In this document: positions 1-64,000 of the stretch, one piece after another
How the letters are laid out: each line of letters starts with the position of its first letter
Numbering within the stretch: the stretch's first letter is position 1
Source of the DNA: a virus
Taxonomy: Duplodnaviria > Heunggongvirae > Uroviricota > Caudoviricetes
DNA: 64,000 bases
Reading direction: 5' to 3' (one strand)
IMG/VR virus record: IMGVR_UViG_2718218168_000001
Coordinates: 34,217-98,216 of that record
The notes under the pieces: generated by a model
Told to the model about the DNA's origin: nothing
The model's database searches: none
Seen by the model: the letters and a program-made list of their open reading frames with translations, nothing else
Translations under genes and position numbers: made by a program

Positions 1-6
1 TGGCCA

Positions 7-1200
7 TTAATCATCATCCCCGTATAGCTTGCGGGTAACTTCTTCGTCTTCCTCCTCGTCTTCGTCCAGGTCTTGTTCCAGCCATGGGTCGTTTGATACA
101 CCTTCAGTATCAACATCTCCATAACCGCCTGTATCAACGATATCGGCGATTTCTTCCCTACGCTGCTCAATCCACAATGCGGCATCGGCGCGGCGGTTGG
201 CGGCCCGTTCTCGCGCAACTTTGTCCAGATCTTCAAGAGAAGGACCACCGACGGCAGTTTGCCTTTCCTCATCATCGGTATTGGTCTTAGGAGCACGCAG
301 ATCGGCTTTGATTTGCTCCAGCATCAGGGGCGGCACTTTCCCGCCATGCGCCTCGATAAATTCAGCTGCTTCCAGCACTGACCAGTTATTTTCACGCTTT
401 CGTTCGTATGCCAGCTTAACAATGCCAGCTTGCCCCATAGACAAAGCGTGCTTTTCCGCCTCCCGGCTTTCTTTTCGATAGTTATTCCGGATGCTGTAAA
501 TGGTGTTGATCAGACTGCTTATCTGCGCGGAACAGCTGTTTAGCATGCTCGCGATACGGTATTCAGGCGGAGTACCTTCATCATCGGCTTTTTGCTGATC
601 GCGCATTTCCTGCACCAGGCGAATACACGTATCCCTGGCGTTCTCCAGCATAAGGAGATGAGAAAGAGACTTTTCCAGAAGAGTGGTTTCCAGAACATCG
701 GCCCCGGACCGACGCAACATAGCGCGCGCGGCCTTCCGCGCTTCAACGTTATCTATCAGGTAATCGCCAGCTTCGAATTCAAAGCGTTCACCATCATCAT
801 CCAGGGTGTCGCGTTCCAGGCGATCACGCAAGGTCCGGTGGGCACGGGTGATCACGTCATGATCATCAGAACGATCATTTATGCGCTTATTTTGGCGCTT
901 CGCATTCTCGACTGCGACACTGACAATGGCATTAACCCTTTGTTTTTCTGCTATTTCAGCCGCAATGTGATCACCGGAATGTTGATCATTAGAGTGATCA
1001 ATGATCATGCTTTTTAGTGGCTTCCTGACTGGCTTATTTGGCTTGCGGCTGTCCGTAGTCCTGGTGTCTTCTTTGAAGGCACGGAGATAACGACGTGCGG
1101 TATTAGGGTTAAGATTAAACTCGGCGGCATACTGTGCGATGGTGTAACCACCATCTCGCGCCAGGCGAGCAAAATTCTTCTTGTGATCGTCCCAGGTCAC
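7..1200 (-). CDS. pacA: DNA packaging protein PacA (pac-site recognition subunit)
   Basis: 397-aa ORF; pac hexamer clusters lie inside the coding sequence as in P1; followed upstream by an lpa-like gene. Confidence 0.85.
822..1007. other. pac packaging site: two clusters of TGATCA hexamers carrying Dam GATC sites
   Basis: TGATCA at 849-854 and 860-865, CGATCA at 872-877; about 90 bp further on TGATCA at 968-973, 983-988, 995-1000 and 1002-1007. Confidence 0.7.
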
Positions 1201-1285
1201 TTATGCTTCCTTTCGTAAAAACTCTTTTTGACGCGAGGGTAACGAAAGTCACATGTCAAAAGGCCCGGAACGGGCAAGCAATCAA

Positions 1286-1738
1286 TCAGATACGTGCGGA
1301 TGTGGCATTACCGTAATGACGGTGCTGACGGGCCACCTTATTGAAAAGTTGACGCGCCATTACCCAAGGCTGGTGCTCCCGGCGTTCCTTTTCGTCCTGC
1401 GTCATATAGAGTTCGTTCTGGAGTTTTTCATCAAACCGGCGCGGAGCGCGGCTACGGCGAAAGAATTCAGGATTCAGAGAGTGGATCTGAAATCTACGTG
1501 GGCGTGTACTGTCATCTATCAAAACAGACGAATACTTAGACACAGCGATAGCCTTTAAGCGCAGATAAACATCGCGCTTATCGACATCCAGATGCGGGTA
1601 TTCCTTTTCAAGAATTGCTGCGAGTTCTTTCGCTGATAGAAGAGATTTAGTGCGGATCATGTAATCCGCAATCTCGTACGATGTTATTCGTGAGTGATTT
1701 ATTTCCATGAAGTGGCGTCCCTGCCAGTTAAGTAACAT
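1286..1738 (-). CDS. lpa: late promoter activator Lpa-like protein
   Basis: 150-aa ORF directly upstream of and co-oriented with pacA; C1-operator-like site in its promoter region. Confidence 0.65.
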   Translation of the reverse strand: MLLNWQGRHFMEINHSRITSYEIADYMIRTKSLLSAKELAAILEKEYPHLDVDKRDVYLRLKAIAVSKYSSVLIDDSTRPRRFQIHSLNPEFFRRSRAPRRFDEKLQNELYMTQDEKERREHQPWVMARQLFNKVARQHRHYGNATSARI

Positions 1739-1808
1739 CCTGTCACCTACTGATTAGCCCATGTCAACTAATCAACGTGGAATATAATACCCTCGATTAA
1801 AGAAATAG

Positions 1809-1825
1809 CAATATATTAGAGCAAT
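1809..1825. promoter_or_regulatory. C1 repressor operator-like 17-mer (15/17 to AAATTTATTAGAGCAAT)
   Basis: caatatattagagcaat, about 70 bp upstream of the lpa start. Confidence 0.5.
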
Positions 1826-1826
1826 T

Positions 1827-2870
1827 TTATCTAACACTCGACGAATGACTTGTGATAACGCCCACTCCAAGCGCGTAATCAAAGAACAATCGTTGATGCA
1901 TCGCCAACCTACCGTGCGTCTTCTCCCAATTATCGCGGTCACGCTCAATATCACGCTGGCATGACTGGCACAGAGGAATTGCGTAAATGTCATGCGCGCA
2001 TAATCGACTATGACGAACGATATAAGGCGTAATGTGAGCGCCAGCTCCCGCAGCTCCACACCCACAGCATGGACGGGAAGCAACAAAGTCCATGTACTCA
2101 GGTAATTTTAGCGATTGCAGTTTTGGTATTTTGAAATGCGCCATGCCAGGGTCGGAGTCAACATCCACAGGGCATACTTTTGCACGCATCGGCGCGGCGC
2201 GTTCTTCCATCATCTGAACATATGCTGTAGCGCGATCGTCATACGGGCGAATATCCGCCTCTTTCAGAGGTCCGCTATCCTGCGGAGTAGCCTTCATCTT
2301 ATTTATTGATATGCGGCAGACTTCTTCCGGCATCAGGTGCATCATGTTGCGCATGAAAGCCCACCAGCACAGCTCCTGAATACTTAAATCATGGCTATTT
2401 GAAAGGCCCATTTCCTGACGGGCGACATCCAGTATCCAGTTAACGCGATTATTGTGCAGCGTTTCTTTCAGCTCATTAAAACCACGCATCCGATAATGGT
2501 TATCGTGATGCCAGCACAACAACACCGCGCTATTGTCTCGTTCAGCGTGGACAATATGATTGTCACACCAACTACGATCTGCGGCCTGGCATTGACCCTC
2601 TTTCCTACGCAACCACGCCACCAGCGCGTCAATTCCACCAATACGGCGAAACAGTTCATCGCTGTTAAAAAACGGCTGCAACGCCTCATTTGTTGCCATG
2701 GTTTGCTCGGTAACAACGAGGCCGTCTTCCATGTGCTCGATTAACTCACGCGGCACCGGCTCCATAATAAATTTACGGCCAGCCTCCACCAGCTTTCTGA
2801 CCTCCTGATCCACTTTGAACGTGGCGAGGCCAAGCTCTTTCTGTACAAAGGGAGTAATTACGGCTTTCAC
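1827..2870 (-). CDS. hypothetical protein with Cys-rich C-terminus
   Basis: 347-aa ORF; C-terminal CCGCG...C..H...C..C cluster suggests metal binding; true start may be internal. Confidence 0.5.
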
Positions 2871-2897
2871 ATCACACCTTTAATCACTGATTGGGCT

Positions 2898-3077
2898 TTA
2901 TCTGCTGCCCGGCATTCTCTGTTTAAGCACAACCATTTCCTGACGGCATAACACAGCAATAGCGGTCCTGACTCCAATTTGCTTACCAACCAGGTATTGC
3001 TTTACCTTGCGGCGACTCACGCCATCAAGAAGCATCTTTAACGCTTCACGGGACAATTTGTTGTATTTGCGTGCCAT
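2898..3077 (-). CDS. small basic protein, possible DNA-binding
   Basis: about 59 aa from an internal Met (MARKYNKLSREALKMLL...); short and basic. Confidence 0.3.
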   Translation of the reverse strand: MARKYNKLSREALKMLLDGVSRRKVKQYLVGKQIGVRTAIAVLCRQEMVVLKQRMPGSR

Positions 3078-3081
3078 TAAT

Positions 3082-3462
3082 CTACTCCGCAGAACCATAC
3101 AATCTACGTAACGTGGCGGCGACAGAAGATACAGATATCTCGCCAGTCGCAGCCCCTACGGTAAGGTCTGCCAGTTCAGGTGAATCAAATACCTGCACCC
3201 CGTTACGGCGTAGAAATAACAGCGCACTGTTTAGCGCGGTACGCTTATTGGCATCATTGAATATATGCCCTCTCGCCGTAGCCACCAGGTAGGTGGCGGA
3301 GACTTCGAAAAGGTCGGTGATCTCTTCGTAGGCAACTCTGGCCTGAACTCTCCCGATAATGGCCTCTGCCCTACCCGGATCTGACATTCCCGGCAGGCCG
3401 CCGTAGCGGTTTATATTCGCATCATGAAGCGCAATAAGTTCTTCCGGTGATATATGCCTCAT
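3082..3462 (-). CDS. doc: Doc toxin (death on curing; Fic-fold kinase)
   Basis: 126 aa; sequence matches P1 Doc as recalled ([17 protein letters not shown]...[19 protein letters not shown]). Confidence 0.93.
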
Positions 3463-3683
3463 TATCGGTTAACCAGTTCCTTGTTGGTGGAGTCCAGGGT
3501 GTCAAACAGGGATGCAAATTCAGCATCCAGCGCCGCTTTTTTGTAGGTTTCAAAAGTAGCCTTGCTGACAATTACTGCTGGCTCACGGCCTCTGCGGGTG
3601 ATTTCAACCTCTTCCCCTGCTTCAACATTATTGAGCACTTCGCTAAGGTTGCCGCGCGCGGTACGGAAGTTAATGGATTGCAT
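3462..3683 (-). CDS. phd: Phd antitoxin
   Basis: about 73 aa from [45 protein letters not shown]...; its stop overlaps the doc start. Confidence 0.9.
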
Positions 3684-3827
3684 AAACACCTCGTGTACTC
3701 GTTATGTGTACACAATTATAAACTTCACAAGCATAAAGCACCAGCACTTTGCAGCTTAAATCACCGGACAATCGTCAAACTCCCCACTTCGGGCATCATT
3801 GATGAAATGATGTGGTCACACCAAACT

Positions 3828-4292
3828 TTAATCTTCAAGGTCTGCTTCTGATACCACTGTATAACCCAGAAATATTTTAATCTCATCCCACAATCCCATG
3901 ATCTTGCCTTCATACTCTGATGGTTCTCTTACAATTACTGAATCTGGGGGAGAGTGAGCCTCTAATTCAGTTATGATCTCATGGCAAAGATTATGTTTGT
4001 AATATTGTTTTAGTTTCTCTCGAATAGGTTTTGGCGCACTTTCAATAGTTTCTTTTGCGGCATTTAGTGAAAGAATTATATTACTTGCGTCATTAACATC
4101 CCAGTCTGATCCAGCTTTTCCTGTTGCTATTTTATTTGCCCTATCAGCAAAGTTTATCAATGCTTCACTATAAAATTTTTCCTTATCGAATAATCCAAGA
4201 TTTTTACTTGTGCGCAAACTAATAAAAGCAGCTATTGCTGACCCAAATGCCGCAATAGCTGATGCCCAATCGGGATTGATATGAAGAAACAT
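3828..4292 (-). CDS. hypothetical membrane-anchored protein (AT-rich cargo)
   Basis: 154 aa; N-terminal hydrophobic helix (WASAIAAFGSAIAAFISL); locally AT-rich. Confidence 0.5.
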   Translation of the reverse strand: MFLHINPDWASAIAAFGSAIAAFISLRTSKNLGLFDKEKFYSEALINFADRANKIATGKAGSDWDVNDASNIILSLNAAKETIESAPKPIREKLKQYYKHNLCHEIITELEAHSPPDSVIVREPSEYEGKIMGLWDEIKIFLGYTVVSEADLED

Positions 4293-4376
4293 GCTATCTC
4301 TACCTAATGCCAGATCTTTAACCTAGAAATATTGTATCAGTAGTTATGGCTTTGCCACCAGTAATGCGATTTTTTC

Positions 4377-5036
4377 CTAGTTGTCATTGCCCCCTACCAG
4401 CGGCAATAAAGCCCTGGCCATCTTATGAACCAATAGTGCATCAATAATGCCAAGCGTATGCCCCGGGTTAATGTTTAATGCCGCCTCAAGGTGACACCTT
4501 TCCAGGCCACTTTTCTCGGCTTGTTTATGATGGTCTGGCTTAATAACGTCGCCCAAAACACGGCTAATTCTTTCTCGTAATTGCTGGGTGCCAGCACACT
4601 TGATCGCTGTATCGTGGAGACGGTTAACCAGTTCGCGATAAACATGCGGCTTAATGCGGATACGTTCACCGGTGACGCCCTTTCCTGGCCCTGGCACCGA
4701 ACTATCCGGAATATCCGGATAGTTGCCAGCCTCGTAAGCTACCCGCAGCCAGTGCATGAATGTTTCAGTAGACACACAACCACAGTCCACATCGATTTTT
4801 CCGCGTTGCTGTTCCAGCCACTGCTCAAAGTTCAATCTACACGTATTACTTTCATGTTGCTCTTTTTGTCTTAAGGCCAGCACCTGTTGGGCCAGTTCCA
4901 GAACGATACCGGGTGACGCTAACCTCTCAAATTCCAATAAATAGTTTGCGTCAGGATGACAAGTAGCCTCGCCTGCAAAAAATACCAATTGCTGTAAGTA
5001 TGCTGTCGTTAGAGTAGTCATTTCTTTTTGCGCCAT
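4377..5036 (-). CDS. hypothetical protein
   Basis: 219-aa ORF; no motif recognised. Confidence 0.5.
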   Translation of the reverse strand: MAQKEMTTLTTAYLQQLVFFAGEATCHPDANYLLEFERLASPGIVLELAQQVLALRQKEQHESNTCRLNFEQWLEQQRGKIDVDCGCVSTETFMHWLRVAYEAGNYPDIPDSSVPGPGKGVTGERIRIKPHVYRELVNRLHDTAIKCAGTQQLRERISRVLGDVIKPDHHKQAEKSGLERCHLEAALNINPGHTLGIIDALLVHKMARALLPLVGGNDN

Positions 5037-5392
5037 TTCTTTTCACATTCCTTAGTCCATTTTTCAATGTTCATTTTGGCAATATCAGTCATTCCATCAC
5101 CTAAGAAATACTTTTTCCGGTACGTCTTGCACTTAAACCACACTACAACAGCCACCAGCCAGAAAATAAAAGGCCATACAGCAATACCAACTCCAGCCGC
5201 GATAAAGCCCAATAGCCATAAATGAAGCTCTCCAACTTCTGTTTGCGGCAATATTCTTAAAGAATTAAACAGCAGACTGAAGGAATGGTCGTATGCATTG
5301 GCGGTATAAGACATGCAATCCATATAATTAAAGTCATAGCCTGCGGCTGCCGCCCATAATGGGCGGTCAAGAAAATGTTTTAGTGTCATCAT
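5018..5392 (-). CDS. hypothetical membrane protein with Lys-rich tail
   Basis: 124 aa; hydrophobic segment LWLLGFIAAGVGIAVWPFIFWLVAVVVW, then KKWRKKK. Confidence 0.5.
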   Translation of the reverse strand: MMTLKHFLDRPLWAAAAGYDFNYMDCMSYTANAYDHSFSLLFNSLRILPQTEVGELHLWLLGFIAAGVGIAVWPFIFWLVAVVVWFKCKTYRKKYFLGDGMTDIAKMNIEKWTKECEKKWRKKK

Positions 5393-5398
5393 ATAAAT

Positions 5399-5779
5399 TT
5401 AAGGTTCAGACCAGTTATCTTCAATAGCAATGCTTAATCTTTGTAGCCATTCTGCTAATTTCAGCATTGCTTCTCTTTCGCTTAAACCACGAGGAAAATC
5501 ATCAAGCGAAATTGTTGGCTTGAAGCCCCCGTAATTATCCATTTCAACAGTCAGATTTTGCTCCAGCACGGTATTCCTTACGCGGCTATTGTGCCGAAGC
5601 AAATATACTGAACGTGATTTATTGGTTTTATGGTCAAACTGATATTCGGTAAGTATCATCTGGCTTTTGCCATGACTATTACCTCTCCACATACTTACCT
5701 CACTTAATAAAACAACTCCATACGTAGTTGATGATTTTTCCCCACGTAATATAAATATGCACTCCAGCAGAAAAACCAA
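5399..5779 (-). CDS. hypothetical protein
   Basis: ORF-track 126 aa; probable real start at internal Met (MWRGNSHGK..., about 97 aa); AT-rich. Confidence 0.45.
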   Translation of the reverse strand: MVFLLECIFILRGEKSSTTYGVVLLSEVSMWRGNSHGKSQMILTEYQFDHKTNKSRSVYLLRHNSRVRNTVLEQNLTVEMDNYGGFKPTISLDDFPRGLSEREAMLKLAEWLQRLSIAIEDNWSEP

Positions 5780-5870
5780 AACCTACAATTACTGAAAAAA
5801 TCAAAACATTTACTTTTGACATTATAAAATTTCTCTCGTTGCCGTAGGTGATAGCACCATAATTTCTAAT

Positions 5871-6122
5871 TTAGTGAGTTAGCAGTTCCATTTTTTCGAT
5901 GATTTCCGCATGAGCATCATCGTTGTCAACACTTAACTCGTTTAATGCCTCTCGCACTACATCAACTTCTTCTGGTTGGAAGAAGTCATCTCGGTAGTCA
6001 CCAAATAGAACCGAAACAAGCCTGCCACCAGCAACATCAAGATTGGCGCTAACAGGTGGCTCTTTACCATCCTCAAATTCGACTACAAAAGTTAATTTCC
6101 CCATCGTTACCACCAGCGACAA
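5871..6122 (-). CDS. hypothetical small protein
   Basis: 83-aa ORF, co-oriented with neighbours. Confidence 0.4.
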   Translation of the reverse strand: MSLVVTMGKLTFVVEFEDGKEPPVSANLDVAGGRLVSVLFGDYRDDFFQPEEVDVVREALNELSVDNDDAHAEIIEKMELLTH

Positions 6123-6186
6123 ATTGAATACAAACCCAGTGCTGCCGCCATCACAATTCCTACCGTTGCGAATGCTTCAGGCCAGC

Positions 6187-7029
6187 TCATTGACCTGCCT
6201 CCTGGGGAGGTTCTGGTAGCAGCATCCAGAACAAGGCGTTCCCTAACCACGATAAAGTGCCGTCGCTCAACTCCACGTATTCCCCTTGCACCTGTCCTGC
6301 CATATACTCACCGTGCTTTGAATAAATTAAAATCCAATCATCTTGAGCGGGCATTCGCTCACTACAGCTTATCCAACCATCCGGAGTTACCGGATAGTTG
6401 CCATTCACAAGGTCAGCTCGAACATATAGCGTGTCATCATGGTGCTGATTGTGGCTGCACCACGTTAATTCGCTTAACTCGCCATCTTCTGGCCATACTC
6501 CAGCTGTTTGCAGCCAGATATGGGCTGGCGCATCCTGGCAAGGTGTATTAACTGGAAACTTGTAAGTTTGGCTTACAGGTTGGCTACCCTGAAGCATGGC
6601 AGCGTGGCAGGCATACTCAACGCCCTTAACTGCATCTGCGCAGTAGTTATAGCGATTGCATTCCACTAATTTCCGTTTGAGTTTTTCAATTGCCTGCGCG
6701 ACATCAGCCTGTATTACAGGAACTGGCGGAGTGGTATATAGTTTTCGGCATTTGTTTATCCAACCGGCATGGTCAGGCGTGTCTGTAAAGCGCAAATCGT
6801 TTTCGTAGCCCTCACGACTACGTTCTTTCCATTCCGTCCACGGAACACCGCTATTCCAAGTGGGGCGAGTGCAGGACTGATACAGAACAGGTTCAGCTTC
6901 CAGCGCTGCCAGAGCAATCCGTGCCAGTTCTTCCGCTTCTTCTGCTGGCAGTACAACGTTGCTACCAGGTCCGTATGTTTCGCGCCACTGCTTGATTGTC
7001 AGCAGTCGCTCTTTGGTAATAGTGGTCAT
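6187..7029 (-). CDS. DUF551-like phage protein
   Basis: 280 aa; C-terminal WISCSERMPAQDDWILIY-type block typical of DUF551 prophage proteins. Confidence 0.6.
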   Translation of the reverse strand: MTTITKERLLTIKQWRETYGPGSNVVLPAEEAEELARIALAALEAEPVLYQSCTRPTWNSGVPWTEWKERSREGYENDLRFTDTPDHAGWINKCRKLYTTPPVPVIQADVAQAIEKLKRKLVECNRYNYCADAVKGVEYACHAAMLQGSQPVSQTYKFPVNTPCQDAPAHIWLQTAGVWPEDGELSELTWCSHNQHHDDTLYVRADLVNGNYPVTPDGWISCSERMPAQDDWILIYSKHGEYMAGQVQGEYVELSDGTLSWLGNALFWMLLPEPPQEAGQ

Positions 7030-7235
7030 TTGTTAATCCTCAAAACTTTATGCCCGGGCGCAAAAGCACGCGTTTTGTCTTTGCTTATTCGCCAGCCATC
7101 CTTGCGCGCCTCTTTTGCACAACCAGACCATGACGTACCGATATACTCACCGAAGTCTGGCACTGGATATACACCTTCCGTACACTGGCGGCAGTCACAA
7201 TAGAGATGCATGGTGTAACTTGCGGCAATAGCCAT
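7026..7235 (-). CDS. hypothetical Cys-rich small protein
   Basis: ORF 7026..7316; likely start at internal Met (MAIAASYTMHLYCDCRQC...). Confidence 0.35.
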   Translation of the reverse strand: MAIAASYTMHLYCDCRQCTEGVYPVPDFGEYIGTSWSGCAKEARKDGWRISKDKTRAFAPGHKVLRINK

Positions 7236-7236
7236 A

Positions 7237-7998
7237 TCACTCTCCTTTGATGCGAATGCCAGCGGCGCGTGGCACATTAACTTCCACGATGCGCACAGTT
7301 GGTTTGTACATCTCAATCGCTGTCAGCCAGTCAGCGCCGGTCATATGCTTTTCTGCATCGCCATTAGTCCATTGAACCGGCACACCAATAGCTTTCATCG
7401 CAATTTCTATTTCCCCGGCAATGGCGCTTTTCCCGCAACCAGTAAAACCAGAGACAACGACAAGAACTTCGCCTTTGGCTGGTTTTATTTCCCGTGCTTC
7501 CAGTTCTGCAATGCGCTTCTCTGCGGCTTCCAGCTTCTCGCGCATATCGTCAACGTACTCGACCAGAGATCCGCCAGCAGGAATTTCGCACTCCTCGACC
7601 AGTTGGAAGTAGATATCAGCTGCGGCCCGTGTGTTGCTATGCCTGGCGTCGCCTATCTCACCTTCGCGAAGAGCATCGCGTTCGGCGGTAAGATTGGCTA
7701 TTTTGCTGTCTTTGCCTTCCAGCTCAACGCGCAGCCTCCCAACCGTAAGCGCAATATCCTCGTTCTCCTGGTCGCGGCGTTTGATGTATTGCTGGTTTCT
7801 TTCCCGTTCATCCAACAATGCCAGCGCGATATCTGGCGAAAAGTGCTTCATAAAATCGTTAAGCGCATTAATTCGCTGATCGAAAGGCATTACAGGTGCT
7901 TCACCGGCAATTTTTGTTTTTTCAGCGATTTCACGAAGCTTTTGATAATCAATCTGGCTCACTGGTTGCCTCCTTTGCGGAGTTGCGCTTCGATGCAT
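7237..7998 (-). CDS. Ea22-like protein: coiled coil plus P-loop
   Basis: 253 aa; coiled-coil N-terminus and Walker-A-like GFTGCGKS; resembles enterobacterial prophage ead/Ea22 proteins. Confidence 0.6.
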   Translation of the reverse strand: MHRSATPQRRQPVSQIDYQKLREIAEKTKIAGEAPVMPFDQRINALNDFMKHFSPDIALALLDERERNQQYIKRRDQENEDIALTVGRLRVELEGKDSKIANLTAERDALREGEIGDARHSNTRAAADIYFQLVEECEIPAGGSLVEYVDDMREKLEAAEKRIAELEAREIKPAKGEVLVVVSGFTGCGKSAIAGEIEIAMKAIGVPVQWTNGDAEKHMTGADWLTAIEMYKPTVRIVEVNVPRAAGIRIKGE

Positions 7999-8198
7999 GA
8001 AAAAAAAGACTCCCGAGTGTGACAGTTAAGAGCTGGTGCGAACGCCGCGTTAAGAACGGCGGCATCACAGCCGTCATCAATATAGAGCGCAATTTTTTTC
8101 TCCAGGCGCGCTTTGGCTTCCTGCAACTGCATACCCCGGCACGCACGCGGGATATAATCAGCAATTTGAGCGATAGCTTTTTCGTTCTGTTTAAACAT
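7959..8198 (-). CDS. hypothetical small protein
   Basis: 79-aa ORF in operon context. Confidence 0.35.
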   Translation of the reverse strand: MFKQNEKAIAQIADYIPRACRGMQLQEAKARLEKKIALYIDDGCDAAVLNAAFAPALNCHTRESFFSCIEAQLRKGGNQ

Positions 8199-8394
8199 GC
8201 TTCACCTCGATAGGCTTGATGGTGTCTAACAGCAGTCGGCGGCGCGTATTTTCTGCAAAATGGCGGCGTCCGGTATCTTTGTGGTAAAACTCATTTTTGC
8301 CGACGACCCACATCCGCTCTGTTTGGTGCAGTTTTTTTACCTGCGGACCGTCTTTGGTGATCACGGTGCCGGTATGGGTTTTTACGATTGTCAT
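8191..8394 (-). CDS. hypothetical small protein
   Basis: 67-aa ORF, co-oriented. Confidence 0.4.
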   Translation of the reverse strand: MTIVKTHTGTVITKDGPQVKKLHQTERMWVVGKNEFYHKDTGRRHFAENTRRRLLLDTIKPIEVKHV

Positions 8395-8477
8395 GCCACT
8401 ACCTCTTCGAACAGATGAACGAGACAGGCCGATGCTCGTCCACCTGAAAAACTGACGATTTGATGCATACTCACGGT

Positions 8478-9056
8478 TTATTCCTGAATGCGCTTAAACT
8501 CGATTACCCATACCCACGGGTTAGATAGCCAGTTATCCTGCCCGTAAATACTGCGCCAGATATCACCAAAACCAACGCGATAAACAGCTTCCGGCGGCGT
8601 AATTTTGTACATCGCCGGAGATGCGCCTTCTGCTTTAGCATCTGCCTCGCTCATATCACGCAGCCGTTCCACACGCACGTCGGTAATTTCCAGAAGAATG
8701 CGCGATGCCCAGCGCGGCATGTGAATTGATGGCGTCCACTTTTCTGATACTGGTTTATTACAAACCTCGACCGGAACCCGGTGCGTTTGTTCTGTCCAGG
8801 AGTTACGCACGCTTGCGCGATAAACCAGCGTTGCGACGTCCGTCGCTTTGCCATGTACCCGGTAGGTTTCGCGAACCCAAATACGATCGCCCGGTTGACC
8901 ATATGGACAATGCTTAGCAAGCAACTCTGCGGCCACTGCCCGTCCATAGAATTTTTCTTCAACAATCCTGCGAGTCTGTGTTTTATTCCCGCCAAGAATT
9001 GCCCGGACCATCTCATCGTTGAAAATCATGCCGCGCTCTTTCACTTCGCCTTTCAT
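8478..9056 (-). CDS. hypothetical protein, possibly PUA/ASCH-like
   Basis: 192 aa; N-terminal MIFNDEMVRAILGGNKTQTRR motif; RBS taagggggatgcATG. Confidence 0.55.
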   Translation of the reverse strand: MKGEVKERGMIFNDEMVRAILGGNKTQTRRIVEEKFYGRAVAAELLAKHCPYGQPGDRIWVRETYRVHGKATDVATLVYRASVRNSWTEQTHRVPVEVCNKPVSEKWTPSIHMPRWASRILLEITDVRVERLRDMSEADAKAEGASPAMYKITPPEAVYRVGFGDIWRSIYGQDNWLSNPWVWVIEFKRIQE

Positions 9057-9063
9057 GCATCCC

Positions 9064-9153
9064 CCTTACCCATGCGCGACGATGCCGCCAAAAGTGATAG
9101 AGAACAGCCAGAAATAGATCGCGGCCATAATGATTTTGAATGCCGTGTTCATA
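9064..9153 (-). CDS. small hydrophobic peptide (29 aa)
   Basis: MNTAFKIIMAAIYFWLFSITFGGIVAHG; RBS caggagctgaaaatATG; not in the ORF track (under 60 aa). Confidence 0.3.
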
Positions 9154-9234
9154 TTTTCAGCTCCTGTGATTGATTGGATACATGCCGCGCCTTGCGGCAT
9201 GTTTTTATTTTCACTTTCCCTGTTTTAAAAATCA

Positions 9235-9251
9235 AGATTTATTAGAGCAAC
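9235..9251. promoter_or_regulatory. C1 operator-like 17-mer (15/17)
   Basis: agatttattagagcaac upstream of the minus-strand genes at 8478-9153. Confidence 0.5.
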
Positions 9252-9757
9252 TATTGTTGATGAAGAAGCGCATTTTCATACTCCCTGACCATTAACGTAA
9301 GCACGCCGTGCCTCCTGAAAACACGCGCCACTTCAATCTTATCTTCCAGCGCGAACGCGATTTTACTTAGACCAATTTTCTTAAGGAGATCAATCTTTGC
9401 TGGGCCGTCATTTCTGTCATCGGTGGCAGGACGCATAGATAGCAAAGGCTCAGCCCCGTTTGTTACGTACTTCCGCAGCCAGACTCGTGTTTTATCCCTT
9501 GCGATCTCACAGCGCCCGGTTACAAACCAGACCGTGTAAACGTTAAATAACTGGCGCACCATATCAATAACTGGAGTGATGGGAGTATCGGTGTCACAGG
9601 CGAGATTAAACTCGTTCCAGTCCTTTGTTAATGCACCTTTACCTAGTGGCGGAAGCAAATGCAGTCTGTCTTCAGTTGCCTCTGATATTGTTCCATCAAT
9701 ATCGACTATGACGATATACGGACGTTCCTGGTGTGCGTGTTTATTGAAAATACTCAA
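9251..9757 (-). CDS. HAD-superfamily phosphatase-like protein
   Basis: 168 aa; HAD motif I IVIVDIDGTI near the N-terminus. Confidence 0.6.
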   Translation of the reverse strand: MSIFNKHAHQERPYIVIVDIDGTISEATEDRLHLLPPLGKGALTKDWNEFNLACDTDTPITPVIDMVRQLFNVYTVWFVTGRCEIARDKTRVWLRKYVTNGAEPLLSMRPATDDRNDGPAKIDLLKKIGLSKIAFALEDKIEVARVFRRHGVLTLMVREYENALLHQQ

Positions 9758-9830
9758 ATGCCCTCCTCATTGGACGAAAAAAAATGCTGGTAGGCGCACT
9801 CCACCAGCATTAAAAGTGACACTGTAACTA

Positions 9831-23321: not shown

Positions 23322-24170
23322 TGGTTATCCCTCAATAAAAGTGACATATTTATTAGATTGCGGTGCCGGGTTCCTCCCGGTGTCCTTTGGCTGGTTATCC
23401 ACCGTGGACGTGGAAACAAGGAGAAATAATGGACAGATATAACCATTTCCCCGCGTGCGCTTAGCCGCATTCACCGCAACGGAAAGAGCATTCTTGGTGG
23501 ACCTGTAGATTGGGATATGAACCCGTTACAGGAGAATGCTCTTACCTGTTACGTGCTCCGTTTCGTGGAGCTAACGGCGGGTGATCGGGCCGCACCAGAC
23601 TGGACTTATTTCAGCGTTATGCTCATGCCAGAGAATCAAACTGTGATGGTCGGTGCTGAACTCCAACACAGGGTTGTAGCAAGCCCCGCAAAGCGCGCAC
23701 TACTGTAGTTGCGGCACATCAGCCTGTGCATTCACCACAATGTTGAGAACACTGGTTGTCACGCTGCAACGCAACATTTATTCGTAGATTGGGATATGAC
23801 CCCGTTACGCCAGTGTTCTCAACGTTGTAGTGCCGGTTACGGTTCCGGCCAGGCCTCTTCCTCAACGGGGTGTTCTCCATACGGACTACCGTTTATTGGT
23901 CGTTCCTGCGGTTTATGTTGTGAAGCCAGATGCTTATCTTCTGGTTGCTTCAAAGAGCTGCACTTCATCACAACGGTAAGAGCACTCGATGCATTTAAGC
24001 CAAGCCCCATAAGGGAGAATGCCCTTACCTGTTGTGTTGTGATGACCGGTGCTGATCTCCGGCTTGCGGTTATTTCAGACTCTCACGGGCGTTTAATTGC
24101 CCCGCCGAACAGCTCTTTTCCGCAATAGCTGCAATGTCTTTCGCGCATCAGCCTGCGCATTCATCACAAC

Positions 24171-24244
24171 GGTAAGGGTACTTCGTAGGGATTCGAACCC
24201 TCTGCCAAGCTCGGCGATCTCCGACGTCGCAAAATACCCTTACC
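24171..24244 (-). other. tRNA-like hairpin element (probable tRNA remnant)
   Basis: 10-bp inverted repeat ggtaagggta / tacccttacc enclosing a canonical T-arm (GGTTCGAATCC on the minus strand); no intact acceptor stem. Confidence 0.3.
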
Positions 24245-24252
24245 TGTTGTGC

Positions 24253-24328
24253 TGGTGCCGATTAACGGACTCGAACCGCTGACATCCTGCTTACAAGGCA
24301 GGCGCTCTACCAACTGAGCTAAACCGGC
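24253..24328 (-). tRNA. tRNA-Thr (UGU)
   Basis: GCCGGTTTAGCTCAGTTGGTAGAGC...CTTGTAA...GGTTCGAGTCC...CACCA, 76 nt. Confidence 0.85.
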
Positions 24329-24330
24329 AT

Positions 24331-24406
24331 TGGCGATGGTGGATGGATTTGAACCATCGACCCGTTGATTAACAGTCAACCGCTCTAACCGCTGAGCTAC
24401 ACCATC
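24331..24406 (-). tRNA. tRNA-Asn (GUU)
   Basis: GATGGTGTAGCTCAGCGGTTAGAGC...CTGTTAA...GGTTCAAATCC...CGCCA, 76 nt. Confidence 0.85.
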
Positions 24407-25071
24407 ACTTGCCGGGTACGTCTCCGGCGAGGGCTTCCACCTCCGTATGCTTTTCGGCGCACCGCGCCCTGGCTGCAATTCGGTAACAGGGGATGCACAA
24501 CCCTGGCTTCCAGCGTGATTAGCGCCTTCAGCATGACGGGATATACCCGTAAATTCGTGGAACTGTACCCAAAGTGCTGTTAAGCACCGCTGTTACGCTG
24601 AAAAGAAAACGCAACAGGAAAGGACGCTGACCAACAGATGGCCCCTTCTCGTTCATCTGGTTAATCACACCAGCGCCCTTACCTGTTGTGCCTCCCCGTT
24701 CCCTAATACACAGACGGGGACACTCTGCGGTCGATTTTTTGACGGGGGACGACTCATACCCCGTGGCATCTGGCTTCTTAGGCCGCTACCATCATCAGAT
24801 CATCGTTTGCATTTACTTTAATGGCCAGTTTCTAAACCGCCGCAAAGTCGCTAACCATGACGAAAACCCTGAAAAAAACGCCCACCCGAAGATGGGCAAA
24901 CTGGAAGCTCGTAACGCACTTCGGCGTTGCCACTTAGGCGCATGGTCAACCTGGCAACTCGGTGGTTTGTCTGGGAGGACTAGGCCCAGCCATGCTTACC
25001 GCCGCGCCTGTCGCGGCTAACAGCTAAATCGCTCTATAAATCACGATTCATTGAGGTGATATTACACTAAT

Positions 25072-25088
25072 AAATTTATTAGAGCAAT
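25072..25088. promoter_or_regulatory. C1 operator, 17/17 to AAATTTATTAGAGCAAT
   Basis: perfect match overlapping the dmt stop codon, upstream of the tRNA-ban operon. Confidence 0.6.
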
Positions 25089-28000
25089 ATACCCAAAACG
25101 TCATGAGCTACACCTCGAGTGTCCCCCTTACAAGACACAGAACGTCTGGCAAAAAGAGGTTCCACTCTGAAGCCACTGTCATGATAAAGCTCTCTGATGT
25201 TTGGCGCGCCACTGTTAGTAATGAGAACCTTTGCACCTCGACGATGAGCATCCGTCAACAGAGACACCAGGCGTTTTTGCTCTTCAAACTTAAAGTCATG
25301 ACCGGAATAGTTCGTGAATCCCTCTGTATTTGGAAGCGGTTCATACGGCGGATCGCAAAAGATGACATCTCCTTCTCCGGCAGCTTCAATCACCGCTGCA
25401 AAATCACCGCATACAAACTCAGACCGCCCTTCCGCACCGAGGAAGGCTTCCATCTCCTGTAATGGGAAATACGGAGTTTTATACTTCCCATAACCGACAT
25501 TGAACTCACCGGCCTGGTTGTAACGCGTCAATCCGTTAAAACAATGTCGGTTCAGGAACAAAAACGCCGCTGCGCGATGTAAATCATCATAGACTTGTTT
25601 GTTAAACGCATTCCGTACTGCCAGGTATCCTTCCTGTGTGTTGTAGTCCTGGAAGAAACGATGTGCCAGAGTGATAAGTGAATGCGCCTCGCGTTGCAGA
25701 GTCTTGTAAAAGTTAATCAGGTCAGCATTCACATCATTTAGCAGATTTTCCTGGTATCCGGCATTCATGAAGACAGCTCCGCCACCAACGAAAGGTTCAA
25801 TCAGGCGCTTCCCTTCTGGCAAATAGCGAAAGATTTGTTCCAGAACACCAAATTTTCCACCAGCCCATTTGAATATGGACCGTTCGAATTCTGTCGCTGG
25901 TTTAACTTTTCGCTCTTTTGTTTCACTTCCTTCTTTCTGCCGACATACGGCCTTAGTAATCCGATCGCCAATCCAGCGCATTACTGGTATTGCCATACTA
26001 TTGCCGATCGCTTTGTAACGCGGTCCGTCAGCTGCAAGCATCGCGGCCTCTTCTTCGCTTAAATCTGGATAGTGATTGCGGAGATATGCCAGTTCATCTG
26101 AATTAACTTTTTTACGCTTTTCCGTCGGGATCAACGTATGCCCATCAGGAAAACCTTGCAGCCTTTCACATTCGACAGGGGTAAGACGGCGGACAGCTAC
26201 TTCTGCGTTTCTTACTTCATAGCAAACAGCTGTTGGATTTTTAGCCATTAGAGATGGTGAAGTATTCTTAGTTGCAGCATGTTGTGTACCGCTCATACGC
26301 TCAGGAAAAGCCAATGTAACAAGATGCTCATGGCTTTCTTGCTCACGTGCCCGCAATGTACCATGCCCTTCTGACCAAAAACCTGCTCCTGTGCTGCTAA
26401 AAACGGCAAGGTCAGTGGCATCTTTAAAATCTCTTGCCTTTACTGTCGATGCGGTTTCATCGTCAATATATTCCCCAAATGCCGCCATCCTGAAACCGTT
26501 TACGGCTTTCGTCGATTTCATACCGGGAGACATGCCAGCGTGTAGGCATGGATTTAGGCTTTCGCCACTGATTGCAGCGCCATTTGCAATAATGGCGGAA
26601 GCGATTTCCTTCTTTTTTCGGCTCGGCGCAATATTCCGGCGCACGCCTTCGAACTCAAAAAGTACCGTTGCGGGATCGAGGTCTGTTCGAGCACTTGCGA
26701 CAACAAACACGCGTCGGCGTCGTTGTGCCACTCCGAAGTATTGGGCATCAAGGATTCTCCAGGCCACCTTTCGCTGCGGTCCATAAATACAACCACACTG
26801 CGGCCACTTTGGAACATGGCAACCGGTTTTGCCATCCCACCGCCAGAACGCGTTGCTTTTTCCTGATTCAGGTCGATCACCTGGTTCAAATGGCACATCT
26901 TCTCCAGCCAATCCGGCAAGGAAACATCCGAAGGCGTTATCTGCCAATGACAAGACTCCTGGGACATTTTCCCAGACGATAACGGCTGGTTTGAGAAATG
27001 ACTCAGCCCGTTTGTCGTCAATTGCATTTGCAAGCTCCACATACTTTAAAGTTAGCGCGCCACGCTCATCATCAAGCCCACCACGTAATCCCGCGATACT
27101 GAATGCCTGACAGTTATGGACCACCGCACCATTGAGGATATAGGAATGATCACCTTCGACTTCTATGTTGTATACAGTATCTAGGCCTACCGATTTAAAC
27201 TCTTTGACTGTTCGTAAAAGCATTCCATGAGCCAATCTTGATTTACGTGACAATTTCTGCGGGCAGATTGTTACCTGATAATAATCCCGTTGATTTACCA
27301 CGCGATCCTCGATCACTTTTTTGGGCTCAACTTCAATAAAGCTGACCGAAGAAACATAACCACAAGTCTGTGACAACCCCGCAACGCCCCAAGCAAGCGC
27401 AGGACTAACACTATTAATTCTAAATCCCGCTTTACCACTTGGTGTCCCATCAGTATCAAGATAGCCTTGTAAAAACACATGACGCAATGGATGCGACATC
27501 ACCCATGCAGGGATACGTTTAGCATGGCTTAACTCGCCAAAATGTTCATTAAGCCAATTGGCATAACACGTATCATTCAAGGTTACTTTGATGCTCCCTC
27601 GGATTTCGCTTGCCACGGAAAACATGTTTTCTGGTATGTGGCAATGAAACTTTCTCAATTTCTGGCAATTTATGCCAAAAACAACCGCCTTCTTAGATTT
27701 ACCTCTCCATCTCCTAATATATCCATCGCCTACATAAGCGCCCGCAAGATACATAGCCTGTTCTTCAGACAAGAACCGAGAACAAATATCTGGAGATGCA
27801 ATATTGAAATTAGTTAGAGCGCACCATTGATATCCCGGCATATCACATGCTGCTCGCCATTCCGGTTCAGACAACAACTCTCTCTTAAAATATGTGCCAT
27901 TTTTCCGGGTGTTTTGGGCTTTCCACCGAACAGCCAGGAAGGGATGGTCATTGGTTGTTCTTATACCTAAAGGCTGCCCAACGGCATTAAGTAACCCCGT

Positions 28001-28366
28001 ATTAGCTATTTTTGAACCAACTCTTTTTACTTGTTGTAACCGCCCGAGATGACTGACTACGTAATCGCCAGGGCAAACATCTTCTATTGGTTTATAACCA
28101 TTTTTACAAAGAACCATATGCCCCGCGGTAAAACATGGTGTTCCCCCGACGAGCACGTCAGGGGATTCGATTTCCCCAGCCAAGACTTTTTTGGCAAGTT
28201 TTGTCATGTCGCCAAGGTTGGCGACATGGGGCCAGCGGAGCGCAAGAACGGCAGATGGAAAAGGCTCGATTTCAGCAAACCACGCCGGACGCATACCCAA
28301 CGGTTCCCAGGCAATACTCGCGGCTTCAATTCCACTGCAAACAGATCCGTAGCACAGCTCTTTCAC
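25079..28366 (-). CDS. dmt: bifunctional DNA methyltransferase (N-terminal C5-cytosine MTase, C-terminal Dam-like N6-adenine MTase) interrupted by an intein
   Basis: C5 motifs: SVCSGIEA (I), GGTP|CQAFS (IV, split by the insert), VWENVPG (VI), QRRRRVFVV (VIII); Dam motifs [18 protein letters not shown]; GTG start overlaps the hrdC stop; 754 aa without the insert. Confidence 0.85.
27113..28135 (-). other. intein with LAGLIDADG homing-endonuclease domain (341 aa) inside dmt
   Basis: starts Cys ([10 protein letters not shown]), block [16 protein letters not shown] and LQGYLDTDG motifs, ends ...ILNGAVVHN followed by +1 Cys that completes the PCQ catalytic motif. Confidence 0.8.
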
Positions 28367-29268
28367 TGCTTAGCCTCTCCGCCAAGGGCATTTACCAGAG
28401 CATCAACCAGGCACGAAATTTCACTGGTCAACAGGAAGAAATCTGCGTCCAGTCGCTGCGCAACATCTTCACTATCAATATCAGCGTTCTGCTCAAGCAA
28501 TTCATCCGCAAATTTGACGCTGGTAAGGCTGAAGTTATGGTCCAGTGTAAATTTAATGCGGTTCTGCCAGTCGAGTGCCAACTTAGTGACGAGCTTGCCA
28601 GCTTCCAGGTGTGTGGATATTTCATCACTTCCCAAGTCCTGCTTTTTCACTCGGGCAATACCGCCATCCTCAAGCACTGCCTTAAGTTCTGCCGCATCCC
28701 CCATTTGAAATCCCTGCGGAGCACTACCATCACGCACCCAGTCGGTCAGCGTTAACTCAATTTGATTTTCAACACTTAGGGGCACAACAGGAAGAGAACC
28801 CAGAGATTTACGCATAAGCGCGAGCATATCCTCTGCCTGTCGCGCGCTGGCATTGATATAGATACGTTTAGTTGAACCGTCGTAGATCGCCTGGATAACA
28901 GAAAACTTTGAAAAAGCCCGTGGCAGAAGAGAATGCAGAACTTCGTCTTTCAGGGAGTCCTTCTCTGTTTTCTTCAGTTTACGCGCTTGTTCTTGCTCAA
29001 GTTTTTCAATTTTTTCTTGAATAGCTCGCTGGATAACCGGCGGGGGAAGAATTTTTGTTTCGCGCTTTGCTTCAACAAGGATAAAACCATTTCCATGCAT
29101 AGCGATAACTTCGGAATTATCACCAAATGGAGATACAAAACCGAACTTGGCCATATCCTGACTACCGCATGGCGTGAAAAGGATCATTTTCTTTTTATCT
29201 TCTAAGTCGGTCAGATCCGCCTCACGAGAAAGTTTATAAATAGTAATGTTTTTCCAGTGCTTAAACAT
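28363..29268 (-). CDS. hrdC: RdgC-like recombination-associated protein
   Basis: start at internal Met ([16 protein letters not shown]...); strong similarity along the whole length to E. coli RdgC as recalled. Confidence 0.85.
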
Positions 29269-29617
29269 GTTGTAACCCTTGAATATCAACCACAGAAAGC
29301 TCGTCTTTGTAGAAAAATGCCAGGTTGTGGCACCCCCTCGTTTGAGCGTATGAGCTGGGACCAATTTCGTTCTTCCAGACAAATGGCTTCAAATCCGTAC
29401 GGCGAAGCATAAAAACGCGATTTGTTCCGCTCTGATTCCCAATGAGGCAAAAGCCTTCTTTCACCTTGATAGCCTGCAAGTTGTCGAGTTCACCGCTGGT
29501 TACACGGCTATCGAACTCTTTGCGACTTATTAGCTCCATCTGCATCTGACGACTCCAAACAAATACCCATTGAAGGGCGATGGCTGAATGGTACCGAAAA
29601 CAAGACATAAAAAACAA
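29261..29617 (-). CDS. hypothetical protein upstream of hrdC
   Basis: 118-aa ORF (probable start MQMELISRK...); stop adjacent to the hrdC start. Confidence 0.45.
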
Positions 29618-29633
29618 TATTTATTAGGGCAAT
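29617..29633. promoter_or_regulatory. C1 operator-like 17-mer (15/17)
   Basis: atatttattagggcaat in the divergent intergenic region. Confidence 0.5.
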
Positions 29634-29713
29634 TATGCAATAGTTGACGCCATGTAGACCACAAGTAACCTAAGTTAAAATAAAGAAAACCAGAGCAAAT
29701 TATTGGTGATGCC

Positions 29714-29998
29714 GTGGCAAGTATTGCAACAAAAGACAGCATTTGTTCGGGGCACGGAGGATTCCCATCCAGGCCTCCTGTAGAGAGTGAACCACTACTT
29801 AAAGTCAACGGAGTCGAAGTGTTAGTTGATGGTAAGCAATATGCACAGCATACCGATGGAAACAGTACGCACGGTGGGCAAGCTATATCAACCAGGGCAT
29901 GGTTTACCGTCAATAGTAAAGGGATCGTATGCGTTGGTGACCCTGTTTCATGCGGATCTACCGTAGCGTCCGGAGACGGCCTGGTTCAGGTAAGTTAG
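29714..29998 (+). CDS. PAAR-like small protein (GTG start)
   Basis: 94 aa; CSGHGG ... HTDGNSTHGG ... VCVGDPVSCGSTVASG resembles PAAR spike-tip repeats. Confidence 0.4.
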   Translation: MASIATKDSICSGHGGFPSRPPVESEPLLKVNGVEVLVDGKQYAQHTDGNSTHGGQAISTRAWFTVNSKGIVCVGDPVSCGSTVASGDGLVQVS

Positions 29999-30006
29999 GA
30001 GATATC

Positions 30007-30795
30007 ATGCTGGAAAAAGACTACCAGTTATCCGCATATAAAAAATTGGCCGCCGCCGGTGGGATGAAAACACCTGGTGCCATAACATCGGCACGAAACT
30101 GTGCTAACACAGCAAAACTGCTTGCAGAAGAATTGACCGGATTAATTCTGGATACAATTGTCTATCCCGACACTATTACCTGCTATGTTTCAACGATAAG
30201 AACAACCACAACCGGCTTAACGAACATTGGAGAACTGGCAACTAAGCACGCGGACCTGTTGGCTGGTTATGCAGATCTGTCAATGCTGCTTCAACTCGAT
30301 ATTGGTTGGGATGTTTACTGCCGTGCTAATGAGCGAGAAGTTTCAGAACTGCCGATCTCTATTGCCATTGGTGATGTGAATATTACTAAATCGCTTGAGG
30401 ACGCTGTTAACGCGCTTAATACATCAAGTTTAGTCGCTGCTATGGGGGAGATTAACCAGACCCTTAACACTGGCTCAGTAAGCTCGTCAGGCTCTGGTTC
30501 AGGCGGCGGCACTGCCACTCCCCCACCAACACTAACAGAAGAGCAAATTGAATCTCTGAAAGTAGCAACTGAACAGTTTGGGGTTGTTTTCAACCAGACA
30601 ACAGCGCCCACAACTGCGTTACAACAGCAGTATGAACGAGCGAATGAAAGCGCCAACGTAGCCATAACTGCTTATGGCCATGCTATCGGTACCGCGCTTG
30701 CGGAAGCATCAGCAAATAAGGCCAGCACAGCCAGCGCAGTTGCTGCTTTGGTTCCTGATTCTGTTCTTGATGAATTAAACAAAGCGGCACAGTAA
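30007..30795 (+). CDS. hypothetical protein with Gly/Ser/Thr-rich linker
   Basis: ATG at 30007 preceded by aggag; 262 aa. Confidence 0.55.
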   Translation: MLEKDYQLSAYKKLAAAGGMKTPGAITSARNCANTAKLLAEELTGLILDTIVYPDTITCYVSTIRTTTTGLTNIGELATKHADLLAGYADLSMLLQLDIGWDVYCRANEREVSELPISIAIGDVNITKSLEDAVNALNTSSLVAAMGEINQTLNTGSVSSSGSGSGGGTATPPPTLTEEQIESLKVATEQFGVVFNQTTAPTTALQQQYERANESANVAITAYGHAIGTALAEASANKASTASAVAALVPDSVLDELNKAAQ

Positions 30796-30834
30796 CAAAG
30801 GACTTCATTGATAATTTTTCTTCAGGAGGAAGAC

Positions 30835-31251
30835 ATGTCATTCTTTTCTACGTTAAAAACAGCTTTGTCTTTGAAGGAGAAACTTGCTGCTACTGGTGTT
30901 CTTGTTCTGATTTGCGCACTTGTTGGTGCTGGGTTTGCATGGGAACGTCATCAGCTAAAGCAAGCCATAGAGAAAATTGGCAGTCTTGATCAGGCTGTTA
31001 AGGAACGTGATAAGTCAATAATGGATCTTAACCAGACCATTGAGACGATGAACAAAGCAGAGCAACATTTTCACAGCCAGGAAGTGAAAAATGAATCAGA
31101 GCAAGCCAAGTATGCTGACAGGCAAATGGAACGAAAAGCTGAAGTTCAGAAACAACTGGTTGCGGCGGGTAATGTTCGCCAGCGCATTCCTGCTGACACT
31201 CAGCGGTTGCTCCGGGAGTCGATCAGCGAATTTAACGCCGACAAAGGTTAA
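30835..31251 (+). CDS. Rz-like inner-membrane spanin candidate
   Basis: ATG at 30835 after aggagga; N-terminal TM helix then coiled-coil periplasmic domain. Confidence 0.5.
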   Translation: MSFFSTLKTALSLKEKLAATGVLVLICALVGAGFAWERHQLKQAIEKIGSLDQAVKERDKSIMDLNQTIETMNKAEQHFHSQEVKNESEQAKYADRQMERKAEVQKQLVAAGNVRQRIPADTQRLLRESISEFNADKG

Positions 31252-31417
31252 CCACCCTGCCCCCAAAAGTGCATTTATGTGCAGGATGCCGGAGTTTAGC
31301 AGTGAATATTTTGATGATCTGCCAGCGTATATCCTCGATACAGAAACGATGCTGATGGGGATTAACAGGAAGAATCGCAACGTTAATGATTACAACCGCG
31401 CTATCAGCGGTAACTAA
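31172..31417 (+). CDS. Rz1-like outer-membrane lipoprotein candidate, overlapping the Rz-like gene in another frame
   Basis: MFASAFLLTLSGCSG lipobox signal peptide; 81 aa; starts inside the 3' end of the Rz-like gene. Confidence 0.45.
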   Translation: MFASAFLLTLSGCSGSRSANLTPTKVNHPAPKSAFMCRMPEFSSEYFDDLPAYILDTETMLMGINRKNRNVNDYNRAISGN

Positions 31418-31428
31418 AAGGGATTTTT

Positions 31429-31821
31429 ATGTCTGATAAAGTAACAGTTAAGCAAACTATCAACAAAGCGACTTCAATCTACAAAATTGAGCACATCACT
31501 GTTGGCAAGCCAGGATCTGAACAATACCGTCATGCTTTCGAGCTTGCCGCTCAGCTTGGTTTAAAACACCCGGATTGCATTGAGCATGTATTTCCGACCT
31601 ATGCTGATGAGCAATGTACTCATGTTCTTACCGAAGAGGATTTTTTCAGCACTGAAGAACGAGAAGGCGTTGATCGCTGCATTGGTGTGATTTGCTCTTC
31701 AGTGAGTTATGAGTTATTCCCTAATGTCCATGAAAATGGTGGTATTGGATACCAATTCCTGTACGAAGGCGATGAGCTTAAATGTTATGAACATGGTCTT
31801 CTTATCGAAAGCGTAGAATAA
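31429..31821 (+). CDS. hypothetical protein
   Basis: 130-aa ORF followed by a terminator hairpin. Confidence 0.5.
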   Translation: MSDKVTVKQTINKATSIYKIEHITVGKPGSEQYRHAFELAAQLGLKHPDCIEHVFPTYADEQCTHVLTEEDFFSTEEREGVDRCIGVICSSVSYELFPNVHENGGIGYQFLYEGDELKCYEHGLLIESVE

Positions 31822-31826
31822 TACCC

Positions 31827-31858
31827 TTCCTTCCAACCGGCTATGTTGGCCGGTTTAT
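31827..31858 (+). terminator. intrinsic terminator
   Basis: aaccggc tatgttg gccggtt followed by tatt. Confidence 0.45.
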
Positions 31859-31863
31859 TCAAC

Positions 31864-31934
31864 TTATCCACAGCATAGATCCAATAAACAGATCCCAAAG
31901 AGAACCTAGGAAGATCCAAAGAAGATCCCGGATC
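31864..31934. promoter_or_regulatory. oriR accessory region: DnaA box plus five GATC sites
   Basis: TTATCCACA at 31864-31872; GATC at 31878, 31891, 31913, 31924 and 31931, mostly in AGATCC heptamers. Confidence 0.7.
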
Positions 31935-31975
31935 GCTGTAAGCCGCGCCGTTCATGGCCTGAAACGGGATCAACA

Positions 31976-32074
31976 TTGACTATACGCGATTTTATGTTGA
32001 CTGTGTGCGATTTTATGTTGACTGCACGCGATTTATTGTTGACTATACGCGACAGAAACGTTGACTGTACGCGA
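31976..32074. repeat. incC/oriR iterons: five direct repeats at about 21-bp spacing
   Basis: TTGACT(A/G)(T/C)(A/G)(C/T)GCGA at 31976, 31997, 32018, 32039 and 32061. Confidence 0.8.
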
Positions 32075-32155
32075 TTTTAGAGCCTGAATATTCACAGCTG
32101 TTGATAACAGTCATCTAAATTAACGCCAGGCCGCGCCACACATGGAGAAACCACG

Positions 32156-33040
32156 ATGCCGGAAGAAAGTAAAGGCTTCCTTAGCGTTGAAGAAGTTGCA
32201 GGAAATACAGGAGAAATCCACAGCCTGAAGCCCAATAACAACAGCACTATACAACCTATCGCTTTGTTGCGCTTAGGTGTGTTTGTGCCAACCTTAAAAT
32301 CTACCAATGTGGCACTACGTCGCGGATCGTCAGTTACTACAAACACAACGAACGCAACCGAAGAACTATCAAGCCTTAAAATTGTTGAGCAGGAAGGCTA
32401 TGAGGGAATTGAAATTCATGGCCCACGCCTGGATATGGATACTGATTTTAAGGTGTGGGTGGGCATAACCTCCGCGTTGTTTGACTACGCACCTGATGAT
32501 GACGGCATAATCACCCTGCCATTCTCCGAGTTTGCCGATCGATGCGGCTATCCACGTAAGCGCCTTTCAAAGGCGTTCCGTAAAAGTATTGATGACTCTC
32601 TGACACGCATTCAGCAGACAGTTGTCAAATTCCGCTTCCCGGCGGCAAAAGGTCATCTCAATAACATTAACGTCAACTTGTTGGCATATAGCAGCCTGAA
32701 TACCGAGCTTGATGTTATCGAGATCCAGCCGCAGAAACAGCTATCTGAACTTTACTATGTTGACTATAAGCGAATCCTGAAGCTGAAGATGCTGGATAAG
32801 CTCGGGCGCAAAGAGACGGCCAAGGTACTGTATACATTCTTTGAGGCTCTACCCGCCAACCCGGCACCTGTCAGCATTGAGCGCCTTAGAGCAAGGCTTA
32901 ATCTCAAATCATCCGTTAGCGTGCAAAATAGCGTTATCAGAAAAGCCATGAAAGATTTGGAAGCTATTGAATATCTTAAATTTTCAGAAATAAAAAACGG
33001 CAGGAAAATCGGCTTCCAGATCCATAAGCGCAATCCATAA
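32156..33040 (+). CDS. repA: plasmid replication initiator RepA (P1 RepA family)
   Basis: 294 aa; similarity to P1 RepA as recalled (LRLGVFVP, GPRLDMDTDFKVW); flanked by iterons. Confidence 0.85.
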   Translation: MPEESKGFLSVEEVAGNTGEIHSLKPNNNSTIQPIALLRLGVFVPTLKSTNVALRRGSSVTTNTTNATEELSSLKIVEQEGYEGIEIHGPRLDMDTDFKVWVGITSALFDYAPDDDGIITLPFSEFADRCGYPRKRLSKAFRKSIDDSLTRIQQTVVKFRFPAAKGHLNNINVNLLAYSSLNTELDVIEIQPQKQLSELYYVDYKRILKLKMLDKLGRKETAKVLYTFFEALPANPAPVSIERLRARLNLKSSVSVQNSVIRKAMKDLEAIEYLKFSEIKNGRKIGFQIHKRNP

Positions 33041-33042
33041 TA

Positions 33043-33297
33043 TTGACTATATGCGATAGCGAGAAGTTGACTATAGGCGACATTCGTTGACGCTGGTGGA
33101 TTTTTGCTGGCGTCAATATTCTGCAAGTCGCTATTGAGATGGCTTTTAGGGTCATTTCATCGCGTATAGTCAACGTTTCTCCCGACAATATCTTACATAG
33201 TCGATCTTTGGTGGAGTTAAATCGACTACAGTCAACTTTTGACTGTAGTCACATCGCGCATAGTCAACTATTCACATTAACTTTCGCGCATAGTCAA
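33043..33297. repeat. incA copy-control iterons (at least 8 copies, both orientations)
   Basis: ttgactatatgcga, ttgactataggcga, tcgcgtatagtcaa, tcgactacagtcaa, ttgactgtagtcac, tcgcgcatagtcaa twice, and others. Confidence 0.75.
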
Positions 33298-33332
33298 CAT
33301 TTGCGCGGTTCTCATCAAGCAGTGGTATTGAT

Positions 33333-34142
33333 ATGCAAGAAGAGAAACAACACTACCTCTACGTTCTGGTGCCGGAGAATGGAGATACTTTTAAAATCGG
33401 CATTTCATGTGGTCCATTGGCACGGTTTAAAGGGCTACAAGTGAGTCCCGATTTTGCGCTTTCACGGGTCTATCGTGGTACGCGTTTGGCAATAGTTAAT
33501 CTTGAGCGGGCTTTACACGCAACCTTTTTCCCCTGGAATGCGCCGTGGGAGAAAAGCGCTGGTGGCGGGCATACTGAATGGTTTACACGAGAGTGTCTTG
33601 ATAAGGTTTTGGCTCATATCGAATATCTAAATGATATGTGGGGAGGGATTCTCGAGCGCATTAAGTCGAATGATTTACTTCAGCGTCCAGTAGATGCTGC
33701 CCGCTCTTTCGAAAAAGAGCTGGATGTTACTTCTATCGTGACTTTCAAAGATGACGCAGGAATGAGGGACGTGGCTTATGTCTCCATATCTGGCTATGAA
33801 CCGGACGCGATCCGCGCTCAATGTGAATTGCTGAAAGCAATGTTTATGCTTCGGACTAAATATTCCTGGGAGACAAGGCGGGTGTGCTTCCCTATGGAAG
33901 AGTTAACCGCCACCATTGATTCCCAGCTTTACCACGATAATCCAGAGAAGTTTTTTAGCCTTTTAGCCGGTAATGGGCTTAACTGTGTGTCCGGGCTGGG
34001 GCGAAGTAGAATCCAACATGCCTCGCTCTTCGGTCCCTTCTTTTACGATCGACACGGGTACTTTGAGGCTGAACTTCCGGCGCTTACGCGTGCTATAGAT
34101 ACTATCGATTTCGAACGATTATTCGCTGCTCTTAGCAAATAA
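33333..34142 (+). CDS. GIY-YIG/T5orf172-like domain protein
   Basis: 269 aa; N-terminal HYLYVLVPENGDTFKIGIS...RFKGL resembles the T5orf172 GIY-YIG-like domain. Confidence 0.5.
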   Translation: MQEEKQHYLYVLVPENGDTFKIGISCGPLARFKGLQVSPDFALSRVYRGTRLAIVNLERALHATFFPWNAPWEKSAGGGHTEWFTRECLDKVLAHIEYLNDMWGGILERIKSNDLLQRPVDAARSFEKELDVTSIVTFKDDAGMRDVAYVSISGYEPDAIRAQCELLKAMFMLRTKYSWETRRVCFPMEELTATIDSQLYHDNPEKFFSLLAGNGLNCVSGLGRSRIQHASLFGPFFYDRHGYFEAELPALTRAIDTIDFERLFAALSK

Positions 34143-34149
34143 CACTGAT

Positions 34150-34170
34150 GCCCCTGAACGGGGCTTTTTT
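34150..34170 (+). terminator. intrinsic terminator
   Basis: gcccctgaacggggc followed by tttttt. Confidence 0.55.
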
Positions 34171-34310
34171 GTGCCCTCCTTGTAACTCTCAATCGTGCAA
34201 AATGAACCAAACATGCAGAGAATGCTATGTACAAGCATCTGTGCATACATTATTATTTTATGCAGCATTTTTAATTAAATTCAAAAATACAGCATAAAGG
34301 ATGGCTTTCG

Positions 34311-35507
34311 ATGAGTGATTCCAGCCAGCTTCACAAGGTTGCTCAAAGAGCAAACAGAATGCTCAATGTTCTGACTGAACAAGTACAGTTGCAAAAGGAT
34401 GAGCTACACGCGAACGAGTTTTACCAGGTCTATGCGAAAGCGGCACTGGCAAAATTGCCTCTACTGACTCGAGCGAACGTTGACTATGCCGTGAGTGAAA
34501 TGGAAGAAAAGGGTTATGTTTTCGATAAACGCCCTGCTGGCTCTTCAATGAAATATGCGATGTCAATTCAGAACATCATTGACATATATGAACATCGCGG
34601 AGTGCCAAAATACCGGGATCGCTACAGCGAAGCGTATGTGATTTTCATCTCCAATCTTAAAGGCGGTGTGTCAAAAACTGTATCGACGGTTTCTCTGGCG
34701 CATGCAATGCGTGCTCACCCTCATCTTCTGATGGAAGATTTAAGGATTCTGGTTATTGACCTTGATCCGCAATCTTCAGCAACGATGTTTTTAAGCCATA
34801 AACACTCTATTGGTATCGTAAACGCAACATCTGCACAGGCTATGTTGCAGAATGTAAGCCGTGAAGAGCTGTTAGAGGAGTTTATTGTTCCTTCTGTTGT
34901 ACTTGGGGTTGACGTTATGCCTGCGTCGATTGACGATGCCTTTATTGCATCCGATTGGAGAGAGCTGTGCAATGAGCATCTACCGGGTCAGAACATCCAT
35001 GCTGTCCTGAAAGAAAATGTGATTGATAAGCTGAAGAGCGATTATGACTTTATCCTCGTTGATAGTGGTCCTCACCTTGACGCCTTCCTGAAAAATGCTT
35101 TGGCCTCGGCCAATATACTGTTTACACCTCTGCCGCCTGCAACGGTTGATTTCCACTCATCGCTTAAATACGTTGCCCGCCTTCCTGAGTTGGTGAAACT
35201 CATTTCGGATGAAGGCTGCGAGTGCCAGCTTGCGACTAACATTGGTTTTATGTCCAAGTTGAGTAACAAGGCAGACCATAAGTATTGCCATAGCCTGGCT
35301 AAAGAAGTGTTCGGTGGGGATATGCTTGATGTCGTCCTCCCTCGCCTTGACGGTTTTGAACGCTGCGGCGAGTCTTTTGACACTGTTATTTCAGCTAACC
35401 CGGCAACGTATGTTGGTAGTGCTGATGCATTGAAGAACGCGCGAATTGCCGCGGAAGATTTTGCTAAAGCAGTTTTTGACCGTATTGAATTTATCAGATC
35501 TAACTGA
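34311..35507 (+). CDS. parA: partition ATPase ParA
   Basis: 398 aa; Walker A KGGVSKT; N-terminal HTH extension typical of type Ia ParA. Confidence 0.9.
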   Translation: MSDSSQLHKVAQRANRMLNVLTEQVQLQKDELHANEFYQVYAKAALAKLPLLTRANVDYAVSEMEEKGYVFDKRPAGSSMKYAMSIQNIIDIYEHRGVPKYRDRYSEAYVIFISNLKGGVSKTVSTVSLAHAMRAHPHLLMEDLRILVIDLDPQSSATMFLSHKHSIGIVNATSAQAMLQNVSREELLEEFIVPSVVLGVDVMPASIDDAFIASDWRELCNEHLPGQNIHAVLKENVIDKLKSDYDFILVDSGPHLDAFLKNALASANILFTPLPPATVDFHSSLKYVARLPELVKLISDEGCECQLATNIGFMSKLSNKADHKYCHSLAKEVFGGDMLDVVLPRLDGFERCGESFDTVISANPATYVGSADALKNARIAAEDFAKAVFDRIEFIRSN

Positions 35508-35523
35508 GGAGTAAGAAACCCCC

Positions 35524-36525
35524 ATGTCAAAGAAAAACAGACCAACAATTGGGCGAACCCTTAATCCTTCAATATTAAGCGGATTTGATAGTTCTTCAGC
35601 CTCTGGCGATCGAGTCGAGCAGGTATTCAAGTTATCAACTGGTCGCCAGGCCACATTTATTGAAGAGGTAATACCTCCGAACCAGGTAGAAAGCGATACC
35701 TTTGTTGATCAGCATAACAACGGGCGTGACCAGGCATCTCTTACGCCAAAATCATTAAAAAGTATCCGAAGCACTATTAAGCATCAGCAATTTTACCCTG
35801 CAATAGGTGTTAGACGGGCTACAGGGAAAATTGAAATTTTGGATGGTTCCCGGCGTCGAGCTTCTGCCATCTTAGAGAACGTAGGGTTGCGGGTTTTAGT
35901 CACGGACCAGGAGATCAGCGTTCAGGAAGCGCAAAATTTAGCGAAAGACGTTCAGACAGCATTGCAGCACAGCATTCGAGAAATAGGTCTGCGTTTGATG
36001 CGAATGAAAAATGATGGGATGAGTCAGAAGGATATTGCAGCCAAAGAAGGGCTGTCTCAGGCGAAGGTCACGCGTGCTCTCCAGGCAGCGAGTGCTCCGG
36101 AAGAATTAGTCGCCCTTTTCCCTGTGCAGTCGGAATTAACCTTTTCGGACTACAAAACGCTTTGTGCTGTTGGCGACGAAATGGGGAACAAGAATTTAGA
36201 GTTTGATCAGCTTATTCAAAACATATCCCCGGAAATAAACGACATCTTATCCATTGAAGAAATGGCCGAAGATGAAGTTAAAAATAAAATCCTGCGCTTG
36301 ATAACAAAGGAAGCCTCACTACTCACGGATAAAGGTTCTAAAGATAAGTCCGTAGTTACTGAATTATGGAAATTTGAGGACAAGGATCGCTTTGCAAGGA
36401 AGCGCGTGAAAGGCCGTGCATTTTCTTATGAGTTTAATCGACTTTCAAAAGAGCTACAGGAAGAACTCGACAGGATGATTGGGCATATCCTTAGAAAGAG
36501 CCTCGATAAAAAGCCGAAGCCTTAA
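35524..36525 (+). CDS. parB: partition protein ParB
   Basis: 333 aa; ParB/Spo0J-like central domain, downstream of parA, followed by parS. Confidence 0.9.
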   Translation: MSKKNRPTIGRTLNPSILSGFDSSSASGDRVEQVFKLSTGRQATFIEEVIPPNQVESDTFVDQHNNGRDQASLTPKSLKSIRSTIKHQQFYPAIGVRRATGKIEILDGSRRRASAILENVGLRVLVTDQEISVQEAQNLAKDVQTALQHSIREIGLRLMRMKNDGMSQKDIAAKEGLSQAKVTRALQAASAPEELVALFPVQSELTFSDYKTLCAVGDEMGNKNLEFDQLIQNISPEINDILSIEEMAEDEVKNKILRLITKEASLLTDKGSKDKSVVTELWKFEDKDRFARKRVKGRAFSYEFNRLSKELQEELDRMIGHILRKSLDKKPKP

Positions 36526-36528
36526 ACT

Positions 36529-36615
36529 TTCGCCATTCAAATTTCACTATTAACCTACTGTTTTTAAAGTAAATCCATCTAAAATTTCAAGGTGAAATCG
36601 CCACGATTTCACCTT
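36529..36615. other. parS centromere: ParB box A/B motifs flanking an AT-rich bend site
   Basis: tcgccattcaaatttcac ... aaatttcaaggtgaaatcgccacgatttcacc, matching the P1 parS arrangement as recalled. Confidence 0.75.
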
Positions 36616-36750
36616 GGATTTTACCTTCCGCCCCTACTCCCGAAAAAAATAAAAAAATTGCTTGTCACGAGAAAGTCAACAAGTGACTTTCAATAAAATC
36701 TCTTCCGAAAAGGGATTCACACAAGTGCCTTGTGTTTAAGGAAGAGTAAA

Positions 36751-38457
36751 TTGAGTAACTTACGCGAATACCAGAATCGTATTGCAGATATCGCAAAACG
36801 CTCTAAAGCTGTGCTTGGCTGGGCAAGCACTGCGCAGTTCGGTACTGATAACCAATTCATTAAAGATGATGCCGCGCGTGCCGCATCTATCCTTGAAGCT
36901 GCACGTAAAGACCCGGTTTTTGCGGGTATCTCTGATAATGCCACCGCTCAAATCGCTACAGCGTGGGCAAGTGCACTGGCTGACTACGCCGCAGCACATA
37001 AATCTATGCCGCGTCCGGAAATTCTGGCCTCCTGCCACCAGACGCTGGAAAACTGCCTGATTGAGTCCACCCGCAATAGCATGGATGCCACTAATAAAGC
37101 GATGCTGGAATCCGTCGCAGCAGAGATGATGAGCGTTTCTGACGGTGTTATGCGTCTGCCTTTATTCCTCGCGATGATCCTGCCTGTTCAGTTGGGGGCA
37201 GCTACCGCTGATGCGTGTACCTTCATTCCGGTTACGCGTGACCAGTCCGACATCTATGAAGTCTTTAACGTGGCAGGTTCCTCTTTTGGTTCTTATGCTG
37301 CTGGTGATGTTCTGGACATGCAATCCGTCGGTGTGTACAGCCAGTTACGTCGCCGCTATGTGCTGGTGGCAAGCTCCGATGGCACCAGCAAAACCGCAAC
37401 CTTCAAGATGGAAGACTTCGAAGGCCAGAATGTACCAATCCGAAAAGGTCGCACTAACATCTACGTTAACCGTATTAAGTCTGTTGTTGATAACGGTTCC
37501 GGCAGCCTACTTCACTCGTTTACTAATGCTGCTGGTGAGCAAATCACTGTTACCTGCTCTCTGAACTACAACATTGGTCAGATTGCCCTGTCGTTCTCCA
37601 AAGCGCCGGATAAAGGCACTGAGATCGCAATTGAGACGGAAATCAATATTGAAGCCGCTCCTGAGCTGATCCCGCTGATCAACCACGAAATGAAGAAATA
37701 CACCCTGTTCCCAAGCCAGTTCGTTATCGCGGCTGAGCACACGGTACAGGCGGCGTATGAAGCACAGCGTGAATTTGGTCTGGACCTGGGTTCCCTACAG
37801 TTCCGCACCCTGAAGGAATACCTGTCTCATGAACAGGATATGCTGCGTCTTCGCATCATGATCTGGCGTACTCTTGCGACCGACACCTTTGACATCGCTC
37901 TGCCGGTTAACCAGTCCTTTGATGTATGGGCAACCATCATTCGTGGCAAATTCCAGACTGTATATCGCGACATTATTGAGCGCGTTAAATCTTCTGGTGC
38001 GATGGGGATGTTTGCTGGTGCTGATGCAGCATCTTTCTTCAAACAGTTGCCGAAGGATTTCTTCCAGCCAGCCGAAGACTATATCCAGACTCCGTATGTT
38101 CACTTCATCGGTACCCTGTTCGGTAACGTGAAAGTGTACGAAGTACCTGCTGGTATTTGTAAGAACTTAACGACAGAGAACATTCAGTTCAGCTCGATGG
38201 ATGTGCTGTGCTACGTCCGTGATGAAAATCCGGGTAAAGCAGGCTTCGTGACTGGTGATGCTGTCCCGGCCATCCCGTTCCAGCATCCGACCACTCCGGC
38301 GCTGGTCAACCGTACCACGCTGTGGGGTTCGGCTATCAACGATATGCACCCACGCAACGGCGCTGATTACTTCACTCGTGTAACGCTGACAATGGCCAAA
38401 AAAGGCGGGCTTAACTTCATAAGCGGCGACACGATTGATGCCGGTGACTCTGAGTAA
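36751..38457 (+). CDS. phage structural protein, probable TTG start
   Basis: ORF track starts at 36730; likely start TTG at 36751 preceded by aaggaagag; about 568 aa, upstream of the sheath gene. Confidence 0.5.
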   Translation: MSNLREYQNRIADIAKRSKAVLGWASTAQFGTDNQFIKDDAARAASILEAARKDPVFAGISDNATAQIATAWASALADYAAAHKSMPRPEILASCHQTLENCLIESTRNSMDATNKAMLESVAAEMMSVSDGVMRLPLFLAMILPVQLGAATADACTFIPVTRDQSDIYEVFNVAGSSFGSYAAGDVLDMQSVGVYSQLRRRYVLVASSDGTSKTATFKMEDFEGQNVPIRKGRTNIYVNRIKSVVDNGSGSLLHSFTNAAGEQITVTCSLNYNIGQIALSFSKAPDKGTEIAIETEINIEAAPELIPLINHEMKKYTLFPSQFVIAAEHTVQAAYEAQREFGLDLGSLQFRTLKEYLSHEQDMLRLRIMIWRTLATDTFDIALPVNQSFDVWATIIRGKFQTVYRDIIERVKSSGAMGMFAGADAASFFKQLPKDFFQPAEDYIQTPYVHFIGTLFGNVKVYEVPAGICKNLTTENIQFSSMDVLCYVRDENPGKAGFVTGDAVPAIPFQHPTTPALVNRTTLWGSAINDMHPRNGADYFTRVTLTMAKKGGLNFISGDTIDAGDSE

Positions 38458-38517
38458 TCAGGGGAAGTTCTCCGTTTAACATAGCGCCCCCGTGCGGGGC
38501 GCATAACAGGGAAAGTT

Positions 38518-40107
38518 ATGTCTCAATATTCAATTCAACAGTCATTAGGTAATGCATCCGGCGTCGCGGTTAGCCCGATCAATGCCGATGCGACGTTATC
38601 TACCGGTGTTGCATTAAATAGCAGCTTGTGGGCTGGTATTGGCGTATTTGCGCGTGGCAAGCCGTTTACTGTTCTTGCGGTTACTGAGTCCAATTACGAA
38701 GATGTTCTCGGCGAACCGCTGAAGCCGTCTTCCGGCCCACAGTTCGAACCAATTCGCCATGTATACGAAGCTATTCAGCAAACGTCTGGTTATGTTGTTC
38801 GCGCTGTTCCGGATGATGCGAAGTTCCCGATTATTATGTTCGATGAATCAGGCGAACCGGCTTACAGTGCGTTGCCATACGGTTCTGAAATTGAACTTGA
38901 TAGTGGCGAAGCCTTTGCTATCTACGTTGATGATGGTGATCCGTGTATTTCACCTACCCGTGAGTTAACCATCGAAACGGCAACAGCGGACAGCGCGGGT
39001 AATGAACGCTTCCTCTTAAAACTGACCCAGACGACTTCGCTCGGTGTGGTAACGACCCTGGAGACACACACTGTGTCTTTGGCGGAAGAAGCGAAAGATG
39101 ACATGGGCCGCTTGTGTTATCTGCCTACGGCTCTGGAAGCCCGTTCTAAATATCTGCGCGCGGTTGTTAATGAAGAGCTGATTTCGACGGCGAAAGTAAC
39201 AAACAAAAAATCGTTGGCGTTCACTGGCGGTACCAACGGCGATCAGTCGAAAATCTCCACCGAAGCCTACCTGCGTGCGGTTAAGGTGCTGAACAATGCG
39301 CCGTACATGTACACCGCTGTTCTCGGCCTGGGTTGCTATGACAATGCGGCGATCACCGCGTTAGGTAATATCTGTTCTGATCGCCTGATTGATGGCTTCT
39401 TTGATGTCAAACCGACATTGACGTACACGGAAGCGATCTCTGCTGTTGAAGATACCGGTTTACTTGGTACCGATTATGTAAGCTGTGCTGTCTATCACTT
39501 CCCGTTCTCCTGCAAAGACAAATGGACCCAATCCCGTGTTGTCTTCGGTCTGTCTGGCGCGGCGTATGCGGCGAAAGCTCGTGGCGTTAAGAAAAACTCC
39601 GATGTCGGCGGTTGGCATTACTCACCGGCTGGTGAAGAACGTGCCGTCATTGCTCGTGCATCACTTCAGCCGCTGTATCCTGAAGACACCCCGGACGAAG
39701 AAGCTATGGTCAAGGGCCGACTCAATAAAGTATCTGTAGGTACTTCGGGCCAGATGATCATCGATGATGCTTTAACTTGCTGCACGCAGGATAACTATCT
39801 GCACTTCCAGCACGTCCCATCCCTGATGAATGCAATCAGCCGTTTCTTTGTCCAGTTAGCCCGACAGATGAAGCATAGCCCGGACGGTATTACTGCGGTT
39901 GGCCTGACTAAAGGGATGACCAAACTTTTAGATCGCTTTGTCGCCTCCGGCGCTCTGGTGGCTCCTCGTGATCCTGATGCTGACGGTACAGAACCGTATG
40001 TGCTGAAAGTTACGCAGGCGGAATTCGATAAATGGGAAGTAGTCTGGGCCTGCTGCCCGACTGGCGTAGCCCGTCGTATCCAGGGCGTACCGCTGCTTAT
40101 TAAGTAA
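38518..40107 (+). CDS. contractile tail sheath protein
   Basis: 529 aa; size, composition and neighbouring tube-like genes. Confidence 0.6.
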   Translation: MSQYSIQQSLGNASGVAVSPINADATLSTGVALNSSLWAGIGVFARGKPFTVLAVTESNYEDVLGEPLKPSSGPQFEPIRHVYEAIQQTSGYVVRAVPDDAKFPIIMFDESGEPAYSALPYGSEIELDSGEAFAIYVDDGDPCISPTRELTIETATADSAGNERFLLKLTQTTSLGVVTTLETHTVSLAEEAKDDMGRLCYLPTALEARSKYLRAVVNEELISTAKVTNKKSLAFTGGTNGDQSKISTEAYLRAVKVLNNAPYMYTAVLGLGCYDNAAITALGNICSDRLIDGFFDVKPTLTYTEAISAVEDTGLLGTDYVSCAVYHFPFSCKDKWTQSRVVFGLSGAAYAAKARGVKKNSDVGGWHYSPAGEERAVIARASLQPLYPEDTPDEEAMVKGRLNKVSVGTSGQMIIDDALTCCTQDNYLHFQHVPSLMNAISRFFVQLARQMKHSPDGITAVGLTKGMTKLLDRFVASGALVAPRDPDADGTEPYVLKVTQAEFDKWEVVWACCPTGVARRIQGVPLLIK

Positions 40108-40116
40108 GGGAATACA

Positions 40117-40932
40117 ATGAGCAAAAACTTTTTTCAATCCGGGGCATTTTTGGGGAATGGACTGTCCCGTTTCGCTTTGAACTCTGATCCTGTGCAGCTG
40201 ATGGAGTCTGCCCGAGCAAGCGCACAACCGCCAGCAGATCCGATTATTAATAATAATCCGGAACCGGCGGCACAGATTAACGAGAACGTTCCACCTGACC
40301 AGGCTCCTGAGCAAATCCTGGAAGGGAAAGAAGGTAAAGAATGGACCGTTGAACAGGCGCACCAGATGATTCTGGAAGCTGCAAATCGAAGTGCTATGCA
40401 GAATGCGTTGAGTGATGCGGCCGACGCCGTTTTCGCCTGGGCTGATAGCGGTGATCTGACTTTCGACTCCCTTGATGGTTTCGTTCAGGCTATCGCGGGT
40501 ATCTCTGACGACGACGACACCGAAGTTACAGAAGAACAGGACGATGCCTATAACGAAGCATGGGCAAATGTTGCTGACTTCCTCGCAGCATGCGGTGTAG
40601 ATGATGACCTGATCGAAGCACTGGCCGACGATGAAGACGACGACGCAGCTGCTGATGTTGGTTCCGCTATCGCTGGTTTGGATAGCGACGACCGCGACGA
40701 ACTGGAAGCGGCGTTCGTTGTTGCTGGAACTTCTGATGAAATGCTGACTGAAGCATTTAAGAAGGTTGTTCGTAATGGTGAGATCAAACTCATCCGTAAA
40801 CGCCTGCGTAAAAAACGTCTGACTGCGGCTCAAAAATCGGCGCTGAAAAAAGCACGCCGTAAAGCCCAGACCGGCGCGGCAAAACTGGCCCGCAAAAAGT
40901 CAATGAAACTGCGCCGTAAGCGCCTCGGCTAA
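40117..40932 (+). CDS. acidic protein with basic C-terminal tail
   Basis: 271 aa; DDDDTEV/DDEDDD stretches then KRLRKKRL...RRKRLG. Confidence 0.5.
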   Translation: MSKNFFQSGAFLGNGLSRFALNSDPVQLMESARASAQPPADPIINNNPEPAAQINENVPPDQAPEQILEGKEGKEWTVEQAHQMILEAANRSAMQNALSDAADAVFAWADSGDLTFDSLDGFVQAIAGISDDDDTEVTEEQDDAYNEAWANVADFLAACGVDDDLIEALADDEDDDAAADVGSAIAGLDSDDRDELEAAFVVAGTSDEMLTEAFKKVVRNGEIKLIRKRLRKKRLTAAQKSALKKARRKAQTGAAKLARKKSMKLRRKRLG

Positions 40933-40967
40933 AGGAGGAGGCCGGAGAACTCCGGCCTTTAACTTGA

Positions 40968-41549
40968 ATGGCACCTATACCTTATGGGGTTTACAGCCAG
41001 GCTGACGGTGTATCGCCATTTCTGAAAGTTACTTTAACGAACTCTCAGTACCAGGTTACCGGATATATCAGCCAGGGGGCGGCAATGAACATGGCCCAGA
41101 ATTGGGAAGCACCTTTTACTGGTATGTCCATGGGTTCTGTTGCTGGTGCCTTCAGTGGTTTTGCGCAGGTTGGTACTGAAACAACGTCGGTGGCCCGTTG
41201 GAACAGCTTAATGGTTTGGGAGGGGGGAACACCGCCGACTTTCACGCTGCCAGTAACTTTCATCGCTTTGTTTGACCCATTCACGGAGGTTTCAGGAGCT
41301 ATCGCCGCATTGTCAGCGATGATTAGCCCGGAACTTAAAGATGCCAGTATTGGTGGTCGAATCCCGGAGCGTGTGACGCTAAACATTGGTCGCCGGATCA
41401 ACATCATTGATGTCGCTATCCAGGACATAAGTTTCGATCTCGATGCACCCAGGGACAGCAATGGGCATTTCCTGAAAAACACCGTCAACCTCCAGTTGAC
41501 CGGTTCTTCGATATATAACAGCTCCGATATTGTTCGGGCGTTCCAGTAA
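40968..41549 (+). CDS. putative tail tube or tail protein
   Basis: 193 aa, downstream of sheath. Confidence 0.45.
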   Translation: MAPIPYGVYSQADGVSPFLKVTLTNSQYQVTGYISQGAAMNMAQNWEAPFTGMSMGSVAGAFSGFAQVGTETTSVARWNSLMVWEGGTPPTFTLPVTFIALFDPFTEVSGAIAALSAMISPELKDASIGGRIPERVTLNIGRRINIIDVAIQDISFDLDAPRDSNGHFLKNTVNLQLTGSSIYNSSDIVRAFQ

Positions 41550-41560
41550 AAGGATTTTAT

Positions 41561-42070
41561 ATGGGGCACAATAACACTAAGGGAAACCGTAAATTTATTA
41601 AGGGCCGCTATACTGCCAACGCGGCCAAAGGCGAACGACTGGTATCTTCTGAATTCCAGCTCACTTTTGCAGGCCATGAAGATATCAGCGTACTGGTTCG
41701 CACGTCGCAAATTCCTGAAATGACCCGCGAGGATGTGGAGGACTATGGTCCGAATGGTGTGAAGTTCAACCAGCACGGTCCAATCCGTAACTCCGGGGAA
41801 ATCCAGGTCCAGTGCGTGGAGACTATCGAAGGCGATATTCTTCAGTTCATTAAAGATCGCATTGCGGCGAAGGACTATGTTGATATCACGATGGCTGCGA
41901 CCCCTGAATCCAAATCTTCCGGGGTTAACGCTGTGACAAAAGCTGCTACAACAATTGAAATGTTGGACTGCAAAATCTACAGTGATGCAATCGACTTTAG
42001 TACCGAAGATGTGACTGCCGCTGTGCGTCCGTCACTTCGTATCGTTTACAACTGGATTGAGTGGGATTAA
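41561..42070 (+). CDS. putative tail tube or tail protein
   Basis: 169 aa, followed by a terminator hairpin. Confidence 0.45.
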   Translation: MGHNNTKGNRKFIKGRYTANAAKGERLVSSEFQLTFAGHEDISVLVRTSQIPEMTREDVEDYGPNGVKFNQHGPIRNSGEIQVQCVETIEGDILQFIKDRIAAKDYVDITMAATPESKSSGVNAVTKAATTIEMLDCKIYSDAIDFSTEDVTAAVRPSLRIVYNWIEWD

Positions 42071-42153
42071 GAGTCACCCCTTGTATTTTAAAGCTCCTAC
42101 GGGAGCTTTTTTGTGCTTAAATTATGCCGGTATAGCGAAATTTTGAGCATATT

Positions 42154-42450
42154 ATGGAAATTGATTTTTCATACTCTCCTGAAACGATAGAACGAAGATT
42201 CGAAATAATTGGATGCAAAACTATTTCAGAGGAGCATTATTGGATTCTCTATGATGCCAATACATGGTTATGTGCCTTAGCAGAATGTCGGCCATCGTTA
42301 TGTGCAGGGGAGGGAGGACTTCGACATAAGGTGCTGGCTACACTTGAAGTGAACACGTTACGATATTGGTGTGTCGAAATACTTAGGGATAACAAAGAAT
42401 TACATTTATTATTGCTGAATAAGTGTGCGCCTCTGCGCAGGAAAGCATAA
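42154..42450 (+). CDS. hypothetical small Cys-containing protein (AT-rich cargo)
   Basis: 98 aa; AT-rich; convergent with the DUF3800-like operon. Confidence 0.4.
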   Translation: MEIDFSYSPETIERRFEIIGCKTISEEHYWILYDANTWLCALAECRPSLCAGEGGLRHKVLATLEVNTLRYWCVEILRDNKELHLLLLNKCAPLRRKA

Positions 42451-42578
42451 GAAAACCCAACCGCCATACTGGAATTATCAGAAGAATATGTGCGGAAAGT
42501 TATAGCTAGCTATTGAAAAGCTAAAGTAGATCGGTTAGATTTACCTTACTCATCTACCATGCGTAGAAAGAGCGATCG

Positions 42579-42618
42579 AACCCGATACATAGCAATATGT
42601 GTCGGGTTCAGCTTTTTT
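42579..42618. terminator. bidirectional intrinsic terminator
   Basis: aacccgatacatagcaatatgtgtcgggtt then cagctttttt. Confidence 0.5.
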
Positions 42619-43096
42619 ATGTCCCAAGTGCTCTTTTTCTGCTTTGTTTGAGTGTTCTGATTTTACTGTCATAGGTTACAACATAGGCTGTTTTGAGAAG
42701 CCAATAGTCTCTACGTGCGGATAGCACAACAACGTAGTTTTCACACTCGTTCCAGATTACCCACTCTTCAGTTGGTCCTCGTCTTTCAGACCAACATGAT
42801 ATATCGCAATGGTCATAATTCCTTATCATATGCGCGATCCAGCGGATCCGCTTACACCGTTCAAGATCAGGTATTCGTTCTTCTTCTATTTTTCCCTCTG
42901 ATACTAAATGCCAAAATCCGAACTCTTTCCCATCATATTCCGGTGAATAACGTAATCGAACAGGGAGACCCTTAAACGTTATATTAGAGATTAAAATATC
43001 TTCTCTAACAACATCATATACATCGTCTATATACTCTTGCCAACTTCCATTGAAGTACAATAAATCTGGCATTTGAAGCATCAGCGAGCCTCCCAC
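42617..43096 (-). CDS. hypothetical protein, partner of the DUF3800-like gene
   Basis: about 155-159 aa; start overlaps the stop of the upstream gene; AT-rich. Confidence 0.5.
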   Translation of the reverse strand: MGGSLMLQMPDLLYFNGSWQEYIDDVYDVVREDILISNITFKGLPVRLRYSPEYDGKEFGFWHLVSEGKIEEERIPDLERCKRIRWIAHMIRNYDHCDISCWSERRGPTEEWVIWNECENYVVVLSARRDYWLLKTAYVVTYDSKIRTLKQSRKRALGT

Positions 43097-43785
43097 ACGA
43101 AAATATTAAATTTACTTTCTGTTGGAAGAGTGCTTTTTAGTAACTCCCTGTTTGTATGTGATTTTATCCTGTTTATGACTTGGATTTTTCCCGCGTTGCT
43201 ATTCATTCCTCGATGAACGTAGCCTAACGCACCAATGAAAAGATCCGTTAGCTGCAATTGTTGCACTTCATGAGATCGTATATGTTGAATTCTGTTTATC
43301 GACTCATGATTGTAATCATAGCGATCATTGTGAAGAACTCCTCTTAATTTCTCAATTTTTTCAATACCTAAAGTATCTTTTATATCTAGGTAGATATTGT
43401 ATGTGTTGTTACTTTCTATTATGTTTTTTAAGACATAAAAAAACATCTTATAATAGAAAGTATTGTGATCTTGATGGAATCGAGCATGGTCCAGTTGCTC
43501 TTTATCAGGAACAACAACACCTCTAAAGCGCAATGCTGGGTTGCTGAAGAAGTAATCTACGACCTCTAAGTAAAATTCAACTTTGGACGCAGATACTTTA
43601 GTCCACTTGATTTCGAAATCAGGTTTTAAATTGTGTTTTAATTTTAATCCCTTGATGTCTCTAGCAATTTTTTTTGTGATAGTGCCAGGACACCAAAGCG
43701 CACCCAATACCATGACTTTATTATGATCATTTAGTAGGTGACAGGATTCATCGCAGAATACATTAAATGTTCTTCGGTTCAACAT
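43081..43785 (-). CDS. DUF3800-like protein
   Basis: 234 aa; N-terminal FNVFCDESCH resembles the DUF3800 signature; very AT-rich. Confidence 0.5.
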   Translation of the reverse strand: MLNRRTFNVFCDESCHLLNDHNKVMVLGALWCPGTITKKIARDIKGLKLKHNLKPDFEIKWTKVSASKVEFYLEVVDYFFSNPALRFRGVVVPDKEQLDHARFHQDHNTFYYKMFFYVLKNIIESNNTYNIYLDIKDTLGIEKIEKLRGVLHNDRYDYNHESINRIQHIRSHEVQQLQLTDLFIGALGYVHRGMNSNAGKIQVINRIKSHTNRELLKSTLPTESKFNIFVWEAR

Positions 43786-43953
43786 GTTAACTCCACTTAT
43801 TGTTAGGTAGAATTGTCCGTTAGTTGTTTATTAATTGCAATAATGGGACGTTCTGATTTGCTAACTACGTCATCTTACCAGGACGCCTATGAGTTTTCCT
43901 CATGGCAAACTAGAGGTGTTGAAAGTATGCATGGTTATAATTAGAGCAATCTA

Positions 43954-44799
43954 TCACCCTCTGAATCCTACCGGTATACCCCATTGTTCGTTATCTTTAT
44001 TTTTGGCTAATACCGCATTAAGTGCTTCGTTTACCGTCATGCAATGCGGTAGATTATCGAAGTTTGATATCCAGCCAATATCAGGAGAACGCTTGTTCTT
44101 CAGGTAAGCATATTTCCGCGCTGCCGCCTCTACTTTCTGCTTGAACTCATGTTTTTGAGCGCGTTTTTTGGATAACCGCAGATTGTCAGCCTTTGCTTTT
44201 GCCTCAGCGATCCATGAAGTCAGTTTTTTGAGGCTGGTCGTTCCGGTACCGCCGGAAACTGATCTTTTTGTTTTTTTAATTTGTGACTTCTTATTCTTTA
44301 TTGCCACGTCATCCTGACAGGGGGAGGGGGTATCATTTTGACATGGGGGTGTGGATAAAAAATTAAATAAAGCCAATGTCTTAGCGAGAACAGCTTTAAC
44401 CTTGGTTGCCGCTGAAGAGATCTTTAATTTGCTTTCAATCAGCGCATTTTTGGCTTGTTGTGCGAAGGCCAAAAAGGATGGTGTAAACCGGTACAGGTTA
44501 GCGCGACGTTCACGGTGATCGCCGATAACAATCTCTACAGACAGAATTCCTTTGTTTACAGCTTCACGGAATGCACGAACGACGGTTGATTGGCTATAAC
44601 CAGTTTCTGCCGCGATCAGGCGGTGAGGCTTGTGAATGAAGTATTCACTGGTTGTTGCCGCGAGATTTGCACATTGCGACAGGATATGCCCGGCGCTACG
44701 GGATAGACCGGAGTGTGTTACAAAGCAGGCCAATTCATAGCCAGAAAAAGTAAAATCGCTCATCGTTATACAGCTCAGGAAAGTGACTTTAGCCAGCAT
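43954..44799 (-). CDS. repL: lytic replication protein RepL
   Basis: 281 aa; downstream of the kilA-like gene under a C1 operator, as in the P1 lytic replicon. Confidence 0.75.
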   Translation of the reverse strand: MLAKVTFLSCITMSDFTFSGYELACFVTHSGLSRSAGHILSQCANLAATTSEYFIHKPHRLIAAETGYSQSTVVRAFREAVNKGILSVEIVIGDHRERRANLYRFTPSFLAFAQQAKNALIESKLKISSAATKVKAVLAKTLALFNFLSTPPCQNDTPSPCQDDVAIKNKKSQIKKTKRSVSGGTGTTSLKKLTSWIAEAKAKADNLRLSKKRAQKHEFKQKVEAAARKYAYLKNKRSPDIGWISNFDNLPHCMTVNEALNAVLAKNKDNEQWGIPVGFRG

Positions 44800-44828
44800 T
44801 ACAATGCTGGTGGTTCTTACTACGTCTG

Positions 44829-45629
44829 TTAGCGCGTTGCCGCGACAGGTACCAGCACACCAGCATCAAGCAATCGCTTCATCAGCCACTGCTGACCTTT
44901 GCCGGTTATACGAGTCGTGAAAGAAATCCTGCTTCCATTGCTTGTATCGATCACGGTTTCTTTAAGGGTGAAATACCCACGGGATATGTATTCTTGTTTG
45001 GGGACGTTCCTGCGTTCACCGGTTGCGATCAGAATTCCGTTATCACGCAACCAGGTGAAGAGATAGTTTTGGCCCAGGCCGAGCACTTTGGCATAGTTGC
45101 CGATTAGAACCCCGCTGGCGGTAGCAACGCGTTCGGCGAATTCGACTTTAGGTGCATCCATCAGCATTTTTTGCTCCAGCCGTTGCTTTTGCTCTGCCAG
45201 GTCAGCAGCCAAACGGAGAGCTTCTGGGAGGCTCTTCGGAATAGCAGGTTGTAATCTTCCGGCTCGATAGTCGATAAATGTCTGGTTTACCTTCAGCCGA
45301 AACGCGGGAGAAATCCAGCCTGCGTACTCCACTGCGAGCAATTCATGGGCAAAAGTGCCGCCGCCACGGCCTTCGAACGAAACTATGCAATTCTGCATAG
45401 TTTCTTTTTCAAGCTCTTCGATGAGCTGTTTGGCTGACAGCGTTCTTAGCCATTGAGCTGGCGCTTTATGGGCACCGAGTCCGCTCGCTCTGTGTAGAGC
45501 ATTAAGGTTGTAACGGCCAGCGCGGTCGGTCGTAATTTCAACACCACAAATAACAGGCAGAGTGGTTGAAGGATCGACATTTTGATGAAGGTTTGATATA
45601 TTCATATCCGCATTGAATGTTTGTTGCAT
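44829..45629 (-). CDS. kilA: KilA-N domain / antirepressor-C domain protein
   Basis: 266 aa; C-terminal AntB-like region shared with the upstream ant gene; C1 operator just upstream. Confidence 0.65.
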   Translation of the reverse strand: MQQTFNADMNISNLHQNVDPSTTLPVICGVEITTDRAGRYNLNALHRASGLGAHKAPAQWLRTLSAKQLIEELEKETMQNCIVSFEGRGGGTFAHELLAVEYAGWISPAFRLKVNQTFIDYRAGRLQPAIPKSLPEALRLAADLAEQKQRLEQKMLMDAPKVEFAERVATASGVLIGNYAKVLGLGQNYLFTWLRDNGILIATGERRNVPKQEYISRGYFTLKETVIDTSNGSRISFTTRITGKGQQWLMKRLLDAGVLVPVAATR

Positions 45630-45698
45630 TTTTTCTCCAAATTTGCATCAACCTTCAATCACCAGCTCGAAATGGTGATTCTTTGCACTTAGAAAACG

Positions 45699-45715
45699 AA
45701 ATTTATTAGAGCAAA
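45699..45715. promoter_or_regulatory. C1 operator (16/17) upstream of kilA-repL
   Basis: aaatttattagagcaaa. Confidence 0.65.
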
Positions 45716-45793
45716 TTTTTCTAACTCGATCCAGATCGGGTTGGACGATCTGTTCAGAAACCTGCCAGTTTGCTGGCAGGTTTTTTTCTTTTG

Positions 45794-46828
45794 TTAACCT
45801 ATTGCTACTGGTTTTAACAAACCAGCATCAAGTAGCTTGCGAGTTAACCACTGCTGGCCTTTACCCGTTAATTGGGGCGTCAGCCGTATCTGGTAGCCAT
45901 TTTCATCATCCAGCACCACTTCTTTCACCGTGAAATACCCGGCGTTGATGTACTGTTGGCGCGGTACGTTTTTGCGCGCACCAAAAGCCATGAGAATGCC
46001 GTTCTGGCGCAACCATGAGAAAAGGGTGTTTTGCTTAAGTCCAACGACCTTTGCAAAGTTCCCGATCAGGATTCCATTGGCCACTGATACCCGGTCGGCA
46101 AAATCGACTTTAGGGGCTGCGGCCACCAGCTGTTGTTCCAACTGCATTTTCTGTTCTGCTAACTCGGCAGCCAGGCGTAGGGCTTCTGGTAATGTCTGGG
46201 GGATCGATGGGGTAGGGGAGTTTGCCTGCTGTAATTCTTCCAGTTTGTCGATCAGCGAACGGCGGACCGCTTTTGACTCGCGCGCGGCAACTCGCAGGGC
46301 TTGTTTGTAGGTCATTGTTATAATATCTATTTCTGCGCCGTTTTTTTGACCTACGAAAATTTCGTAGGTTTCTCCTTCAAGTTCATCCTTAACTCTGGCA
46401 ATGAAATCATTATTGCGAACTGGTTTTTCGCTACATAATTTCCGTGCCTCATTGACCATCTTCAACAATGTTTGGCTGTCGATTGTGTCTCCGATGTTGG
46501 GGATGACATTCACGGCTGGTGTTGGCGTAGCTGACGTAACAGGTGCTGGTTTTTCAATATTCAAATTTTTACCGGTCACTCTGTGTGCCTCCTTTCTCAT
46601 TTCTGCTACCACTGTTGCGTAACGTAGACGTCCTTGTTCAATCAAATAATCCCTGATCTCGGCTATCAGTAGCTTGTTGATCACAGCCTTATCTGTTCGG
46701 GTATAAAAACGTCTGGTTATCATGAAATAGTTGGCAATTGCGCCGGGGATCTCCCGTGTCGGCATACAGGTTGTATGCAGGGCGATCGCTTCGGCTATTT
46801 CATTACGGGTGACGAGAGGTTTTTTCAT
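45794..46828 (-). CDS. ant1: antirepressor Ant
   Basis: ORF track 45794..47038; probable start at MKKPLVTRNE inside the icd 3' end; C-terminal half paralogous to KilA. Confidence 0.55.
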   Translation of the reverse strand: MKKPLVTRNEIAEAIALHTTCMPTREIPGAIANYFMITRRFYTRTDKAVINKLLIAEIRDYLIEQGRLRYATVVAEMRKEAHRVTGKNLNIEKPAPVTSATPTPAVNVIPNIGDTIDSQTLLKMVNEARKLCSEKPVRNNDFIARVKDELEGETYEIFVGQKNGAEIDIITMTYKQALRVAARESKAVRRSLIDKLEELQQANSPTPSIPQTLPEALRLAAELAEQKMQLEQQLVAAAPKVDFADRVSVANGILIGNFAKVVGLKQNTLFSWLRQNGILMAFGARKNVPRQQYINAGYFTVKEVVLDDENGYQIRLTPQLTGKGQQWLTRKLLDAGLLKPVAIG

Positions 46829-47045
46829 AAATCCCCTGAACGTCGGCAGAGAAGGGGAGGTTCCAGTAACTAAGTGAATTGCGCGAGTTAGTTGAAAAAC
46901 GGGCAGTAAAAATGCAGGGGCCATCAGGCAATTGAGAGCGTGCTTCGTCTTCTGTTGCTGCGATGACGAAGTGATAGTGGTGTTTTTTACAGGAATAGAA
47001 ACGCCAGATGAATTCTTGGTGTGCGCAAGGATTGGCATTAACCAT
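46803..47045 (-). CDS. icd: Icd-like small protein
   Basis: 80-aa ORF whose 3' end overlaps the ant start, the arrangement described for P1 immI; sequence not verified. Confidence 0.4.
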   Translation of the reverse strand: MVNANPCAHQEFIWRFYSCKKHHYHFVIAATEDEARSQLPDGPCIFTARFSTNSRNSLSYWNLPFSADVQGIYEKTSRHP

Positions 47046-47359
47046 AGTTACGGCCTCACAATCAGGTTTAACAACCTGCTACCCGCTGCTAAACAGGTGG
47101 CAGGACGTGACGGGGTTAGCAGACTGGCGATTGTGAAACCAGCAGGCCGAAGCCTCCCCATCACGCCCCACCATAATTTGGGCGTAACGCGGTTTTACGG
47201 ACACAAAAATACCGCAATATCGGATATCTGCGGCTGTCCGCACAATCATTCAGGCTGCTAAACCCGGTCGCAGAATTTGCTACGACGGCGAAACTATAAG
47301 CCTGAACGATTAAAAGGTCAATATGATGCGAAAAGATAGCATTCACGACTTAAAAATAC

Positions 47360-47376
47360 AAATTTATTAGAGCAGA
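47360..47376. promoter_or_regulatory. C1 operator-like 17-mer (15/17) upstream of the c4-icd-ant-like operon
   Basis: aaatttattagagcaga. Confidence 0.55.
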
Positions 47377-47657
47377 TGAGTGTCGTGCAATAGAAGTATT
47401 ATTTGTGATGAAAAATAATGCAGAGGGATATTGTTACTTTAAGATGGATATCAATAGTCGATACATAAATTAAGTTAGCAATAAACTATTAACTTAAGAA
47501 ATAATGCAGATGGTGAACTTGTCTCTGACTTTTCAGCTATACACAATAAGTTAGGGGTTGCTTATAAAAAGTTGATTAATTGATATAAGTCAATGGGAGT
47601 ATTCTTGTTTACTTTCCGTTCTCGTGGTAACTTCTCGCCGGTTTTTGTTTTTCTTGG

Positions 47658-48179
47658 ATGATTCTTATGTCTAAAAAGTATACTTTATGCGCTCTTGTTG
47701 TATCTGCAATTCTTCTTTCTGGGTGTCAATCTAGCGGTGCTGATTATGCTGCCGATGTTTATGATACCGCTCAATTGAATTCGAAGCAGGAAACAAAGAC
47801 AGTCAATATTATCTCTGTGCTTCCAGCTAAAGTGAAAGTTGATAATAAAGCTAATAAAGAAGCGGCACAGACATTTGGTGCGGTACTGGGAGCTGTTGCT
47901 GGGGGCGTTGCCGGTTATAATGTTAAAGGCACATCGACACTGGGTGCTGTAGCTGGCGGTACTGGTGGTGCGGCTCTTGGTGCAGCGGCTGGTTCTTTGG
48001 TTAGTGATAAAACAATTGTTGAAGGTGTTTCACTGACTTATAAAGAAGGAACTAAGGTGTTCACTTCAACTCAAGTTGGTAAAGCATGCCAGTTTACAAC
48101 GGGGCTTGCTGTGCTTATTTCAACTAAAGATAATGAAACTCGAATTCAGCCAAATGCTACTTGTCCAGAAAAGAAATAA
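47658..48179 (+). CDS. lipoprotein with glycine-zipper region
   Basis: 173 aa; signal peptide plus lipobox LLSGC; GAVLGAVAGGVAGY... glycine zipper; AT-rich. Confidence 0.6.
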   Translation: MILMSKKYTLCALVVSAILLSGCQSSGADYAADVYDTAQLNSKQETKTVNIISVLPAKVKVDNKANKEAAQTFGAVLGAVAGGVAGYNVKGTSTLGAVAGGTGGAALGAAAGSLVSDKTIVEGVSLTYKEGTKVFTSTQVGKACQFTTGLAVLISTKDNETRIQPNATCPEKK

Positions 48180-48182
48180 TTT

Positions 48183-48722
48183 ATGAATAAAATTATTTTA
48201 TTTCTAATCTTTTCTACGTTTAGTGTAGGCAATGCCTTGGCTAACTCGTTGCAAAGTCAAATTGCTGCTATTGCTCAAGCGGAAAATGAAGGGCGAGCTA
48301 AAGAGCAGCAAGCTGAGGATGCCAGAAAAGAACTTATTCGCCAACAAGCACAAGCTGAACGTATTAGAAGAGAAAAAGCAGCATCTGCCGCTGCTGCACG
48401 CGAAAAACAGCGTGTTGCTGCAGAAAATGAACGTAGAGCAAAACGAGAAGCCGAGCTAGCAAATGACAAGAAGCGAGATCAAGCTTATGAGGATGAGCTT
48501 CGCAAGCTGCAACTCGAAAGCATGAAACTCGAACTGCAAGCAAAAGCGGCTCGTGTCCAGCGAGAAAACGATTTTATAGAGCAGGAGTTGAAGGAGAGAG
48601 CAGCTAAGACAGATGTAATTCAGTCTGAGGCTGATGCAAATAGAAATATTTCTACAGGAAGTAAAGATTTACTGCAAAGCGAAGGAAAAGCTAGAGAGAA
48701 GAAAGCTAGCAGTTGGTGGTAG
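48183..48722 (+). CDS. secreted coiled-coil protein
   Basis: 179 aa; signal peptide (MNKIILFLIFSTFSVGNALA) then Ala/Glu/Arg/Lys-rich helix. Confidence 0.55.
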   Translation: MNKIILFLIFSTFSVGNALANSLQSQIAAIAQAENEGRAKEQQAEDARKELIRQQAQAERIRREKAASAAAAREKQRVAAENERRAKREAELANDKKRDQAYEDELRKLQLESMKLELQAKAARVQRENDFIEQELKERAAKTDVIQSEADANRNISTGSKDLLQSEGKAREKKASSWW

Positions 48723-48778
48723 TAATCACTACGATTGCGAGCATACTGTCACAAATGACAACTCGTAGAATCTGTTAA

Positions 48779-49992
<1,214 letters not shown>

Positions 49993-50006
49993 ATTAAGGA
50001 GCAAGG

Positions 50007-50888
50007 ATGCTTTTACCTCTTTTCCCGCTACCATCGCGGCCAACTGAATTGATCCAGTTCCGTCAGCCAAATATTGCTGATGCAATGCGTTTCAACTCGA
50101 TAACACCGGAGGAACAAGAACAACAGACAACGGCATATTTGAAAGCCTTGCTGGCTGAACCCGCGAAACATGATCCCCTGACATGGACGGCGCAGGACCG
50201 GATTACCGCGTTATGGTGGATATTTACCGGCTCCCGTGAAACACCGGTCGAAACATTCACCTACACCTGTAAACATTGCGGTAAAGAGCATTATTACGAT
50301 TGCGATATGAATGCTCTGGCTGAAGATATCCAGGTCCTGGAAGTGGAACCGTTCATTGACGATATTGAGGTGTCTGTAGAGGGCGTGCCTTATCAATGGC
50401 GTATCGTGCCGCTTGATGGTTGGGCAATGGAAATGCTGGAGATGCGCCGTGCAGCATTGCCACCTGAAGACGGCGCGGAATTCAAAGAAGCGATCGTTGA
50501 TTTGCGTTTTTGGGAATTCGCTTATCAGTGTGAACTTTATAACGATGTTAGCGGTACTCGTGAAGAGCAGGCTGAGCGTCGTTATGAAACGATCAAACGG
50601 ATGGCCATTGATACTGAATTTATGAAGCTGGCGGCACACATCCGGCTGGCTCATGAAAAGCTCGAACATGGTTTACCGTGCTACATCGATAAAGGCGAAA
50701 TGCGTCTTCGTCTCCCGCCGCACAAATGCCCAAACCAGGATACAAAGGAGTCCACAGAGGGTGCGTATACCCGTCTGTGGGTGCCCTTTCGGGCTACCGA
50801 CTTCATTCCACAGGTGGGGATTGAAAAGCTATCAGACCTTAGTGTCCAACCTGGTTTTGTATGGGGGTATACCGATTCAGGACGCTGA
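50007..50888 (+). CDS. hypothetical tail-module protein (possible chaperone)
   Basis: 293 aa; CKHCGKEHYYDC motif; immediately upstream of sit. Confidence 0.5.
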   Translation: MLLPLFPLPSRPTELIQFRQPNIADAMRFNSITPEEQEQQTTAYLKALLAEPAKHDPLTWTAQDRITALWWIFTGSRETPVETFTYTCKHCGKEHYYDCDMNALAEDIQVLEVEPFIDDIEVSVEGVPYQWRIVPLDGWAMEMLEMRRAALPPEDGAEFKEAIVDLRFWEFAYQCELYNDVSGTREEQAERRYETIKRMAIDTEFMKLAAHIRLAHEKLEHGLPCYIDKGEMRLRLPPHKCPNQDTKESTEGAYTRLWVPFRATDFIPQVGIEKLSDLSVQPGFVWGYTDSGR

Positions 50889-50969
50889 AAGGCTCACTGA
50901 ATCCTATGCGTTTTTCCTGTTGGAGAAACTGGAAGAAAAACTTAAACCGAAGCGGTAGGCGATAAGATC

Positions 50970-53900
50970 ATGGAAAGAAAAAACGCCAACATTGACGATG
51001 TGATAAGGACGGTTGAAACCGCCAGCGCAAAAGAGCTGGAAGAGCTTGCAGGTATTCGGGAAGCCGTTGAAGATTTGAAAGGGGGGCGAGTTGCTACAGT
51101 TGATCCTGTCTCTCGCAGTGTGTCGGCATTAAATCGCACAATCGAAAATTCCCGGCCAGACTTTGTGGCCAATGCGCCATCAGTGGACCCTATTGTTGAG
51201 GCAATGAAACGGCTTAATTTAGGGGACGTTTCTCGTGTAGTTCAGGAGGATGTTGCTCTACAGGAACCGCAGGCCAAATCAACTACGCGAAAGGGTAAAA
51301 AACGACGCAAGAAGGCTATAACAGAAGATGTAAAGGCGCAACGGACCGAAGCAGCCGAACACGCTCGCGAAATGTTCGGTCAAAAAGGCGGTGCGCAAAA
51401 AAGCCAAAACCAACGCGATGCGCGTGGTCGTTTTATTGGAAAGTCAGGGAGTAAGGCCGCAGCGGAAGATGCCCGTGCTGAACGTGCTGAAAAGGCCAGG
51501 CGCAAAGAGGATGATGAGCGTCTAAATGCTGAATCAGGTTTATTAAAAAAACTGTCAAAAGTAGCTGAAGGCATAGGTAACCCTTCAGAGACTCGTGCCG
51601 TCGATGCGTTAGGTTATGCCGTTGCTGGTCCATTGTGGGCAGCAGGGAAGGAGCTTGGCGGGATATCAAAAGAAGTTGGTGGATCGCTTAATGGTGCCAG
51701 AAAGTCTATTGCCGATGTGATTCGTGGCAATGACGATAACAGCCGTAGAAAAGGTTTTTTTAGGCGTAAATCGCAAAATAGTGCCGATGTCGTTCAGGTT
51801 AACACCCAAAAACGGACGGTTCAGGAACTTCAGGAGCAGACCAGCGAAATTAAAGAGGGCAATGACAAGATTCTCAGCGCCCTTGATCAGATAGCCAAAA
51901 ACACCGGGAAAAAGAAGGGCGGCTTGCTGTCCAAACTATTTAGCCTGTTAGGGAAGGGGGCCGGTGGCGTCGCGTCGTTGTTAATGGGGCGTGGCATGCT
52001 GAAAAAAGCTGGAGCACTCGCTTTTGGCGCTCTGGGGGCAAAGAAACTTGTAGGAATGCTACGCGGTGGTGGCAAGAAGACTCTCGCCCATGAAGGCGGA
52101 GATTTGGCTGCCCGGGCAGCAGGTAAACTTGGATTAAAGGCAGTTGGTAAAGGGGCGTTACGCGCAATTCCCCTAGTCGGCACAGTGGCTGGAGGTATTT
52201 ATGATGCGGTAACCGGTTGGAATGATACAGAAGCGCAACGTCGAGCGTTTGGGCTTAAATCAGGACAAGATCCATCATTCCAGCAAAAAGCCGCTTATAC
52301 GTTAGCTAATGTTCTTGATATGGGGGGACTGGTATCTGGTATTAGCAGCGCCATTGGTGAGGTTCTCAAATCACTTGGATTTGAGGATATCGGCAATATG
52401 TTGCAATCATTTTCGACGGAAAGTATTGCCCTGGCCATTGATAGTGGGATTACCAACTTAGAAACATATATTTCTAACCTTGGCGACACCATTTCTACCA
52501 AGTTCGATGATTACACAGCAAAGATTGGTGATGCTGTTTCAGCATGGTTTAGCGATACATCTAATAAGCTGCTTGAAAAGCTGGATGCCATCAAAGACTT
52601 CTTTACTGTCGATAACCTGAAACAGGTTTTCAGTGATGCAATTGATAGTGCAATTGATTTCATTAAGAACCCAGGGAAACACATTAAAGAGGCGGCTGGT
52701 AATATTTGGGATGGGGTTAAAAATTTACCAGGTAAAGCATTAGATGCAGCGGTTGATGCCGTTAAAAATACCCCTGCGGCAATGATTGTATCAAAAATAC
52801 CCAATCCGATCGGCGAGGCTAATGCGAAAGAAATCACTCCAGAGTTAAAAGCTCCGGTTAATAGCCACCAGGGGACATCTGATTCTAAAACTGAATCCGA
52901 TGCCAAACAGACTAATATTGCTGCCCGCGTGATAAATGCGGCTCTGGATATGGCGAAAGATAGCAATAAAACAGTTAAAGAAACTGCTAATCAGATTATC
53001 AATGCAAATGCCGTAGAAACGGGCAATAGCGCGTTGCAGAAAATTGATAAAGCTATTGGTCAAAATAGCTCGTCATCATCCTCGCTTAATACCACTGGCA
53101 CCAGGAATGACATTCAGAAAGCTGCGGATACCTATAATAATGGCAACTTGGATGTAAAAGTCGGAAGTCTTGGCGCTGAAGGTAAGGCAAATCTCGATAA
53201 GTTGGCTCCGTATTTTGCTGAACTAGAGAATAAATATGGCCTTCCTGAAGGTACTCTTTACGCGATCGCTGCAACTGAATCTGGTGGTGATCCTAACGCA
53301 AAATCTACGCTTACAAGATCACCAAATGGAAAGCTAAGTGGTGGCGCTCTCGGAATGTTCCAGTTTACGAGCGTTGCTCGTGAGGAAACTGGATTATCCC
53401 GGGAAGATTCTTTTAATCCGGAAAAATCGGCAGAAGCTGCGGCTCTTCTCATGAGCAAGTATCTGAAGCAAGCCAATGGAGACTTAAACGAGGCCATCAC
53501 TGCATATAACGCTGGGTTTGGCACTATCAATAAGTGGAAAAAAGGCACAGGTGACTTATCGAAAGAAAACCGTGAGTACGCGATCAAGGTCAATACTCAT
53601 CGTGCTCGCTATTTAGGTGGTGAAATCTATACACCTGGAGCAGGAGCACAGGGTGGGGCGCAATATGGAGTGAGGGGACCACTGCCTGATAACGCTGTTA
53701 TCGATCAGTCTACTGGCCTGGCGTTTACCCCTGGTGATAGCCCGTTTGAGAAAGGCGGTCTGGTAGACAAAATCGGCAATGCTGTTGGCGTTAACGATCT
53801 GGTCAACAAATTCATGAATGGCCGGGGTATGCGTCGGGAAGTCGTTCAGGGAACGCTCGAAGAACGTGCACGAGGGAAGGGGACCGCAACAGCAGCTGGC

Positions 53901-54392
53901 AATGTGTATGTTGATACTCCGATGCCAGTTGAAGAGGCGCGTCCGGTGGCCAGCAACTCAAGTTACTTTGACCAACTCGGCGCACAAATGGGGATTGATG
54001 GACTATTCGATAAACTCCGCAACTCGCCGGGGATGCGGAAAAATAATGCGCTTGAACCAGCCTCCACGTCCCAGGTGACGACTGCCGCCAACGATTTGCA
54101 GCAACCAACCGGTCGTATGCAGATAGACGGACAGGTTATTAGTGACCTTGGCGGCTCCGGTGCCAAGCCGACAATGCAGTTGGCTGATAATACCGTTTCA
54201 CTTGATGGTGAAACGAAGCGGCTGTTTGCGCAGATGACCTCATTGCTTGCCAGGATTGAAGAGCACACCAAAGACTCGGCGAAAGGCCAGGGAACTGTCG
54301 TAAAGGTCAGCACGCCTCAGCCGGGCGTTATGCGCACGGTACCACTGTCAATTGATGATCCGTTGATGAATGACTACGCGAGAGTTGATTGA
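50970..54392 (+). CDS. sit: injected structural transglycosylase Sit (tape-measure-like with SLT domain)
   Basis: 1140 aa; lytic transglycosylase block ...AIAATESGGDP...GALGMFQF...AITAYNAGFG; long coiled-coil and Gly-rich regions. Confidence 0.85.
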   Translation: MERKNANIDDVIRTVETASAKELEELAGIREAVEDLKGGRVATVDPVSRSVSALNRTIENSRPDFVANAPSVDPIVEAMKRLNLGDVSRVVQEDVALQEPQAKSTTRKGKKRRKKAITEDVKAQRTEAAEHAREMFGQKGGAQKSQNQRDARGRFIGKSGSKAAAEDARAERAEKARRKEDDERLNAESGLLKKLSKVAEGIGNPSETRAVDALGYAVAGPLWAAGKELGGISKEVGGSLNGARKSIADVIRGNDDNSRRKGFFRRKSQNSADVVQVNTQKRTVQELQEQTSEIKEGNDKILSALDQIAKNTGKKKGGLLSKLFSLLGKGAGGVASLLMGRGMLKKAGALAFGALGAKKLVGMLRGGGKKTLAHEGGDLAARAAGKLGLKAVGKGALRAIPLVGTVAGGIYDAVTGWNDTEAQRRAFGLKSGQDPSFQQKAAYTLANVLDMGGLVSGISSAIGEVLKSLGFEDIGNMLQSFSTESIALAIDSGITNLETYISNLGDTISTKFDDYTAKIGDAVSAWFSDTSNKLLEKLDAIKDFFTVDNLKQVFSDAIDSAIDFIKNPGKHIKEAAGNIWDGVKNLPGKALDAAVDAVKNTPAAMIVSKIPNPIGEANAKEITPELKAPVNSHQGTSDSKTESDAKQTNIAARVINAALDMAKDSNKTVKETANQIINANAVETGNSALQKIDKAIGQNSSSSSSLNTTGTRNDIQKAADTYNNGNLDVKVGSLGAEGKANLDKLAPYFAELENKYGLPEGTLYAIAATESGGDPNAKSTLTRSPNGKLSGGALGMFQFTSVAREETGLSREDSFNPEKSAEAAALLMSKYLKQANGDLNEAITAYNAGFGTINKWKKGTGDLSKENREYAIKVNTHRARYLGGEIYTPGAGAQGGAQYGVRGPLPDNAVIDQSTGLAFTPGDSPFEKGGLVDKIGNAVGVNDLVNKFMNGRGMRREVVQGTLEERARGKGTATAAGNVYVDTPMPVEEARPVASNSSYFDQLGAQMGIDGLFDKLRNSPGMRKNNALEPASTSQVTTAANDLQQPTGRMQIDGQVISDLGGSGAKPTMQLADNTVSLDGETKRLFAQMTSLLARIEEHTKDSAKGQGTVVKVSTPQPGVMRTVPLSIDDPLMNDYARVD

Positions 54393-54748
54393 TGGCCAAC
54401 AATAACGAAATTGATCCTTTGCTGACGCTGGAGTTATCCGGCGTAAAAACGTATGAGTCCCAGGAGGAGGCCTGGGGCGCTCGTTTATATGAGTGGCTAA
54501 ACACTTATCAGGGTGAGGTATACGGGGATCCGTCATGGGGCAATGTTTTACCGCAGTTTAAACACGAACCGACCAACTTGTCGCATGTTCAAATTGCGGT
54601 TGAGGCAATGCTGTTGCAAAAACTGACGGTAGATTTACCTGACATACCGATTTCTGGCTTGTCAGTAGCCGAGGGAGATGCTTTTGATAAGTTGAAAATA
54701 TCCATTCGTATCAGGGATATAACTATCACACAGGACGTGGTGCTATGA
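54389..54748 (+). CDS. putative baseplate wedge protein (gp25/W-like)
   Basis: 119 aa; size and position between sit and the baseplate/tail-fibre genes. Confidence 0.45.
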   Translation: MMANNNEIDPLLTLELSGVKTYESQEEAWGARLYEWLNTYQGEVYGDPSWGNVLPQFKHEPTNLSHVQIAVEAMLLQKLTVDLPDIPISGLSVAEGDAFDKLKISIRIRDITITQDVVL

Positions 54749-56178
54749 GTAAAACAACACCGACTAAAGACAGTATTCGTGCAGAGTTTGAAGAGCTTGT
54801 CGAGAAAGATTCATTCTGGTCGAAGTTTGTCGGCTCTCAATTTGTCTCGATGCTGACATTGTTTATTACCCAGATTGTCTACAGGTGCTTTCAGTATGCC
54901 GATGCGGCGCTGGCTGAAGGCTTTATATCGACCGCGACGCGGCGTTCCTCTATCCTGGCTGCGGCAGAAACGAACAGTTATGTTGGTACCAAGCCAACAC
55001 CGTCATCGGGGATGATTGAGATCACCGCCACAAGTGAAGATGCCCCAGCGGTAATCCCCAAAAACATGCCTTTAATATCTGACGACCAGTACCCTTACAT
55101 GACTATGGATGTATGCAGGTTGGTTGACGGCACCGGTACGGTAGAAGTGGCACAGTTGGAAATCCAGGAGGTGACATATACCGTTACGGCAGCCAAAGAA
55201 TTTCTGGAAGTCGTGTTATCAAAGGCTCTTACTGCTGTCTGCTATAAGCTGGAAGTATTCGTGACGACCGATGGGAAGACCACGCAGTGGTCTTCCAGCA
55301 CTATGTTCCGGTTAGCCGGTAGTAAAAGCCAGGTCTACGTTGAGTTTTATAAACCATCCGAGCAGTTGGGGGTTCGATTCGGCGATGGGCTAATTGGGCA
55401 AATACCGCCAGAAGGTTCGACAATTACGCTTAAGGTATGGTGCACCAACGGCGATATAACCCTGGTTGCTGGCCAAAACCTGACGCCTGTCGATTCTGCG
55501 GCTGATTTAGCTAATTTGATTTCAGTTAAGACAACGACACCTATAACCGCAGGTACCGATGCTGAAACAACGGAGATCACACGTAACCGTGCACAATATT
55601 ACCTTGCCTATGATGATCAGGTCGTATGGGGCGGGGACTATACGTATTTTCTGGTTCGTAACATCCCGGGGCTGTCCTGGGTAAAGGCATGGGGCGAAGG
55701 CCAGCAAGAGAAATTAGATGGTGCTTATAATGTTCAGAATATCAATAAGATATTTATTTCAGGATGGCATCCGAATAAAAGTCAGTCAGAGCTTGAAGAA
55801 ATGATCCTGACCGCCTTTAAGAAGGTGCCGAATGAGTTGAACAAGAAATTCTCGTATAAAGAGGTCAGAAAACTACCATTTAAGATAACCATCACCGGAC
55901 GGATATCGGCAAGCCTGACCATTGAGAATGTGACCGATGAGCTGAAGTCGGCACTGGAAACAAAATTTGGGCGCGATTCAACTTTCTTTGATCCGAACCG
56001 CGTCGGAAAGTACATCCTGATTAAGAAAAAAGACGTTTGGGCGTTTATCGAAACGCTGGGTTATTTCCGCGACTTTTATCTGGAATTTGTCGAGTGGAAT
56101 GAGTCCAACGGCTTTTACGATTTCGTTTATCTGGATACAGAAAACTCCACCTTTAATATTTCGTATGAGGAGGAGTGA
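54745..56178 (+). CDS. putative baseplate protein
   Basis: 477 aa, translationally coupled in the baseplate module. Confidence 0.5.
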   Translation: MSKTTPTKDSIRAEFEELVEKDSFWSKFVGSQFVSMLTLFITQIVYRCFQYADAALAEGFISTATRRSSILAAAETNSYVGTKPTPSSGMIEITATSEDAPAVIPKNMPLISDDQYPYMTMDVCRLVDGTGTVEVAQLEIQEVTYTVTAAKEFLEVVLSKALTAVCYKLEVFVTTDGKTTQWSSSTMFRLAGSKSQVYVEFYKPSEQLGVRFGDGLIGQIPPEGSTITLKVWCTNGDITLVAGQNLTPVDSAADLANLISVKTTTPITAGTDAETTEITRNRAQYYLAYDDQVVWGGDYTYFLVRNIPGLSWVKAWGEGQQEKLDGAYNVQNINKIFISGWHPNKSQSELEEMILTAFKKVPNELNKKFSYKEVRKLPFKITITGRISASLTIENVTDELKSALETKFGRDSTFFDPNRVGKYILIKKKDVWAFIETLGYFRDFYLEFVEWNESNGFYDFVYLDTENSTFNISYEEE

Positions 56179-57014
56179 TGCAGCGTTCCTGGTTTAATAA
56201 CCGGCTTACATCAGCTAAGCAAAAGTCATTGCTCTATAAATCATTGGCTGATTTGGTTCAGTCAATGATGGACACCTTTGTTGACCCATGGTTGGAGCGA
56301 ATTACCAACCGGAAGTCTATTTTCTCCATGAGCAAGGAGGATCTGGAGACCAGGACAAATGAACTTGGCCAGTTCTTTACTATCAGAACCTCGAACTCAT
56401 CTTCCGTTCCGATGTTGTTACAACAGCGGCTTGATGAGATCCACTTTAAGGGAACTGAACGTCCTATAAACCAGACAATTTACCGCGAATTTAACGGTAT
56501 TTCTGTTTTATGGGATCCGATATATGCACCGGTGGACCTTGAGCGTCATCCCTATGGCACAGTTCTAATACCAGAAAGCACACTGGAGACTACCGGCGGC
56601 ACATTCGGCGAGATGTTTCTGACTTCCAGAGGGATGATCAGTATTCCCATAAACGACCTGGCCCGGACAATGGGTATTACTGGCACGATAGATCAGTCCG
56701 CAATTACAGAAGAAATTCTCAGAAAGTTTAATCAGTTCGTAAAGCCTCTACTGCCACTGCATATAGTGTTTGATGGGCTTACGCTCTATTTGTCGGTTGT
56801 TTTAAATGAACAGGCCGACATGATCACTTTGAACGAGATTTCTGATACCGAAAAAGCATTCTGCTGGTTTGAAACTTCGGATACAACTTCGCTTACTGGA
56901 GTTACGTCGATTAGCGCCCCGATCACCGCAACGCCTGGTGGCACTATTGTGAAAGCGACACCTACGTTTGATCGCACACGCGCAGATGATTTGTTGCTGG
57001 ATAGCGACGCCTGA
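56175..57014 (+). CDS. putative baseplate/tail protein
   Basis: 279 aa, coupled to the upstream gene. Confidence 0.5.
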   Translation: MMQRSWFNNRLTSAKQKSLLYKSLADLVQSMMDTFVDPWLERITNRKSIFSMSKEDLETRTNELGQFFTIRTSNSSSVPMLLQQRLDEIHFKGTERPINQTIYREFNGISVLWDPIYAPVDLERHPYGTVLIPESTLETTGGTFGEMFLTSRGMISIPINDLARTMGITGTIDQSAITEEILRKFNQFVKPLLPLHIVFDGLTLYLSVVLNEQADMITLNEISDTEKAFCWFETSDTTSLTGVTSISAPITATPGGTIVKATPTFDRTRADDLLLDSDA

Positions 57015-57092
57015 CAATCACCCCGTCCGTAGGGCGGGGTGACAAGTTACTTCTCTTACAATGAGGCTTCACAACATTGATTAGGGAAAATC

Positions 57093-57527
57093 ATGTCTGA
57101 CGTCTCAACAAACCTCTATAAGAGTCAGTTGTTGGACTATTACTATCAGCGGCGCGCTGAATCGTCCATTAACAAAGGCTCTCGATTTTTAATCAGCAAG
57201 GCCGTTTTCGGTACCAGTTCACTGGTTACTAAGAAAGGAGATGGCACTTATGAGATTGGAGAACTGCCAAAGGCTTTCGATCTGGCAGAACTGACCAGTC
57301 AATTTTGCACCATCAACCTCGTCCCAACCTACTCAGGCGGGATAATTACTGTCCGAATGGACCTTGATCAAAGCCAGTTGCAGGAAGGGAAAAACTACCC
57401 ATTCAACACTCTGGTTGTTCTGGATAACGAGAACAAGCCAATCGCCATTATTTGTGTCCAGGAAGACTCGCTGTATGTGGGCAAAACATATACCGCAGTT
57501 ATGGCCATAAACACGACAACAGCATAA
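57093..57527 (+). CDS. R: tail-fibre-associated protein (gene R position)
   Basis: 144 aa immediately upstream of the tail-fibre gene. Confidence 0.5.
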   Translation: MSDVSTNLYKSQLLDYYYQRRAESSINKGSRFLISKAVFGTSSLVTKKGDGTYEIGELPKAFDLAELTSQFCTINLVPTYSGGIITVRMDLDQSQLQEGKNYPFNTLVVLDNENKPIAIICVQEDSLYVGKTYTAVMAINTTTA

Positions 57528-57538
57528 GGATATGCTTG

Positions 57539-60457
57539 ATGAATGACGTTACAGTTGTTACATCAGTTACTTACCCATCACCCGAGTCGTTGGCTCTGGT
57601 GGCTGATGTGCAATACCACGAACCATATCTGTCAGCCGCGCTAAACCGAAAATTCAGGGGGATTGTTGACCCGGGATTTTATGCCGGTTTCTTACCTAAG
57701 CCTGGCGGTGGGATGAACCTGTTAATCACCTCAGTGGATGGTGATAAAACCGCAGGCGCGGCGTCGGTGGATATTGGTGAATTCTACCAGGTAACTATTC
57801 AGCATCGTAAGGATATTTCTCTTGCACTTAGCGCAGGTAAGAAATATGCAATTGTGCTGAAGGGAAGATATCTCCTTGGAGAGGATACCTATCAGGTTAA
57901 TACAGCGTCACATATTCATGCGGCTGAATTTGTTACCAGAACCTATACCGATTCATATCAGTTGGGAGATGGGGAACTGCTTGTTTGTACGGTGAATATC
58001 CCTGCTGGCGTATCTGCCATTACCCAGGAGATGATTGATACATCCGAGCGTATTAACCGCACGATCGGCATTGATATTTCAGACTCTGTAACCAGTACCA
58101 GAAGTGATGTTGCGGCAAGTTCGCTGGCGGTTAAAAAAGCCTACGATCTGGCAAAAAGCAAGTATACGGCGCAGGATGCAAGCACAACGCAAAAGGGATT
58201 AGTTCAGCTCAGTAGCGAAACTAACAGCGACAGCGAAACAATGGCGGCGACCCCTAAAGCCGTTAAGTCTGTAAAAGATCTTGCTGATACCAAAGCGCCA
58301 ATAGAAAGCCCGAGTCTGACAGGAACGCCAACCGCGCCGACGGCAGCGCAAGGTACAAACAGCACGCAGATCGCAAATACAGCCTTTGTTAAGGAAGCTA
58401 TAACTGCACTTATCAACGGTGCGCCTGGCACACTGGATACGCTGAAAGAAATAGCGGCTGCGATCAATAACGACCCGAATTTCAGCACAACTATCAACAA
58501 TGCCCTGGCTCTCAAAGCGCCTTTGGCAAGCCCTGCATTAACGGGTGTCCCTACTGCGCCGACCGCCGCACAGGGCACAAATAATACGCAGATTGCTACG
58601 ACCGCTTATGTAAGAGCTGCCATATCCGCATTGGTTGGTTCATCACCAGAAGCTCTTGATACCCTGAATGAGCTTGCCGCAGCACTTGGCAATGACCCGA
58701 ACTTTGCGACAACAATGACAAATGCGCTGGCAGGCAAACAGCCTCTGGATGCAACTTTAACCGCGCTCGCTGGCCTTGCGACTGGTGCAAACAAACTGCC
58801 TTATTTCACTGGTAAGGATACGGTAGCTCAGACTGATTTAACGTCAGTCGGTCGCGATATTCTGGCTAAAACAAGCACACTGGCCGTTATCCAATACCTT
58901 GGTTTAAGAGAACTCGGTACCAGCGGTGAAAAGATCCCCCTGTTGAGCACGGCTAACACATGGAGTGCACGCCAGACTTTCAACGGCGGGATCACCGGGG
59001 CGCTGACAGGGAACGCCGACACCGCGACGAAATTAAAAACAGCCAGAAACATTAATGGCGTCAGGTTCGATGGTTCTGGTGACATTAATATCAATACTCT
59101 GGTATCGCGCGGTCGCGTAACGGCCCTGGAGGCGAATGCACAGGGAACATCCGGGATTCAGCTGTATGAGGCATACAACAATGGCTACCCTTCCCCCTAT
59201 GGCAATGTGCTTCACCTTAAAGGTGCCACCGCTGCTGGCGAAGGTGAGTTATTCATTGGCTGGAGTGGCACGAGCGGTGCCCATGCGCCCGTACATATCC
59301 GTTCGCGGCGGGATACTGATTCTGCCAACTGGTCTGAATGGGCGCAGGTCTATACGTCAAAAGATTCAATTCCCGGCGTCAATGCCAAAGGGGATCAGGA
59401 TACCTCTGGTAATGCGGCTACAGCGACCAAGTTGCAGACAGCATGTACTATCAACGGTGTCTCGTTTGATGGTTCTAAAAATATTGAGCTAACGGTTGAA
59501 AATTTAAATCTTGAGCGAACAGTAGAATTAGCCGCTGGGTCATTGCAGAAAAATCAGAACGGCGCGGATATTCCTGGAAAAGATACCTTCACTAAAAATA
59601 TTGGTGCATGTCGCGCTTTTCACAGTTCTATTAGTACAGGTGCAGGGAACTGGACAACGGCACAATTGATTGAATGGCTGGATTCTCAAGGGGCATTCAA
59701 TCACCCATACTGGATGTGCAAATGTTCATGGTCGTACGGCAATAATAAAATTATAACCGATACTGGCTGTGGAACTATTCATCTTGCAGGTTGCGTTATT
59801 GAGGTTATGGGTAATAAAGGTGCCATGACCATCCGTGTAACAACACCAAGCACTTCCAGCGGTGGCGGAATCACTAACGCTCAATTCACTTATATTAATC
59901 ATGGTGATGCTTACGCTCCTGGCTGGCGACGAGACTACAACACGAAAAACCTGCAACCTGCATTTGCTTTAGGGCAGACAGGAAACAGGGTTGCAAATGA
60001 TAAAGCTGTTGGCTGGAACTGGAATAGCGGTGTTTATGATGCAGACCTAAAAGGCGCATCAACATTAATTCTTCATTTCAATATGAACGCGGGTAGCTGC
60101 CCGGCTGTACAATTACGCGTGAATTATAAGAACGGCGGTATTTATTATCGTTCAGCGCGTGATGGTTATGGATTTGAGGCTGACTGGTCAGAGTTTTACA
60201 CCACAACCCGCAAACCCTCTGCGGGGGATGTTGGTGCATATACGCAGGCAGAATGTAACTCAAGGTTTATTACAGGTATTCGCCTGGGCGGTCTGTCATC
60301 TGTCCAGACATGGAATGGCCCCGGCTGGTCTGACAGGTCAGGTTATGTCGTTACGGGTTCAGTTAACGGGAACCGTGATGAATTAATTGATACAACACAG
60401 GCAAGGCCAATTCAGTATTGCATTAATGGGACGTGGTATAACGCGGGGAGTATTTAA
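57539..60457 (+). CDS. S: tail fibre protein S (constant part plus currently expressed variable part)
   Basis: ATG at 57539 after aagga; tandem tail-fibre repeats (SPSLTGTPTAPTAAQGTNSTQIANTAFV / SPALTGVPTAPTAAQGTNNTQIATTAYV); cix site inside the gene. Confidence 0.75.
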   Translation: MNDVTVVTSVTYPSPESLALVADVQYHEPYLSAALNRKFRGIVDPGFYAGFLPKPGGGMNLLITSVDGDKTAGAASVDIGEFYQVTIQHRKDISLALSAGKKYAIVLKGRYLLGEDTYQVNTASHIHAAEFVTRTYTDSYQLGDGELLVCTVNIPAGVSAITQEMIDTSERINRTIGIDISDSVTSTRSDVAASSLAVKKAYDLAKSKYTAQDASTTQKGLVQLSSETNSDSETMAATPKAVKSVKDLADTKAPIESPSLTGTPTAPTAAQGTNSTQIANTAFVKEAITALINGAPGTLDTLKEIAAAINNDPNFSTTINNALALKAPLASPALTGVPTAPTAAQGTNNTQIATTAYVRAAISALVGSSPEALDTLNELAAALGNDPNFATTMTNALAGKQPLDATLTALAGLATGANKLPYFTGKDTVAQTDLTSVGRDILAKTSTLAVIQYLGLRELGTSGEKIPLLSTANTWSARQTFNGGITGALTGNADTATKLKTARNINGVRFDGSGDININTLVSRGRVTALEANAQGTSGIQLYEAYNNGYPSPYGNVLHLKGATAAGEGELFIGWSGTSGAHAPVHIRSRRDTDSANWSEWAQVYTSKDSIPGVNAKGDQDTSGNAATATKLQTACTINGVSFDGSKNIELTVENLNLERTVELAAGSLQKNQNGADIPGKDTFTKNIGACRAFHSSISTGAGNWTTAQLIEWLDSQGAFNHPYWMCKCSWSYGNNKIITDTGCGTIHLAGCVIEVMGNKGAMTIRVTTPSTSSGGGITNAQFTYINHGDAYAPGWRRDYNTKNLQPAFALGQTGNRVANDKAVGWNWNSGVYDADLKGASTLILHFNMNAGSCPAVQLRVNYKNGGIYYRSARDGYGFEADWSEFYTTTRKPSAGDVGAYTQAECNSRFITGIRLGGLSSVQTWNGPGWSDRSGYVVTGSVNGNRDELIDTTQARPIQYCINGTWYNAGSI
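58888..58913. other. cixL crossover site for the Cin invertase, inside S
   Basis: ttatccaataccttggtttaagagaa, reverse complement of the cixR core ttctcttaaaccaagg. Confidence 0.7.
58914..59075. repeat. left inverted repeat of the invertible C segment
   Basis: about 160 bp almost identical in reverse complement to 63251-63412. Confidence 0.7.
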
Positions 60458-60459
60458 TT

Positions 60460-60993
60460 ATGATGCACTTAAGAAATATTACAGCTGGCAACCCTAAAAC
60501 AAAAGAGCAATACCAGCTAACGAAACAATTTAACATCAAATGGCTTTATACAGAGGATGGAAAAAACTGGTATGAGGAACAAAAGAATTTCCAGTATGAT
60601 ACGTTGAAAATGGCCTATGACCACAACGGCGTTATTATTTGTATTGAAAAGGATGTTTCAGCAATTAATCCAGAAGGCGCAAGCGTCGTTGAATTACCTG
60701 ATATTACAGCAAATCGCCGGGCTGATATTTCTGGTAAATGGATGTTCAAAGATGGCGTAGTGGTAAAGCGAACTTATACCGAGGAAGAGCAGAGGCAGCA
60801 GGCGGAAAATGAAAAGCAAAGACTGCTACAGCTCGTCAGGGATAAAACCCAGCTATGGGACTCACAGCTACGGCTGGGCATCATTTCCGACGAGAATAAA
60901 CAAAAATTAACCGAGTGGATGCTCTATGCACAGAAGGTCGAATCCACAGACACCTCCAGCCTGCCAGTAACGTTTCCAGAACAACCAGAATGA
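60460..60993 (+). CDS. U: tail fibre assembly protein U
   Basis: 177 aa; paralogous to the inverted U' copy ([13 protein letters not shown]..., [19 protein letters not shown]). Confidence 0.75.
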   Translation: MMHLRNITAGNPKTKEQYQLTKQFNIKWLYTEDGKNWYEEQKNFQYDTLKMAYDHNGVIICIEKDVSAINPEGASVVELPDITANRRADISGKWMFKDGVVVKRTYTEEEQRQQAENEKQRLLQLVRDKTQLWDSQLRLGIISDENKQKLTEWMLYAQKVESTDTSSLPVTFPEQPE

Positions 60994-61021
60994 GACAAGG
61001 CCCGCTACCGGGCCTTAATTT

Positions 61022-61549
61022 TTATTCAGGCTTTTGTGGCCATTCGGGCTTTGCCGTATCCACACGGCTGACCATAACACTGTAGCGTTCCCAGGCTTCC
61101 AGTCGGCTACGCTCCTCATCCGTCGCCATATTCAGCCTGACAGCGCGCTCCAGTGGCTGAATAACGCTTTCCGCTTCGGAAAGTAACGCGGCCTTTTGTG
61201 ATTCGGCCTGTTGTTGCTGCTCGTCTGCCGTATAAATCCGTTTAACTACAGCTCCATCCTTAAACATCCACTTTCCTGAATCATCAGCGCGGCGGTTGGC
61301 TGTAATATCGGGAACCTCAACGACGCTAAAACCTTCAGGGTTAAGCGTTGAGGCATCTTTGGTGATGGCAACAATAATATTATTTTCGTCGTATACAATC
61401 TTTATGGTGTCGTCCTGAAAGTTATTTACTTCCTCATACCAGTTTTTACCGTTTTCGGACCATAACCAGATAACATCAAAATTCTTTGTTAGCTGATATT
61501 GTTCTTTCGTTTTAGGATTTCCTGACTTAATATTTTTTAAATGCTGCAT
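61022..61549 (-). CDS. alternative tail fibre assembly protein U'
   Basis: 175 aa, paralog of U, inverted orientation inside the C segment. Confidence 0.75.
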
Positions 61550-61552
61550 AAT

Positions 61553-63412
61553 TTACACCTGTGCGACGTTATACCATGTGCCATTGATGTATTTTTGTAT
61601 TGGTCTGAAGATGGCTTCATCATCGCCATCTACTTCACCAATGATTCTTAATCCGGTAATTGCGTGTCCGGCTTTTTCATAACGACCACCACGCGCCATC
61701 AATTGAACAACACGCGTACCCAGGCGAACATCTTTCACATAACGGGAATCAAAGTTACCGTAATCCGAGGGGTTAACACGCCCTGTAATATTTATGGTTT
61801 TATTACTTTGAATGCTGCCGGAGACAAAGCGCATAACATGGACGTTATTAGCATAAACGTCCAGATTACCGTCGCCATTTTGTTTAAAGCCCGTGTCATT
61901 ATCACCCAAAACAATCGAGTTACCGCCAAGAGCACTGGATGTTCCGATACCCAGTGCACCATTCAATTGACCACCAGATAATGACAACGCCCCAACATCA
62001 GCAGCAGTCGGTTTTATGTGCGAACTGTAAATTACATATACAGTTCCATCTGTCAGGCCTGTTGGTTTATTCGCTGTATAAGTTGGTGATGTATGAATTT
62101 GTACAGTTGCATCCTTTGTATAATCCCACTGGATATTAACACCTGTGGCGTAATTACCTATTTCTACATAAATGTCATAGGTATCACCGGATGTATTCAC
62201 CCATGCAAAATTAGTAAATCCAACCGAGGTCCGTCGCCATAATGCACCAGTAATACCCTTTGGATTTCCATTTCCGGCACGCAGAACCAGCTCAGAGATG
62301 CCTGCTTGCTGCGGGGAGCCAACGTTATACCCTGCACCACCAATCAGGCTTATGTAAACCACGGAACTGGCCTGTGGCATGGTTACAGTTGCCAGCTTGA
62401 ACCATCCAGCACCACCACTAAAAGACATTGTTGTGGAGTTGATCGTGCCTATAGACCGTGGGTTAAGTTCAATATCTTTAGAACCATCAAACGAGACGCC
62501 GTTGATAGTACATGCTGTCTGCAACTTGGTCGCTGTCGCCGCATTACCGGTAGTGTCTTGATTACCTTTTGTATTCACACCAGGCAAATCTATATCGGCT
62601 GAACCATCAAAGGATACACCACCTATGTTTATTGAACTTGCTAATTTCGTTGCTGTTGCTGCATTTCCTGAAAGGCTTGAAACAAACTGATGTGAGCAAT
62701 AATAACCACGTCCATTTTTAAAATCCAGAATGGTTTGAGTATTTGTACTTTCTGCTACTGGATCTGTGGCCCCCCACTTATAGGTGGCTTGACCAACGGT
62801 ATAGTCAGTAGTTGGAACAATTACGTTCAAGCCCTCCTCAGCAAATATCTTGATAGGGAATGCTCTGGCTTCAACGTAAAATACACTACACAAATCGTCA
62901 TCTTTCACACTTGAAATAATCGAGTGTATAGCTCGCTCAGCAGTAGAATATATTGAGAAAAAACCAGCCGCATATGAACCGCGATCAGACCAACCGCCAG
63001 GCATAACAAACCCATTAAATTCACAATTATTCATGGCGTATCCGCCAGCTGAGGAATAAGTAGTTATCACAACTCGTGAGGCTAATTCATCGGTACTGCC
63101 TCCAGATCGGCGAAAGACTATAGGATACCACTTACCGCTTACTGCATTTGCAGGCGCTGAAAAAGTGTATTTTCGCATCCCTTTTTTATTGTCTATTTCG
63201 CTTTTGCTGTAAACGTCCAGATCTTTAGGAGTCAACGTAATGTCAGCCGAACCATCGAACCTGACGCCATTAATGTTTCTGGCTGTTTTTAATTTCGTCG
63301 CGGTGTCGGCGTTCCCTGTCAGCGCCCCGGTGATCCCGCCGTTGAAAGTCTGGCGTGCACTCCACGTGTTAGCCGTGCTCAACAGGGGGATCTTTTCACC
63401 GCTGGTACCGAG
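61553..63412 (-). CDS. alternative tail-fibre variable segment Sv' (expressed only after inversion)
   Basis: 609-aa ORF whose N-terminus (STANTWSARQTFNGGITGALTGNADTATKLKTARNINGVRFDGS) duplicates the S sequence just after cixL; C-terminus diverges. Confidence 0.7.
   Translation of the reverse strand, partial: LGTSGEKIPLLSTANTWSARQTFNGGITGALTGNADTATKLKTARNINGVRFDGSADITLTPKDLDVYSKSEIDNKKGMRKYTFSAPANAVSGKWYPIVFRRSGGSTDELASRVVITTYSSAGGYAMNNCEFNGFVMPGGWSDRGSYAAGFFSIYSTAERAIHSIISSVKDDDLCSVFYVEARAFPIKIFAEEGLNVIVPTTDYTVGQATYKWGATDPVAESTNTQTILDFKNGRGYYCSHQFVSSLSGNAATATKLASSINIGGVSFDGSADIDLPGVNTKGNQDTTGNAATATKLQTACTINGVSFDGSKDIELNPRSIGTINSTTMSFSGGAGWFKLATVTMPQASSVVYISLIGGAGYNVGSPQQAGISELVLRAGNGNPKGITGALWRRTSVGFTNFAWVNTSGDTYDIYVEIGNYATGVNIQWDYTKDATVQIHTSPTYTANKPTGLTDGTVYVIYSSHIKPTAADVGALSLSGGQLNGALGIGTSSALGGNSIVLGDNDTGFKQNGDGNLDVYANNVHVMRFVSGSIQSNKTINITGRVNPSDYGNFDSRYVKDVRLGTRVVQLMARGGRYEKAGHAITGLRIIGEVDGDDEAIFRPIQKYINGTWYNVAQV
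63251..63412. repeat. right inverted repeat of the invertible C segment
   Basis: reverse-complement match to 58914-59075. Confidence 0.7.
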
Positions 63413-63438
63413 TTCTCTTAAACCAAGGTTTAGGATTG
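63413..63438. other. cixR crossover site
   Basis: ttctcttaaaccaaggtttaggattg, overlapping the cin stop. Confidence 0.75.
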
Positions 63439-63990
63439 AAAGGATGACGCCGGAAACTTCTTATAAAGCGTGGAAACAGCCACATCATAGATGATTGCAA
63501 CCTGCTTACGGGGGATGCCCTTCTCGAGCAATCGCCGCATTTGCTGCCATGTTTCTTCTTGGTATTTAGGCCGACGTCCACCTATACGACCTTCTGCGCG
63601 AGCTGCATCAAGTCCAGCGCGTGTACGTTCAACGATAAGCTCACGTTCCATTTCTGCCAGCGCCCCCATTACGTGAAAGAAAAAGCGCCCCATTGGTGTA
63701 CTGGTGTCGATGGAGTCAGTGAGACTTCGGAAGTTAATGCCTCTGTCACGCAGCTCTTCCACCAGCACAACCAAGTGACGCATGCTGCGCCCAAGACGAT
63801 CTAACTTCCATACGACCAGGGTGTCACCTCTGGAAAGAATACGCAGAACCTTTTTTAACCCTGGGCGTTCAGCCTTTTTGCCGCTCGCCTTATCCTCAAA
63901 AATTAGCTCACATCCTGCGCTTTCTAGGGCATTTCGTTGTAAAGCAGTGTTTTGTTCATTTGTTGATACGCGCACATAGCCAATTAGCAT
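63430..63990 (-). CDS. cin: serine invertase Cin (Hin/Gin family)
   Basis: 186 aa; MLIGYVRVSTNEQ...LDRLGRS resolvase catalytic domain, C-terminal HTH; adjacent to cix. Confidence 0.9.
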   Translation of the reverse strand: MLIGYVRVSTNEQNTALQRNALESAGCELIFEDKASGKKAERPGLKKVLRILSRGDTLVVWKLDRLGRSMRHLVVLVEELRDRGINFRSLTDSIDTSTPMGRFFFHVMGALAEMERELIVERTRAGLDAARAEGRIGGRRPKYQEETWQQMRRLLEKGIPRKQVAIIYDVAVSTLYKKFPASSFQS

Positions 63991-64000
63991 ATTTTTTGCT

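Follow-up and report, generated by a model that had tools for sequence, protein, structure and literature searches.

The window analysed here, a stretch of 64,000 nucleotides, comes from a P1-like phage-plasmid, and its positions 3000-7100 are 100% identical to the E. coli plasmid pB19429_2. The block studied lies between the phd-doc genes (3082-3683) and a DUF551 gene (6187-7029), the flanks named in an earlier sequence-only reading of this DNA, and the ORF listing agrees with that reading on the place of each ORF, every one of which is on the minus strand (Table 1). Two details were added to the gene layout: gene E falls just beyond the end (5870) of the interval delimited in the earlier reading, and gene D would encode 126 aa if translation started at an upstream TTG. 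On the low-coordinate side, the backbone at 3001-3825 is 97% identical to P1.

Table 1 Features of the phd-proximal block and its flanks (positions in the window)
Feature	Position	Strand	Basis or remark
doc	3082-3462	-	ORF and RefSeq annotation; low-coordinate conserved flank
phd	3462-3683	-	ORF and RefSeq annotation; low-coordinate conserved flank
humD 3' remnant	3757..3825	-	~22 codons, 1-nt insertion frameshift
Replacement cassette, 570 bp	3826..4395	n/a	Breakpoints against relatives and GC
Gene A, 154 aa	3828..4292	-	phrog_1779
Promoter-like site upstream of A	4331..4358	-	Consensus match only
Gene B, 219 aa	4377..5036	-	C-terminal half PmgU-like (phrog_21459)
Gene C, 124 aa	5018..5392	-	phrog_2638; hydrophobic segment, Lys-rich C-terminal tail
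Gene D, 97 aa, soluble	5399..5692	-	phrog_1258
40-aa hydrophobic ORF	5700..5822	-	phrog_5525
Gene E, 77 aa, acidic	5871..6104	-	phrog_3876
C1-operator-like site GTTGCTCTAATAAATCT	9235..9251	-	Position of P1 OpmgT/Op88, adjoining pap

The encoded proteins had been described as matching no recognised family. In Pfam, NCBIfam and PADLOC this is the case, with nothing above noise, but every ORF matches a PHROG, in each case one without an assigned function (E 1e-21 to 1e-77). PDB sequence searches with A (as a profile), B, C, D and E gave no match. Residues 102-217 of B match phrog_21459 with an E value of 1.5e-76, and residues 116-214 align with P1 PmgU (gp096) at 88% identity; compared with PmgU, B has an extra N-terminal part of ~110 aa, which is variable and is different and longer in the SJ46 version. 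Gene C is predicted by hydropathy to encode, as had been proposed, a membrane protein with a Lys-rich tail: hydrophobic residues 53-89 (Kyte-Doolittle 2.38) precede the tail, and homologues with 31-41% identity occur in Yersinia, Klebsiella, Proteus and Morganella phages. A homologue of D, 56% identical, was located in the nin region of a lambdoid contig (L022), and DNA matches of 65-67% identity were found in phiKO2, Mulock and Salmonella phages. The 40-aa ORF is in line within the gene run, 7 nt upstream of D, and has a hydropathy of 1.96 with a 21-residue hydrophobic core. It is missing from the pB19429_2 gene table, but SJ46 and an E. albertii plasmid have it annotated, and its reading frame is open in homologues down to 67.5% aa identity. 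In this it resembles the small hydrophobic toxins of type I toxin-antitoxin systems, which have an overlapping or adjacent antisense RNA and a transcription unit of their own; an Rfam scan of 3000-9600 (E up to 1) returned no sRNA or antitoxin RNA there, and a sub-threshold GcvB match was placed elsewhere only. The products of C and of the 40-aa ORF would be small membrane proteins, and that of E a small acidic protein.

Gene A matches phrog_1779 (E 1.5e-62) and belongs to a small orphan family, with 21 cluster representatives among 1.84 billion. Its product begins with a hydrophobic helix rich in Ala, Gly and Ser, continues with ~110 aa of helical domain and ends in an acidic tail (DLED); in the family alignment W64 is invariant and the acidic C-terminal D-L-x-D motif is kept. 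The membrane anchor ascribed to A is borderline by hydropathy in this copy (1.49), yet values of 1.6-2.6 were obtained for nearly all full-length homologues. The AlphaFold2 model of A is entirely helical (pLDDT 72), and it gave no informative fold match and none to known exclusion or Abi proteins; a single-sequence AlphaFold2 model was discarded (pLDDT 43). Gene A would encode a cytoplasm-facing helical protein anchored in the inner membrane.

The block had also been called AT-rich. At 41.1% GC (3690-5870) against 47.2% for the window, it stands at the 2.7th percentile among all 2181-bp windows and is the second-lowest 2-kb stretch, but the bias is uneven: A (36%), C (40.5%), D (40%), the 40-aa ORF (30%) and E (43%) are low, whereas B, at 48%, equals the window average. 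The cassette at 3826-4395 has a GC of 0.370 (1.6th percentile). Homologues of A have a GC of 0.38-0.43 against 0.47-0.56 in their flanks at 14 loci; in the other ones, the E. coli group of 169 aa and locus L067 (cut), gene and flanks are alike in GC. A lower GC of A and its homologues than of the flanks in most loci is typical of independently expressed morons.

Alignment to P1, RCS47, SJ46 and pCP013030 placed two breakpoints, at 3825/3826 and 4395/4396, and what had been read as a single island is in fact two pieces with separate histories, 3826-4395 and 4396-6104. Backbone homology to P1, RCS47 and SJ46 ends at 3825, and the first piece, which carries gene A alone, stands where P1 has ~2.4 kb. 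Lost to it are most of humD, lxr, hot, upfO/N/M, pmgV and the last pmgU-like codons; according to the translations and the alignment, the humD stub abuts the stop codon of gene A. At the other end, the C-terminus of B reads LPLVGGNDN against LPLVDAGDTSEGEV in P1, the last five residues being different because the cassette junction runs through the end of the gene. The junctions were identical in all seven A-bearing loci that were aligned, including the E. albertii plasmid and an IncY-typed plasmid. As judged from these alignments, one recombination event brought in the A cassette in exchange for ~2.4 kb. Repeats at the cassette ends that might hint at a site-specific or transposition mechanism were sought, and only short matches at chance level were found. 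Among the 5426 complete E. coli genomes, DNA-level matches that could point to a donor were confined to P1-like plasmids, and a search of a phage collection for the donor of A recovered only two relatives, at protein level, with 33-35% identity.

The two pieces differ greatly in frequency. The pacA-lpa genes are present in 549 of the 5426 complete E. coli genomes, and B-C-D in 236, i.e., ~43% of the ~549 that carry P1-like elements; genomes sharing B to E have them at 95-99% identity. The A cassette occurs in 9 of the 5426 (~1.6% of the genomes carrying P1-like elements), always plasmid-borne and at least 99% identical, and the full arrangement is found in 7 of 1149 matching PLSDB plasmids. 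Matches to this region as such were obtained in 1407 PLSDB records, among which there may be other carriers of phd-doc. Together, genes B to E and the 40-aa ORF are one of the common forms that the accessory set takes in P1-like elements.

That the interval is a variable accessory region was borne out, since the gene content there is not the same in P1, RCS47, SJ46, pCP013030, pKFu022_2 and the E. albertii plasmid. By gene order it sits between the conserved phd-doc and pap-pmgS, where P1 has humD-lxr-hot-upfO/N/M-pmgV/U/T, and this P1-like segment is known as a variable region or recombination hot spot (PMC9603915, PMC6906374) with genes that are non-essential in P1 (PMC10695390). The interval resembles the known pmgT-humD region in its position between phd and pap, in a gene content that varies on an otherwise conserved backbone, and in low G+C, which was previously reported for the variable regions. 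It differs from the published variants in the lone A cassette on a humD stub, without humD, lxr, hot, upf and pmgV. In the literature searched, no description of the A cassette with the humD stub was found, nor were the RefSeq accessions of A to E or the term 'phrog_1779'.

The transcription context was analysed by synteny with P1 and consensus scans, from which the operon reading derives. Ten C1-operator-like sites were found in the window against 0.31 expected. The one listed in Table 1 heads a minus-strand gene run from 9056 to 3828 with intergenic gaps of at most ~85 bp throughout, and around it (8965-9800) the identity to the PpmgT region of P1 is 95.8%. Only one minus-strand terminator-like site was detected at 3400-9400, a weak one inside B, and downstream of A there was no terminator-like site and no stable hairpin (z-score +1.05). 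Genes A to E, tightly packed on one strand downstream of PpmgT, would therefore form part of a co-transcribed, C1-repressed early operon running towards phd-doc. Lying downstream of a C1-operator-like site, A to E are probably early, non-essential accessory genes, and the position of this site at the head of the putative operon argues against expression in the lysogen. Upstream of A there is a promoter-like site (GTGGCA, 16 nt, TACAAT) with a TG preceding the -10 hexamer, and A could be expressed in the lysogen if this extended -10 site is active. However, the region holds 7 promoter-like sites against 9.3 expected by chance, so the site upstream of A is no evidence by itself; promoter scans of two lambdoid loci with A homologues likewise gave no excess over chance. 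Neither of the two P1 late-promoter -22 boxes tested (LPpac, LPhot) has an exact match at 1300-41000, and the sole late-promoter box near the block is the counterpart of LPpac at 1254-1246.

Taken together, our main reading, to which we assign a probability of roughly 0.7, places the interval, as a composite, within the known hypervariable pmgT-humD segment and sees in it a putative early, C1-repressed accessory operon. A word-indexed homologue search with A alone returned just its own 97%-identical cluster; the related loci were found with a 6-sequence subset of the alignment, all 21 sequences being too divergent for one query. Outside the P1-like plasmids, the A family is located in the nin region of lambdoid prophages: in 59 lambdoid contigs of IMG/VR, homologues are flanked by a Bro-N/P22_AR_C gene on one side and ninB/ybcN on the other. 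There it lies on the strand of the replication and nin genes, from O-P-ren to Q, which we take to be that of the lambda early rightward lytic transcript and not a divergent unit expressed in lysogeny. Within a few genes, the same slot also holds PD-lambda-1 (PADLOC E 1.9e-198) and a theta homologue (Pfam), together with cargo that is presumably an EmrE-like gene and a recombinase, as read from sequence.

Lambdoid phages carry Hendrix-type morons and, in the lambda nin and exo-xis/ea regions, accessory genes. As in these, the genes of the block are small and probably dispensable, have a composition off that of their flanks and are shuffled by recombination. Members of the A and D families are themselves present in nin regions of lambdoid phages, the DUF551 and Ea22-like genes next to the block are of the lambdoid ea type, and the DUF551 end (6587-7100) is 98% identical to Stx phages. 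The PmgU-like, DUF551, Ea22-like, A and D families would thus be of the type found in lambdoid ea/nin regions and may have been exchanged with those phages. The A cassette is moron-like in a composition that differs from its flanks. Unlike a moron, it replaces ~2.4 kb instead of being inserted between genes that are adjacent in relatives, in which the sequences that flank it here (humD stub, 3' end of the pmgU-like gene) lie apart. A terminator-like site was not detected for it, and the candidate promoter upstream matches by consensus only. In our reading of an early accessory operon, these genes would most likely serve to modulate the host or competing elements, dispensably and shortly after infection or derepression, a generic role drawn from context, with no domain, fold or motif behind any particular activity.

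A rival reading would be anti-defence or host takeover early in lytic growth, in which, for example, E inhibits a host nuclease or restriction system and A sequesters a host factor at the membrane via its acidic tail. The place of the genes in a probable C1-repressed early operon is consistent with it, as are the acidity of E (19 D+E against 6 K+R over 77 aa), the acidic D-L-x-D end kept in the A family, the occurrence of the families among early (nin region) genes of lambdoid phages, and a variable, non-essential gene set, which is usual for counter-defence. However, homology to known anti-defence proteins was not found (in general libraries only), acidity by itself is a weak predictor, and C and the 40-aa peptide, as putative membrane proteins, fit poorly. 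We regard this reading as a tentative and rather unlikely one.

The earlier reading had instead pointed to defence or exclusion genes, as are often found beside addiction modules, an idea that gained neither a PADLOC match nor an informative fold match. It would hold that the membrane proteins A and/or C, perhaps with the 40-aa peptide, block DNA entry or abort infection from a resident element. Superinfection-exclusion membrane proteins are well known, for example P22 SieA, T4 Imm, HK97 gp15 and P1 Sim, and the hydrophobic segments in A, C and the 40-aa ORF are compatible with such a function. A moreover stands alone in a low-GC cassette, downstream of a promoter-like site and in a P1 segment that is a recombination hot spot, and its homologues occupy the variable nin slot that holds PD-lambda-1 in sister prophages. 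Like the prophage defence hotspots (the PD-lambda-1 slot; P2/P4, PMC9122126), the locus is a variable slot between conserved genes of a temperate element; unlike them, the P1-like slot usually has SOS or replication accessory genes (humD, hot). Against this idea, PADLOC-DB 2.0 gave no match for A to E, the 40-aa ORF (E up to 1) or three A homologues, although PD-lambda-1 was recovered as the positive control (E 1.9e-198). The model of A had no fold match to known exclusion or Abi proteins, the genes stand behind a C1-operator-like site and are probably silent in the lysogen, the promoter-like sites are at chance frequency, and the lambdoid A family is co-oriented with the replication and nin genes. 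The only hint of defence is guilt by association, from the nin slot that relatives of A share with PD-lambda-1; this slot has non-defence cargo as well, and co-location is weak evidence. A defence function is thus distinctly unlikely.

The A family (~165 aa) might also be considered on its own, as a new single-gene inner-membrane module in phage conflicts that acts in exclusion, abortive infection or counter-defence and moves between two unrelated hot spots, the lambdoid nin slot beside PD-lambda-1 and the P1 phd-proximal slot. Such a module would be anchored by its Ala/Gly-rich N-terminus and would also comprise a helical bundle, which contains the invariant Trp, and the D-L-x-D tail, and its gain in the P1 slot would have been traded for the loss of humD (SOS mutagenesis) and hot (replication accessory). 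We consider this proposal speculative and quite improbable.

At the opposite extreme, the A cassette could be no more than a neutral side effect of illegitimate recombination with deletion of humD-pmgV, and A could be functionless here. This would agree with a rare cassette of single origin (9/5426), with the broken humD stub left behind and with cassette ends unmarked by repeats. However, the A ORF is intact in every carrier, at 97-100% aa identity, and the carriers are otherwise diverse (E. coli and E. albertii, two replicon typings). In addition, the length, N-terminal helix, W64 and acidic tail of the A family are kept at 27-41% identity, which indicates purifying selection. A neutral origin is therefore hard to credit. 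A role in virion assembly, as implied by the names of P1 pmgT/U/V ('putative morphogenetic function'), by the 88% identity of the C-terminal half of B to P1 PmgU and by the annotation of the RCS47 homologue of B as 'putative morphogenetic protein', deserves almost no credence, because pmgT, pmgU and pmgV are non-essential by CRISPRi, the entire segment is replaced in many viable P1-like elements, the block has no exact late-promoter box match, and no structural-protein family was matched by any of the proteins.

As it stands, the locus represents one more cargo variant in a published P1-like hot spot and has little impact in itself. Its by-products are the exact breakpoints, a lineage of P1-like elements that lacks humD and hot, a delimited orphan family (A) that P1-like plasmids share with lambdoid prophages, and a 40-aa ORF for a putative membrane peptide, conserved but absent from the plasmid gene table. 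If A or C were to confer phage resistance or act in counter-defence, such genes could be mined cheaply from the phd-proximal slot of P1-like plasmids, which ~10% of complete E. coli genomes have.

The segment 3000-7100 was identical (100%) to E. coli plasmid pB19429_2 (NZ_CP142921.1, 98.8 kb), and parts of it matched P1, RCS47, SJ46 and D6, as well as hundreds of P1-like plasmids, at 96-98% identity. The PLSDB (MOB-suite) replicon label of pB19429_2 and several relatives is 'IncHI1B', whereas P1-like elements are assigned to IncY or p0111 in the literature; the label looks like a typing artefact. ORF calls returned the genes between phd-doc and the DUF551 gene as the sequence-only reading had described them, and its observation was largely right.

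Gene order around the block, with composition and PHROG family (all function-unknown) of its ORFs
Feature	Coordinates	Strand	Product	GC (%)	PHROG family
pacA	7-1200	minus
lpa	1286-1738	minus
pdcB	1827-2870	minus
pdcA		minus
doc	3082-3462	minus
phd	3462-3683	minus
A	3828-4292	minus	154 aa	36	1779
B	4377-5036	minus	219 aa	48	21459
C	5018-5392	minus	124 aa	40.5	2638
D	5399-5692	minus	97 aa	40	1258
40-aa ORF	5700-5822	minus	40 aa	30	5525
E	5871-6104	minus	77 aa	43	3876
DUF551 gene	6187-7029	minus
69-aa gene			69 aa
Ea22-like gene	7237-7998	minus
three further small genes
pap	9251-9757	minus

The AT-richness of the block stood on average: 3690-5870 has 41.1% GC and the window as a whole 47.2%, which puts the block at the 2.7th percentile among stretches of equal length and makes it the second-lowest 2-kb stretch. 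It was uneven, B not sharing it. GC is lowest in the window at about 42000-44100 (0.378 over 2 kb), where the identical plasmid encodes hypothetical proteins and a DUF3892 protein and has a ParA-family gene; the P1-like backbone probably has a further variable region here. The genes had been said to belong to no recognised family, which was true of A to E in Pfam, NCBIfam and PADLOC, but each ORF matched a PHROG family. As to the proposed membrane proteins, C (hydropathy 2.38, residues 53-89) and the 40-aa ORF (1.96) were clearly hydrophobic, and the N-terminal helix of A was borderline (1.49); the equivalent helix scored 1.6-2.6 in nearly all full-length homologues.

Breakpoints were located by blastn against P1, pCP013030, RCS47 and SJ46. 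Backbone homology runs from 3001 to 3825 and resumes at 4396, and thus 3826-4395 is a 570-bp cassette (GC 0.370, 1.6th percentile) with gene A as its sole gene. It occupies the place of ~2.4 kb in which lxr, hot, the upf genes, pmgV and the bulk of humD are usually found. The 69 nt at 3757-3825 are the last ~22 codons of humD, in which a 1-nt insertion has shifted the reading frame; this remnant directly abuts the TAA of gene A and lies between A and the phd promoter region. At the other end, position 4396 lies within the pmgU-like gene, five codons from its 3' end, and B accordingly terminates in LPLVGGNDN in place of LPLVDAGDTSEGEV. A sequence search found no repeats marking the cassette ends. 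Seven fetched A-bearing loci, among them three IMG/VR contigs and two plasmids, one from E. albertii and one IncY-typed, were colinear with the window over 3600-4600, gap-free and at 97.8-100% identity, which indicates that the cassette traces to a single origin event.

Genes lost from this P1-like lineage are humD, lxr, hot, upfO/N/M and pmgV. When P1-likes with A are compared with those that carry humD, the phd-proximal 226 bp (3600-3825) are only 93-94% identical, as against about 97% for the whole of 3001-3825 (pdcA, doc, phd); the region upstream of phd is therefore of a distinct haplotype in A-bearing elements. In the locus from another P1-like plasmid, pKFu022_2 (L072, NZ_CP091679.1), the place of P1 lxr and hot is taken, at 2116-3868, by genes for a 'DNA-binding protein' and a Toprim-domain protein of 174 aa; here too the cargo of the slot has turned over, and it is possibly a nuclease-type module.

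In a survey of 5426 complete E. coli genomes (counted at >=80% segment coverage), pacA-lpa, the marker of P1-like elements, was present in 549, B-C-D in 236 and the A cassette in 9, in every case on a plasmid of about 95-100 kb and at >=99% identity. Thus B to E form a common variant and the rarity is confined to A. The sequence-only reading had taken the block as one island; with its junctions at 3825/4396 and these unequal frequencies, it is instead a composite of two pieces. Its description as a variable accessory locus was borne out by gene-content comparison with P1-likes and had been published: in P1-like plasmids, recombination hot spots are described where loci of average GC border AT-rich ones, and one element is listed with a pmgU-pap replacement (PMC6906374). 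The literature searched yielded no mention of the RefSeq accessions of A to E.

A full HMMER scan of 1.84 billion cluster representatives returned 21 A relatives at E <=0.001, those outside A's own cluster being 28-41% identical; a few more came from a profile search, all of them 'hypothetical' and lacking a Pfam domain. They are mostly 153-174 aa long. Shared features are a hydrophobic N-terminal helix rich in Ala, Gly and Ser, the invariant Trp W64, a number of near-invariant positions and, usually, an acidic D-L-x-D at the C-terminus. AlphaFold2 (31 sequences) gave an all-helical model (pLDDT 72, pTM 0.69). Among 62 IMG/VR contigs encoding A relatives, 3 were P1-like and 59 were lambdoid prophages, where the homologue lies in the nin region in the direction of the replication genes and Q, between a 5' Bro-N/P22_AR_C antirepressor-like gene and either ninB/ybcN or a DNA polymerase III theta homologue with DUF1367. 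In loci L013-L017, L023, L024 and L068 the gene right after it matches Pfam DNA_pol3_theta (E 3.9e-35); P1 hot, among the genes displaced by the cassette, is also a theta homologue. The 169-aa lambdoid version occurs in 178 of the 5426 E. coli genomes, always as 'hypothetical protein'. Gene and flank GC are similar in this group; in the other loci the homologues have a GC of 0.38-0.43 vs 0.47-0.56 in the flanks.

B combines a PmgU domain with a variable N-terminal part; C has homologues in Yersinia, Klebsiella, Proteus and Morganella phages (31-41% identity). For D, a lambdoid contig encodes a homologue (56% identity) some 0.8 kb upstream of an A homologue, and DNA-level matches occur in phiKO2, Mulock and Salmonella phages (65-67%). 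E is strongly acidic, and B, C, D and E had no relative in the PDB by sequence. The 40-aa ORF stays open down to 67.5% identity (E. albertii plasmid) with conservative changes; it is annotated in SJ46 and that plasmid and is absent from the pB19429_2 gene table. Its size and shape would suit a type I toxin or small membrane regulator, but it lies in line within the putative operon, and an Rfam scan of 3000-9600 returned no family of antisense RNA.

The neighbours at 6187-8400 (DUF551, phrog_926, Ea22-like) are of lambdoid ea type, the Ea22-like protein having weak P-loop-like matches at its C-terminus. An intact 280-aa ORF at 6187-7029 matches phrog_60 end to end; the gene table of the identical plasmid has only a 136-aa DUF551 CDS at 6187-6597 and leaves 6598-7025 empty, a discrepancy that probably stems from start-site choice or annotation. 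The 98% identity of 6587-7100 to Stx-converting phages suggests that P1-like plasmids and Stx or lambdoid prophages exchanged DNA recently.

According to the P1 annotation, pmgT to humD follow the promoters P1pmgT and P2pmgT; the C1 operator OpmgT (Op88), adjoining pap, overlaps these promoters. Since 8965-9800 is 95.8% identical to P1, this promoter region is kept, with a predicted C1-operator-like site at 9235-9251 (10 such sites in the window vs 0.31 expected). The genes between 9056 and 3828 all lie on the minus strand and are at most about 85 bp apart, a scan found only one, weak, minus-strand terminator-like site, inside B, and neither of two P1 late-promoter -22 boxes had an exact match in the block. 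Together these features point to 9056-3828 as a putative C1-repressed early operon. An extended -10 promoter-like site precedes A (4358-4331, consensus match), such sites being no more frequent here than in shuffled sequence; a scan of two lambdoid A loci found no consistent promoter-like signal.

The upstream slot of the A homologue is filled by PD-lambda-1 (PADLOC E 1.9e-198) in 12 of the 59 lambdoid contigs and in phage PhiR26_1. Other contigs have there either what would be, as we read the sequences, an EmrE-like gene with a serine recombinase, or unknown cargo. That the block genes may form a defence or exclusion locus is supported by this weak association only, and the expression context argues against it. 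On the best-supported reading, the block is a mosaic of accessory genes that are early, dispensable and of the lambdoid ea/nin type, in which the rare replacement cassette with its single gene, A, adjoins phd.

What the first reader, a model, noticed from the sequence alone, without database searches (positions are those of the whole stretch)
27113..28135. Intein with a LAGLIDADG homing endonuclease inserted at the catalytic cysteine of the Dmt cytosine methyltransferase
The dmt ORF is 1095 aa. A 341-aa segment begins with Cys (CFTAGH...), carries a TxxH block (TTNDH) and two LAGLIDADG motifs ([19 protein letters not shown]), and ends ...VVHN followed by Cys. Removing it joins GGTP to CQAFSIAG, recreating an intact motif IV (PCQ) in which the +1 Cys is the catalytic nucleophile. 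The remaining 754 aa form a complete C5-MTase plus Dam-like fusion. I do not recall an intein described at this site in P1-family Dmt, so it may be a new insertion site with a homing endonuclease that could spread through the phage-plasmid population.
Basis: partly seen in the sequence, partly recalled or inferred. Interest (0 to 1): 0.88.

Follow-up and report, generated by a model that had tools for sequence, protein, structure and literature searches.

The report
Homing intein inside phage P1-family Dmt methyltransferase
The DNA methyltransferase gene of this P1-like phage-plasmid is interrupted, exactly at the enzyme's catalytic cysteine, by a canonical self-splicing intein that carries a homing endonuclease; it is real, common in E. 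coli phage-plasmids and unannotated, but it is an ordinary member of a known kind of element.

Summary
The dmt ORF (window 25079-28366, minus strand, 1095 aa) contains a 341-aa in-frame insert (27113-28135) that the reference P1 Dmt (754 aa) lacks exactly. Removing it restores GGTP|CQAFS, which aligns with the PCQ catalytic motif of M.HhaI.

The insert has every sequence hallmark of a class-1 intein: Cys1, a TNDH block B, a terminal His-Asn and Cys+1. It also has two LAGLIDADG motifs with their acidic residues. Pfam and NCBIfam profiles match it. A confident AlphaFold model (pLDDT 93) matches PI-SceI and the VMA, PI-PfuI and PI-PkoII inteins.

It is not rare:
- It occurs in phage RCS47, in a laboratory P1vir stock, in 132 of 497 dmt-carrying PLSDB plasmids, and in 151 of 492 dmt-carrying complete E. 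coli genomes. It is always labelled only as a methyltransferase.
- Related inteins occupy the same motif IV site in at least 100 other protein clusters across several bacterial phyla and one archaeon.

Population data fit homing:
- The intein sits in three target-recognition-domain backgrounds.
- Its synonymous diversity is 4-9 times lower than that of its host gene.
- It is linked to 11 private flank alleles within 118 nt upstream.

Splicing and cleavage are untested. Verdict: a new, unannotated member of a known kind, of moderate interest.

The parts
25079..28366 (-). dmt ORF, 1095 aa precursor (GTG start, stop codon included): N-extein, intein, then the rest of the C5-MTase and the Dam domain
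   Evidence: It is 99.4% identical in DNA to dmt of phage RCS47. The exact protein is in NCBI (ANJ37970.1 and others), named only 'Dam family ... methyltransferase'.
28136..28366 (-). N-extein, aa 1-77: C5-MTase motif I region up to ...DVLVGGTP (the first half of motif IV)
   Evidence: aligned with M.HhaI residues 19-80.
27113..28135 (-). Intein, 341 aa (precursor residues 78-418)
   Evidence: Absent, to the residue, from P1 Dmt AF234172. Supported by profile matches, an AlphaFold model with pLDDT 93 and pTM 0.89, and Foldseek matches to PI-SceI, TliVMA, PI-PfuI and PI-PkoII.
28133..28135 (-). Cys1, the intein N-terminal nucleophile
   Evidence: Invariant in the 14-sequence family alignment.
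27815..28135 (-). N-terminal splicing (Hint) lobe, intein residues 1-107, including block B
   Evidence: Pfam Hint_2 matches residues 1-49. The model is all beta-strand here.
27944..27955 (-). Block B, T61-N62-D63-H64 (TxxH)
   Evidence: T61 and H64 are invariant in the family.
27362..27778 (-). LAGLIDADG homing endonuclease domain, intein residues about 120-258
   Evidence: Pfam LAGLIDADG_3 at 34.5 bits. The sequence aligns with PI-PkoII. The domain alone matches I-DmoI, I-SceI and I-Tsp061I by fold.
27722..27748 (-). LAGLIDADG motif 1, LAGAYVGDG (acidic residue D137)
   Evidence: D137 is conserved as D or E in all 14 family members.
27446..27472 (-). LAGLIDADG motif 2, LQGYLDTDG (acidic residue D229)
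   Evidence: D229 is conserved in 13 of 14 members and K206 is invariant.
27113..27358 (-). C-terminal splicing lobe, intein residues 260-341 (blocks F and G), ending in His340-Asn341
   Evidence: NCBIfam TIGR01443 intein_Cterm is above its cut-off. The sequence matches the Spl DnaX mini-intein C-terminus. N341 is invariant.
27110..27112 (-). Cys+1: the first C-extein residue, and also the catalytic Cys of C5-MTase motif IV (PCQ)
   Evidence: It aligns with the Cys of GFPCQAFS in M.HhaI. That this Cys (Cys81) is the nucleophile of M.HhaI is established knowledge.
26126..27112 (-). Remainder of the C5-MTase in the C-extein (motifs IV-X: [30 protein letters not shown]) with its target-recognition domain
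   Evidence: Pfam PF00145 at 103 bits. Aligned with M.HhaI.
25100..25879 (-). Dam-type N6-adenine methyltransferase domain (precursor residues 830-1089)
   Evidence: TIGR00571 at 248.8 bits and PF02086 at 191.9 bits.
28136..28253 (-). 118 nt of N-extein next to the intein that carries alleles found only in intein-bearing copies; a putative co-conversion tract
   Evidence: There are 11 private alleles at -1 to -118 and only one in the 480 nt downstream. The Pro codon at -1 is CCA in every intein-bearing copy (24 counted, 20 in the stricter set) and CCT in all 57 intein-less copies.

Best explanation
The 341-aa segment is a canonical class-1 intein with a nested two-motif LAGLIDADG homing endonuclease. 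It is inserted between Pro77 and the catalytic Cys of motif IV (PCQ) of the C5-cytosine methyltransferase domain of the bifunctional P1-family Dmt protein.

Inferred mechanism of splicing: the 1095-aa precursor is translated as one chain. Cys1 makes the N-S acyl shift, and Cys+1 attacks the resulting thioester. Asn341, helped by His340, cyclises to release the 341-aa intein. An S-N shift then joins GGTP to CQAFS, giving the 754-aa Dmt with an intact active site. The same Cys+1 therefore serves first as the splicing nucleophile and then as the methyltransferase nucleophile. As a result, cytosine methylation cannot occur before splicing.

Inferred mechanism of spread: the free intein acts as a site-specific endonuclease on intein-less dmt alleles around ...GGTACGCCT|TGTCAGGC.... 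This happens when two P1-like elements meet in one cell. Repair from the intein-bearing copy then copies the intein across, together with a short stretch of upstream extein (homing).

Shown here: the anatomy, the fold, the precise insertion point, conservation of all catalytic residues, the patchy distribution, and linkage to private flank markers. Inferred, not shown: splicing, endonuclease activity and target, and homing.
For: - Exact boundaries against the intein-less P1 Dmt.
- Profile hits: Hint_2, LAGLIDADG_3 and intein_Cterm.
- An AlphaFold model with pLDDT 93 that matches PI-SceI (E 2e-16), the TliVMA and PhoVMA inteins, PI-PfuI and PI-PkoII.
- C1, T61, H64 and N341 are invariant, and D137, D229 and D329 are nearly invariant, across relatives of 24-52% identity. 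All relatives but the most distant (P0027) sit at the same motif IV site.
- Cys+1 aligns with the catalytic Cys of M.HhaI.
- The intein is open and full length in every copy seen. That covers 152 of 152 E. coli records at 80% coverage or more, and 13 distinct haplotypes without a stop codon.
- pN/pS is about 0.3 for the intein. It is 0.25 for the C5-MTase extein of intein-bearing alleles, against 0.18 for intein-less ones, so the interrupted enzyme still looks selected.
- The intein is found in three target-recognition-domain classes of dmt (extein 754, 672 and 807 aa).
- Synonymous diversity is 0.013 for the intein, 0.054 for the C5 extein and 0.112 for the Dam domain, measured in the same alleles.
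- Differences between an intein-bearing allele and its nearest intein-less allele cluster at the insertion site. For RCS47 against L008, 5 of 7 differences lie within -103..+21.
- There are 11 alleles private to intein-bearing copies within 118 nt upstream.
Against: - No experiment here shows splicing or DNA cleavage.
- Block F has Asn where many inteins have Asp (VYNIEV). This is conserved within the family, so it is probably tolerated.
- Hint_2 is only just at its Pfam cut-off, and Intein_splicing is below its cut-off.
- P1-like genomes are mosaics that recombine freely. General homologous recombination could therefore produce much of the patchy distribution and flank linkage without an active endonuclease.
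- Intein divergence (about 0.6%) is lower than that of its own gene, but not far below some neighbouring backbone segments.
- C5 methylation by P1 Dmt is itself only 'perhaps' in the P1 annotation.
Confidence: 0.85

Rival explanations
1. It is a splicing-competent intein whose endonuclease is no longer active, or no longer has a target. On this view the present distribution reflects vertical descent plus ordinary homologous recombination among P1-like plasmids, not ongoing homing.
For: P1-like loci are strongly mosaic, with whole target-recognition and Dam segments exchanged. The flank haplotype block could travel with the intein by general recombination. One relative has DTNG in place of DTDG in motif 2, so loss of endonuclease function does occur in the family.
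Against: Both catalytic Asp residues and the conserved Lys are intact, and no polymorphism touches them. No shortened or decayed copy occurs among 152 E. coli records. The intein's synonymous diversity is 4-9 times lower than that of its host gene. Private markers lie asymmetrically right next to the insertion point. These are the expected signs of recent endonuclease-driven invasion.
Confidence: 0.3
2. It is a non-splicing, permanently resident Hint-LAGLIDADG insertion. On this view the C5-MTase half of Dmt is dead in these alleles and only the C-terminal Dam domain is used.
For: C5 activity of P1 Dmt is not firmly established (annotation note). The Dam domain lies downstream and could fold on its own.
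Against: All splicing residues (C1, TxxH, HN, C+1) are conserved across relatives as low as 24% identity. The C5 extein of intein-bearing alleles remains under purifying selection, with piN/piS 0.25. The same site is used in at least 100 stand-alone C5-MTases that have no Dam domain to justify keeping the ORF.
Confidence: 0.05
3. It is a bacterial intein-like (BIL) or other Hint-family domain rather than a true intein.
For: The best Pfam match for the N-lobe is Hint_2, a model that also covers BIL-type domains. One weak PDB sequence hit is to a 'bacterial intein-like domain' at E 0.89.
Against: BIL domains, from established knowledge, lack a nested homing endonuclease. They are not inserted at conserved active-site residues, and they usually lack the HN/+1 nucleophile pair. 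All three features are present here.
Confidence: 0.02

Closest known systems
PI-SceI (the Sce VMA1 intein) and the archaeal VMA, PI-PfuI and PI-PkoII inteins: class-1 inteins with nested LAGLIDADG homing endonucleases
   Same: They share the two-lobe Hint splicing domain interrupted by a two-motif LAGLIDADG domain. They also share Cys1, TxxH, HN and Cys+1, and insertion at a conserved catalytic site. They are the best fold matches (Foldseek E 1e-9 to 2e-16).
   Different: Sequence identity is only 11-16%. The host protein is a DNA methyltransferase of a phage-plasmid rather than a V-ATPase, polymerase or ribonucleotide reductase. This intein is shorter (341 aa against about 450) and appears to lack the large extra DNA-recognition region. 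Its activity is untested.
Mycobacteriophage and actinophage DNA methylase inteins (DNMT-1/2, Kelley et al. 2016, PMC5050341; Dorothy_75 family, Gosselin et al. 2023, PMC9957025)
   Same: These are phage orphan methyltransferases invaded by LAGLIDADG inteins. They have a patchy distribution and intein phylogenies that differ from those of the host gene. They are detectable relatives by sequence (about 26% identity).
   Different: Kelley et al. classify those hosts as N6/N4-type methylases (PF01555) of actinophages, and Gosselin et al. study the same kind of actinophage methylase family. Here the host is the C5-MTase domain of an enterobacterial phage-plasmid protein, and the site is the catalytic Cys of motif IV.
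Inteins in C-5 DNA methylases (IPR001525), listed for actinophages in bioRxiv 10.1101/2025.01.02.630785, plus unannotated database relatives (Mannheimia phage vB_MhS_587AP2, Propionibacterium phage B22, Lactobacillus phage Nyseid, E. coli jumbo phages A4/TH47)
   Same: They have the same host enzyme class. Where I could read the junctions, the site is the same...GG.P|C...HN|CQ..S. Identity to the window intein is 27-52%.
   Different: They are in different genes and organisms. None is the P1 Dmt fusion protein. The preprint text I read lists the host family but does not give the insertion point.
P1 Dmt (AF234172, AAQ14041.1), the intein-less allele
   Same: The exteins are about 98% identical in DNA and colinear over all 754 residues. 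The gene order is the same: uhr-hrdC/rdgC-dmt-tRNA-Asn-tRNA-Thr.
   Different: It lacks the 1023-bp intein. It also carries a Trp in place of the conserved Gly just before motif IV (VWGTPCQ), which occurs in only 1 of 57 intein-less alleles.

Membership tests
Class-1 (canonical) intein | In-frame insertion in a conserved host protein, absent to the residue from orthologues | tested here: met
   P1 Dmt AF234172 lacks exactly residues 78-418. 57 intein-less and 24 intein-bearing alleles share identical junctions.
Class-1 (canonical) intein | Nucleophile (Cys or Ser) at intein position 1 | tested here: met
   Cys1 is present and is invariant in 14 relatives.
Class-1 (canonical) intein | Block B TxxH | tested here: met
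   T61-N62-D63-H64 is present. T61 and H64 are invariant.
Class-1 (canonical) intein | C-terminal Asn (usually His-Asn) followed by Cys, Ser or Thr at +1 | tested here: met
   The sequence reads VVHN|C. N341 is invariant. TIGR01443 is above its cut-off.
Class-1 (canonical) intein | Hint fold of the splicing domain | tested here: met
   Hint_2 scores 28.5 bits against a cut-off of 28.4, which is borderline. The AlphaFold model has pLDDT 93, and whole-chain Foldseek hits include PI-SceI and the VMA inteins.
Class-1 (canonical) intein | Autocatalytic protein splicing with ligation of the exteins | not testable with these tools
   This needs expression with a western blot or mass spectrometry. The only indirect support is purifying selection on the interrupted C5-MTase.
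LAGLIDADG (two-motif, monomeric) homing endonuclease | Two LAGLIDADG motifs, each with a catalytic acidic residue at position 8 | tested here: met
   LAGAYVGDG carries D137 and LQGYLDTDG carries D229. LAGLIDADG_3 scores 34.5 bits against a cut-off of 22.5.
LAGLIDADG (two-motif, monomeric) homing endonuclease | The alpha-beta-beta-alpha-beta-beta-alpha fold, repeated twice | tested here: met
   The model's secondary structure over residues 124-257 fits this pattern. Fold matches include I-DmoI, I-SceI and I-Tsp061I.
LAGLIDADG (two-motif, monomeric) homing endonuclease | Site-specific cleavage of the intein-less allele | not testable with these tools
The presumed target is the intein-less junction GGTACGCCT|TGTCAGGCATTC.
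LAGLIDADG (two-motif, monomeric) homing endonuclease | Mobility: patchy distribution, lower divergence than the host gene, and co-converted flanks | tested here: inconclusive
   All three signatures are present. Mosaic recombination among P1-like elements is a possible alternative cause.
C5-cytosine DNA methyltransferase (host domain) | Motif IV PCQ with a catalytic Cys, plus motifs VI (ENV), VIII (QRR), IX and X (GNS), after removal of the insert | tested here: met
   PF00145 scores 103 bits. The alignment with M.HhaI spans GFPCQAFS, ENV, QKRER, RKLHPRECARVMGYPD and GNS.
Bacterial intein-like (BIL) domain | A Hint domain without a nested endonuclease, not inserted at a conserved active-site residue, and typically without an HN/+1 nucleophile pair | tested here: not met
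   An endonuclease domain is present. The insertion is at the catalytic Cys, and HN|C is present.

The most novel reading that the evidence does not exclude
The intein is an actively homing element that is now invading the P1 family of phage-plasmids. It has reached about 30% of dmt alleles, all copies are intact, and a laboratory P1vir stock already carries it. Because it splits the catalytic PC dipeptide, it makes the cytosine-methylating (anti-restriction) half of Dmt depend on a post-translational step. That step could be conditional, for example redox-sensitive through Cys1 and Cys+1. The Dam half needed for packaging would work regardless. This would give E. coli and P1 a natural, genetically tractable model for intein homing and for conditional splicing in a phage-host arms race.
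Probability: 0.15. Interest if true: 0.7.

Novelty: new member of a known kind. Interest (0 to 1): 0.45.

Why it matters
- Annotation. Thousands of database entries call this 1095-aa or 1013-aa protein simply a Dam-family methyltransferase; one 90%-identity cluster alone has 3523 members, a mix of intein-bearing and intein-less forms. Length-based comparisons of P1-like plasmids will misread the 1-kb difference.
- Methylome interpretation. Cytosine methylation by these alleles requires splicing first. This is relevant to restriction evasion by phage-plasmids that carry resistance genes.
- Experimental access. Inteins are uncommon in E. coli (my own knowledge, not tested here). An intact LAGLIDADG intein exists in P1, the classical transducing phage. 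Intein-bearing (P1vir stock OP279344, RCS47) and intein-less (P1 c1-100) strains are both available. Together they offer an easy system for measuring homing, co-conversion and splicing in vivo.
- A recurrent target. The catalytic PC dipeptide of C5-methyltransferases proves to be a widely used intein insertion point across several bacterial phyla and one archaeon. I found it described only in passing in the literature.
- A possible tool. The endonuclease may be a new rare-cutting enzyme.

Tried and rejected
- Translating the stated interval on the + strand gives only stop-ridden text. The feature is on the minus strand.
- Sequence search of the PDB with the intein alone gave only weak hits: Spl DnaX mini-intein at E 0.0014 and PI-PkoII at E 0.016. 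The fold search was needed to settle the matter.
- The 14-sequence family alignment was too divergent for the genome-contig scan. The 8-sequence version worked, but it returned mostly unrelated archaeal inteins in other host genes such as ribonucleotide reductase. I separated these by reading the junctions.
- Base composition is weak evidence of foreign origin. The intein is 43% GC against 55% and 48% for the exteins, but other parts of dmt are equally low.
- Sliding-window divergence against other intein-bearing loci did not isolate a clean recombination tract, because the whole region is mosaic. Nearest-neighbour comparisons and private-allele counts were more informative.
- Literature searches for an intein in P1 Dmt, RCS47, P1-like elements or phage-plasmids found nothing relevant. 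Two comparative papers on P1-like plasmids do not mention dmt. The 2004 P1 genome paper is not held.
- I considered and rejected three alternatives. A BIL domain fails its defining features. An assembly artefact is excluded because the same allele occurs in more than 150 independent complete genomes. A contiguous native domain is excluded because it is absent from about 70% of otherwise near-identical alleles.
Full report
**Observation**

The longest ORF at the locus runs on the minus strand from 28366 to 25079 and is 1095 aa with a GTG start. Residues 78-418 of its product map exactly to window 27113-28135. They start CFTAGH and end VVHN, and the next residue is Cys. The + strand of the same interval is full of stops.

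**Is it an insertion?**

Megablast against phage genomes shows the whole 3288-nt gene at 99.4% identity in phage RCS47 and at 99.1% in vB_EcoM-Ro157c2YLVW. The P1 reference covers only 69% of it.

A protein alignment shows that P1 Dmt (AF234172, 754 aa) lacks precisely the 341 residues and is otherwise colinear. The junction is GTP|CQAFS. After removal of the insert, the N-terminal half aligns with M.HhaI through ...GFPCQAFSISGKQKGFEDSRGTL.... That places Cys+1 on the catalytic cysteine of motif IV. Motifs VI, VIII, IX and X follow downstream. The C-terminal third is a Dam-family domain, with TIGR00571 at 249 bits.

**What is the insert?**

Profile searches gave these scores:

| Model | Score (bits) | Cut-off (bits) |
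|---|---|---|
| Pfam LAGLIDADG_3 | 34.5 | 22.5 |
| Pfam Hint_2 | 28.5 | 28.4 |
| Pfam Intein_splicing | 21.8 | 35.8 (below cut-off) |
| NCBIfam intein_Cterm (TIGR01443) | 25.9-28.9 | 15.6 |

An AlphaFold model built on 14 family members is confident, with mean pLDDT 93 and pTM 0.89. It shows beta-rich N- and C-lobes around an alpha/beta core. Foldseek against the PDB returns these matches:
- PI-SceI at E 2e-16.
- The TliVMA and PhoVMA inteins.
- PI-PfuI and PI-PkoII.
- For the middle domain alone, I-DmoI, I-SceI and I-Tsp061I.

In the family alignment C1, T61, H64, K206 and N341 are invariant. D137, D229 and D329 are nearly so. This is a class-1 intein with a nested two-motif LAGLIDADG endonuclease. 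A bacterial intein-like domain is excluded by three features: the endonuclease, the active-site insertion and the HN|C junction.

**Relatives and the insertion site**

A search of 5.8 billion proteins found relatives at 48-52% identity, including a Mannheimia prophage. It also found relatives at 28-35% identity in Pseudonocardia, Parvibaculum and others. Almost all lie in PF00145 proteins at the same point...GG.P|C...(H/N/K/A)N|C(Q/T)..S.

Species-representative genomes add Metarhizobium, Gemmiger, Blautia, Coriobacteriales, Arthrobacter, a Bacteroidaceae MAG and a Desulfurococcales archaeon at the same site. A profile search of 1.84 billion cluster representatives gave at least 100 of the top 147 hits with this motif IV junction. 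Phage records with related inteins in cytosine methyltransferases include the following:
- Mannheimia phage vB_MhS_587AP2.
- Propionibacterium phage B22.
- Lactobacillus phage Nyseid.
- E. coli jumbo phages A4 and TH47.

The known mycobacteriophage 'DNA methylase' inteins are about 26% identical. The site is therefore a recurrent, widely used intein target and is not unique to P1.

**Prevalence and annotation**

| Collection | Records with dmt | Records with the intein |
|---|---|---|
| PLSDB plasmids | 497 | 132 |
| Complete E. coli genomes (5426 total) | 492 | 151, always at 80% coverage or more and 95% identity or more |

The exact 1095-aa protein is in NCBI. It is seen on 190 contigs and sits in a cluster of 3523 members. 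It is named only 'Dam family site-specific DNA-(adenine-N6)-methyltransferase'.

GenBank OP279344 is the genome of a laboratory P1vir stock (bioRxiv 10.1101/2022.09.09.507302). It carries the intein in a 1013-aa Dmt with a different target-recognition domain.

**Evidence on mobility**

I compared 80 IMG/VR dmt loci, three GenBank loci and the window.

- The intein occurs in three extein length classes (754, 672 and 807 aa). These differ in the target-recognition domain.
- Intein DNA differs by at most 1.1% between copies. In the same alleles the N-extein differs by up to 9.7% and the Dam segment by up to 9.2%.
- Synonymous diversity is 0.013 for the intein, 0.054 for the C5-MTase extein and 0.112 for Dam.
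- The Pro codon just upstream is CCA in all 24 intein-bearing alleles and CCT in all 57 intein-less alleles.
- In the stricter set of 20 intein-bearing and 57 intein-less alleles, eleven alleles are private to intein-bearing copies. All lie within 118 nt upstream, and their frequency falls with distance. Only one private allele lies in the 480 nt downstream.
- Each intein-bearing allele differs from its nearest intein-less allele mainly next to the insertion point. For RCS47 against L008, 5 of 7 differences lie within -103..+21. For the window against L027, 8 of 13 lie within -213..+24.

These are the expected footprints of homing with co-conversion. They do not prove it, because the region is a recombination mosaic.

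**Evidence on function**

- None of the 13 distinct intein haplotypes has a stop codon, and no polymorphism hits a catalytic residue. pN/pS is about 0.3.
- The C5-MTase extein of intein-bearing alleles is still under purifying selection, at 0.25 against 0.18 in intein-less alleles. This argues that the interrupted enzyme is still used, and hence that the intein splices.

**Mechanism (inferred)**

Splicing runs through the standard four steps: Cys1 N-S shift, Cys+1 transesterification, Asn341 cyclisation and S-N shift. It restores the PCQ motif, so Cys+1 is first the splicing nucleophile and then the methyltransferase nucleophile. Before splicing the C5 domain cannot work, whereas the C-terminal Dam domain may.

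The released intein would cut intein-less dmt when two P1-like elements share a cell. It would then be copied in by repair.

**Literature**

- Inteins in phage methylases are described for N6/N4-type enzymes of actinophages (PMC5050341; PMC9957025).
- C-5 methylases are listed as actinophage intein hosts in a 2025 preprint.
- I found no paper that mentions an intein in P1 Dmt, RCS47 or P1-like phage-plasmids.
- The library does not hold most subscription-journal papers, so an earlier mention cannot be excluded.

**Verdict**

The finding is correct and clean. It is a new, unannotated member of a well-known kind of element, at an insertion site that is widespread in databases. Its value is practical: annotation, methylome interpretation, and a tractable E. 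coli/P1 model for homing with intein-bearing and intein-less strains already in hand. Interest is 0.45.

Noticed in passing
L003 (AF234172) dmt codon 74; the corresponding window position is about 28145-28147: The reference P1 c1-100 mod749::IS5 Dmt reads VWGTPCQ where all other alleles read VGGTPCQ. This is 1 of 57 intein-less alleles. A Trp in the conserved GG.PCQ motif may cripple the C5-MTase of the reference strain, and it also lies inside the presumed homing site.
   Followed up: partly
window 26126-26700 approx. (target-recognition region of dmt); loci L002, L060-L083: dmt alleles fall into at least four length classes (extein 672, 754, 807 and 862 aa). They differ by wholesale replacement of the segment between motifs VIII and IX, so the cytosine-methylation specificity of P1-like elements is probably being swapped by recombination.
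   Followed up: partly
L002 (OP279344.1 61684-64725): A laboratory P1vir stock used for Argonaute studies carries the intein in a 1013-aa Dmt. Other GenBank 'P1' records (MH445380, MH445381) have the same alternative target-recognition domain without the intein. Laboratory P1 stocks are therefore heterogeneous at this locus.
   Followed up: partly
L107 (Sphingopyxis sp. GW247-27LB) 2501-3547: A related intein at the same motif IV site is followed by Ser instead of Cys (VVHN|SQGFSLAGL). After splicing, the methyltransferase would lack its catalytic cysteine.
   Followed up: no
P0012 (Mannheimia haemolytica / phage vB_MhS_587AP2, H139), P0026 (Rodentibacter), P0025: These look like decayed or mis-called relatives. 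The Mannheimia ORF ends 20 residues after the intein and is annotated as two genes. The Rodentibacter 'DNA cytosine methyltransferase' ORF starts inside the intein C-lobe. P0025 has a 141-aa mini-intein with no endonuclease at the same site.
   Followed up: no
L098 (Desulfurococcales archaeon MAG) 172-1347: An archaeal C5-MTase carries a related intein at the same site (IIGGVP|CFPPET...VVHN|CQPYSLA). The insertion point is therefore used across domains of life.
   Followed up: no
window 24253-24406 and 22537-22612, minus strand: tRNA-Asn(GTT) and tRNA-Thr(TGT) lie directly downstream of dmt, and a CAT-anticodon tRNA lies further on. ARAGORN calls the latter Met, while the matching plasmid annotates it as Ile. 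This is the same gene order as in P1.
   Followed up: partly
window 28363-29382, minus strand: The upstream ORF is the RdgC/HrdC homologue. It is listed at 339 aa from a TTG, while the annotated gene is 906 nt. It overlaps the dmt start by 4 nt, as in P1, which suggests translational coupling of the two genes.
   Followed up: no

What the first reader, a model, noticed from the sequence alone, without database searches (positions are those of the whole stretch)
33333..34142. GIY-YIG/T5orf172-like gene wedged between incA iterons and the par operon
In P1 the incA iterons are followed directly by the parA promoter, as I recall it. Here a 269-aa gene with an N-terminal GIY-YIG-like (T5orf172-type) motif and its own terminator occupies that gap. 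It could be a mobile nuclease-like insertion or an accessory DNA-binding factor acting at the replicon or partition locus.
Basis: partly seen in the sequence, partly recalled or inferred. Interest (0 to 1): 0.55.

Follow-up and report, generated by a model that had tools for sequence, protein, structure and literature searches.

The report
Nuclease gene riding the plasmid-replicon cassette
The 269-codon gene is real and encodes a GIY-YIG-type (T5orf172) nuclease fused to a winged-helix domain, but it is not a one-off insertion: it is the standard right-hand end of the alternative "p0111" replication cassette of P1-like phage-plasmids, behaves like a dispensable, homing-endonuclease-like selfish gene, and may help explain how these elements swap replicons.

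Summary
ORF 33333-34142 (+) is intact, passes Pfam T5orf172, keeps the catalytic Arg and Glu, has its own terminator, and lies between repA-distal iterons and Ppar.

The framing needs correcting. The window is an RCS47/SJ46-type P1-like phage-plasmid. The iterons are not P1 incA. The segment 31950-34208 (iterons, repA', iterons, T5orf172, terminator) is a cassette that replaces P1's IncY cassette. The literature already notes this as "repA' (p0111) and an unknown gene gp57".

- The gene accompanies this replicon in about 390 PLSDB plasmids and 401 of 5426 complete E. coli genomes.
- Full-length homologues at 25-44% identity occupy the same repA-parA slot in three diverged P1-like lineages with three iteron types.
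- P1 and a Salmonella plasmid have an empty slot.
- The gene is dispensable and decaying. Among 44 relatives I found three independent nonsense mutations and one IS disruption. pN/pS is 0.30, against 0.01-0.05 for repA and parAB.

Best reading, at about 0.5 confidence: a free-standing homing-type endonuclease at the replicon-cassette boundary. Rival readings are an Odn-like iteron-directed weapon and a domesticated replication or partition factor. Interest is moderate.

The parts
31864..31935 (+). Left, P1-homologous part of oriR: a DnaA box (TTATCCACA at 31864) and five GATC sites (31878-31931). This part is shared between the IncY and p0111 replicon types.
   Evidence: Motif scan. Homology to P1 runs up to 31949.
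31950..34208 (+). Replicon cassette that replaces P1 L001:3498-4997: origin iterons, repA', control iterons, T5orf172 gene and terminator.
   Evidence: BLASTN breakpoints against P1. The same boundaries occur between L004 and L005. Described in the literature as 'repA' (p0111) plus an unknown gene gp57' (PMC9603915).
31974..32074 (+). Five direct iterons at 21-22-nt spacing (origin, incC-like array).
   Evidence: the repeat finder family D1.
32156..33040 (+). repA' (294 aa), a Rep_3-family initiator of the p0111 type.
   Evidence: Pfam Rep3_C and Rep3_N hits. 42% identity to P1 RepA. Annotated 'RepB family plasmid replication initiator' in the hits.
33041..33302 (.). incA-like control array: two direct iterons (33041-33056, 33065-33080) and four inverted iterons (33160-33178, 33222-33240, 33254-33272, 33284-33302).
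   Evidence: the repeat finder families D1 and D3 and the inverted pairs.
33333..33644 (+). T5orf172 / GIY-YIG-superfamily nuclease domain (aa 1-104). Y10, K21-I22-G23, R31, E58, H62 and E82-W83-F84 are conserved.
33645..34142 (+). C-terminal domain (aa 105-269) with a winged-helix fold. It is a near-orphan in sequence.
34150..34173 (+). Intrinsic terminator of the T5orf172 gene.
   Evidence: Terminator scan and the sequence itself.
34209..34310 (+). Resumption of 99% identity to P1: the Ppar promoter/operator region (promoter-like site at 34228-34256).
34311..36525 (+). parA and parB (P1-type partition operon), the downstream neighbour and not part of the cassette.
   Evidence: Pfam hits. 99-100% amino-acid identity to P1 ParA and ParB.

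Best explanation
The gene encodes a two-domain, site-directed endonuclease. The N-terminal part is a T5orf172 (GIY-YIG superfamily) catalytic domain, and the C-terminal part is a winged-helix targeting domain. It behaves as a free-standing, homing-endonuclease-type selfish gene.

Its niche is the junction between the control iterons (the incA equivalent) and the par promoter of P1-like phage-plasmids. That makes it the right-hand edge of the exchangeable plasmid-replicon cassette.

Inferred mechanism: when a T5orf172-bearing element shares a cell with a related element that lacks the gene or carries another cassette type, the nuclease cuts the rival at or near that junction. Recombinational repair from the nuclease-bearing element, using the conserved flanks (the DnaA-box/GATC part of oriR on the left and Ppar on the right), then copies the gene together with its linked repA and iterons.

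The gene is not needed for replication or partition. It is probably expressed at a low level, by read-through from repA or from a weak promoter inside the iterons.

Shown here: domain identity, conserved catalytic residues, cassette boundaries, the syntenic but polymorphic distribution, and dispensability with decay.

Inferred only: nuclease activity, target site and homing.
For: 1. Nuclease domain.
- Pfam T5orf172 scores above its cut-off.
- R31 and E58 are invariant across four lineages that share only 25-44% identity.
- R31 and E58 align with the catalytic Arg and with E180 of Odn. In the paper, the Odn E180A mutant neither cleaved the PLE origin substrates in vitro nor worked against PLE in vivo (PMC8263062).

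2. Targeting-type second domain.
- A nuclease domain at one end and a binding domain at the other is the architecture described for T5orf172 homing endonuclease genes (HEGs) (PMC10448857).

3. Position at a boundary of genetic exchange.
- Homology to P1 stops at 31949 and resumes at 34209, 67 nt after the stop codon.
- In a second P1-like clade, L004 and L005 are 98-100% identical in their flanking proteins. They differ only in repA (38%) and the T5orf172 gene (26%).
- Their breakpoints lie 63-84 nt after the T5orf172 stop.
- Nuclease genes at exchange boundaries are the pattern reported by Barth et al. 2023.

4. Filled and empty alleles with a gene-sized indel.
- L005 (RepA 83% identical to P1 RepA) carries a homologue.
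- P1 and the Salmonella plasmid L059 (RepA 90% and ParA 97% identical to L005) go straight from iterons to Ppar.
- pHum4b has the window-type iterons up to 12 nt before the ATG position and then a par operon.

5. Dispensable and decaying.
- Among 44 close relatives, repA (43/43), parA (39/39) and parB (43/43) are intact in every full-length ungapped copy.
- T5orf172 has three independent nonsense mutations (W68*, S112*, Q228*) and one IS200/IS605-type disruption.
- pN/pS is 0.30, against 0.01-0.05 for repA, parA and parB.

6. There is no separate promoter and only a weak Shine-Dalgarno sequence. In all four lineages the ATG lies 25-35 nt after the last iteron.
Against: - No cleavage, target site or homing event has been observed. 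Everything about function is inferred.
- The gene is found at one locus only. There are no dispersed paralogues and no copies elsewhere in plasmids or phages.
- Within E. coli p0111-type elements it is essentially fixed. No clean empty allele of this replicon exists except the decayed pHum4b remnant.
- Long-term retention of a full-length, alignable protein across lineages at 25-44% identity, with pN/pS of 0.3 rather than 1, also fits a beneficial accessory function.
- Cassette boundaries at the edges of heterology would arise from any homologous recombination, with or without a nuclease.
- The protein is acidic (pI 5.4-5.9). This is atypical for a DNA-binding protein, although the proven nuclease Odn has a pI of 5.9.
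Confidence: 0.5

Rival explanations
1. An Odn-like, iteron- or origin-directed nuclease used in competition between elements. The winged-helix, Rep-WH1-like C-domain would recognise the iterons of a replicon, or dock onto its RepA. The nuclease would then destroy rival or incoming P1-like elements. This would be nuclease-mediated exclusion or incompatibility, without necessarily homing.
For: - The precedent is ICP1 Odn, a T5orf172 domain fused to a RepA-like DNA-binding domain. It cuts the PLE origin in an iteron-dependent way (PMC8263062).
- In the window and in three other lineages, the gene abuts the last iteron in all three iteron types.
- Its type co-varies with RepA type. Type A accompanies p0111-like RepA. 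Types B and B' accompany IncY-like and L007-type RepA.
- The top, non-significant BFVD hit is a COG5527 plasmid replication initiator.
- The C-domain evolves very fast: 30% identity between lineages whose RepA is 83% identical.
Against: - There is no sequence-level similarity between the C-domain and any of the five RepA proteins. BLASTP finds nothing and hhalign gives a probability of 0.2%. Odn, by contrast, is 42% identical to its RepA model.
- If the C-domain read the same iteron as RepA, the 30% identity between window and L004, which share one iteron sequence, would be surprising.
- Self-targeting of the element's own iterons would have to be avoided by some unknown means.
Confidence: 0.2
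2. A domesticated accessory factor of the replicon or partition system. It would be a non-cutting or nicking protein that modulates RepA-iteron handcuffing, copy number or par expression, for example through a WH1-like interaction with RepA.
For: - The position between control iterons and Ppar is conserved in four lineages.
- The gene is probably co-transcribed with repA. No terminator or promoter was found between them.
- pN/pS is below 1.
- The CapR precedent shows that a T5orf172-HEG DNA-binding domain can be domesticated as a regulator (bioRxiv 10.1101/2020.11.28.402263).
Against: - P1 and L059 lack the gene although they carry a homologous repA/iteron replicon.
- Natural nonsense and IS alleles occur on contigs that keep intact repA, parA and parB, including one with the length of the SJ46 record.
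- The catalytic Arg and Glu are strictly conserved. That would be unnecessary for a pure DNA- or protein-binding role.
- Constraint is 6-30 times weaker than on repA and parAB.
Confidence: 0.12
3. A phage-plasmid 'moron': an anti-phage defence or superinfection-exclusion nuclease, unrelated to the replicon, that happens to be lodged in a permissive intergenic site.
For: - P1-like elements carry many accessory conflict genes.
- A more distant N-domain relative (P0013) lies near Mrr_cat and WYL genes on a chromosome.
- The gene has its own terminator, which is a moron-like layout.
Against: - PADLOC gives no hit even at E<=1.
- The strict linkage to the repA-par slot, and the co-variation with replicon type across lineages, are not expected for a generic cargo gene.
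- The nearest N-domain relative outside P1-like elements (P0012) sits among HNH homing endonucleases in a phage.
Confidence: 0.1

Closest known systems
Free-standing T5orf172 homing endonuclease genes of ICP1 and other phages (Barth, Dunham & Seed 2023, PMC10448857)
   Same: - It has the same catalytic domain family (PF10544).
- It has the same layout, with a nuclease at one terminus and a binding domain at the other.
- It lies next to essential genes and at the boundaries of exchanged modules.
- It shows presence/absence polymorphism, with frameshift or nonsense decay.
   Different: - The second domain here is an orphan winged-helix domain, not the CapR, DUF723 or DUF4397 zinc-finger repeats found in 87% of those HEGs.
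- The nuclease domain is N-terminal here.
- There is a single locus and no paralogue expansion.
- The host is a plasmid replicon of a temperate phage-plasmid, not a lytic phage.
- Homing is untested in both cases.
Odn (ICP1 gp88), the origin-directed nuclease (Barth et al. 2021, PMC8263062)
   Same: - Both have a T5orf172 domain with the same conserved Arg and Glu (E58 corresponds to E180).
- Both are small, acidic two-domain proteins.
- In both, the second domain is of a replication-initiator type, at fold level here.
- Both are associated with iterons.
   Different: - Odn's DNA-binding domain is 42% identical to PLE RepA_N. Here no sequence similarity to any RepA is detectable.
- Odn is encoded by the attacker of the replicon it cuts. 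This gene is encoded inside a replicon cassette.
- The domain order is reversed.
T4 GIY-YIG free-standing HEGs (Seg proteins, I-TevI). This comparison rests on established knowledge, not on a test here.
   Same: Both belong to the GIY-YIG superfamily. The model of localised marker exclusion and co-conversion of flanking genes is the one proposed here for co-transfer of repA and the iterons.
   Different: - This is a different subfamily: T5orf172, with KIG in place of YIG.
- The binding modules differ.
- No intron or intein context exists here.
The same gene as already annotated: JL22 'gp57' (PMC9603915), RCS47 FDJ53_gp090 'GIY-YIG nuclease family protein', and PHROG 2876
   Same: 97-100% identical protein in the same position.
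   Different: Existing records only name the domain or call the protein unknown. No record discusses function, conservation of the slot in other P1-like clades, co-variation with replicon type, or decay.
SLX1 / URI-type GIY-YIG nucleases
   Different: Only 11-16% identity. SLX1 is a eukaryotic structure-specific nuclease with a RING domain, so the similarity is in fold only.

Membership tests
T5orf172 (PF10544), GIY-YIG superfamily | Match to the family HMM above the curated threshold | tested here: met
   26.8 bits against a cut-off of 20, E=7.6e-6, residues 8-85. The precomputed PF10544 annotation is also present on homologues P0001 and P0004.
T5orf172 (PF10544), GIY-YIG superfamily | GIY-YIG alpha/beta fold | tested here: met
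T5orf172 (PF10544), GIY-YIG superfamily | Conserved catalytic Arg and Glu, and the motif Tyr | tested here: met
   Y10, K21, G23, R31, E58, H62 and E82 are invariant in the four P1-like lineages and in Odn. E58 aligns with Odn E180.
T5orf172 (PF10544), GIY-YIG superfamily | Endonuclease activity | not testable with these tools
   This needs purified protein and an E58A control.
Free-standing homing endonuclease gene | Nuclease domain plus a separate DNA-binding domain | tested here: inconclusive
Free-standing homing endonuclease gene | Presence/absence polymorphism at the same site in related genomes, with a gene-sized indel | tested here: met
   L005 is filled, while L059 and P1 are empty, within one RepA type. 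The window is filled and pHum4b is not. Within E. coli p0111 elements the gene is fixed.
Free-standing homing endonuclease gene | Signs of the HEG life cycle: relaxed constraint and recurrent inactivation | tested here: met
   Three independent nonsense alleles and one IS disruption among 44 loci. pN/pS is 0.30, against 0.01-0.05 for the neighbouring genes.
Free-standing homing endonuclease gene | Cleavage of the gene-less allele, and gene conversion into it | not testable with these tools
   This requires in vitro cleavage mapping and genetic crosses.
Odn-type origin-directed nuclease | Binding domain homologous in sequence to a replication initiator's DNA-binding domain | tested here: not met
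   BLASTP against the window RepA' and P1 RepA finds nothing. hhalign of the C-domain profile against the RepA profile gives probability 0.2%. There is only a weak fold-level resemblance to Rep WH1.
Odn-type origin-directed nuclease | Iteron-dependent cleavage of an origin | not testable with these tools
   No biochemical tool is available.
   The iteron core is TTGACTATACGCGA, against GATGTGTGCTGGAGGGA in P1. RepA is 42% identical. P1 DNA homology is absent between 31950 and 34208.
Known anti-phage defence systems (PADLOC-DB) | Match to any defence-protein model | tested here: not met
   No family matches at E<=1.

The most novel reading that the evidence does not exclude
P1-like phage-plasmids carry, inside each plasmid-replicon cassette, a replicon-type-matched nuclease. 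Its Rep-WH1-like domain would direct it to iterons, either directly or by docking on RepA. It would act as a weapon between replicons and as the engine of replicon-cassette swapping, giving nuclease-mediated incompatibility or exclusion. That would explain the IncY/p0111 dimorphism seen in two separate P1-like clades.
Probability: 0.2. Interest if true: 0.75.

Novelty: new variant of a known kind. Interest (0 to 1): 0.45.

Why it matters
P1-like phage-plasmids are frequent carriers of ESBL and other resistance genes. In the set of 5426 complete RefSeq E. coli genomes searched here, 418 carry this cassette.

Surveys type these elements as IncY or p0111 and note that repA' and 'an unknown gene' replace repA. 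I found no explanation in the searched literature of why the replicon is swapped as a block, or of what the extra gene does.

If the gene is a homing-type or iteron-directed nuclease, it would provide a mechanism for replicon-cassette exchange and for competition between co-infecting phage-plasmids. It would also extend the 'nuclease genes at boundaries of genetic exchange' idea from lytic phages to plasmid replicons.

There is a practical point too. Because the gene is dispensable and often broken, it should not be assumed to be part of the minimal p0111 replicon.

Tried and rejected
1. The idea of a private insertion into a P1 IncY replicon was rejected. The whole cassette differs from P1, and the gene is constant in p0111-type elements.

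2. I looked for a remnant of a T5orf172 gene in P1's 213-nt incA-Ppar spacer. BLASTN with word size 7, and hmmsearch of the three forward-frame translations with the family profile, found nothing.

3. I tested for sequence homology between the C-domain and RepA (window, P1 or the RepA family profile). There is none.

4. NCBIfam, PADLOC and PDB sequence searches (single sequence and profile), and a Pfam scan of the C-domains, gave nothing significant.

5. Searches for more family members gave little.
- The scan of GTDB species-representative genomes found one E. coli-type locus plus an unrelated N-domain hit.
- IMG/VR yielded only window-type copies.
- tblastn with the type-B protein P0009 in PLSDB and INPHARED gave only cross-hits to the window type.

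6. The abundant 168-aa 'C-terminal only' cluster (P0003) starts 103 nt from a contig end, so it is probably an assembly artefact and not a natural truncation.

7. I considered the argument that an acidic pI excludes DNA binding. I dropped it because the proven nuclease Odn has a pI of 5.9.

8. The iteron-like 17-mer at 34191-34207 is probably not an iteron remnant. The same motif is conserved upstream of par in L007 and pHum4b.

The BFVD search gave no significant hit.

10. There is no compositional sign of foreign origin. The gene's GC content is 47.4%, against 47.2% for the window.

Full report
**What is at the coordinates**

The ORF 33333-34142 (+) is present as described. It starts with ATG, is 269 aa long, and is followed 8 nt later by a GC-rich hairpin plus T-run at 34150-34173. 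Pfam places residues 8-85 in T5orf172 (PF10544) at 26.8 bits, above the cut-off of 20. PHROGs matches it end to end to phrog_2876 (unknown function), and matches the N-terminus to an 'endonuclease' phrog. NCBIfam and PADLOC give nothing.

Upstream lie a Rep_3-type initiator gene (32156-33040) and arrays of one iteron with core TTGACTATACGCGA:
- five direct copies at 21-nt spacing before repA (31974-32074);
- one copy inside repA (32758);
- two direct copies after repA (33041, 33065);
- four inverted copies after repA (33160, 33222, 33254, 33284), the last ending 31 nt before the ATG.

Downstream are Ppar, parA and parB.

**Context: a replicon cassette, not an insertion into P1's incA-par gap**

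The region is 99.5% identical to phage-plasmid RCS47 and about 99% identical to SJ46, JL22 and others. Canonical P1 matches only outside 31950-34208.
- The left flank, 28466-31949, is 95% identical to P1. It includes the DnaA box and the GATC cluster of oriR.
- The right flank is 99.3% identical from 34209, which is 16 nt before the -35 of Ppar.

Between these points, P1 has its incC iterons, repA, incA iterons and a spacer, 1500 nt in all. The window has different iterons, a RepA' that is 42% identical to P1 RepA, and the T5orf172 gene, 2259 nt in all.

This is the known IncY versus p0111 replicon dimorphism of P1-like phage-plasmids. [quoted passage not shown]

The gene always travels with this replicon:
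- 391 PLSDB records hold at least 80% of the 31800-34320 query, which spans the cassette, and 390 hold the protein;
- 401 of 5426 complete E. coli genomes hold at least 80% of the cassette.

The only PLSDB record with this iteron type but no gene is pHum4b. It carries a decayed remnant with a frameshifted repA, joined to a different par operon.

**The slot is conserved in distant P1 relatives, and the gene co-varies with replicon type**

The family is tiny. A word-indexed search of 5.8e9 proteins found only the window cluster and one homologue at 44% identity. An exhaustive HMMER scan of 1.84e9 cluster representatives found 164 hits. All but P0004, P0009 and some fragments match only the first ~100 residues.

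The three nearest relatives (P0004, P0009, P0011) were located on contigs. Each lies between a repA and a parA of a diverged P1-like element whose head and sheath proteins are about 80% identical to the window's. All four proteins align over their full length.

L004 and L005 have backbones that are 98-100% identical at the protein level. They differ in RepA (38%) and in the T5orf172 protein (26%).
- L004 pairs a window-type RepA (83% to the window RepA) with a window-type nuclease (44%).
- L005 pairs a P1-type RepA (83% to P1 RepA) with a different nuclease type.
- L007 has a third RepA and iteron type, with a nuclease 39% identical to L005's.

The L004/L005 breakpoints mirror those of window/P1. 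They lie about 176 nt upstream of repA and 63-84 nt after the nuclease stop. In every lineage the ATG lies 25-35 nt after the last inverted iteron.

**Filled and empty alleles**

P1 lacks the gene although L005, which has a homologous RepA and the same iterons, has it. P1's 213-nt spacer shows no remnant of the gene.

A Salmonella Wandsworth plasmid (L059) has a RepA 90% identical and a ParA 97% identical to L005. It goes from iterons to Ppar in 394 nt. Aligning the two shows an indel of roughly 930 nt that is essentially the ORF plus short flanks. A degenerate iteron-like sequence is retained downstream of the gene in L005.

**Dispensability and decay**

I examined 44 close relatives, taken from IMG/VR plus one genome. 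Every full-length ungapped copy of repA (43), parA (39) and parB (43) is intact. Only 35 of 42 full-length T5orf172 copies are intact.
- There are three independent nonsense mutations: W68*; S112* in five loci, including a contig with the length of the p0111 reference plasmid; and Q228* in a contig with the length of SJ46.
- One further copy is disrupted by an IS200/IS605-type element.
- pN/pS against the window allele is 0.30. It is 0.01 for repA, 0.03 for parA, 0.05 for parB and 0.16 for upfA.

So the gene is under some purifying selection, but far weaker than on its neighbours. It is repeatedly lost without loss of the replicon genes.

**The protein**

The N-domain keeps Y10, K21-I22-G23, R31, E58, H62 and E82-W83-F84 in all four lineages. 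In an alignment with ICP1 Odn, the one T5orf172 protein I found with published nuclease biochemistry, R31 and E58 fall on Odn's catalytic Arg and on E180. The E180A mutant is inactive in vivo and in vitro (PMC8263062).

The best BFVD hit, which is not significant, is a COG5527 plasmid replication initiator. No sequence similarity to the cognate or P1 RepA is detectable.

The C-domain diverges much faster than the N-domain. Between the window and L004, the C-domain is 30% identical and the N-domain 63%, while RepA is 83%.

**Interpretation**

The combination fits the published signature of free-standing T5orf172 homing endonuclease genes (PMC10448857):
- an intact GIY-YIG-type active site and a separate fast-evolving winged-helix domain;
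- a location exactly at the edge of an exchanged module;
- gene-sized filled and empty alleles;
- weak constraint with recurrent inactivation.

I therefore favour a homing-type selfish nuclease. Its linked 'cargo' would be the repA/iteron cassette, and the conserved oriR-left and Ppar sequences would serve as recombination flanks.

A core role in replication or partition is unlikely, given P1, L059 and the natural knock-outs. A generic defence gene is unlikely, given the strict slot and the absence of PADLOC matches.

All functional steps remain inferences: cutting, target, homing, and binding to iterons or RepA.

**Novelty and score**

The gene, its domain label and the cassette replacement are already in databases and in one paper. 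The following points did not appear in the literature I searched:
- the slot is conserved across diverged P1-like clades;
- the nuclease type co-varies with replicon type;
- empty alleles exist;
- the gene is decaying;
- the second domain is a near-orphan winged helix.

I rate it a new variant of a known kind, namely a T5orf172 homing-type nuclease in a plasmid-replicon niche. Interest is moderate at 0.45.

Noticed in passing
window 32758-32773: A near-perfect iteron copy (TGTTGACTATAAGCGA, 94% identical to the reference copy) lies inside the repA' coding sequence. It could be an extra RepA-binding or autoregulatory site.
   Followed up: no
window 31864-31949 vs P1 L001:3405-3497: Only the iteron half of oriR is swapped between IncY and p0111 types. 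The DnaA box and the five-GATC AT-rich half are shared with P1. The origin is therefore modular, with the cassette breakpoint inside it.
   Followed up: partly
window 28466-31949 vs 34209-39200: Identity to P1 is asymmetric around the cassette. The left flank averages 95%, with patches at 84-86%. The right flank (par, gene 23, gene 22) is 99-100% identical for about 5 kb. This suggests a recent exchange whose crossover lies at the nuclease-gene end.
   Followed up: partly
L005:8895-8930 vs L059:4963-5000: In the IncY-like element that carries a T5orf172 gene, a degenerate copy of the spacer plus last iteron (AGTTATCAGAAC GCTACACACAGCACAT) lies downstream of the gene. The gene may have been inserted inside the iteron array, upstream of its last repeat.
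   Followed up: partly
L053:6294-8058: One IMG/VR relative has the nuclease gene disrupted. Codons ~99-174 are replaced by a ~1.76-kb element that encodes a TnpB-like 389-aa protein and a 141-aa Y1-transposase-like protein of the IS200/IS605 type. The element type was identified from its sequence motifs only.
   Followed up: partly
L019, L047 (IMG/VR contigs of 97,897 and 103,445 nt): These contigs have exactly the lengths of the p0111 reference plasmid NC_013370 and of Salmonella phage SJ46. They carry the S112* and Q228* alleles of the nuclease gene. This suggests that reference and characterised elements have a broken copy.
   Followed up: partly
L003 (pHum4b, NZ_OR724977) 583-4300: A 291-kb IncHI plasmid carries a fragment of a P1-like element. 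It runs from the ppfA/mlp-upfA region through oriR to a frameshifted p0111-like repA and its iterons, and is joined directly to an L007-type parA with no nuclease gene.
   Followed up: partly
protein P0005 (E. coli plasmid, ABN773_26325): This is a 197-aa chimeric ORF. It has 78 unrelated N-terminal residues fused in frame to residues ~105-223 of the nuclease's C-domain. It may be a rearrangement or domain shuffle inside the gene.
   Followed up: no
OR339795.1 (phage phi456) 40441-40782 region: In this GenBank record the feature under the match to the gene is named 'terminase small subunit', which looks like a misannotation.
   Followed up: no
window 47093-47299; 22537-24406: P1-type immunity RNA features are present: C4 antisense RNA and its a1/b1 targets. 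Three tRNA genes (Met, Thr, Asn) are also present, as expected for a P1-like element.
   Followed up: no
NZ_JBUBIS010000002.1 77461-79719: A 102-kb plasmid contig of the chicken E. coli strain GPEC1054 is 100% identical to the window over the whole cassette. It may be the source of the window or a very close relative.
   Followed up: no

Follow-up and report, generated by a model that had tools for sequence, protein, structure and literature searches.

The AT-rich block that lies directly 3' of repL in the window (the whole stretch of viral DNA analysed here, 64,000 nucleotides in length) raises the question of what its genes are and what they do for their carrier. An earlier note on this DNA had offered two readings, horizontally acquired cargo, possibly an anti-phage or exclusion system, or divergent homologues of the rlfA/rlfB genes that P1 carries at this position; we found that both are true together and are not alternatives, and that the word "divergent" does not apply. 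The window represents a P1-like phage-plasmid, which over positions 41900-44000 shares 99.9% identity with phage JL22 and 96.6% with P1 (96.6-97.5% with the P1/P7 locus). All of the open reading frames that had been proposed for the region were recovered (Table 1), and the gene order of P1, kilA-repL-(C1 operator)-rlfA-rlfB-pmgF-bplB, is kept, with the same operator and promoter sequences. In gapless alignment with P1, DNA identity is 98.4% for rlfA, 97.6% for rlfB and 94.9% for pmgF, the most diverged gene of a locus that otherwise shows practically no difference; RlfA and RlfB each carry 2 amino acid changes and PmgF carries 6. By these matches and the shared synteny, the genes are near-identical orthologues of P1 rlfA/rlfB (rapA/rapB in P7), and the codon changes relative to P1, 9 synonymous and 2 non-synonymous in rlfA and again in rlfB (8 and 6, respectively, in pmgF), indicate that rlfA and rlfB are under purifying selection. 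That the open reading frames are chance artefacts of AT-rich DNA is ruled out by their homologues, this selection and confident structure models. The object is therefore one already known, and long uncharacterised, in P1; the two genes were reportedly named "replication-linked" in 2004 from their position alone. Annotation pipelines still label RlfB "replication protein" or "oxidoreductase".

Table 1. Features of the rlfAB block and its surroundings (positions of the window)
Feature	Position	Strand	Remarks
AT-rich cargo cassette (pmgF, rlfB, rlfA, promoter region)	42113-43939		1,827 bp; identical breakpoints in relatives
pmgF	42154-42450	plus	98-aa orphan gene; P1 annotation
14-bp hairpin	42578-42609		directly 3' of rlfB stop
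rlfB (P7 name rapB)	42617-43081	minus	154 aa; no Pfam family; PADLOC family PDC-M04B
TGATG junction	43079-43083	minus	rlfA stop and rlfB start share one base
rlfA (P7 name rapA)	43081-43785	minus	234 aa; Pfam DUF3800; PADLOC family PDC-M04A
Shine-Dalgarno GTGGAG of rlfA	43791-43796		
PrlfA, predicted weak sigma-70 promoter (TTGCAA, 17-nt spacer, GACAAT)	43812-43840	minus	transferred from P1 annotation
C1 repressor operator Orlf (former Op55), ATTGCTCTAATTATAAC	43934-43950	minus	P1 annotation
repL	43954-44799	minus	directly upstream of block

RlfA has the N-terminal sequence MLNRRTFNVFCDESCH, and for rlfB the mechanical open reading frame starts from a GTG at 43096 (159 aa), the P1 annotation using the ATG at 43081. 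With the latter start the two genes overlap by 1 nt, and this stop/start overlap makes translational coupling plausible, as had been proposed for two minus-strand genes of 234 and about 155 aa; the overlap is conserved in relatives. The convergent small gene noticed beside them is P1 pmgF. The bidirectional terminator that had been placed next to these genes is only half supported: on the plus strand, which is that of the pmgF transcript, the hairpin is a canonical intrinsic terminator with the stem followed by U6, whereas on the minus strand the stem is followed merely by GAUCGCUCUUUC, making a weak terminator. Over its full 166 nt the spacer has an unusual degree of structure (z = -6.1 for the plus strand and -4.0 for the minus). 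Upstream, Orlf lies 3 nt beyond the repL stop and has the same sequence here as in P1; its 11-nt core (43940-43950), present in 5 copies in the window where 0.08 would be expected, is part of the backbone, and the operator's last 6 nt fall within the cassette. PrlfA scores under the threshold in a consensus promoter scan. A preprint on P1vir infection describes an altered induction of rlfA/rlfB in an hfq mutant, and, given the C1 operator upstream, expression may therefore belong to the lytic phase rather than the lysogenic state, which would be atypical for a prophage-borne defence.

The composition and distribution of the block bear out its acquisition as cargo. GC content is about 38% in the cassette and 37.7% in the bplB-repL interval that contains it (42071-43953), against 47.2% in the window, with a minimum of 33% (300 nt) within rlfA, so that the contrast with the backbone noted earlier holds. 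The cassette ends at the T-run of the bplB terminator on one side and at the C1 operator core on the other, and three relatives with other cargo have breakpoints identical to these. What replaces the block in other P1-like phages is Hok/Gef, unknown ORFs, or an ORF together with an IS605-family transposase gene. The synteny shared with P1 is not general among relatives, since rlfAB was found in 120 complete E. coli genomes against 687 that have the bplB backbone, so that about 17% of the P1-like backbones in these genomes carry the block. The cassette corresponds to the published "variable region 5" of P1-like phage-plasmids (PMC9603915). When its alternative cargo was scanned against PADLOC and Pfam, Hok/Gef alone was recognised, and therefore the slot cannot, on present evidence, be called a defence hotspot. 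We conclude that P1-like phage-plasmids have a fixed slot for cargo and that the block is one accessory cassette occupying it, mobile by horizontal transfer, with a two-gene conflict module, rlfA-rlfB (PADLOC candidate PDC-M04), as its core; taken jointly with the mechanism proposed below, we judge this somewhat better than an even chance.

The two genes travel as a unit. An rlfB homologue directly follows the rlfA homologue in 79 of 80 loci, drawn from more than 15 phyla, and in the one remaining locus the DNA ends about 430 nt past the A gene, which leaves no room for a complete B gene. The pair is always adjacent and co-oriented and usually overlaps at stop and start; for the majority of the 79 loci, B has a possible start codon that overlaps the A stop or is at most a few bases away from it (ATGA, TGATG and TAATG types). 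It is present across many phyla and in several unrelated temperate phages, among them the Bifidobacterium prophage Bbif-1. PmgF does not share this distribution: its homologues fall into two protein clusters only, both at least 90% identical to the query, and none occurs in any of the 80 loci, on which grounds we rejected PmgF as a third component. The gene, which is non-essential in P1 (CRISPRi study), belongs to the swappable cassette and not to the conserved two-gene module.

The surroundings of the pair suggest what kind of module it is. When the four nearest genes are considered, type I restriction-modification (R-M) genes, always on the strand of the pair, are present in 36 of the 80 loci, and in 22 of the 42 loci that have 4 kb or more of flanking DNA to either side; the Pfam domains counted among the neighbours include ResIII (30), Methylase_S (24), HSDR_N (19) and N6_Mtase (14), and the order hsdM-hsdS-A-B-hsdR is found in two loci (L075 and L070). 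Other neighbours are AbiEii-type ATPases, KwaB, other methyltransferases and integrases. The PrrC anticodon nuclease sits in the EcoprrI locus in the order hsdM-hsdS-prrC-hsdR, and many RlfAB homologues hold this same slot, between hsdS and hsdR and on the same strand, an analogy that suggests an R-M-linked back-up RNase. Unlike PrrC, which is a single protein, RlfAB consists of two proteins of different folds and lacks the ABC-ATPase and anticodon nuclease domains (Pfam finds DUF3800 in RlfA only and nothing in RlfB). Both component HMMs of PADLOC PDC-M04 are matched in the window by adjacent genes on one strand (RlfA to PDC-M04A, 2.2e-95; RlfB to PDC-M04B, 1.1e-51). The adjacent, co-oriented genes and the type I R-M embedding of PDC-M04 (Payne et al., bioRxiv 10.1101/2024.01.29.577857) were likewise found independently here; unlike the typical case, the copy in the window is carried by a phage-plasmid and lies outside any R-M system, with repL and pmgF as its neighbours. 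The PDCs are untested candidates that were picked out because they lie embedded in BREX, DISARM or type I R-M systems ("guilt-by-embedding"). Literature searches for PDC-M04, rlfA/rlfB and DUF3800 returned no functional study and no paper mentioning PDC-M04, and the papers searched describe no rlfAB phenotype other than non-essentiality.

Since the pair often lies within R-M operons, rlfAB is more likely a candidate anti-phage or toxin-like module than a set of replication genes, and we regard a function in defence, for which the PADLOC matches and the R-M embedding are indirect support, as plausible. The older idea would have RlfA act as an RNase H that processes a transcript or R-loop at oriL, within repL, and thereby primes or regulates P1 lytic replication, with RlfB as an accessory subunit. 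It draws on the position of rlfAB directly downstream of repL/oriL, with the C1 operator between, on the RNase H2-like fold predicted for RlfA, and on the P1vir preprint, in which rlfA/rlfB are grouped with repL among the replication genes. However, CRISPRi knock-down of rlfA or rlfB leaves P1 plaquing unaffected, about 83% of P1-like backbones keep repL without the rlfAB genes, and homologous pairs occur in R-M operons and in chromosomes without repL, all of which makes a replication function very improbable. The CRISPRi result places both genes among the non-essential ones; the module is not required for P1 lytic growth and probably benefits the lysogen, or the phage when it competes with other mobile elements.

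RlfA, which has more than 5,000 homologues, is the far more conserved partner, with at least 50% identity across phyla. The DUF3800-like signature suspected at its N-terminus corresponds to a match to Pfam DUF3800 (PF12686; E = 7.6e-14, 53.1 bits against a cut-off of 21) that spans profile positions 1-148 of 149. As the DE and QxxD motifs of DUF3800 are defined (PMC7736814), they are represented by D12-E13 at the N-terminus and Q178-L-T-D181 in the C-terminal part; D12, E13 and D181 are invariant among RlfA homologues and Q178 is at least 90% conserved. The model of RlfA has a predicted RNase H-like fold, of type 2 (RNase HII/H2), in which the invariant acidic residues, D12-E13 on strand 1, D134 just past the strand 127-133 and D181 in the helix 175-191, would be placed roughly where the RNase H carboxylates sit. 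In the predicted fold RlfA resembles RNase HII and RNase H2A, and it may do so in these four acidic residues (strand 1, the end of a later strand, a helix); it differs from them in having no detectable sequence similarity, in an extra conserved Cys/His cluster (C11, C15, H16, C32) around the DE motif, and in its obligate partner gene. A search of the RlfA profile against PDB sequences gave no RNase H and no structure-determined relative, and hhalign against E. coli RnhB (RNase HII) gave a probability of 0.2%, that is, no signal, and therefore the catalytic residues of RlfA cannot be mapped by sequence. An NCBIfam search matched none of RlfA, RlfB and PmgF.

DUF3800 domains recur beside retron type VII and, as TPR-DUF3800 proteins, at Cas12a2/Cas12a3 loci, and an RNase H-like fold has been proposed for them. 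These proteins share with RlfA the Pfam domain and a defence context; unlike theirs, the surroundings of rlfA are free of any reverse transcriptase, msr/msd, CRISPR array or TPR domain, the Q-x-x-D motif that the retron-linked DUF3800 clade is without (PMC7736814) is retained in RlfA, and the RlfB partner is specific to the RlfA subfamily. Rfam searches found no retron RNA and no DUF3800-I to -XI motif in the window between 41000 and 46000 (E up to 5), and no retron RNA or DUF3800-associated RNA motif (Weinberg et al. 2017) at gathering scores in 8 homologous loci. The recurrence of DUF3800 beside systems that use RNA:DNA hybrids or guides (retron type VII, Cas12a2/a3), together with the C1 operator upstream of rlfA, could also be read as the mark of an offensive or counter-defence nuclease, which in P1 lytic growth, once freed from C1 control, would degrade nucleic acids of the host or of competitors, e.g., the RNA:DNA hybrids of retron msDNA or Argonaute guides. 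Most members of the family, however, are chromosomal and lie within host R-M operons, a signature of host defence and not of anti-defence, and we consider such a role in lytic growth quite unlikely.

RlfB is the more variable protein, with one invariant His and three conserved Arg. Its predicted fold weakly resembles that of the RelE/colicin D-type RNases, and with the RelE/ParE-colicin D (BECR-fold) RNase toxins it shares conserved His and Arg residues; it differs from them in carrying an extra N-terminal segment, and rlfAB differs from their systems in being without a small DNA-binding antitoxin. Foldseek of the RlfB model against the PDB gave no significant match, the RlfB profile matched no PDB sequence and so no structure-determined relative, and Pfam searches with 24 RlfB homologues (E up to 10) gave noise only and no family. 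If RlfB were nonetheless a RelE/colicin D-like RNase toxin, the pair could be a toxin-antitoxin or addiction module, in which the coupled upstream RlfA neutralises the toxin or reverses its damage and the carrier, be it the P1 plasmid prophage or an R-M operon, is stabilised by post-segregational killing and not by anti-phage action. The arrangement of a larger upstream gene overlapping a small one whose product has a RelE-like fold recalls type II toxin-antitoxin operons, the same slot holds a Hok/Gef toxin in other P1-like phages, and P1 is a low-copy plasmid prophage. RlfA, on the other hand, with its far greater conservation, looks like an active enzyme and not like a labile antitoxin, and the RelE-like fold of RlfB is itself weakly supported; moreover, both the 44 of 80 loci without detected R-M neighbours and the embedding in R-M operons are just as typical of defence genes. 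An addiction function thus seems to us unlikely, if less so than the roles in replication or lytic growth. Toxin-antitoxin and abortive-infection functions are not mutually exclusive.

The mechanism that we propose for rlfAB as a conflict module can be set out in several steps: (i) RlfA and RlfB would be made in a fixed ratio and act as a complex; (ii) RlfA would be the effector, a metal-dependent nuclease of RNase HII/H2 fold acting on RNA:DNA hybrids or structured RNA, with RlfB as a sensor or regulator or as a second RNase; (iii) the nuclease would be released when another phage infects the cell or when a partnered R-M system is inactivated; (iv) the released nuclease would block phage replication or kill the cell, as in abortive infection or in the way of a toxin. 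A bolder version of the same idea, which we put forward as speculative and rather doubtful, is that RlfAB is an R-M-linked immune effector of a new type, whose enzymology is also new: a DUF3800 nuclease of RNase H2 fold restrained or targeted by a RelE-like partner. Upon sensing that a phage attacks or that R-M is inactivated, it would halt replication by cleaving either a specific RNA or RNA:DNA hybrids such as primers and R-loops; P1 would have taken up the module into a slot under C1 control and would use it against competing phages or plasmids.

To conclude, P1-like phage-plasmids have a cargo slot with exact boundaries at the bplB-repL junction, and the rlfAB genes found in it are swappable cargo that belongs to a gene pair of very wide distribution and tight coupling, which typically lies inside R-M operons and includes an uncharacterised RNase H-like domain, DUF3800, that recurs in immune contexts. 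P1 is among the most tractable genetic systems, and its copy therefore offers a convenient entry to the function of the DUF3800 module. If RlfAB were indeed a new R-M-linked immune effector, this would be the first function for DUF3800, a domain found also with retrons, at Cas12a2/a3 loci and beside eleven orphan RNA motifs.

The window is a P1-like phage-plasmid. Positions 41900-44000 share 99.9% DNA identity with Escherichia phage JL22, 97.5% with P7 and 96.6% with P1, and the two minus-strand genes and the convergent 98-aa gene between bplB and repL, which were found as the earlier note had described them, are rlfA, rlfB and pmgF of P1 (see the table). The product of the first gene has the N-terminal sequence MLNRRTFNVFCDESCH and, in line with the DUF3800-like signature noticed before, scores 53 bits with Pfam DUF3800 (cut-off 21 bits; E = 7.6e-14). 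The rlfA stop codon and the rlfB ATG overlap by one base (TGATG), and an alternative GTG start would give an RlfB of 159 aa. The AT-rich character of the block was confirmed, the bplB-repL interval, which nearly coincides with it, having a GC content of 37.7% (minimum 33%, inside rlfA) against 47.2% for the window. The suggestion of divergent P1 homologues held for the orthology, which is complete, and failed for the divergence: RlfA and RlfB each differ from P1 at two residues (nine synonymous and two non-synonymous codon changes per gene), and PmgF at six. Likewise, the terminator proposed as bidirectional is a hairpin that is canonical on the plus strand only. The pmgF-rlfB spacer around it contains several further hairpins and is unusually structured relative to shuffled controls (z = -6.1 and -4.0 for the two strands); it has no Rfam match and could encode a small RNA or carry stacked terminators.

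Features of the rlfA-rlfB locus and of its surroundings (window positions)
Feature	Position	Strand	Remarks
bplB terminator	42090-42112		T-run ends at 42112
pmgF	42154-42450	convergent	98 aa; P1 name
pmgF-rlfB spacer	42451-42616		166 nt
Hairpin	42578-42609	plus	canonical terminator on this strand only
rlfB (P7: rapB)	42617-43081	minus	154 aa from ATG at 43081, P1 annotation
rlfA (P7: rapA)	43081-43785	minus	234 aa; DUF3800
C1 operator Orlf (former Op55)	43934-43950		11-nt core at 43940-43950
kilA	44829-45629
ant1-like gene	45794-47038		414 aa
Second AT-rich block	47300-47750		GC 0.31-0.34; C1-operator-like site at 47360-47376
C1-consensus-like sites	1809, 9235, 11328, 11377, 15001, 25061, 25072, 29617, 45699, 47360		pairs at 11328-11393 (close) and 25061-25088 (overlapping, divergent)

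The borders of the cassette were defined by comparison with three P1-like phages that carry other content between bplB and repL (MH422554, vB_EcoM-673R5 and RCS47). In all three, homology to the window stops at exactly 42112, where the bplB terminator completes its T-run, and resumes at exactly 43940, inside the annotated operator Orlf. The right breakpoint thus falls exactly after the 11-nt operator core ATTGCTCTAAT, which belongs to the backbone and whose five occurrences in the window compare with a chance expectation of 0.08, so that the last 6 nt of the operator change with the cargo. A C1-binding core thus lies upstream of any cargo in this slot, with possible consequences for cargo regulation or exchange. 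The idea of acquired cargo is therefore supported, the cassette being replaced in these three relatives rather than kept in conserved synteny throughout; of 5,426 complete genomes of E. coli, 687 have the bplB backbone but only 120 have rlfAB (~17% of the 687). The replacement of rlfA-rlfB-pmgF has been described previously in comparisons of P1-like phage-plasmids, which list these genes as a 'variable region 5' of low GC content (PMC9603915, PMC6906374). The alternative contents include a Hok/Gef toxin and unrecognised ORFs, with an additional annotated IS605-family transposase gene in RCS47. Such a toxin in the same slot, together with the gene order and a weak RelE-like fold, would fit a toxin-antitoxin or addiction module, which we consider an unlikely identity for rlfA-rlfB.

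A scan of the window with the 17-nt C1 operator consensus, allowing up to three mismatches, returned ten sites against 0.3 expected; Orlf agrees with the consensus only in the 11-nt core. The second sharply AT-rich block presumably corresponds to the immunity/sim region, which is likewise among the published variable regions of such elements. The neighbouring genes kilA and ant1-like have one domain in common, and the C-terminal ~130 residues of their products are clearly homologous (LPEALRLAA[D/E]LAEQK ... GKGQQWL ... LLDAG).

The pair is already known to PADLOC as the phage defence candidate PDC-M04, with RlfA matching PDC-M04A (2.2e-95) and RlfB matching PDC-M04B (1.1e-51); PDC systems are 145 candidates that were picked out because their genes lie inside BREX, DISARM or type I restriction-modification (R-M) systems (Payne et al., bioRxiv 10.1101/2024.01.29.577857). 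The earlier interpretation is thus partly supported, because the genes are P1 rlfA/rlfB and also mobile candidate-defence cargo. Homologues of RlfA number more than 5,000, many of them from distant phyla and still at least 50% identical to it. An independent context scan with one genome per species yielded 564 confirmed loci, the best 80 of which (Bacteroidota, Nitrospirota, Chloroflexota, Cyanobacteria, Acidobacteriota, Bacillota, Actinomycetota and other phyla) were kept. An RlfB homologue lies directly downstream of the A gene (the rlfA homologue) on the same strand in 79 of these 80, mostly with a candidate start overlapping or a few bases from the A stop (ATGA, TGATG and TAATG junctions); the exception has only ~430 nt of DNA 3' of the A gene, too short for a complete B gene. 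Type I R-M genes, all co-oriented, were among the four nearest genes in 36 of the 80 loci and in 22 of the 42 that are flanked by 4 kb or more at either end, fractions that are approximate because neighbours were called by a crude longest-ORF procedure and the loci chosen were those most similar to the query. Neighbouring Pfam domains in the 80 loci were Methylase_S (24), N6_Mtase (14), HsdM_N (13), HSDR_N (19) and ResIII (30), alongside AbiEii-type ATPases, KwaB, other methyltransferases and integrases. In one locus hsdR is upstream of hsdS-A-B, and in two others the order is hsdM-hsdS-A-B-hsdR. The slot between hsdS and hsdR is, in EcoprrI, the home of the anticodon nuclease PrrC, and the A-B pair occupies this same slot in the latter two.

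The unrelated Bifidobacterium prophage Bbif-1 (GQ141189) has an unannotated RlfB homologue at ~3693-4211 (hmmsearch E = 1.9e-37), starting about where the gene annotated as 'RlfA phagic protein' stops; an actinobacterial temperate phage therefore also carries the pair. PmgF had no homologue in the 80 loci, and just two protein clusters matched it, each at least 90% identical to the query. Separately, the 34.5-kb Escherichia phage Chuche (PP925824) has a distant stand-alone DUF3800 gene (2971-3777; 24% identity to RlfA) ~600 bp downstream of the portal gene, with no detectable RlfB partner, and similar genes occur in Mannheimia phages of ~34.5 kb.

In RlfA (confident structure model, pLDDT 89.6), D12-E13, D134/D137 and D181 are invariant among 28 homologues (52-87% identity), and conservation reaches at least 90% at Q178 and at C15, H16 and C32 around the DE motif. 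The model puts the acidic residues on strand 1, just past strand 127-133 and in helix 175-191, positions that are compatible with carboxylates of the RNase H type. Neither a profile search of PDB sequences nor hhalign against E. coli RNase HII found any resemblance to RNase H at the sequence level; DUF3800 has been independently described by others as RNase H-like and is associated with retron type VII, Cas12a2/a3 loci and eleven orphan RNA motifs, none of which (Rfam) is present at 41-46 kb of the window or in eight homologous loci. That RlfA is a true accessory RNase H of lytic replication is improbable, given that (i) rlfA, rlfB and pmgF were non-essential for P1 plaquing in a genome-wide CRISPRi screen (PMC10695390), (ii) ~83% of P1-like backbones are without rlfAB, and (iii) the homologues have an R-M context.

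RlfB (confident model, pLDDT 92.5) is much less conserved than RlfA, PADLOC having two A models while the window RlfB alone matches 12 B models. Neither the window protein nor 24 homologues matched a Pfam family; its family comprises ~1,790 clusters at 50% identity, the best 150 of which consist almost entirely of stand-alone proteins with ~150-190 aa. In 66 diverse members H58 never varies, and conservation is at least 90% at F56, W57, R69, R75, C76, R78, W81 and W97, a pattern compatible with a nucleic-acid-binding or RNase site. The names 'oxidoreductase' (NCBI/RefSeq records) and 'replication protein' (PHROGs, RefSeq P1 record) find no support in RlfB sequence or structure and so look like propagated annotation errors.

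Taken together, the facts suggest a two-protein conflict module: the genes form an obligate, translationally coupled pair that has spread widely by horizontal transfer, is often embedded on the same strand in R-M operons, is accessory in P1 and is under purifying selection. We slightly favor a role in defence or conflict; we are much less confident of its specific chemistry. RlfA would be a nuclease effector, and RlfB either its sensor or regulator or a second RNase, the two acting by abortive infection or in a toxin-like manner, possibly as a back-up to R-M like PrrC. That the nuclease is instead offensive or serves counter-defence has, in our estimate, little probability. Among the points against the defence reading, (i) a C1 operator is upstream of rlfA in P1, and (ii) in a preprint on P1vir infection, the induction of rlfA/rlfB, grouped with repL, was altered in an hfq mutant. 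The genes may therefore be expressed in the lytic phase instead of in the lysogen.

The match would surprise no one running PADLOC on P1. P1 offers an easy test bed for the function of DUF3800 modules; literature searches found no paper naming PDC-M04, nor any functional study on rlfA/rlfB or on a DUF3800 protein that stands alone.

Follow-up and report, generated by a model that had tools for sequence, protein, structure and literature searches.

A P7-type c4 antisense RNA locus in the immI control region of a P1-like phage-plasmid

Introduction

The closest described relatives of the locus examined here are the immI regions of the phages P1 and P7. In these phages the c4 mechanism and the processing of c4, an antisense RNA, to 77 nt are established (Citron & Schuster 1990, 1992; Riedel et al. 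1993; Heinrich et al. 1994; as cited in PMC8201110 and PMC8546580).

Here we describe a locus of this kind in a stretch of viral DNA of 64,000 nucleotides, which we will refer to as the window. An earlier reading, made from the letters alone and called here the sequence-only reading, had proposed a probable c4 antisense RNA locus upstream of icd and ant. We conclude, with a probability of about 0.95, that the locus belongs to a P1/P7-like phage-plasmid and is its immI control region, that it has the specificity of P7, and that its c4 RNA would block the translation of icd and ant.

The comparison with the named systems can be summarized as follows. The immI region of P7 (AF503408.1, 50853-52448) is identical to the window in all 77 nt of c4, in the antisense elements a′ and b′, in the targets a1, b1, a2 and b2, and in the operator Op(c4). 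Over the 501 bp around c4 the identity is 98.4%, and upstream P7 likewise has upf50.5 and upf50.0 where P1 has its simABC genes. What sets the two apart is a small number of substitutions that spare the functional elements, the sequence of the icd/ant1 junction, and Ant1, which has 348 aa in P7 and 344 aa here (321 of 349 aligned columns are identical). The immI region of P1 (AF234172.1; Rfam families RF01695 and RF03163) agrees with the window in architecture, promoters and RNA fold and is 93.9% identical over the 501-bp query. However, its a element is TTGACAG where the window has TTAGCAG, its b element is GTTAGTG where the window has GATTGTG, and simABC lies upstream. These 2-nt differences in a and b are the documented basis of the heteroimmunity between P1 and P7.

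Among the closest sequences are the Escherichia phage RCS47 (99.6% over 501 bp), in which c4 is annotated, and the E. coli plasmid NZ_CP150020.1 (99.9% over 701 bp). In both, unlike the window, icd and ant1 still meet in phase at an ATGA. A further relative is the c4/icd region of phage D6, which shares the c4 scaffold and has all of a1, b1, a2 and b2. Its a allele is of the P1 type, and its b allele is a third one (CGTAAGT in b′, ACTTACG in b1 and b2), again fully compensated. It differs in having another antirepressor gene and an unrelated upstream region.

Results

The Rfam model of the C4 antisense RNA (RF01695) matches positions 47178-47093 of the minus strand over its full length (model positions 1-87), with 69.6 bits (gathering score 45, E = 1.7e-11). 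The model of the a1 and b1 targets of this RNA (RF03163) scores 54.6 bits (gathering score 46.7, E = 5e-11). Both matches fall inside the region that had been put forward as a probable c4 locus, and the proposal is borne out by the predicted RNA itself, in which 77 of 77 nt agree with the RNA annotated as c4 (misc_RNA) in the P7 record and 5 positions differ from P1 c4. The whole locus is read on the minus strand. An alignment with the annotated records of P7 and of P1, the latter with its c4 and its a and b targets as the sequence-only reading had recommended, placed all of the elements there (Table 1).

The predicted fold of c4 has a free energy of -44.9 kcal/mol (z = -5.7), with the same structure as MFE and as centroid. 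A 17-bp closing stem surrounds two hairpins. The internal stretches that it leaves unpaired are a UUCG tetraloop, a 9-nt loop UUCACAAUC (36-44) and a 7-nt junction CUGCUAA (51-57), and none else.

What are the partners of the loop and the junction? The decamer GCTGCTAAAC had been reported to occur twice, and a search of both strands of the 64 kb found it only at 47085-47094 and 47254-47263, both times on the plus strand. By chance 0.15 copies are expected, and two or more matches were reached in none of 100 shuffles. The two copies had been taken for a pair of antisense and target, which is not how they are related. On the transcribed strand the decamer reads GUUUAGCAGC. It contains a core of 7 nt, UUAGCAG, which is a1 where the decamer stands upstream of c4 and a2 where it stands downstream. 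The two copies are targets in the same sense, and their partner is a′, a separate 7-mer within c4. A second repeat, GAUUGUG, which the earlier reading did not mention, makes up b1 and b2. The complementarity that the same reading had wanted looked for is present in the leader of icd, where a2 and b2 are exactly complemented by a′ and b′ of c4.

The predicted duplex of a′ with a1 or a2 has -8.5 kcal/mol, and that of b′ with b1 has -8.7 kcal/mol. Target b2 runs into the Shine–Dalgarno sequence of icd, GAGG (47057-47054), 8 nt before the icd ATG (47045), and the b′ loop is predicted to form 10 bp with GAUUGUGAGG, into GAGG, at -11.7 kcal/mol. As this duplex runs into the ribosome-binding site of icd, the sequence supports the textbook c4 mechanism. 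When the c4 elements of P1 are placed on the corresponding targets of the window, the predicted duplexes reach only -1.9 to -4.9 kcal/mol. At each of the six pairing elements the window has the allele of P7, 2 nt away from that of P1. By its alleles, the predicted immunity specificity of the window is of the P7 type as opposed to the P1 type.

Folding of the whole leader (47286-47030, minus strand) also predicted a long-range helix of 16 bp that brackets c4, between CGGGUUUAGCAGCCUG of the a1 region (47266-47251) and CAGGUUGUUAAACCUG (47081-47066), which lies between a2 and b2. We have not adopted it. The variation found in relatives separates this helix from two local hairpins neither way, and D6-type loci keep about 9 bp of it.

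Table 1. Features of the immI locus in the window, with the support for each
Feature	Position	Strand	Support or description
Op(c4), C1 repressor operator, formerly Op51	47376-47360	minus	TCTGCTCTAATAAATTT
Promoter P51a (P2c4)	47362-47333	minus	-35 47362-47356 overlapping operator; -10 47338-47333
Promoter P51b (P1c4)	47321-47293	minus	TTGACC, 17-nt spacer, TATAGT
c4-a1b1 RNA motif	47299-47247	minus	hairpin, then second hairpin with a1 in its loop
a1 target UUAGCAG	47261-47255	minus	exact complement of a′; aligned with annotated P1 a1
b1 target GAUUGUG	47247-47241	minus	exact complement of b′; aligned with annotated P1 b1
c4 antisense RNA, mature 77 nt	47172-47096	minus	Rfam RF01695; identity to P7 c4
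b′ antisense element CACAAUC	47135-47129	minus	within the 9-nt hairpin loop; unpaired in MFE and centroid; P7-type allele
a′ antisense element CUGCUAA	47122-47116	minus	exactly the unpaired junction 51-57; P7-type allele
a2 target UUAGCAG	47092-47086	minus	3 nt past the c4 3′ end; exact complement of a′; alignment to P1
b2 target GAUUGUG	47063-47057	minus	exact complement of b′; aligned with annotated P1 b2
icd (cell-division inhibitor), 80 aa	47045-46803	minus	NCBIfam phage_ICD_like, 52.3 bits
ant1, 344 aa	46828-45794	minus	Pfam ANT/KilAC domain, E = 1.3e-30
ant2	start GTG 46579, same frame as ant1	minus	P7 annotation
Op(rep), C1 operator, formerly Op53, ahead of kilA	45715-45699	minus	1 mismatch to consensus; P7 and P1 annotation
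kilA, 266 aa	45629-44829	minus	KilA-N and ANT domains
repL	44799-43954	minus	named solely from its colinear position in P7 and P1

The C1 operator-like site that had been seen upstream of the RNA region is a genuine match. The 17-mer has 2 mismatches to the C1-operator consensus of P1, ATTGCTCTAATAAATTT, and is identical, base for base, to the feature annotated in P7 as the 'monovalent C1-controlled operator Op(c4)'. Across the window there are 10 C1-operator-like 17-mers, against 0.31 expected. Apart from Op(c4) and Op(rep) there are eight with at most 3 mismatches, starting at 1809, 9235, 11328, 11377, 15001, 25061, 25072 and 29617, and two of them form an overlapping inverted pair at 25061-25088. 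Sites scattered in this way fit the dispersed C1 regulon of P1.

Of the two promoters, P51a has been placed by homology only, through alignment to the annotated P1 promoter, from which it differs by one substitution in the spacer. P51b was the sole sigma-70-like site in a consensus scan of the region, with 10 of 12 matches, and it lies exactly where the P1c4 promoter is annotated in P1.

Downstream, the order of operator, RNA region, icd, ant and kilA-repL had been said to mirror immI of P1, and it matches the annotated records of both P1 and P7. From the operator and the promoters through icd and ant to kilA and repL, the parts follow these records colinearly at 97-99% identity. Ant1 is identical to the NZ_CP150020 protein in 342 of 345 aligned columns and to RCS47 Ant1 in 332 of 345 (stop included in both cases). 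Pfam had no model matching Icd or RepL. NCBIfam recognised Icd and left RepL unrecognised.

The sequence-only reading had icd overlapping ant. An overlap is present, but it measures 26 nt here as opposed to the usual 4-nt ATGA, owing to a deletion of 1 nt in a run of G at about 46832-46836 (minus strand; junction 46828-46836). From the end of icd to the ATG of ant1 the junction reads CAGGGGGGTTTATGA in P7, P1 and RCS47, CAGGGGGATTTATGA in the closest plasmid, NZ_CP150020, and CAGGGGATTTATGA in the window, with one G fewer. The run is GGGGGG in P7, GGGGGA in NZ_CP150020 and GGGGA in the window. Because of this deletion the ATGA overlap of stop and start that marks the immI operon of P1 and P7 is gone, and Icd is lengthened to 80 aa, compared with 73 aa in P1 and P7. 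Its tail is ...DVQGIYEKTSRHP in place of ...DVQGGL or ...DVQGDL, and its stop is shifted to 46805-46803, 26 nt into ant1 and out of frame. A spurious ORF of 414 aa (47038-45794) is a product of the same frameshift.

The phase at this junction is kept in 61 of 62 other loci, and in the exception, CP042641.1, the run likewise lacks one base. In exact-match scans of genome_contigs and viral_contigs the junction variant of the window was absent, so that recurrence of the deletion cannot be shown. No 100% match was found among 5,426 complete E. coli genomes.

The alleles at the pairing elements were followed in a larger set of loci. A scan of IMG/VR with the invariant 5′ half of c4 returned at least 119 stretches. 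The co-variation set consists of at least 116 loci with complete flanks, from annotated reference records (L001-L007) and from IMG/VR (L008 onward). Among the matches listed there are at least seven b′ alleles and at least two a′ alleles, which occur in at least 12 combinations, or classes; most of these classes have several distinct leader sequences each. The window falls in the commonest class among the matches listed. In 116 of 116 loci among the matches listed, a1, b1, a2 and b2 are all exact complements of the a′ and b′ of the same locus. For example, P1 and P7 are 2 nt apart in each of the six pairing elements, and these changes always compensate each other.

The order of the elements along the transcript is interleaved: a1, b1, b′, a′, a2, b2. 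For this reason one crossover between two parental types could not have produced the mixed classes. Given the interleaving and the full matching, pairing, including that of a1 and b1, appears to be under selection.

Finally, we looked at where such loci are found. Over the 12 kb around the locus the identity is 97.7% with phage P7 and also with phage JL22; with P1 it is 96.7-97.1%, over 89% of that length. A 701-bp query across the locus matched 600 plasmid records. It also matched in 568 of the 5,426 complete E. coli genomes, in 435 of them over at least 80% of the query, and 699 of the places in these genomes were plasmid-borne and 10 chromosomal. The identities and the plasmid-borne matches indicate that the window is a piece of a P1/P7-like phage-plasmid (Punavirus).

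Discussion

The c4 circuit of P1 and P7 can be laid over the window element by element, and by analogy with the published work on those phages c4 would be expressed, processed and active in repression in the present element too. Transcription of the minus strand would start at two promoters, the upstream one overlapping the C1 operator, and the transcript would carry a1, b1, c4, a2, b2, icd and ant1/ant2 in this order. The 77-nt c4 would be excised from this operon transcript. Hartmann et al. 1995 reportedly found that its 5′ end is made by RNase P. In the long-stemmed c4, b′ in the hairpin loop and a′ in the 7-nt junction would be left free to pair with b2 and a2 of the icd leader, and the duplex of b′ with b2 would cover the ribosome-binding site of icd. 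Translation of icd would be blocked, and through coupling so would that of the antirepressor Ant1/Ant2. Without Ant the C1 repressor would stay active, and the prophage would remain immune.

Could the stretch encode a small C4 repressor protein instead? The sequence-only reading had described about 300 bp without an ORF, and this is not quite so, since mechanical ORFs of 56 and 61 aa on the minus strand and of 109 aa on the plus strand overlap it. The 56-aa ORF (47249-47079, minus) is the candidate for such a protein. Indeed c4 was first annotated in this manner, and public records of this kind persist: X15639 (X15639.1) lists 'c4: CDS', and CP042641.1 has a 56-aa 'transcriptional regulator' in the same place (1652-1822). 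That said, the ORF is not conserved. P1 and P7 are separated by an indel of 1 nt, which puts the ORF out of frame after some 18 codons, and the products are unrelated past that point. In D6 there is no ATG, for the ATG sits inside b1 and the b1 allele of D6 is a different one. With the frame unconserved in P1 and the ATG absent from D6, we have rejected this ORF as a protein gene. The differences among P1, P7 and D6 are compensating changes in the six pairing elements, and the co-variation of these elements in at least 116 loci is the pattern of an RNA, unlike that of a protein. Published work, cited in PMC8201110 and PMC8546580, likewise showed that c4 is an RNA. A protein reading is thus hardly credible. 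Much the same is true of the idea that the decamers are a chance repeat, or sites for a protein that binds the DNA, with no relation to RNA pairing. An exact repeat of 10 nt is short, and families of two copies often arise by chance. Against this stand the expectation and the shuffles given above, and the fact that the 7-nt core exactly complements a′, which is unpaired in c4. The core also changes along with a′ in P1, in D6 and in 116 of 116 other loci among the matches listed, and because of this co-variation we regard a chance or protein-binding repeat as excluded for practical purposes.

The antisense RNA reading leaves one question about the genes that it would control, since the output side of the operon may not behave as in P7 given the loss of the ATGA overlap. 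One explanation, compatible with the antisense RNA reading, is that control by c4 is intact and the operon altered: the deletion would be real, the C-terminus of Icd changed, Ant weakened or uncoupled, and the prophage harder to de-repress via immI. The shortened G-run, the new tail of Icd with its stop 26 nt inside ant1 and the near-universal phase of the junction in other loci all speak for it, as does the remark in the P1 record that icd is 'apparently required for expression of ant'. However, a changed homopolymer length is the commonest of assembly errors, and the variant has turned up neither in genome_contigs and viral_contigs nor, as a 100% match, in the complete E. coli genomes. The ATG and the reading frame of ant1 are intact, and ribosomes on icd would still unfold the region of the ant1 start. 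On balance we consider the altered operon unlikely, at something like one chance among several. The deletion may be a homopolymer length error of the sequencing or a private mutation; if real, it could weaken the expression of Ant. It is without effect on the c4 RNA or its targets. The frameshift calls for caution before this sequence is used as a reference for icd and ant.

The c4 locus described here raises a further possibility, that it is one allele of an RNA specificity code with two modules, in which a1 and b1 are selected binding sites of C4 and in which there are many more non-immune immI types than P1 and P7. The role of a1 and b1 is only 'putative' in the P1 record, and we would give this broader proposal even odds. 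If correct, a1 and b1 could serve in, for example, feedback on c4's own precursor, and P1-like phage-plasmids would be divided among a far larger number of immI types, mutually non-immune, than the classical P1/P7 pair.

The finding itself is an ordinary one. The feature is already known and is annotated in the closest phage records. It matters little beyond the correct annotation of the element as a P1-like phage-plasmid of the P7 immunity type. The specificity type of c4 does, on the other hand, predict which related phage-plasmids can superinfect or coexist. In the RefSeq plasmid records that we examined c4 was left unannotated, and automated annotation often omits it.

Several observations were made in the neighbourhood. 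The opposite (plus) strand carries, upstream of the operator at 47658-48722, a lipoprotein-like ORF of 173 aa and an ORF of 179 aa, the counterparts of upf50.5 and upf50.0 of P7; the latter is named a DUF5384 family protein in RefSeq records. In P1 this position is occupied by the superimmunity genes simABC, so the window is P7-like here too. Three tRNA genes on the minus strand were found with Rfam (22540-22612, 24256-24328 and 24334-24406), as expected of a P1-like genome.

The window has one c4-type locus. Among its relatives there are contigs with two each (L022 and L056, L019 and L081, L059 and L068), and the 501-bp query matched two places in each of RCS47 and JL22. A second c4/icd region has been reported for the D6-like plasmid pYU39_89 (PMC6799933).

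Follow-up and report, generated by a model that had tools for sequence, protein, structure and literature searches.

The locus and its surroundings

The window analysed here, i.e. the whole stretch of 64,000 nucleotides at positions 34,217 to 98,216 of the IMG/VR virus record IMGVR_UViG_2718218168_000001, comes from a P1-family phage-plasmid of the P7/RCS47 type. It carries two open reading frames, ORF 1 and ORF 2, both present at the coordinates given in an earlier sequence-only reading of this DNA. They are the upf50.5 and upf50.0 genes of P7, where they have been annotated previously, and the pair is therefore not new as a sequence feature. The following features were assigned at the locus:

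47360-47376, minus strand: operator Oc4 (Op51) of the C1 repressor, which controls the leftward c4-icd-ant operon (consensus match; Op(c4) annotation of P7)
47375-48750, plus strand: whole replaceable cassette, a yfgHI-like allele of the variable 'sim' region of P1 (three-way alignments of the window, P1 and P7 at both edges)
47375-47657, plus strand: cassette-specific AT-rich spacer of 283 bp (composition, 32% GC)
47658-48179, plus strand: ORF 1, putative YfgH-like (SlyB-family) outer-membrane lipoprotein (open reading frame, identity to YfgH, SlyB profile)
about 47847-47996, plus strand: predicted glycine-zipper helical hairpin of ORF 1, residues ~64-113 (GxxxG motifs, helix prediction)
48183-48722, plus strand: ORF 2, predicted YfgI-like periplasmic protein with DUF5384 (PF17358 match, identity to YfgI, helix model)
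48752-48771, plus strand: late promoter LPsit, serving the tail operon from pmgC/tubA onward (coordinates carried over from the annotation of P7)
48762-48796, plus strand: strong hairpin of the conserved right flank that overlaps the LPsit -10 element (RNA fold)

Alignment of the flanks with P1 and P7 revealed a cassette of 1.38 kb with clean edges, bounded by Oc4 and LPsit, which stands in place of the P1 segment with simA-simB-simC. The identity to P1 stops at 47374/47375, where the cassette abuts Oc4, and is back from 48751. These edges confirm that the pair occupies the sim position of P1, as had been proposed from the sequence alone; the accompanying claim that it is divergently oriented, unlike the genes of P1, turned out to be wrong, because the P1 sim genes are likewise divergent from c4-icd-ant and the orientation is the same. 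The sim genes are dispensable for P1 growth (PMC10695390), and variability of the sim region among P1-like phage-plasmids has been documented (PMC9603915). ORF 2 begins 3 nt past the stop codon of ORF 1, and it seems somewhat more probable than not that they are a single operon, which the phage-plasmid carries as accessory cargo, a judgement that we make jointly with the whole membrane-stabilising reading developed below. Both genes had been called AT-rich, and their GC content (42-43%) is indeed below that of the window (47.2%), but only mildly so.

Oc4 differs in 2 positions from the operator consensus ATTGCTCTAATAAATTT, and P7 has Op(c4) annotated at the equivalent position. The promoter of the pair presumably lies in the spacer; a consensus scan and a relaxed scan of the plus strand upstream of the pair revealed no convincing sigma-70 promoter, and PhoP and CpxR half-sites were matched only with 3 mismatches. 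Two RcsB-box-like matches (47594-47607 and 47654-47667) cluster at the start of ORF 1. Such boxes are not enriched in the window as a whole and are absent upstream of the other alleles of the slot, and may serve as a weak, post hoc lead only. In the right flank, the hairpin has a stem of ~15 pairs interrupted by one bulge (-28.2 kcal/mol and z = -5.7 for the folded segment 48720-48802) and a sequence common to the window, P1 and P7. The consensus terminator scan did not call it because it has no T-run; it could nevertheless form a transcriptional barrier downstream of the pair.

The YfgH-like lipoprotein

ORF 1 encodes a protein of 173 aa, identical in sequence to Upf50.5 of P7. The alignment of homologues suggests that ATG at 47667 (MSKKY...) is a likelier start than 47658, a choice that leaves the mature protein unchanged. 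The N-terminal n/h-region is followed by the lipobox LLSG/C (residues 19-23), with the lipidation site Cys23 encoded by 47724-47726; the residue at +2 is Gln and not Asp, which by the sequence rule alone points to sorting to the outer membrane. The lipobox Cys is invariant in 45 homologues, and ORF 1 keeps every family-invariant residue. Seven GxxxG motifs (residues 74-112) and helices predicted at residues 64-88 and 94-113 suggest a glycine-zipper hairpin, an assignment made by motif and family alignment, the score for PF05433 (18.2) being below the cut-off (24.2). Together with the lipobox, these motifs bear out the earlier description of a lipoprotein with a glycine zipper. The C-terminal β domain carries the conserved Cys144 and Cys169. 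The predicted order of elements, i.e. a strand, two helices and the β domain, is the same as in SlyB.

The closest characterised relative is the chromosomal YfgH of E. coli K-12 (67% identity over 171 aa, full length, E=6e-73), while the ORF 2 product shows 47% identity to K-12 YfgI over 179 aa, again at full length. Chromosomal yfgH-yfgI were found in 5419 of 5426 complete E. coli genomes, and the pair is thus clearly homologous to housekeeping envelope proteins, which the sequence-only reading had itself named as a result that would speak against its idea of superinfection exclusion. The YfgH-family profile matched SlyB (PDB 7OJF) at full length with E=9e-10, and Foldseek identified 7ojf_A as the best and the sole significant structural match of the ORF 1 model (E=1e-6, TM 0.51/0.60). 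The model itself scored poorly (mean pLDDT 57.8), so that the structural match depends on the SlyB hit at sequence level. By these similarities ORF 1 appears to be a YfgH/SlyB-like glycine-zipper outer-membrane lipoprotein. Membership in the TraT family was considered and rejected: the match to Pfam TraT (PF05818; E=7e-5, 23.1 bits) is below the cut-off of 31, and the fold match to TraT (9fsm_A; E=0.63, TM 0.25) is not significant, so TraT is kept as an analogy.

The role of chromosomal YfgH in outer-membrane stabilisation was recognised only recently. According to a 2025 preprint (bioRxiv 10.64898/2025.12.22.696046), YfgH is found in the outer-membrane fraction and stabilises the membrane under stress; deletion of yfgH causes sensitivity to SDS/EDTA and to depletion of BamA or LptD, which is rescued by over-expression, and the YfgH ring is modelled only. 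The genetic interactions between yfgH and lptD are aggravating (PMC3219608). The Dub-seq paper treated yfgH only as a passenger of yfgG, and no mention of upf50.5, upf50.0 or DUF5384 was found in the literature.

The DUF5384 protein

The product of ORF 2 (179 aa) is 99.4% identical to Upf50.0 of P7 and matches DUF5384 (PF17358) with high confidence (E=3e-43, 147.8 bits, cut-off 25). Residues 1-20 (48183-48242) form a signal peptide, a short hydrophobic leader that ends in ALA/N. AlphaFold2 returned a single continuous helix at residues 2-178 (mean pLDDT 87), and the mature protein of 159 residues is predicted to be one long helix, ~24 nm if straight. Heptad-like hydrophobic spacing is clear only at about residues 91-140, so the earlier description as a coiled coil is reasonable but borne out only in part; the signal peptide that it named is present. 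The N-terminal half is enriched in Glu, Arg, Lys and Ala; the C-terminal half is conserved and terminates in an aromatic W-W. The DUF5384 profile had no match among PDB sequences, and the NCBIfam search with both proteins gave no meaningful family. The sole phenotype reported for a yfgI deletion mutant is nalidixic-acid sensitivity (PMC3536626). The signals of both gene products support their identification as exported envelope proteins. A yfgH-like gene adjoins a DUF5384 gene in all eight contexts examined.

A lipoprotein gene adjoining the gene of a helical periplasmic protein superficially resembles a two-component spanin, in which an outer-membrane lipoprotein and a periplasmic coiled-coil partner fuse the membranes at the end of lysis. 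The architecture of the pair argues against such a role: the leader of ORF 2 is cleavable and leaves no membrane anchor, the lipoprotein gene comes first, and its product is large (173 aa) with a glycine zipper. Moreover, the homologues are core chromosomal genes beside guaA, the slot is not needed for P1 lytic growth (PMC10695390), and a canonical overlapping spanin pair is present elsewhere in the window (30808-31417), in agreement with the prediction of mlp/ppfA as the P1 spanins (PMC9025707):

30808-31251: i-type spanin with an N-terminal membrane anchor and a helical domain
31160-31417: overlapping lipoprotein of 85 aa

The architecture and this second pair together rule out a spanin role, which we regard as extremely improbable.

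Distribution and evolution

Among the PLSDB plasmids, 507 carry the adjacent tail genes, 167 carry the cassette with an identity of at least 95%, which reaches at least 99% in 166 of them, and 137 have simABC in the same slot; the yfgHI-like pair is thus present in about a third of the P1-like plasmids. The carrier elements come from human and animal isolates of E. coli and Salmonella, and P1-like elements with an 88% allele of the pair also exist. Among GenBank phages, the pair matched only P1-like records and TL-2011b. The latter, together with most of the IMG/VR matches (66-69% identity), was rejected as a case of cargo, as these matches lie at contig ends and apparently represent host core yfgH flanking a prophage. 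The pair is also carried by a Salmonella element of ~102 kb (L011), which strong PHROG matches of the neighbouring genes allow us to call phage-plasmid-like; nucleotide searches with L011 gave no match in the phage collection and weak matches to plasmids, in RepB genes only. In L011 the pair has its own promoter (TTGACG-17-TACTAT) and an upstream terminator. Finally, myovirus-type prophages carry the pair beside tail-fibre genes at two sites in E. coli and one in Salmonella.

What is new here is that temperate phages carry yfgHI-like pairs as recurrent cargo. No fewer than three kinds of temperate element have them, namely P1-like elements (in the sim slot), a second family of phage-plasmids and prophages of the myovirus type. 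In a simple neighbour-joining tree (without bootstrap, midpoint-rooted) the mobile-element copies fall apart from the core E. coli gene. Both frames are intact in every context examined, dS is saturated, and dN/dS is 0.06-0.12 where computable; the phage copies are under strong purifying selection. Judging from these comparisons, the pair is probably an old, well-conserved phage-associated branch of the YfgH-YfgI envelope system. Could it be a chromosomal fragment that was captured and travels along neutrally, serving no selected function in the phage? The pair does lie in a recombination-prone, low-GC variable region (PMC9603915), but the intact frames, the low dN/dS at saturated dS, the acquisition or retention by at least three kinds of temperate element, and the promoter and terminator of its own in L011 make this very unlikely.

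Possible functions of the pair

Our preferred reading, which we hold to be somewhat better than an even bet, is that the pair, a phage-lineage paralogue of yfgH-yfgI, serves lysogenic conversion by remodelling or stabilising the outer membrane. We infer the localisation, ring formation, timing of expression and phenotype of the phage pair as follows, on the assumption that the prophage expresses it in lysogens. The product of gene 1 would be exported by Sec, receive its lipid at Cys23 and, through sorting by Lol, reach the outer membrane, where its glycine-zipper hairpin would insert in the membrane and the protein would oligomerise, like SlyB and YfgH, into rings around lipid patches and outer-membrane proteins. 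The product of gene 2 would be set free in the periplasm as a largely helical rod of ~160 residues and would cooperate with the lipoprotein. A lysogen would thereby gain a second, separately regulated dose or variant of a membrane-stabilising system, and the most likely pay-off would be an envelope robust to detergents, bile, chelators and membrane-biogenesis stress, with lowered entry of other phages as a possible by-product or co-selected effect. As the hosts already carry yfgHI, simple redundancy leaves the retention of the pair by phages unexplained, and a function specific to the phage, for example exclusion, is conceivable.

The pair could instead be a functional replacement of Sim that acts in superinfection exclusion, with the ring lipoprotein and the rod hindering receptor access, penetration of the tail tube or of Sit, or DNA entry of P1-like or other phages; we consider this possible, although clearly short of likely. 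The positional argument has some force, because the pair shares the slot of simABC and every slot allele read encodes proteins with signal peptides, i.e. exported proteins. Moreover, a third slot allele contains a segment of 47 residues with 49% identity to Sit, an injection protein (pairwise E=6e-9), which suggests that the slot houses anti-injection functions. The prophage copies adjoin tail-fibre genes, a classic site of morons that modify receptors or exclude phages. The presence of host yfgHI makes a phage-specific use plausible, and the co-option of the chromosomal TraT family by mobile elements (PMC11733297) provides a precedent. A weak Pfam TraT match also exists.

On the other side, that match is below its cut-off and the corresponding fold match is not significant, and the pair resembles neither Sim nor any virion protein that the window encodes. 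In BLASTP comparisons with SimC, the two proteins gave only short segments (best E 0.044 and 7.7), so Sim homology was rejected; the sequences of SimA and SimB showed no likeness by eye, in accord with the earlier remark that the pair is not recognisably Sim-like. Mimicry of virion proteins was likewise rejected, neither protein matching other ORFs of the window. Very strong purifying selection and near-zero diversity in 166 plasmids are unlike those of proteins in an arms race with the parts of incoming phages, the pair is close kin of a housekeeping membrane-stability factor, and neither yfgH nor yfgI was found in the main text of the phage-resistance screens consulted.

A more speculative and rather doubtful extension holds that temperate enterobacterial phages keep an old YfgH-YfgI lineage of their own as a mobile 'outer-membrane armour', selected for anti-phage defence of the lysogen. 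The sites of this armour are the sim slot of P1, other phage-plasmids and, in prophages of the myovirus type, the tail-fibre end. By analogy with SlyB, its rings and a helical partner as long as the periplasm is deep might sequester receptors or block tail penetration; perhaps colicins or conjugation would be targets as well.

Lysogenic conversion in the manner of Bor or TraT, in which the surface-proximal lipoprotein would shield the lysogen from complement, bile, colicins or host peptides, would be envelope hardening of a particular kind, its pay-off being tied to the host, and seems unlikely. It would fit the human and animal origin of the carriers, the regulation of the S. Typhi orthologues srgIL by SdiA (PMC11619404) and the protection by YfgH against detergent and chelator stress (bioRxiv 10.64898/2025.12.22.696046). 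However, by analogy with SlyB most of the ORF 1 protein would face the periplasm and not the surface, and the SdiA-regulon members tested had no reported fitness phenotype in mouse models (PMC11619404).

P1-like phage-plasmids are frequent vehicles of resistance genes in E. coli and Salmonella, and cargo that toughens or reshapes the outer membrane, or excludes phages, would bear on lysogen fitness and on resistance to phage therapy. The pair would also be a natural means to study, by gain of function, what YfgH and especially YfgI/DUF5384 do.

Comparison with known systems

The nearest known system is YfgH-YfgI of K-12 (b2505-b2506, beside guaA; orthologues srgI-srgL in S. Typhi), which has the same gene order and tight linkage and shares with the phage pair the lipobox, the glycine zipper, the two C-terminal cysteines, DUF5384 and the aromatic C-terminus. 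Unlike it, the phage pair resides on a phage-plasmid in the sim slot, is additional to the host copy and falls in a separate group together with the prophage copies; the upstream regions are unrelated except for the short motif TTTACTTTCC. SlyB (PDB 7OJF/7OJG), an outer-membrane lipoprotein under PhoPQ control whose rings enclose lipid patches and outer-membrane proteins, has the domain order of ORF 1, but the identity is only ~24% and SlyB has no DUF5384 partner gene. The genetic suppressors also differ, those of slyB being in the Mla pathway and that of yfgH being clsA (bioRxiv 10.64898/2025.12.22.696046).

SimA-SimB-SimC of P1 agree with the pair in slot (Oc4 to LPsit), orientation, export of the products and dispensability. 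They differ in number (three genes versus two), the lipoprotein is found only in the pair, and there is no detectable sequence similarity; SimABC confer superimmunity/superinfection exclusion, whereas no exclusion phenotype is known for the pair. Small envelope proteins expressed from prophages, such as Bor of lambda, Cor of phi80 and N15 and Llp of T5, are often encoded near tail genes, alter the surface of the cell, with blocked phage receptors or higher serum resistance as possible results, but these morons act singly and none is a paralogue of a core system for membrane stability. TraT of F-like plasmids, which acts in surface exclusion and serum resistance, is an outer-membrane lipoprotein that forms rings via membrane helices; ORF 1 lacks the large extracellular ring domain of TraT. 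The TraT family is chromosomal and has been co-opted repeatedly by mobile elements (PMC11733297). If the armour idea were true, the phage pair would represent a Sim-independent exclusion system derived from a housekeeping membrane-stability system, as TraT does for plasmids.

Two intact genes for exported proteins

The pair consists of two reading frames:

47658-48179, + strand, intact lipoprotein gene of 173 codons (yfgH-like, upf50.5 in P7)
48183-48722, + strand, intact DUF5384 gene of 179 codons (yfgI-like, upf50.0 in P7)

The gap of only 3 nt and the invariant adjacency of the two genes in eight contexts show that they form a single operon. For the lipoprotein, the ATG at 47667 fits the starts of the homologues better than 47658, and the mature protein is the same with either. 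Its basic and hydrophobic leader ends with the lipobox L-S-G-C, the cysteine of which is Cys23, and Gln is the next residue; the GxxxG motif occurs seven times within residues 74-112, and two cysteines are found in the C-terminal region. The protein is 67% identical to YfgH over the full length (E=6e-73), and all family-invariant residues are kept in the phage-type copies. A YfgH-like profile built from 45 sequences matched the SlyB structure (7OJF/7OJG) over the whole protein (E=9e-10). The AlphaFold2 model, which is of low confidence (pLDDT 57.8), exhibits a strand, two helices and a beta domain, i.e. the SlyB layout, and a Foldseek search of the PDB with this low-confidence model returned SlyB as the sole significant match (E=1e-6, TM 0.51/0.60). 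Membership in the TraT family is unsupported: the Pfam score of 23.1 bits is below the cut-off of 31, and the fold match (E=0.63) is non-significant. The glycine-zipper lipoprotein is labelled 'DNA methyltransferase' in RefSeq phage records and in the PHROG family phrog_1277; in another record the pair is named 'minor tail protein' and 'tail tip protein' (RefSeq NC_050152, NC_042128 and NC_031129 make up the set); these labels look like propagated mis-annotations.

The second product matches Pfam DUF5384 (E=3e-43, 147.8 bits, cut-off 25) and is 47% identical to YfgI over its entire length (E=1e-45). Its short leader ends with A-L-A, followed by N, and 41% of its residues are charged. AlphaFold2, supplied with a 45-sequence alignment, predicts a single unbroken helix (residues 2-178, mean pLDDT 87). 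The sequence-only reading was right in describing a lipoprotein with a glycine zipper next to a signal-peptide-bearing protein; the coiled coil that it assigned to the latter agrees with the predicted single helix, but clear heptad spacing of hydrophobic residues is confined to about residues 91-140. Among the aligned DUF5384 homologues, conservation is found mainly in the C-terminal half (DKKRDQxYEDELR, then TDVIQSEADANRN), which closes with two aromatic residues (WW, or WF with one further residue); both sequence and length vary in the N-terminal half.

The sim slot and its alleles

This region of the window is 99.9% identical to the RCS47 phage-plasmid and 98.7% identical to P7. In three-way alignments of the window, P1 and P7, the P7-type segment is bounded by 47374/47375 on the left, at operator Oc4, and by 48750/48751 on the right, 1 base before the annotated late promoter LPsit. 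In P1 the Oc4-LPsit interval is occupied by simA-simB-simC, which confirms the earlier assignment of the pair to the position of the sim genes. The pair had also been described as oriented unlike its P1 counterpart, which is incorrect: the P1 sim genes are likewise transcribed away from c4-icd-ant. Neither protein resembles SimC, in agreement with the view that the pair is not Sim-like. The genes, described as AT-rich, have 42-43% GC against 47.2% for the window, and only the 283-bp upstream spacer (32% GC) is markedly so.

The pair is presumably transcribed from its own promoter within this AT-rich spacer; no convincing promoter was found there. Across the 64 kb, an RcsB-box-like pattern (TAAGAATNNTCCTA, at most 2 mismatches) matches at just two sites, both within 75 nt of the lipoprotein start:

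47594-47607, - strand, RcsB-box-like match
47654-47667, - strand, RcsB-box-like match

Their whole-window count is not above chance, and the upstream regions of other alleles do not share them. Beyond the right edge, a very stable hairpin (48762-48796; 83-nt fold -28.2 kcal/mol, z = -5.7), kept in both P1 and P7, overlaps the -10 element of LPsit and could insulate the tail operon against read-through from the cargo slot.

The sim region has been described as one of eight regions that vary among P1-like phage-plasmids (PMC9603915), and P1 grows without need of the sim genes (PMC10695390).

Content of the sim slot in PLSDB plasmids
507 records: adjacent tail genes pmgC-tub-pmgB present
167 records: yfgHI-like cassette present, 166 of them at least 99% identical
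137 records: full simABC present
about 160 records: match to the sim region limited to its first ~210-236 nt (length and count are estimates)

In the partial-sim plasmids examined, a third allele follows the partial sim region, and some records carry an IS1 element in the slot. The third allele, as found in p1303_95, encodes two signal-peptide proteins of 215 and 158 aa. The former (2594-3241) has a SimA-like start and contains a 47-residue segment (GMRxxxVQGTLEERARGxGT) that is 49% identical to residues 937-979 of Sit, the injection and tape-measure protein encoded at 50970-54392 of the window; the matched residues are in the C-terminal part of Sit (pairwise E=6e-9). The 215-aa protein may act in exclusion, as a mimic of Sit or a decoy in the periplasm. 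The slot can also be larger: it measures about 4.5 kb in some P1-like elements (E. albertii contig L007, 3565-8452) and then contains, besides an 88% yfgHI allele, genes for a 107-aa membrane protein, a 118-aa protein, a YfjT-family protein and a 389-aa SH3_3 protein. The sim slot is a general cargo hotspot.

The location of the pair in this slot, the exported proteins encoded by all slot alleles read and the Sit-like segment of the third allele all speak for exclusion of other phages as the main selected function, for which the pair had been proposed as a candidate. Against it stands that neither Sim nor any virion protein encoded in the window resembles the pair.

Relatives on chromosomes and temperate elements

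A distant DNA search identified a 60-80% identical copy, annotated yfgH-yfgI, in 5,419 of the 5,426 complete E. coli genomes, and copies at least 99% identical in about 164 records; in a K-12 derivative the chromosomal genes are flanked by yfgG and guaA. YfgH was found in the outer-membrane fraction; its loss causes SDS/EDTA sensitivity, higher permeability and harm under BamA or LptD depletion, the defects are rescued by over-expression, and SlyB-like rings have been modelled for it (bioRxiv 10.64898/2025.12.22.696046). A genetic link between yfgH and lptD has been reported (PMC3219608), and the S. Typhi orthologues, srgIL, are regulated by SdiA (PMC11619404). The sole phenotype reported for yfgI is that its deletion makes cells sensitive to nalidixic acid, and a role in 'DNA damage response' was predicted from phyletic profiles (PMC3536626); we speculate that this prediction might reflect co-occurrence with prophages. 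Our literature search revealed no paper mentioning upf50.5, upf50.0 or DUF5384.

Homologue searches and look-ups of the encoding contigs revealed that a yfgH-like gene paired with a DUF5384 gene is carried repeatedly by temperate elements:

P1-like elements of E. albertii and one further assembly: 88% allele, in the enlarged sim slot
~102-kb Salmonella element: pair adjoins the Rep gene
myovirus-type prophages or remnants: pair at the extreme end, adjoining tail-fibre and fibre-assembly genes
IS-rich E. coli region: 86% allele

Neighbours of the pair in the ~102-kb element match exonuclease VIII (E=1e-61), phrog_10440 (E=1e-255) and a replication protein (E=7e-111) in PHROG, and a terminator and a near-consensus promoter (TTGACG-17-TACTAT) lie upstream. 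The prophages occupy two different E. coli sites, one beside aspS-yecD and the other beside torT, and are also found in Salmonella. A neighbour-joining tree of mature lipoproteins places the P1-like alleles with those of the prophages and away from the core genes of E. coli and E. albertii, with the ~100-kb plasmid alleles as a further group; this separation is indicative only, because the tree lacks bootstrap support. Between the phage-type copies synonymous sites are saturated, and dN/dS is 0.06-0.12 where computable; the phage-type pairs represent old lineages that are still functional, and are neither recently acquired nor decaying.

Most IMG/VR matches at 66-69% identity (contigs L029-L091) comprise yfgH, sometimes with yfgI, at contig ends, and in GenBank phage TL-2011b (JQ011317, 41366-42436) the match is likewise at the record end. 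They look like the core host gene beside a prophage integrated near guaA; viral collections, and probably the PHROG families too, thus include host flank genes as if they belonged to phages.

Proposed function

Envelope remodelling or stabilisation is, in our opinion, probably the core mechanism of the pair, albeit with considerable reservation. According to sequence rules and the localisation of YfgH, the lipoprotein would be lipidated and sorted to the outer membrane, where, by homology, its glycine-zipper hairpin would enter the membrane and SlyB-like rings would form round lipids and outer-membrane proteins. The DUF5384 protein would be released into the periplasm, where it would form a helical rod up to about 24 nm long and cooperate with the ring, so the lysogen would have another copy, under separate control, of a system that stabilises the outer membrane.

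That yfgHI is already present in the host, that tail fibres adjoin the pair in prophages and that TraT provides a precedent of a co-opted chromosomal lipoprotein (PMC11733297) can be read in favour of phage exclusion. However, strong purifying selection with near-zero diversity and the close homology to a housekeeping stabiliser argue against it, and we regard exclusion as the main selected function as rather unlikely; the sequence-only interpretation as a whole is partly supported. The remaining weight is shared by a pay-off in serum resistance or virulence, a neutral passenger and a spanin. The spanin role was rejected, as the architecture of the pair is unfit and a textbook spanin pair is present elsewhere in the window:

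30808-31251, + strand, 147-aa protein with N-terminal membrane anchor and helical domain
31160-31417, + strand, overlapping, out-of-frame 85-aa lipoprotein (LLTLSG followed by C)

These presumably correspond to mlp/ppfA, the predicted spanins of P1 (PMC9025707).

The surprise value of the pair is moderate to low, and experiments on it would also illuminate the function of YfgI/DUF5384. It belongs to a known family, here carried by a phage, and has been annotated before in P7, where upf50.5 is described as 'outer membrane lipoprotein of unknown function; similar to putative outer membrane lipoprotein of Escherichia coli'.
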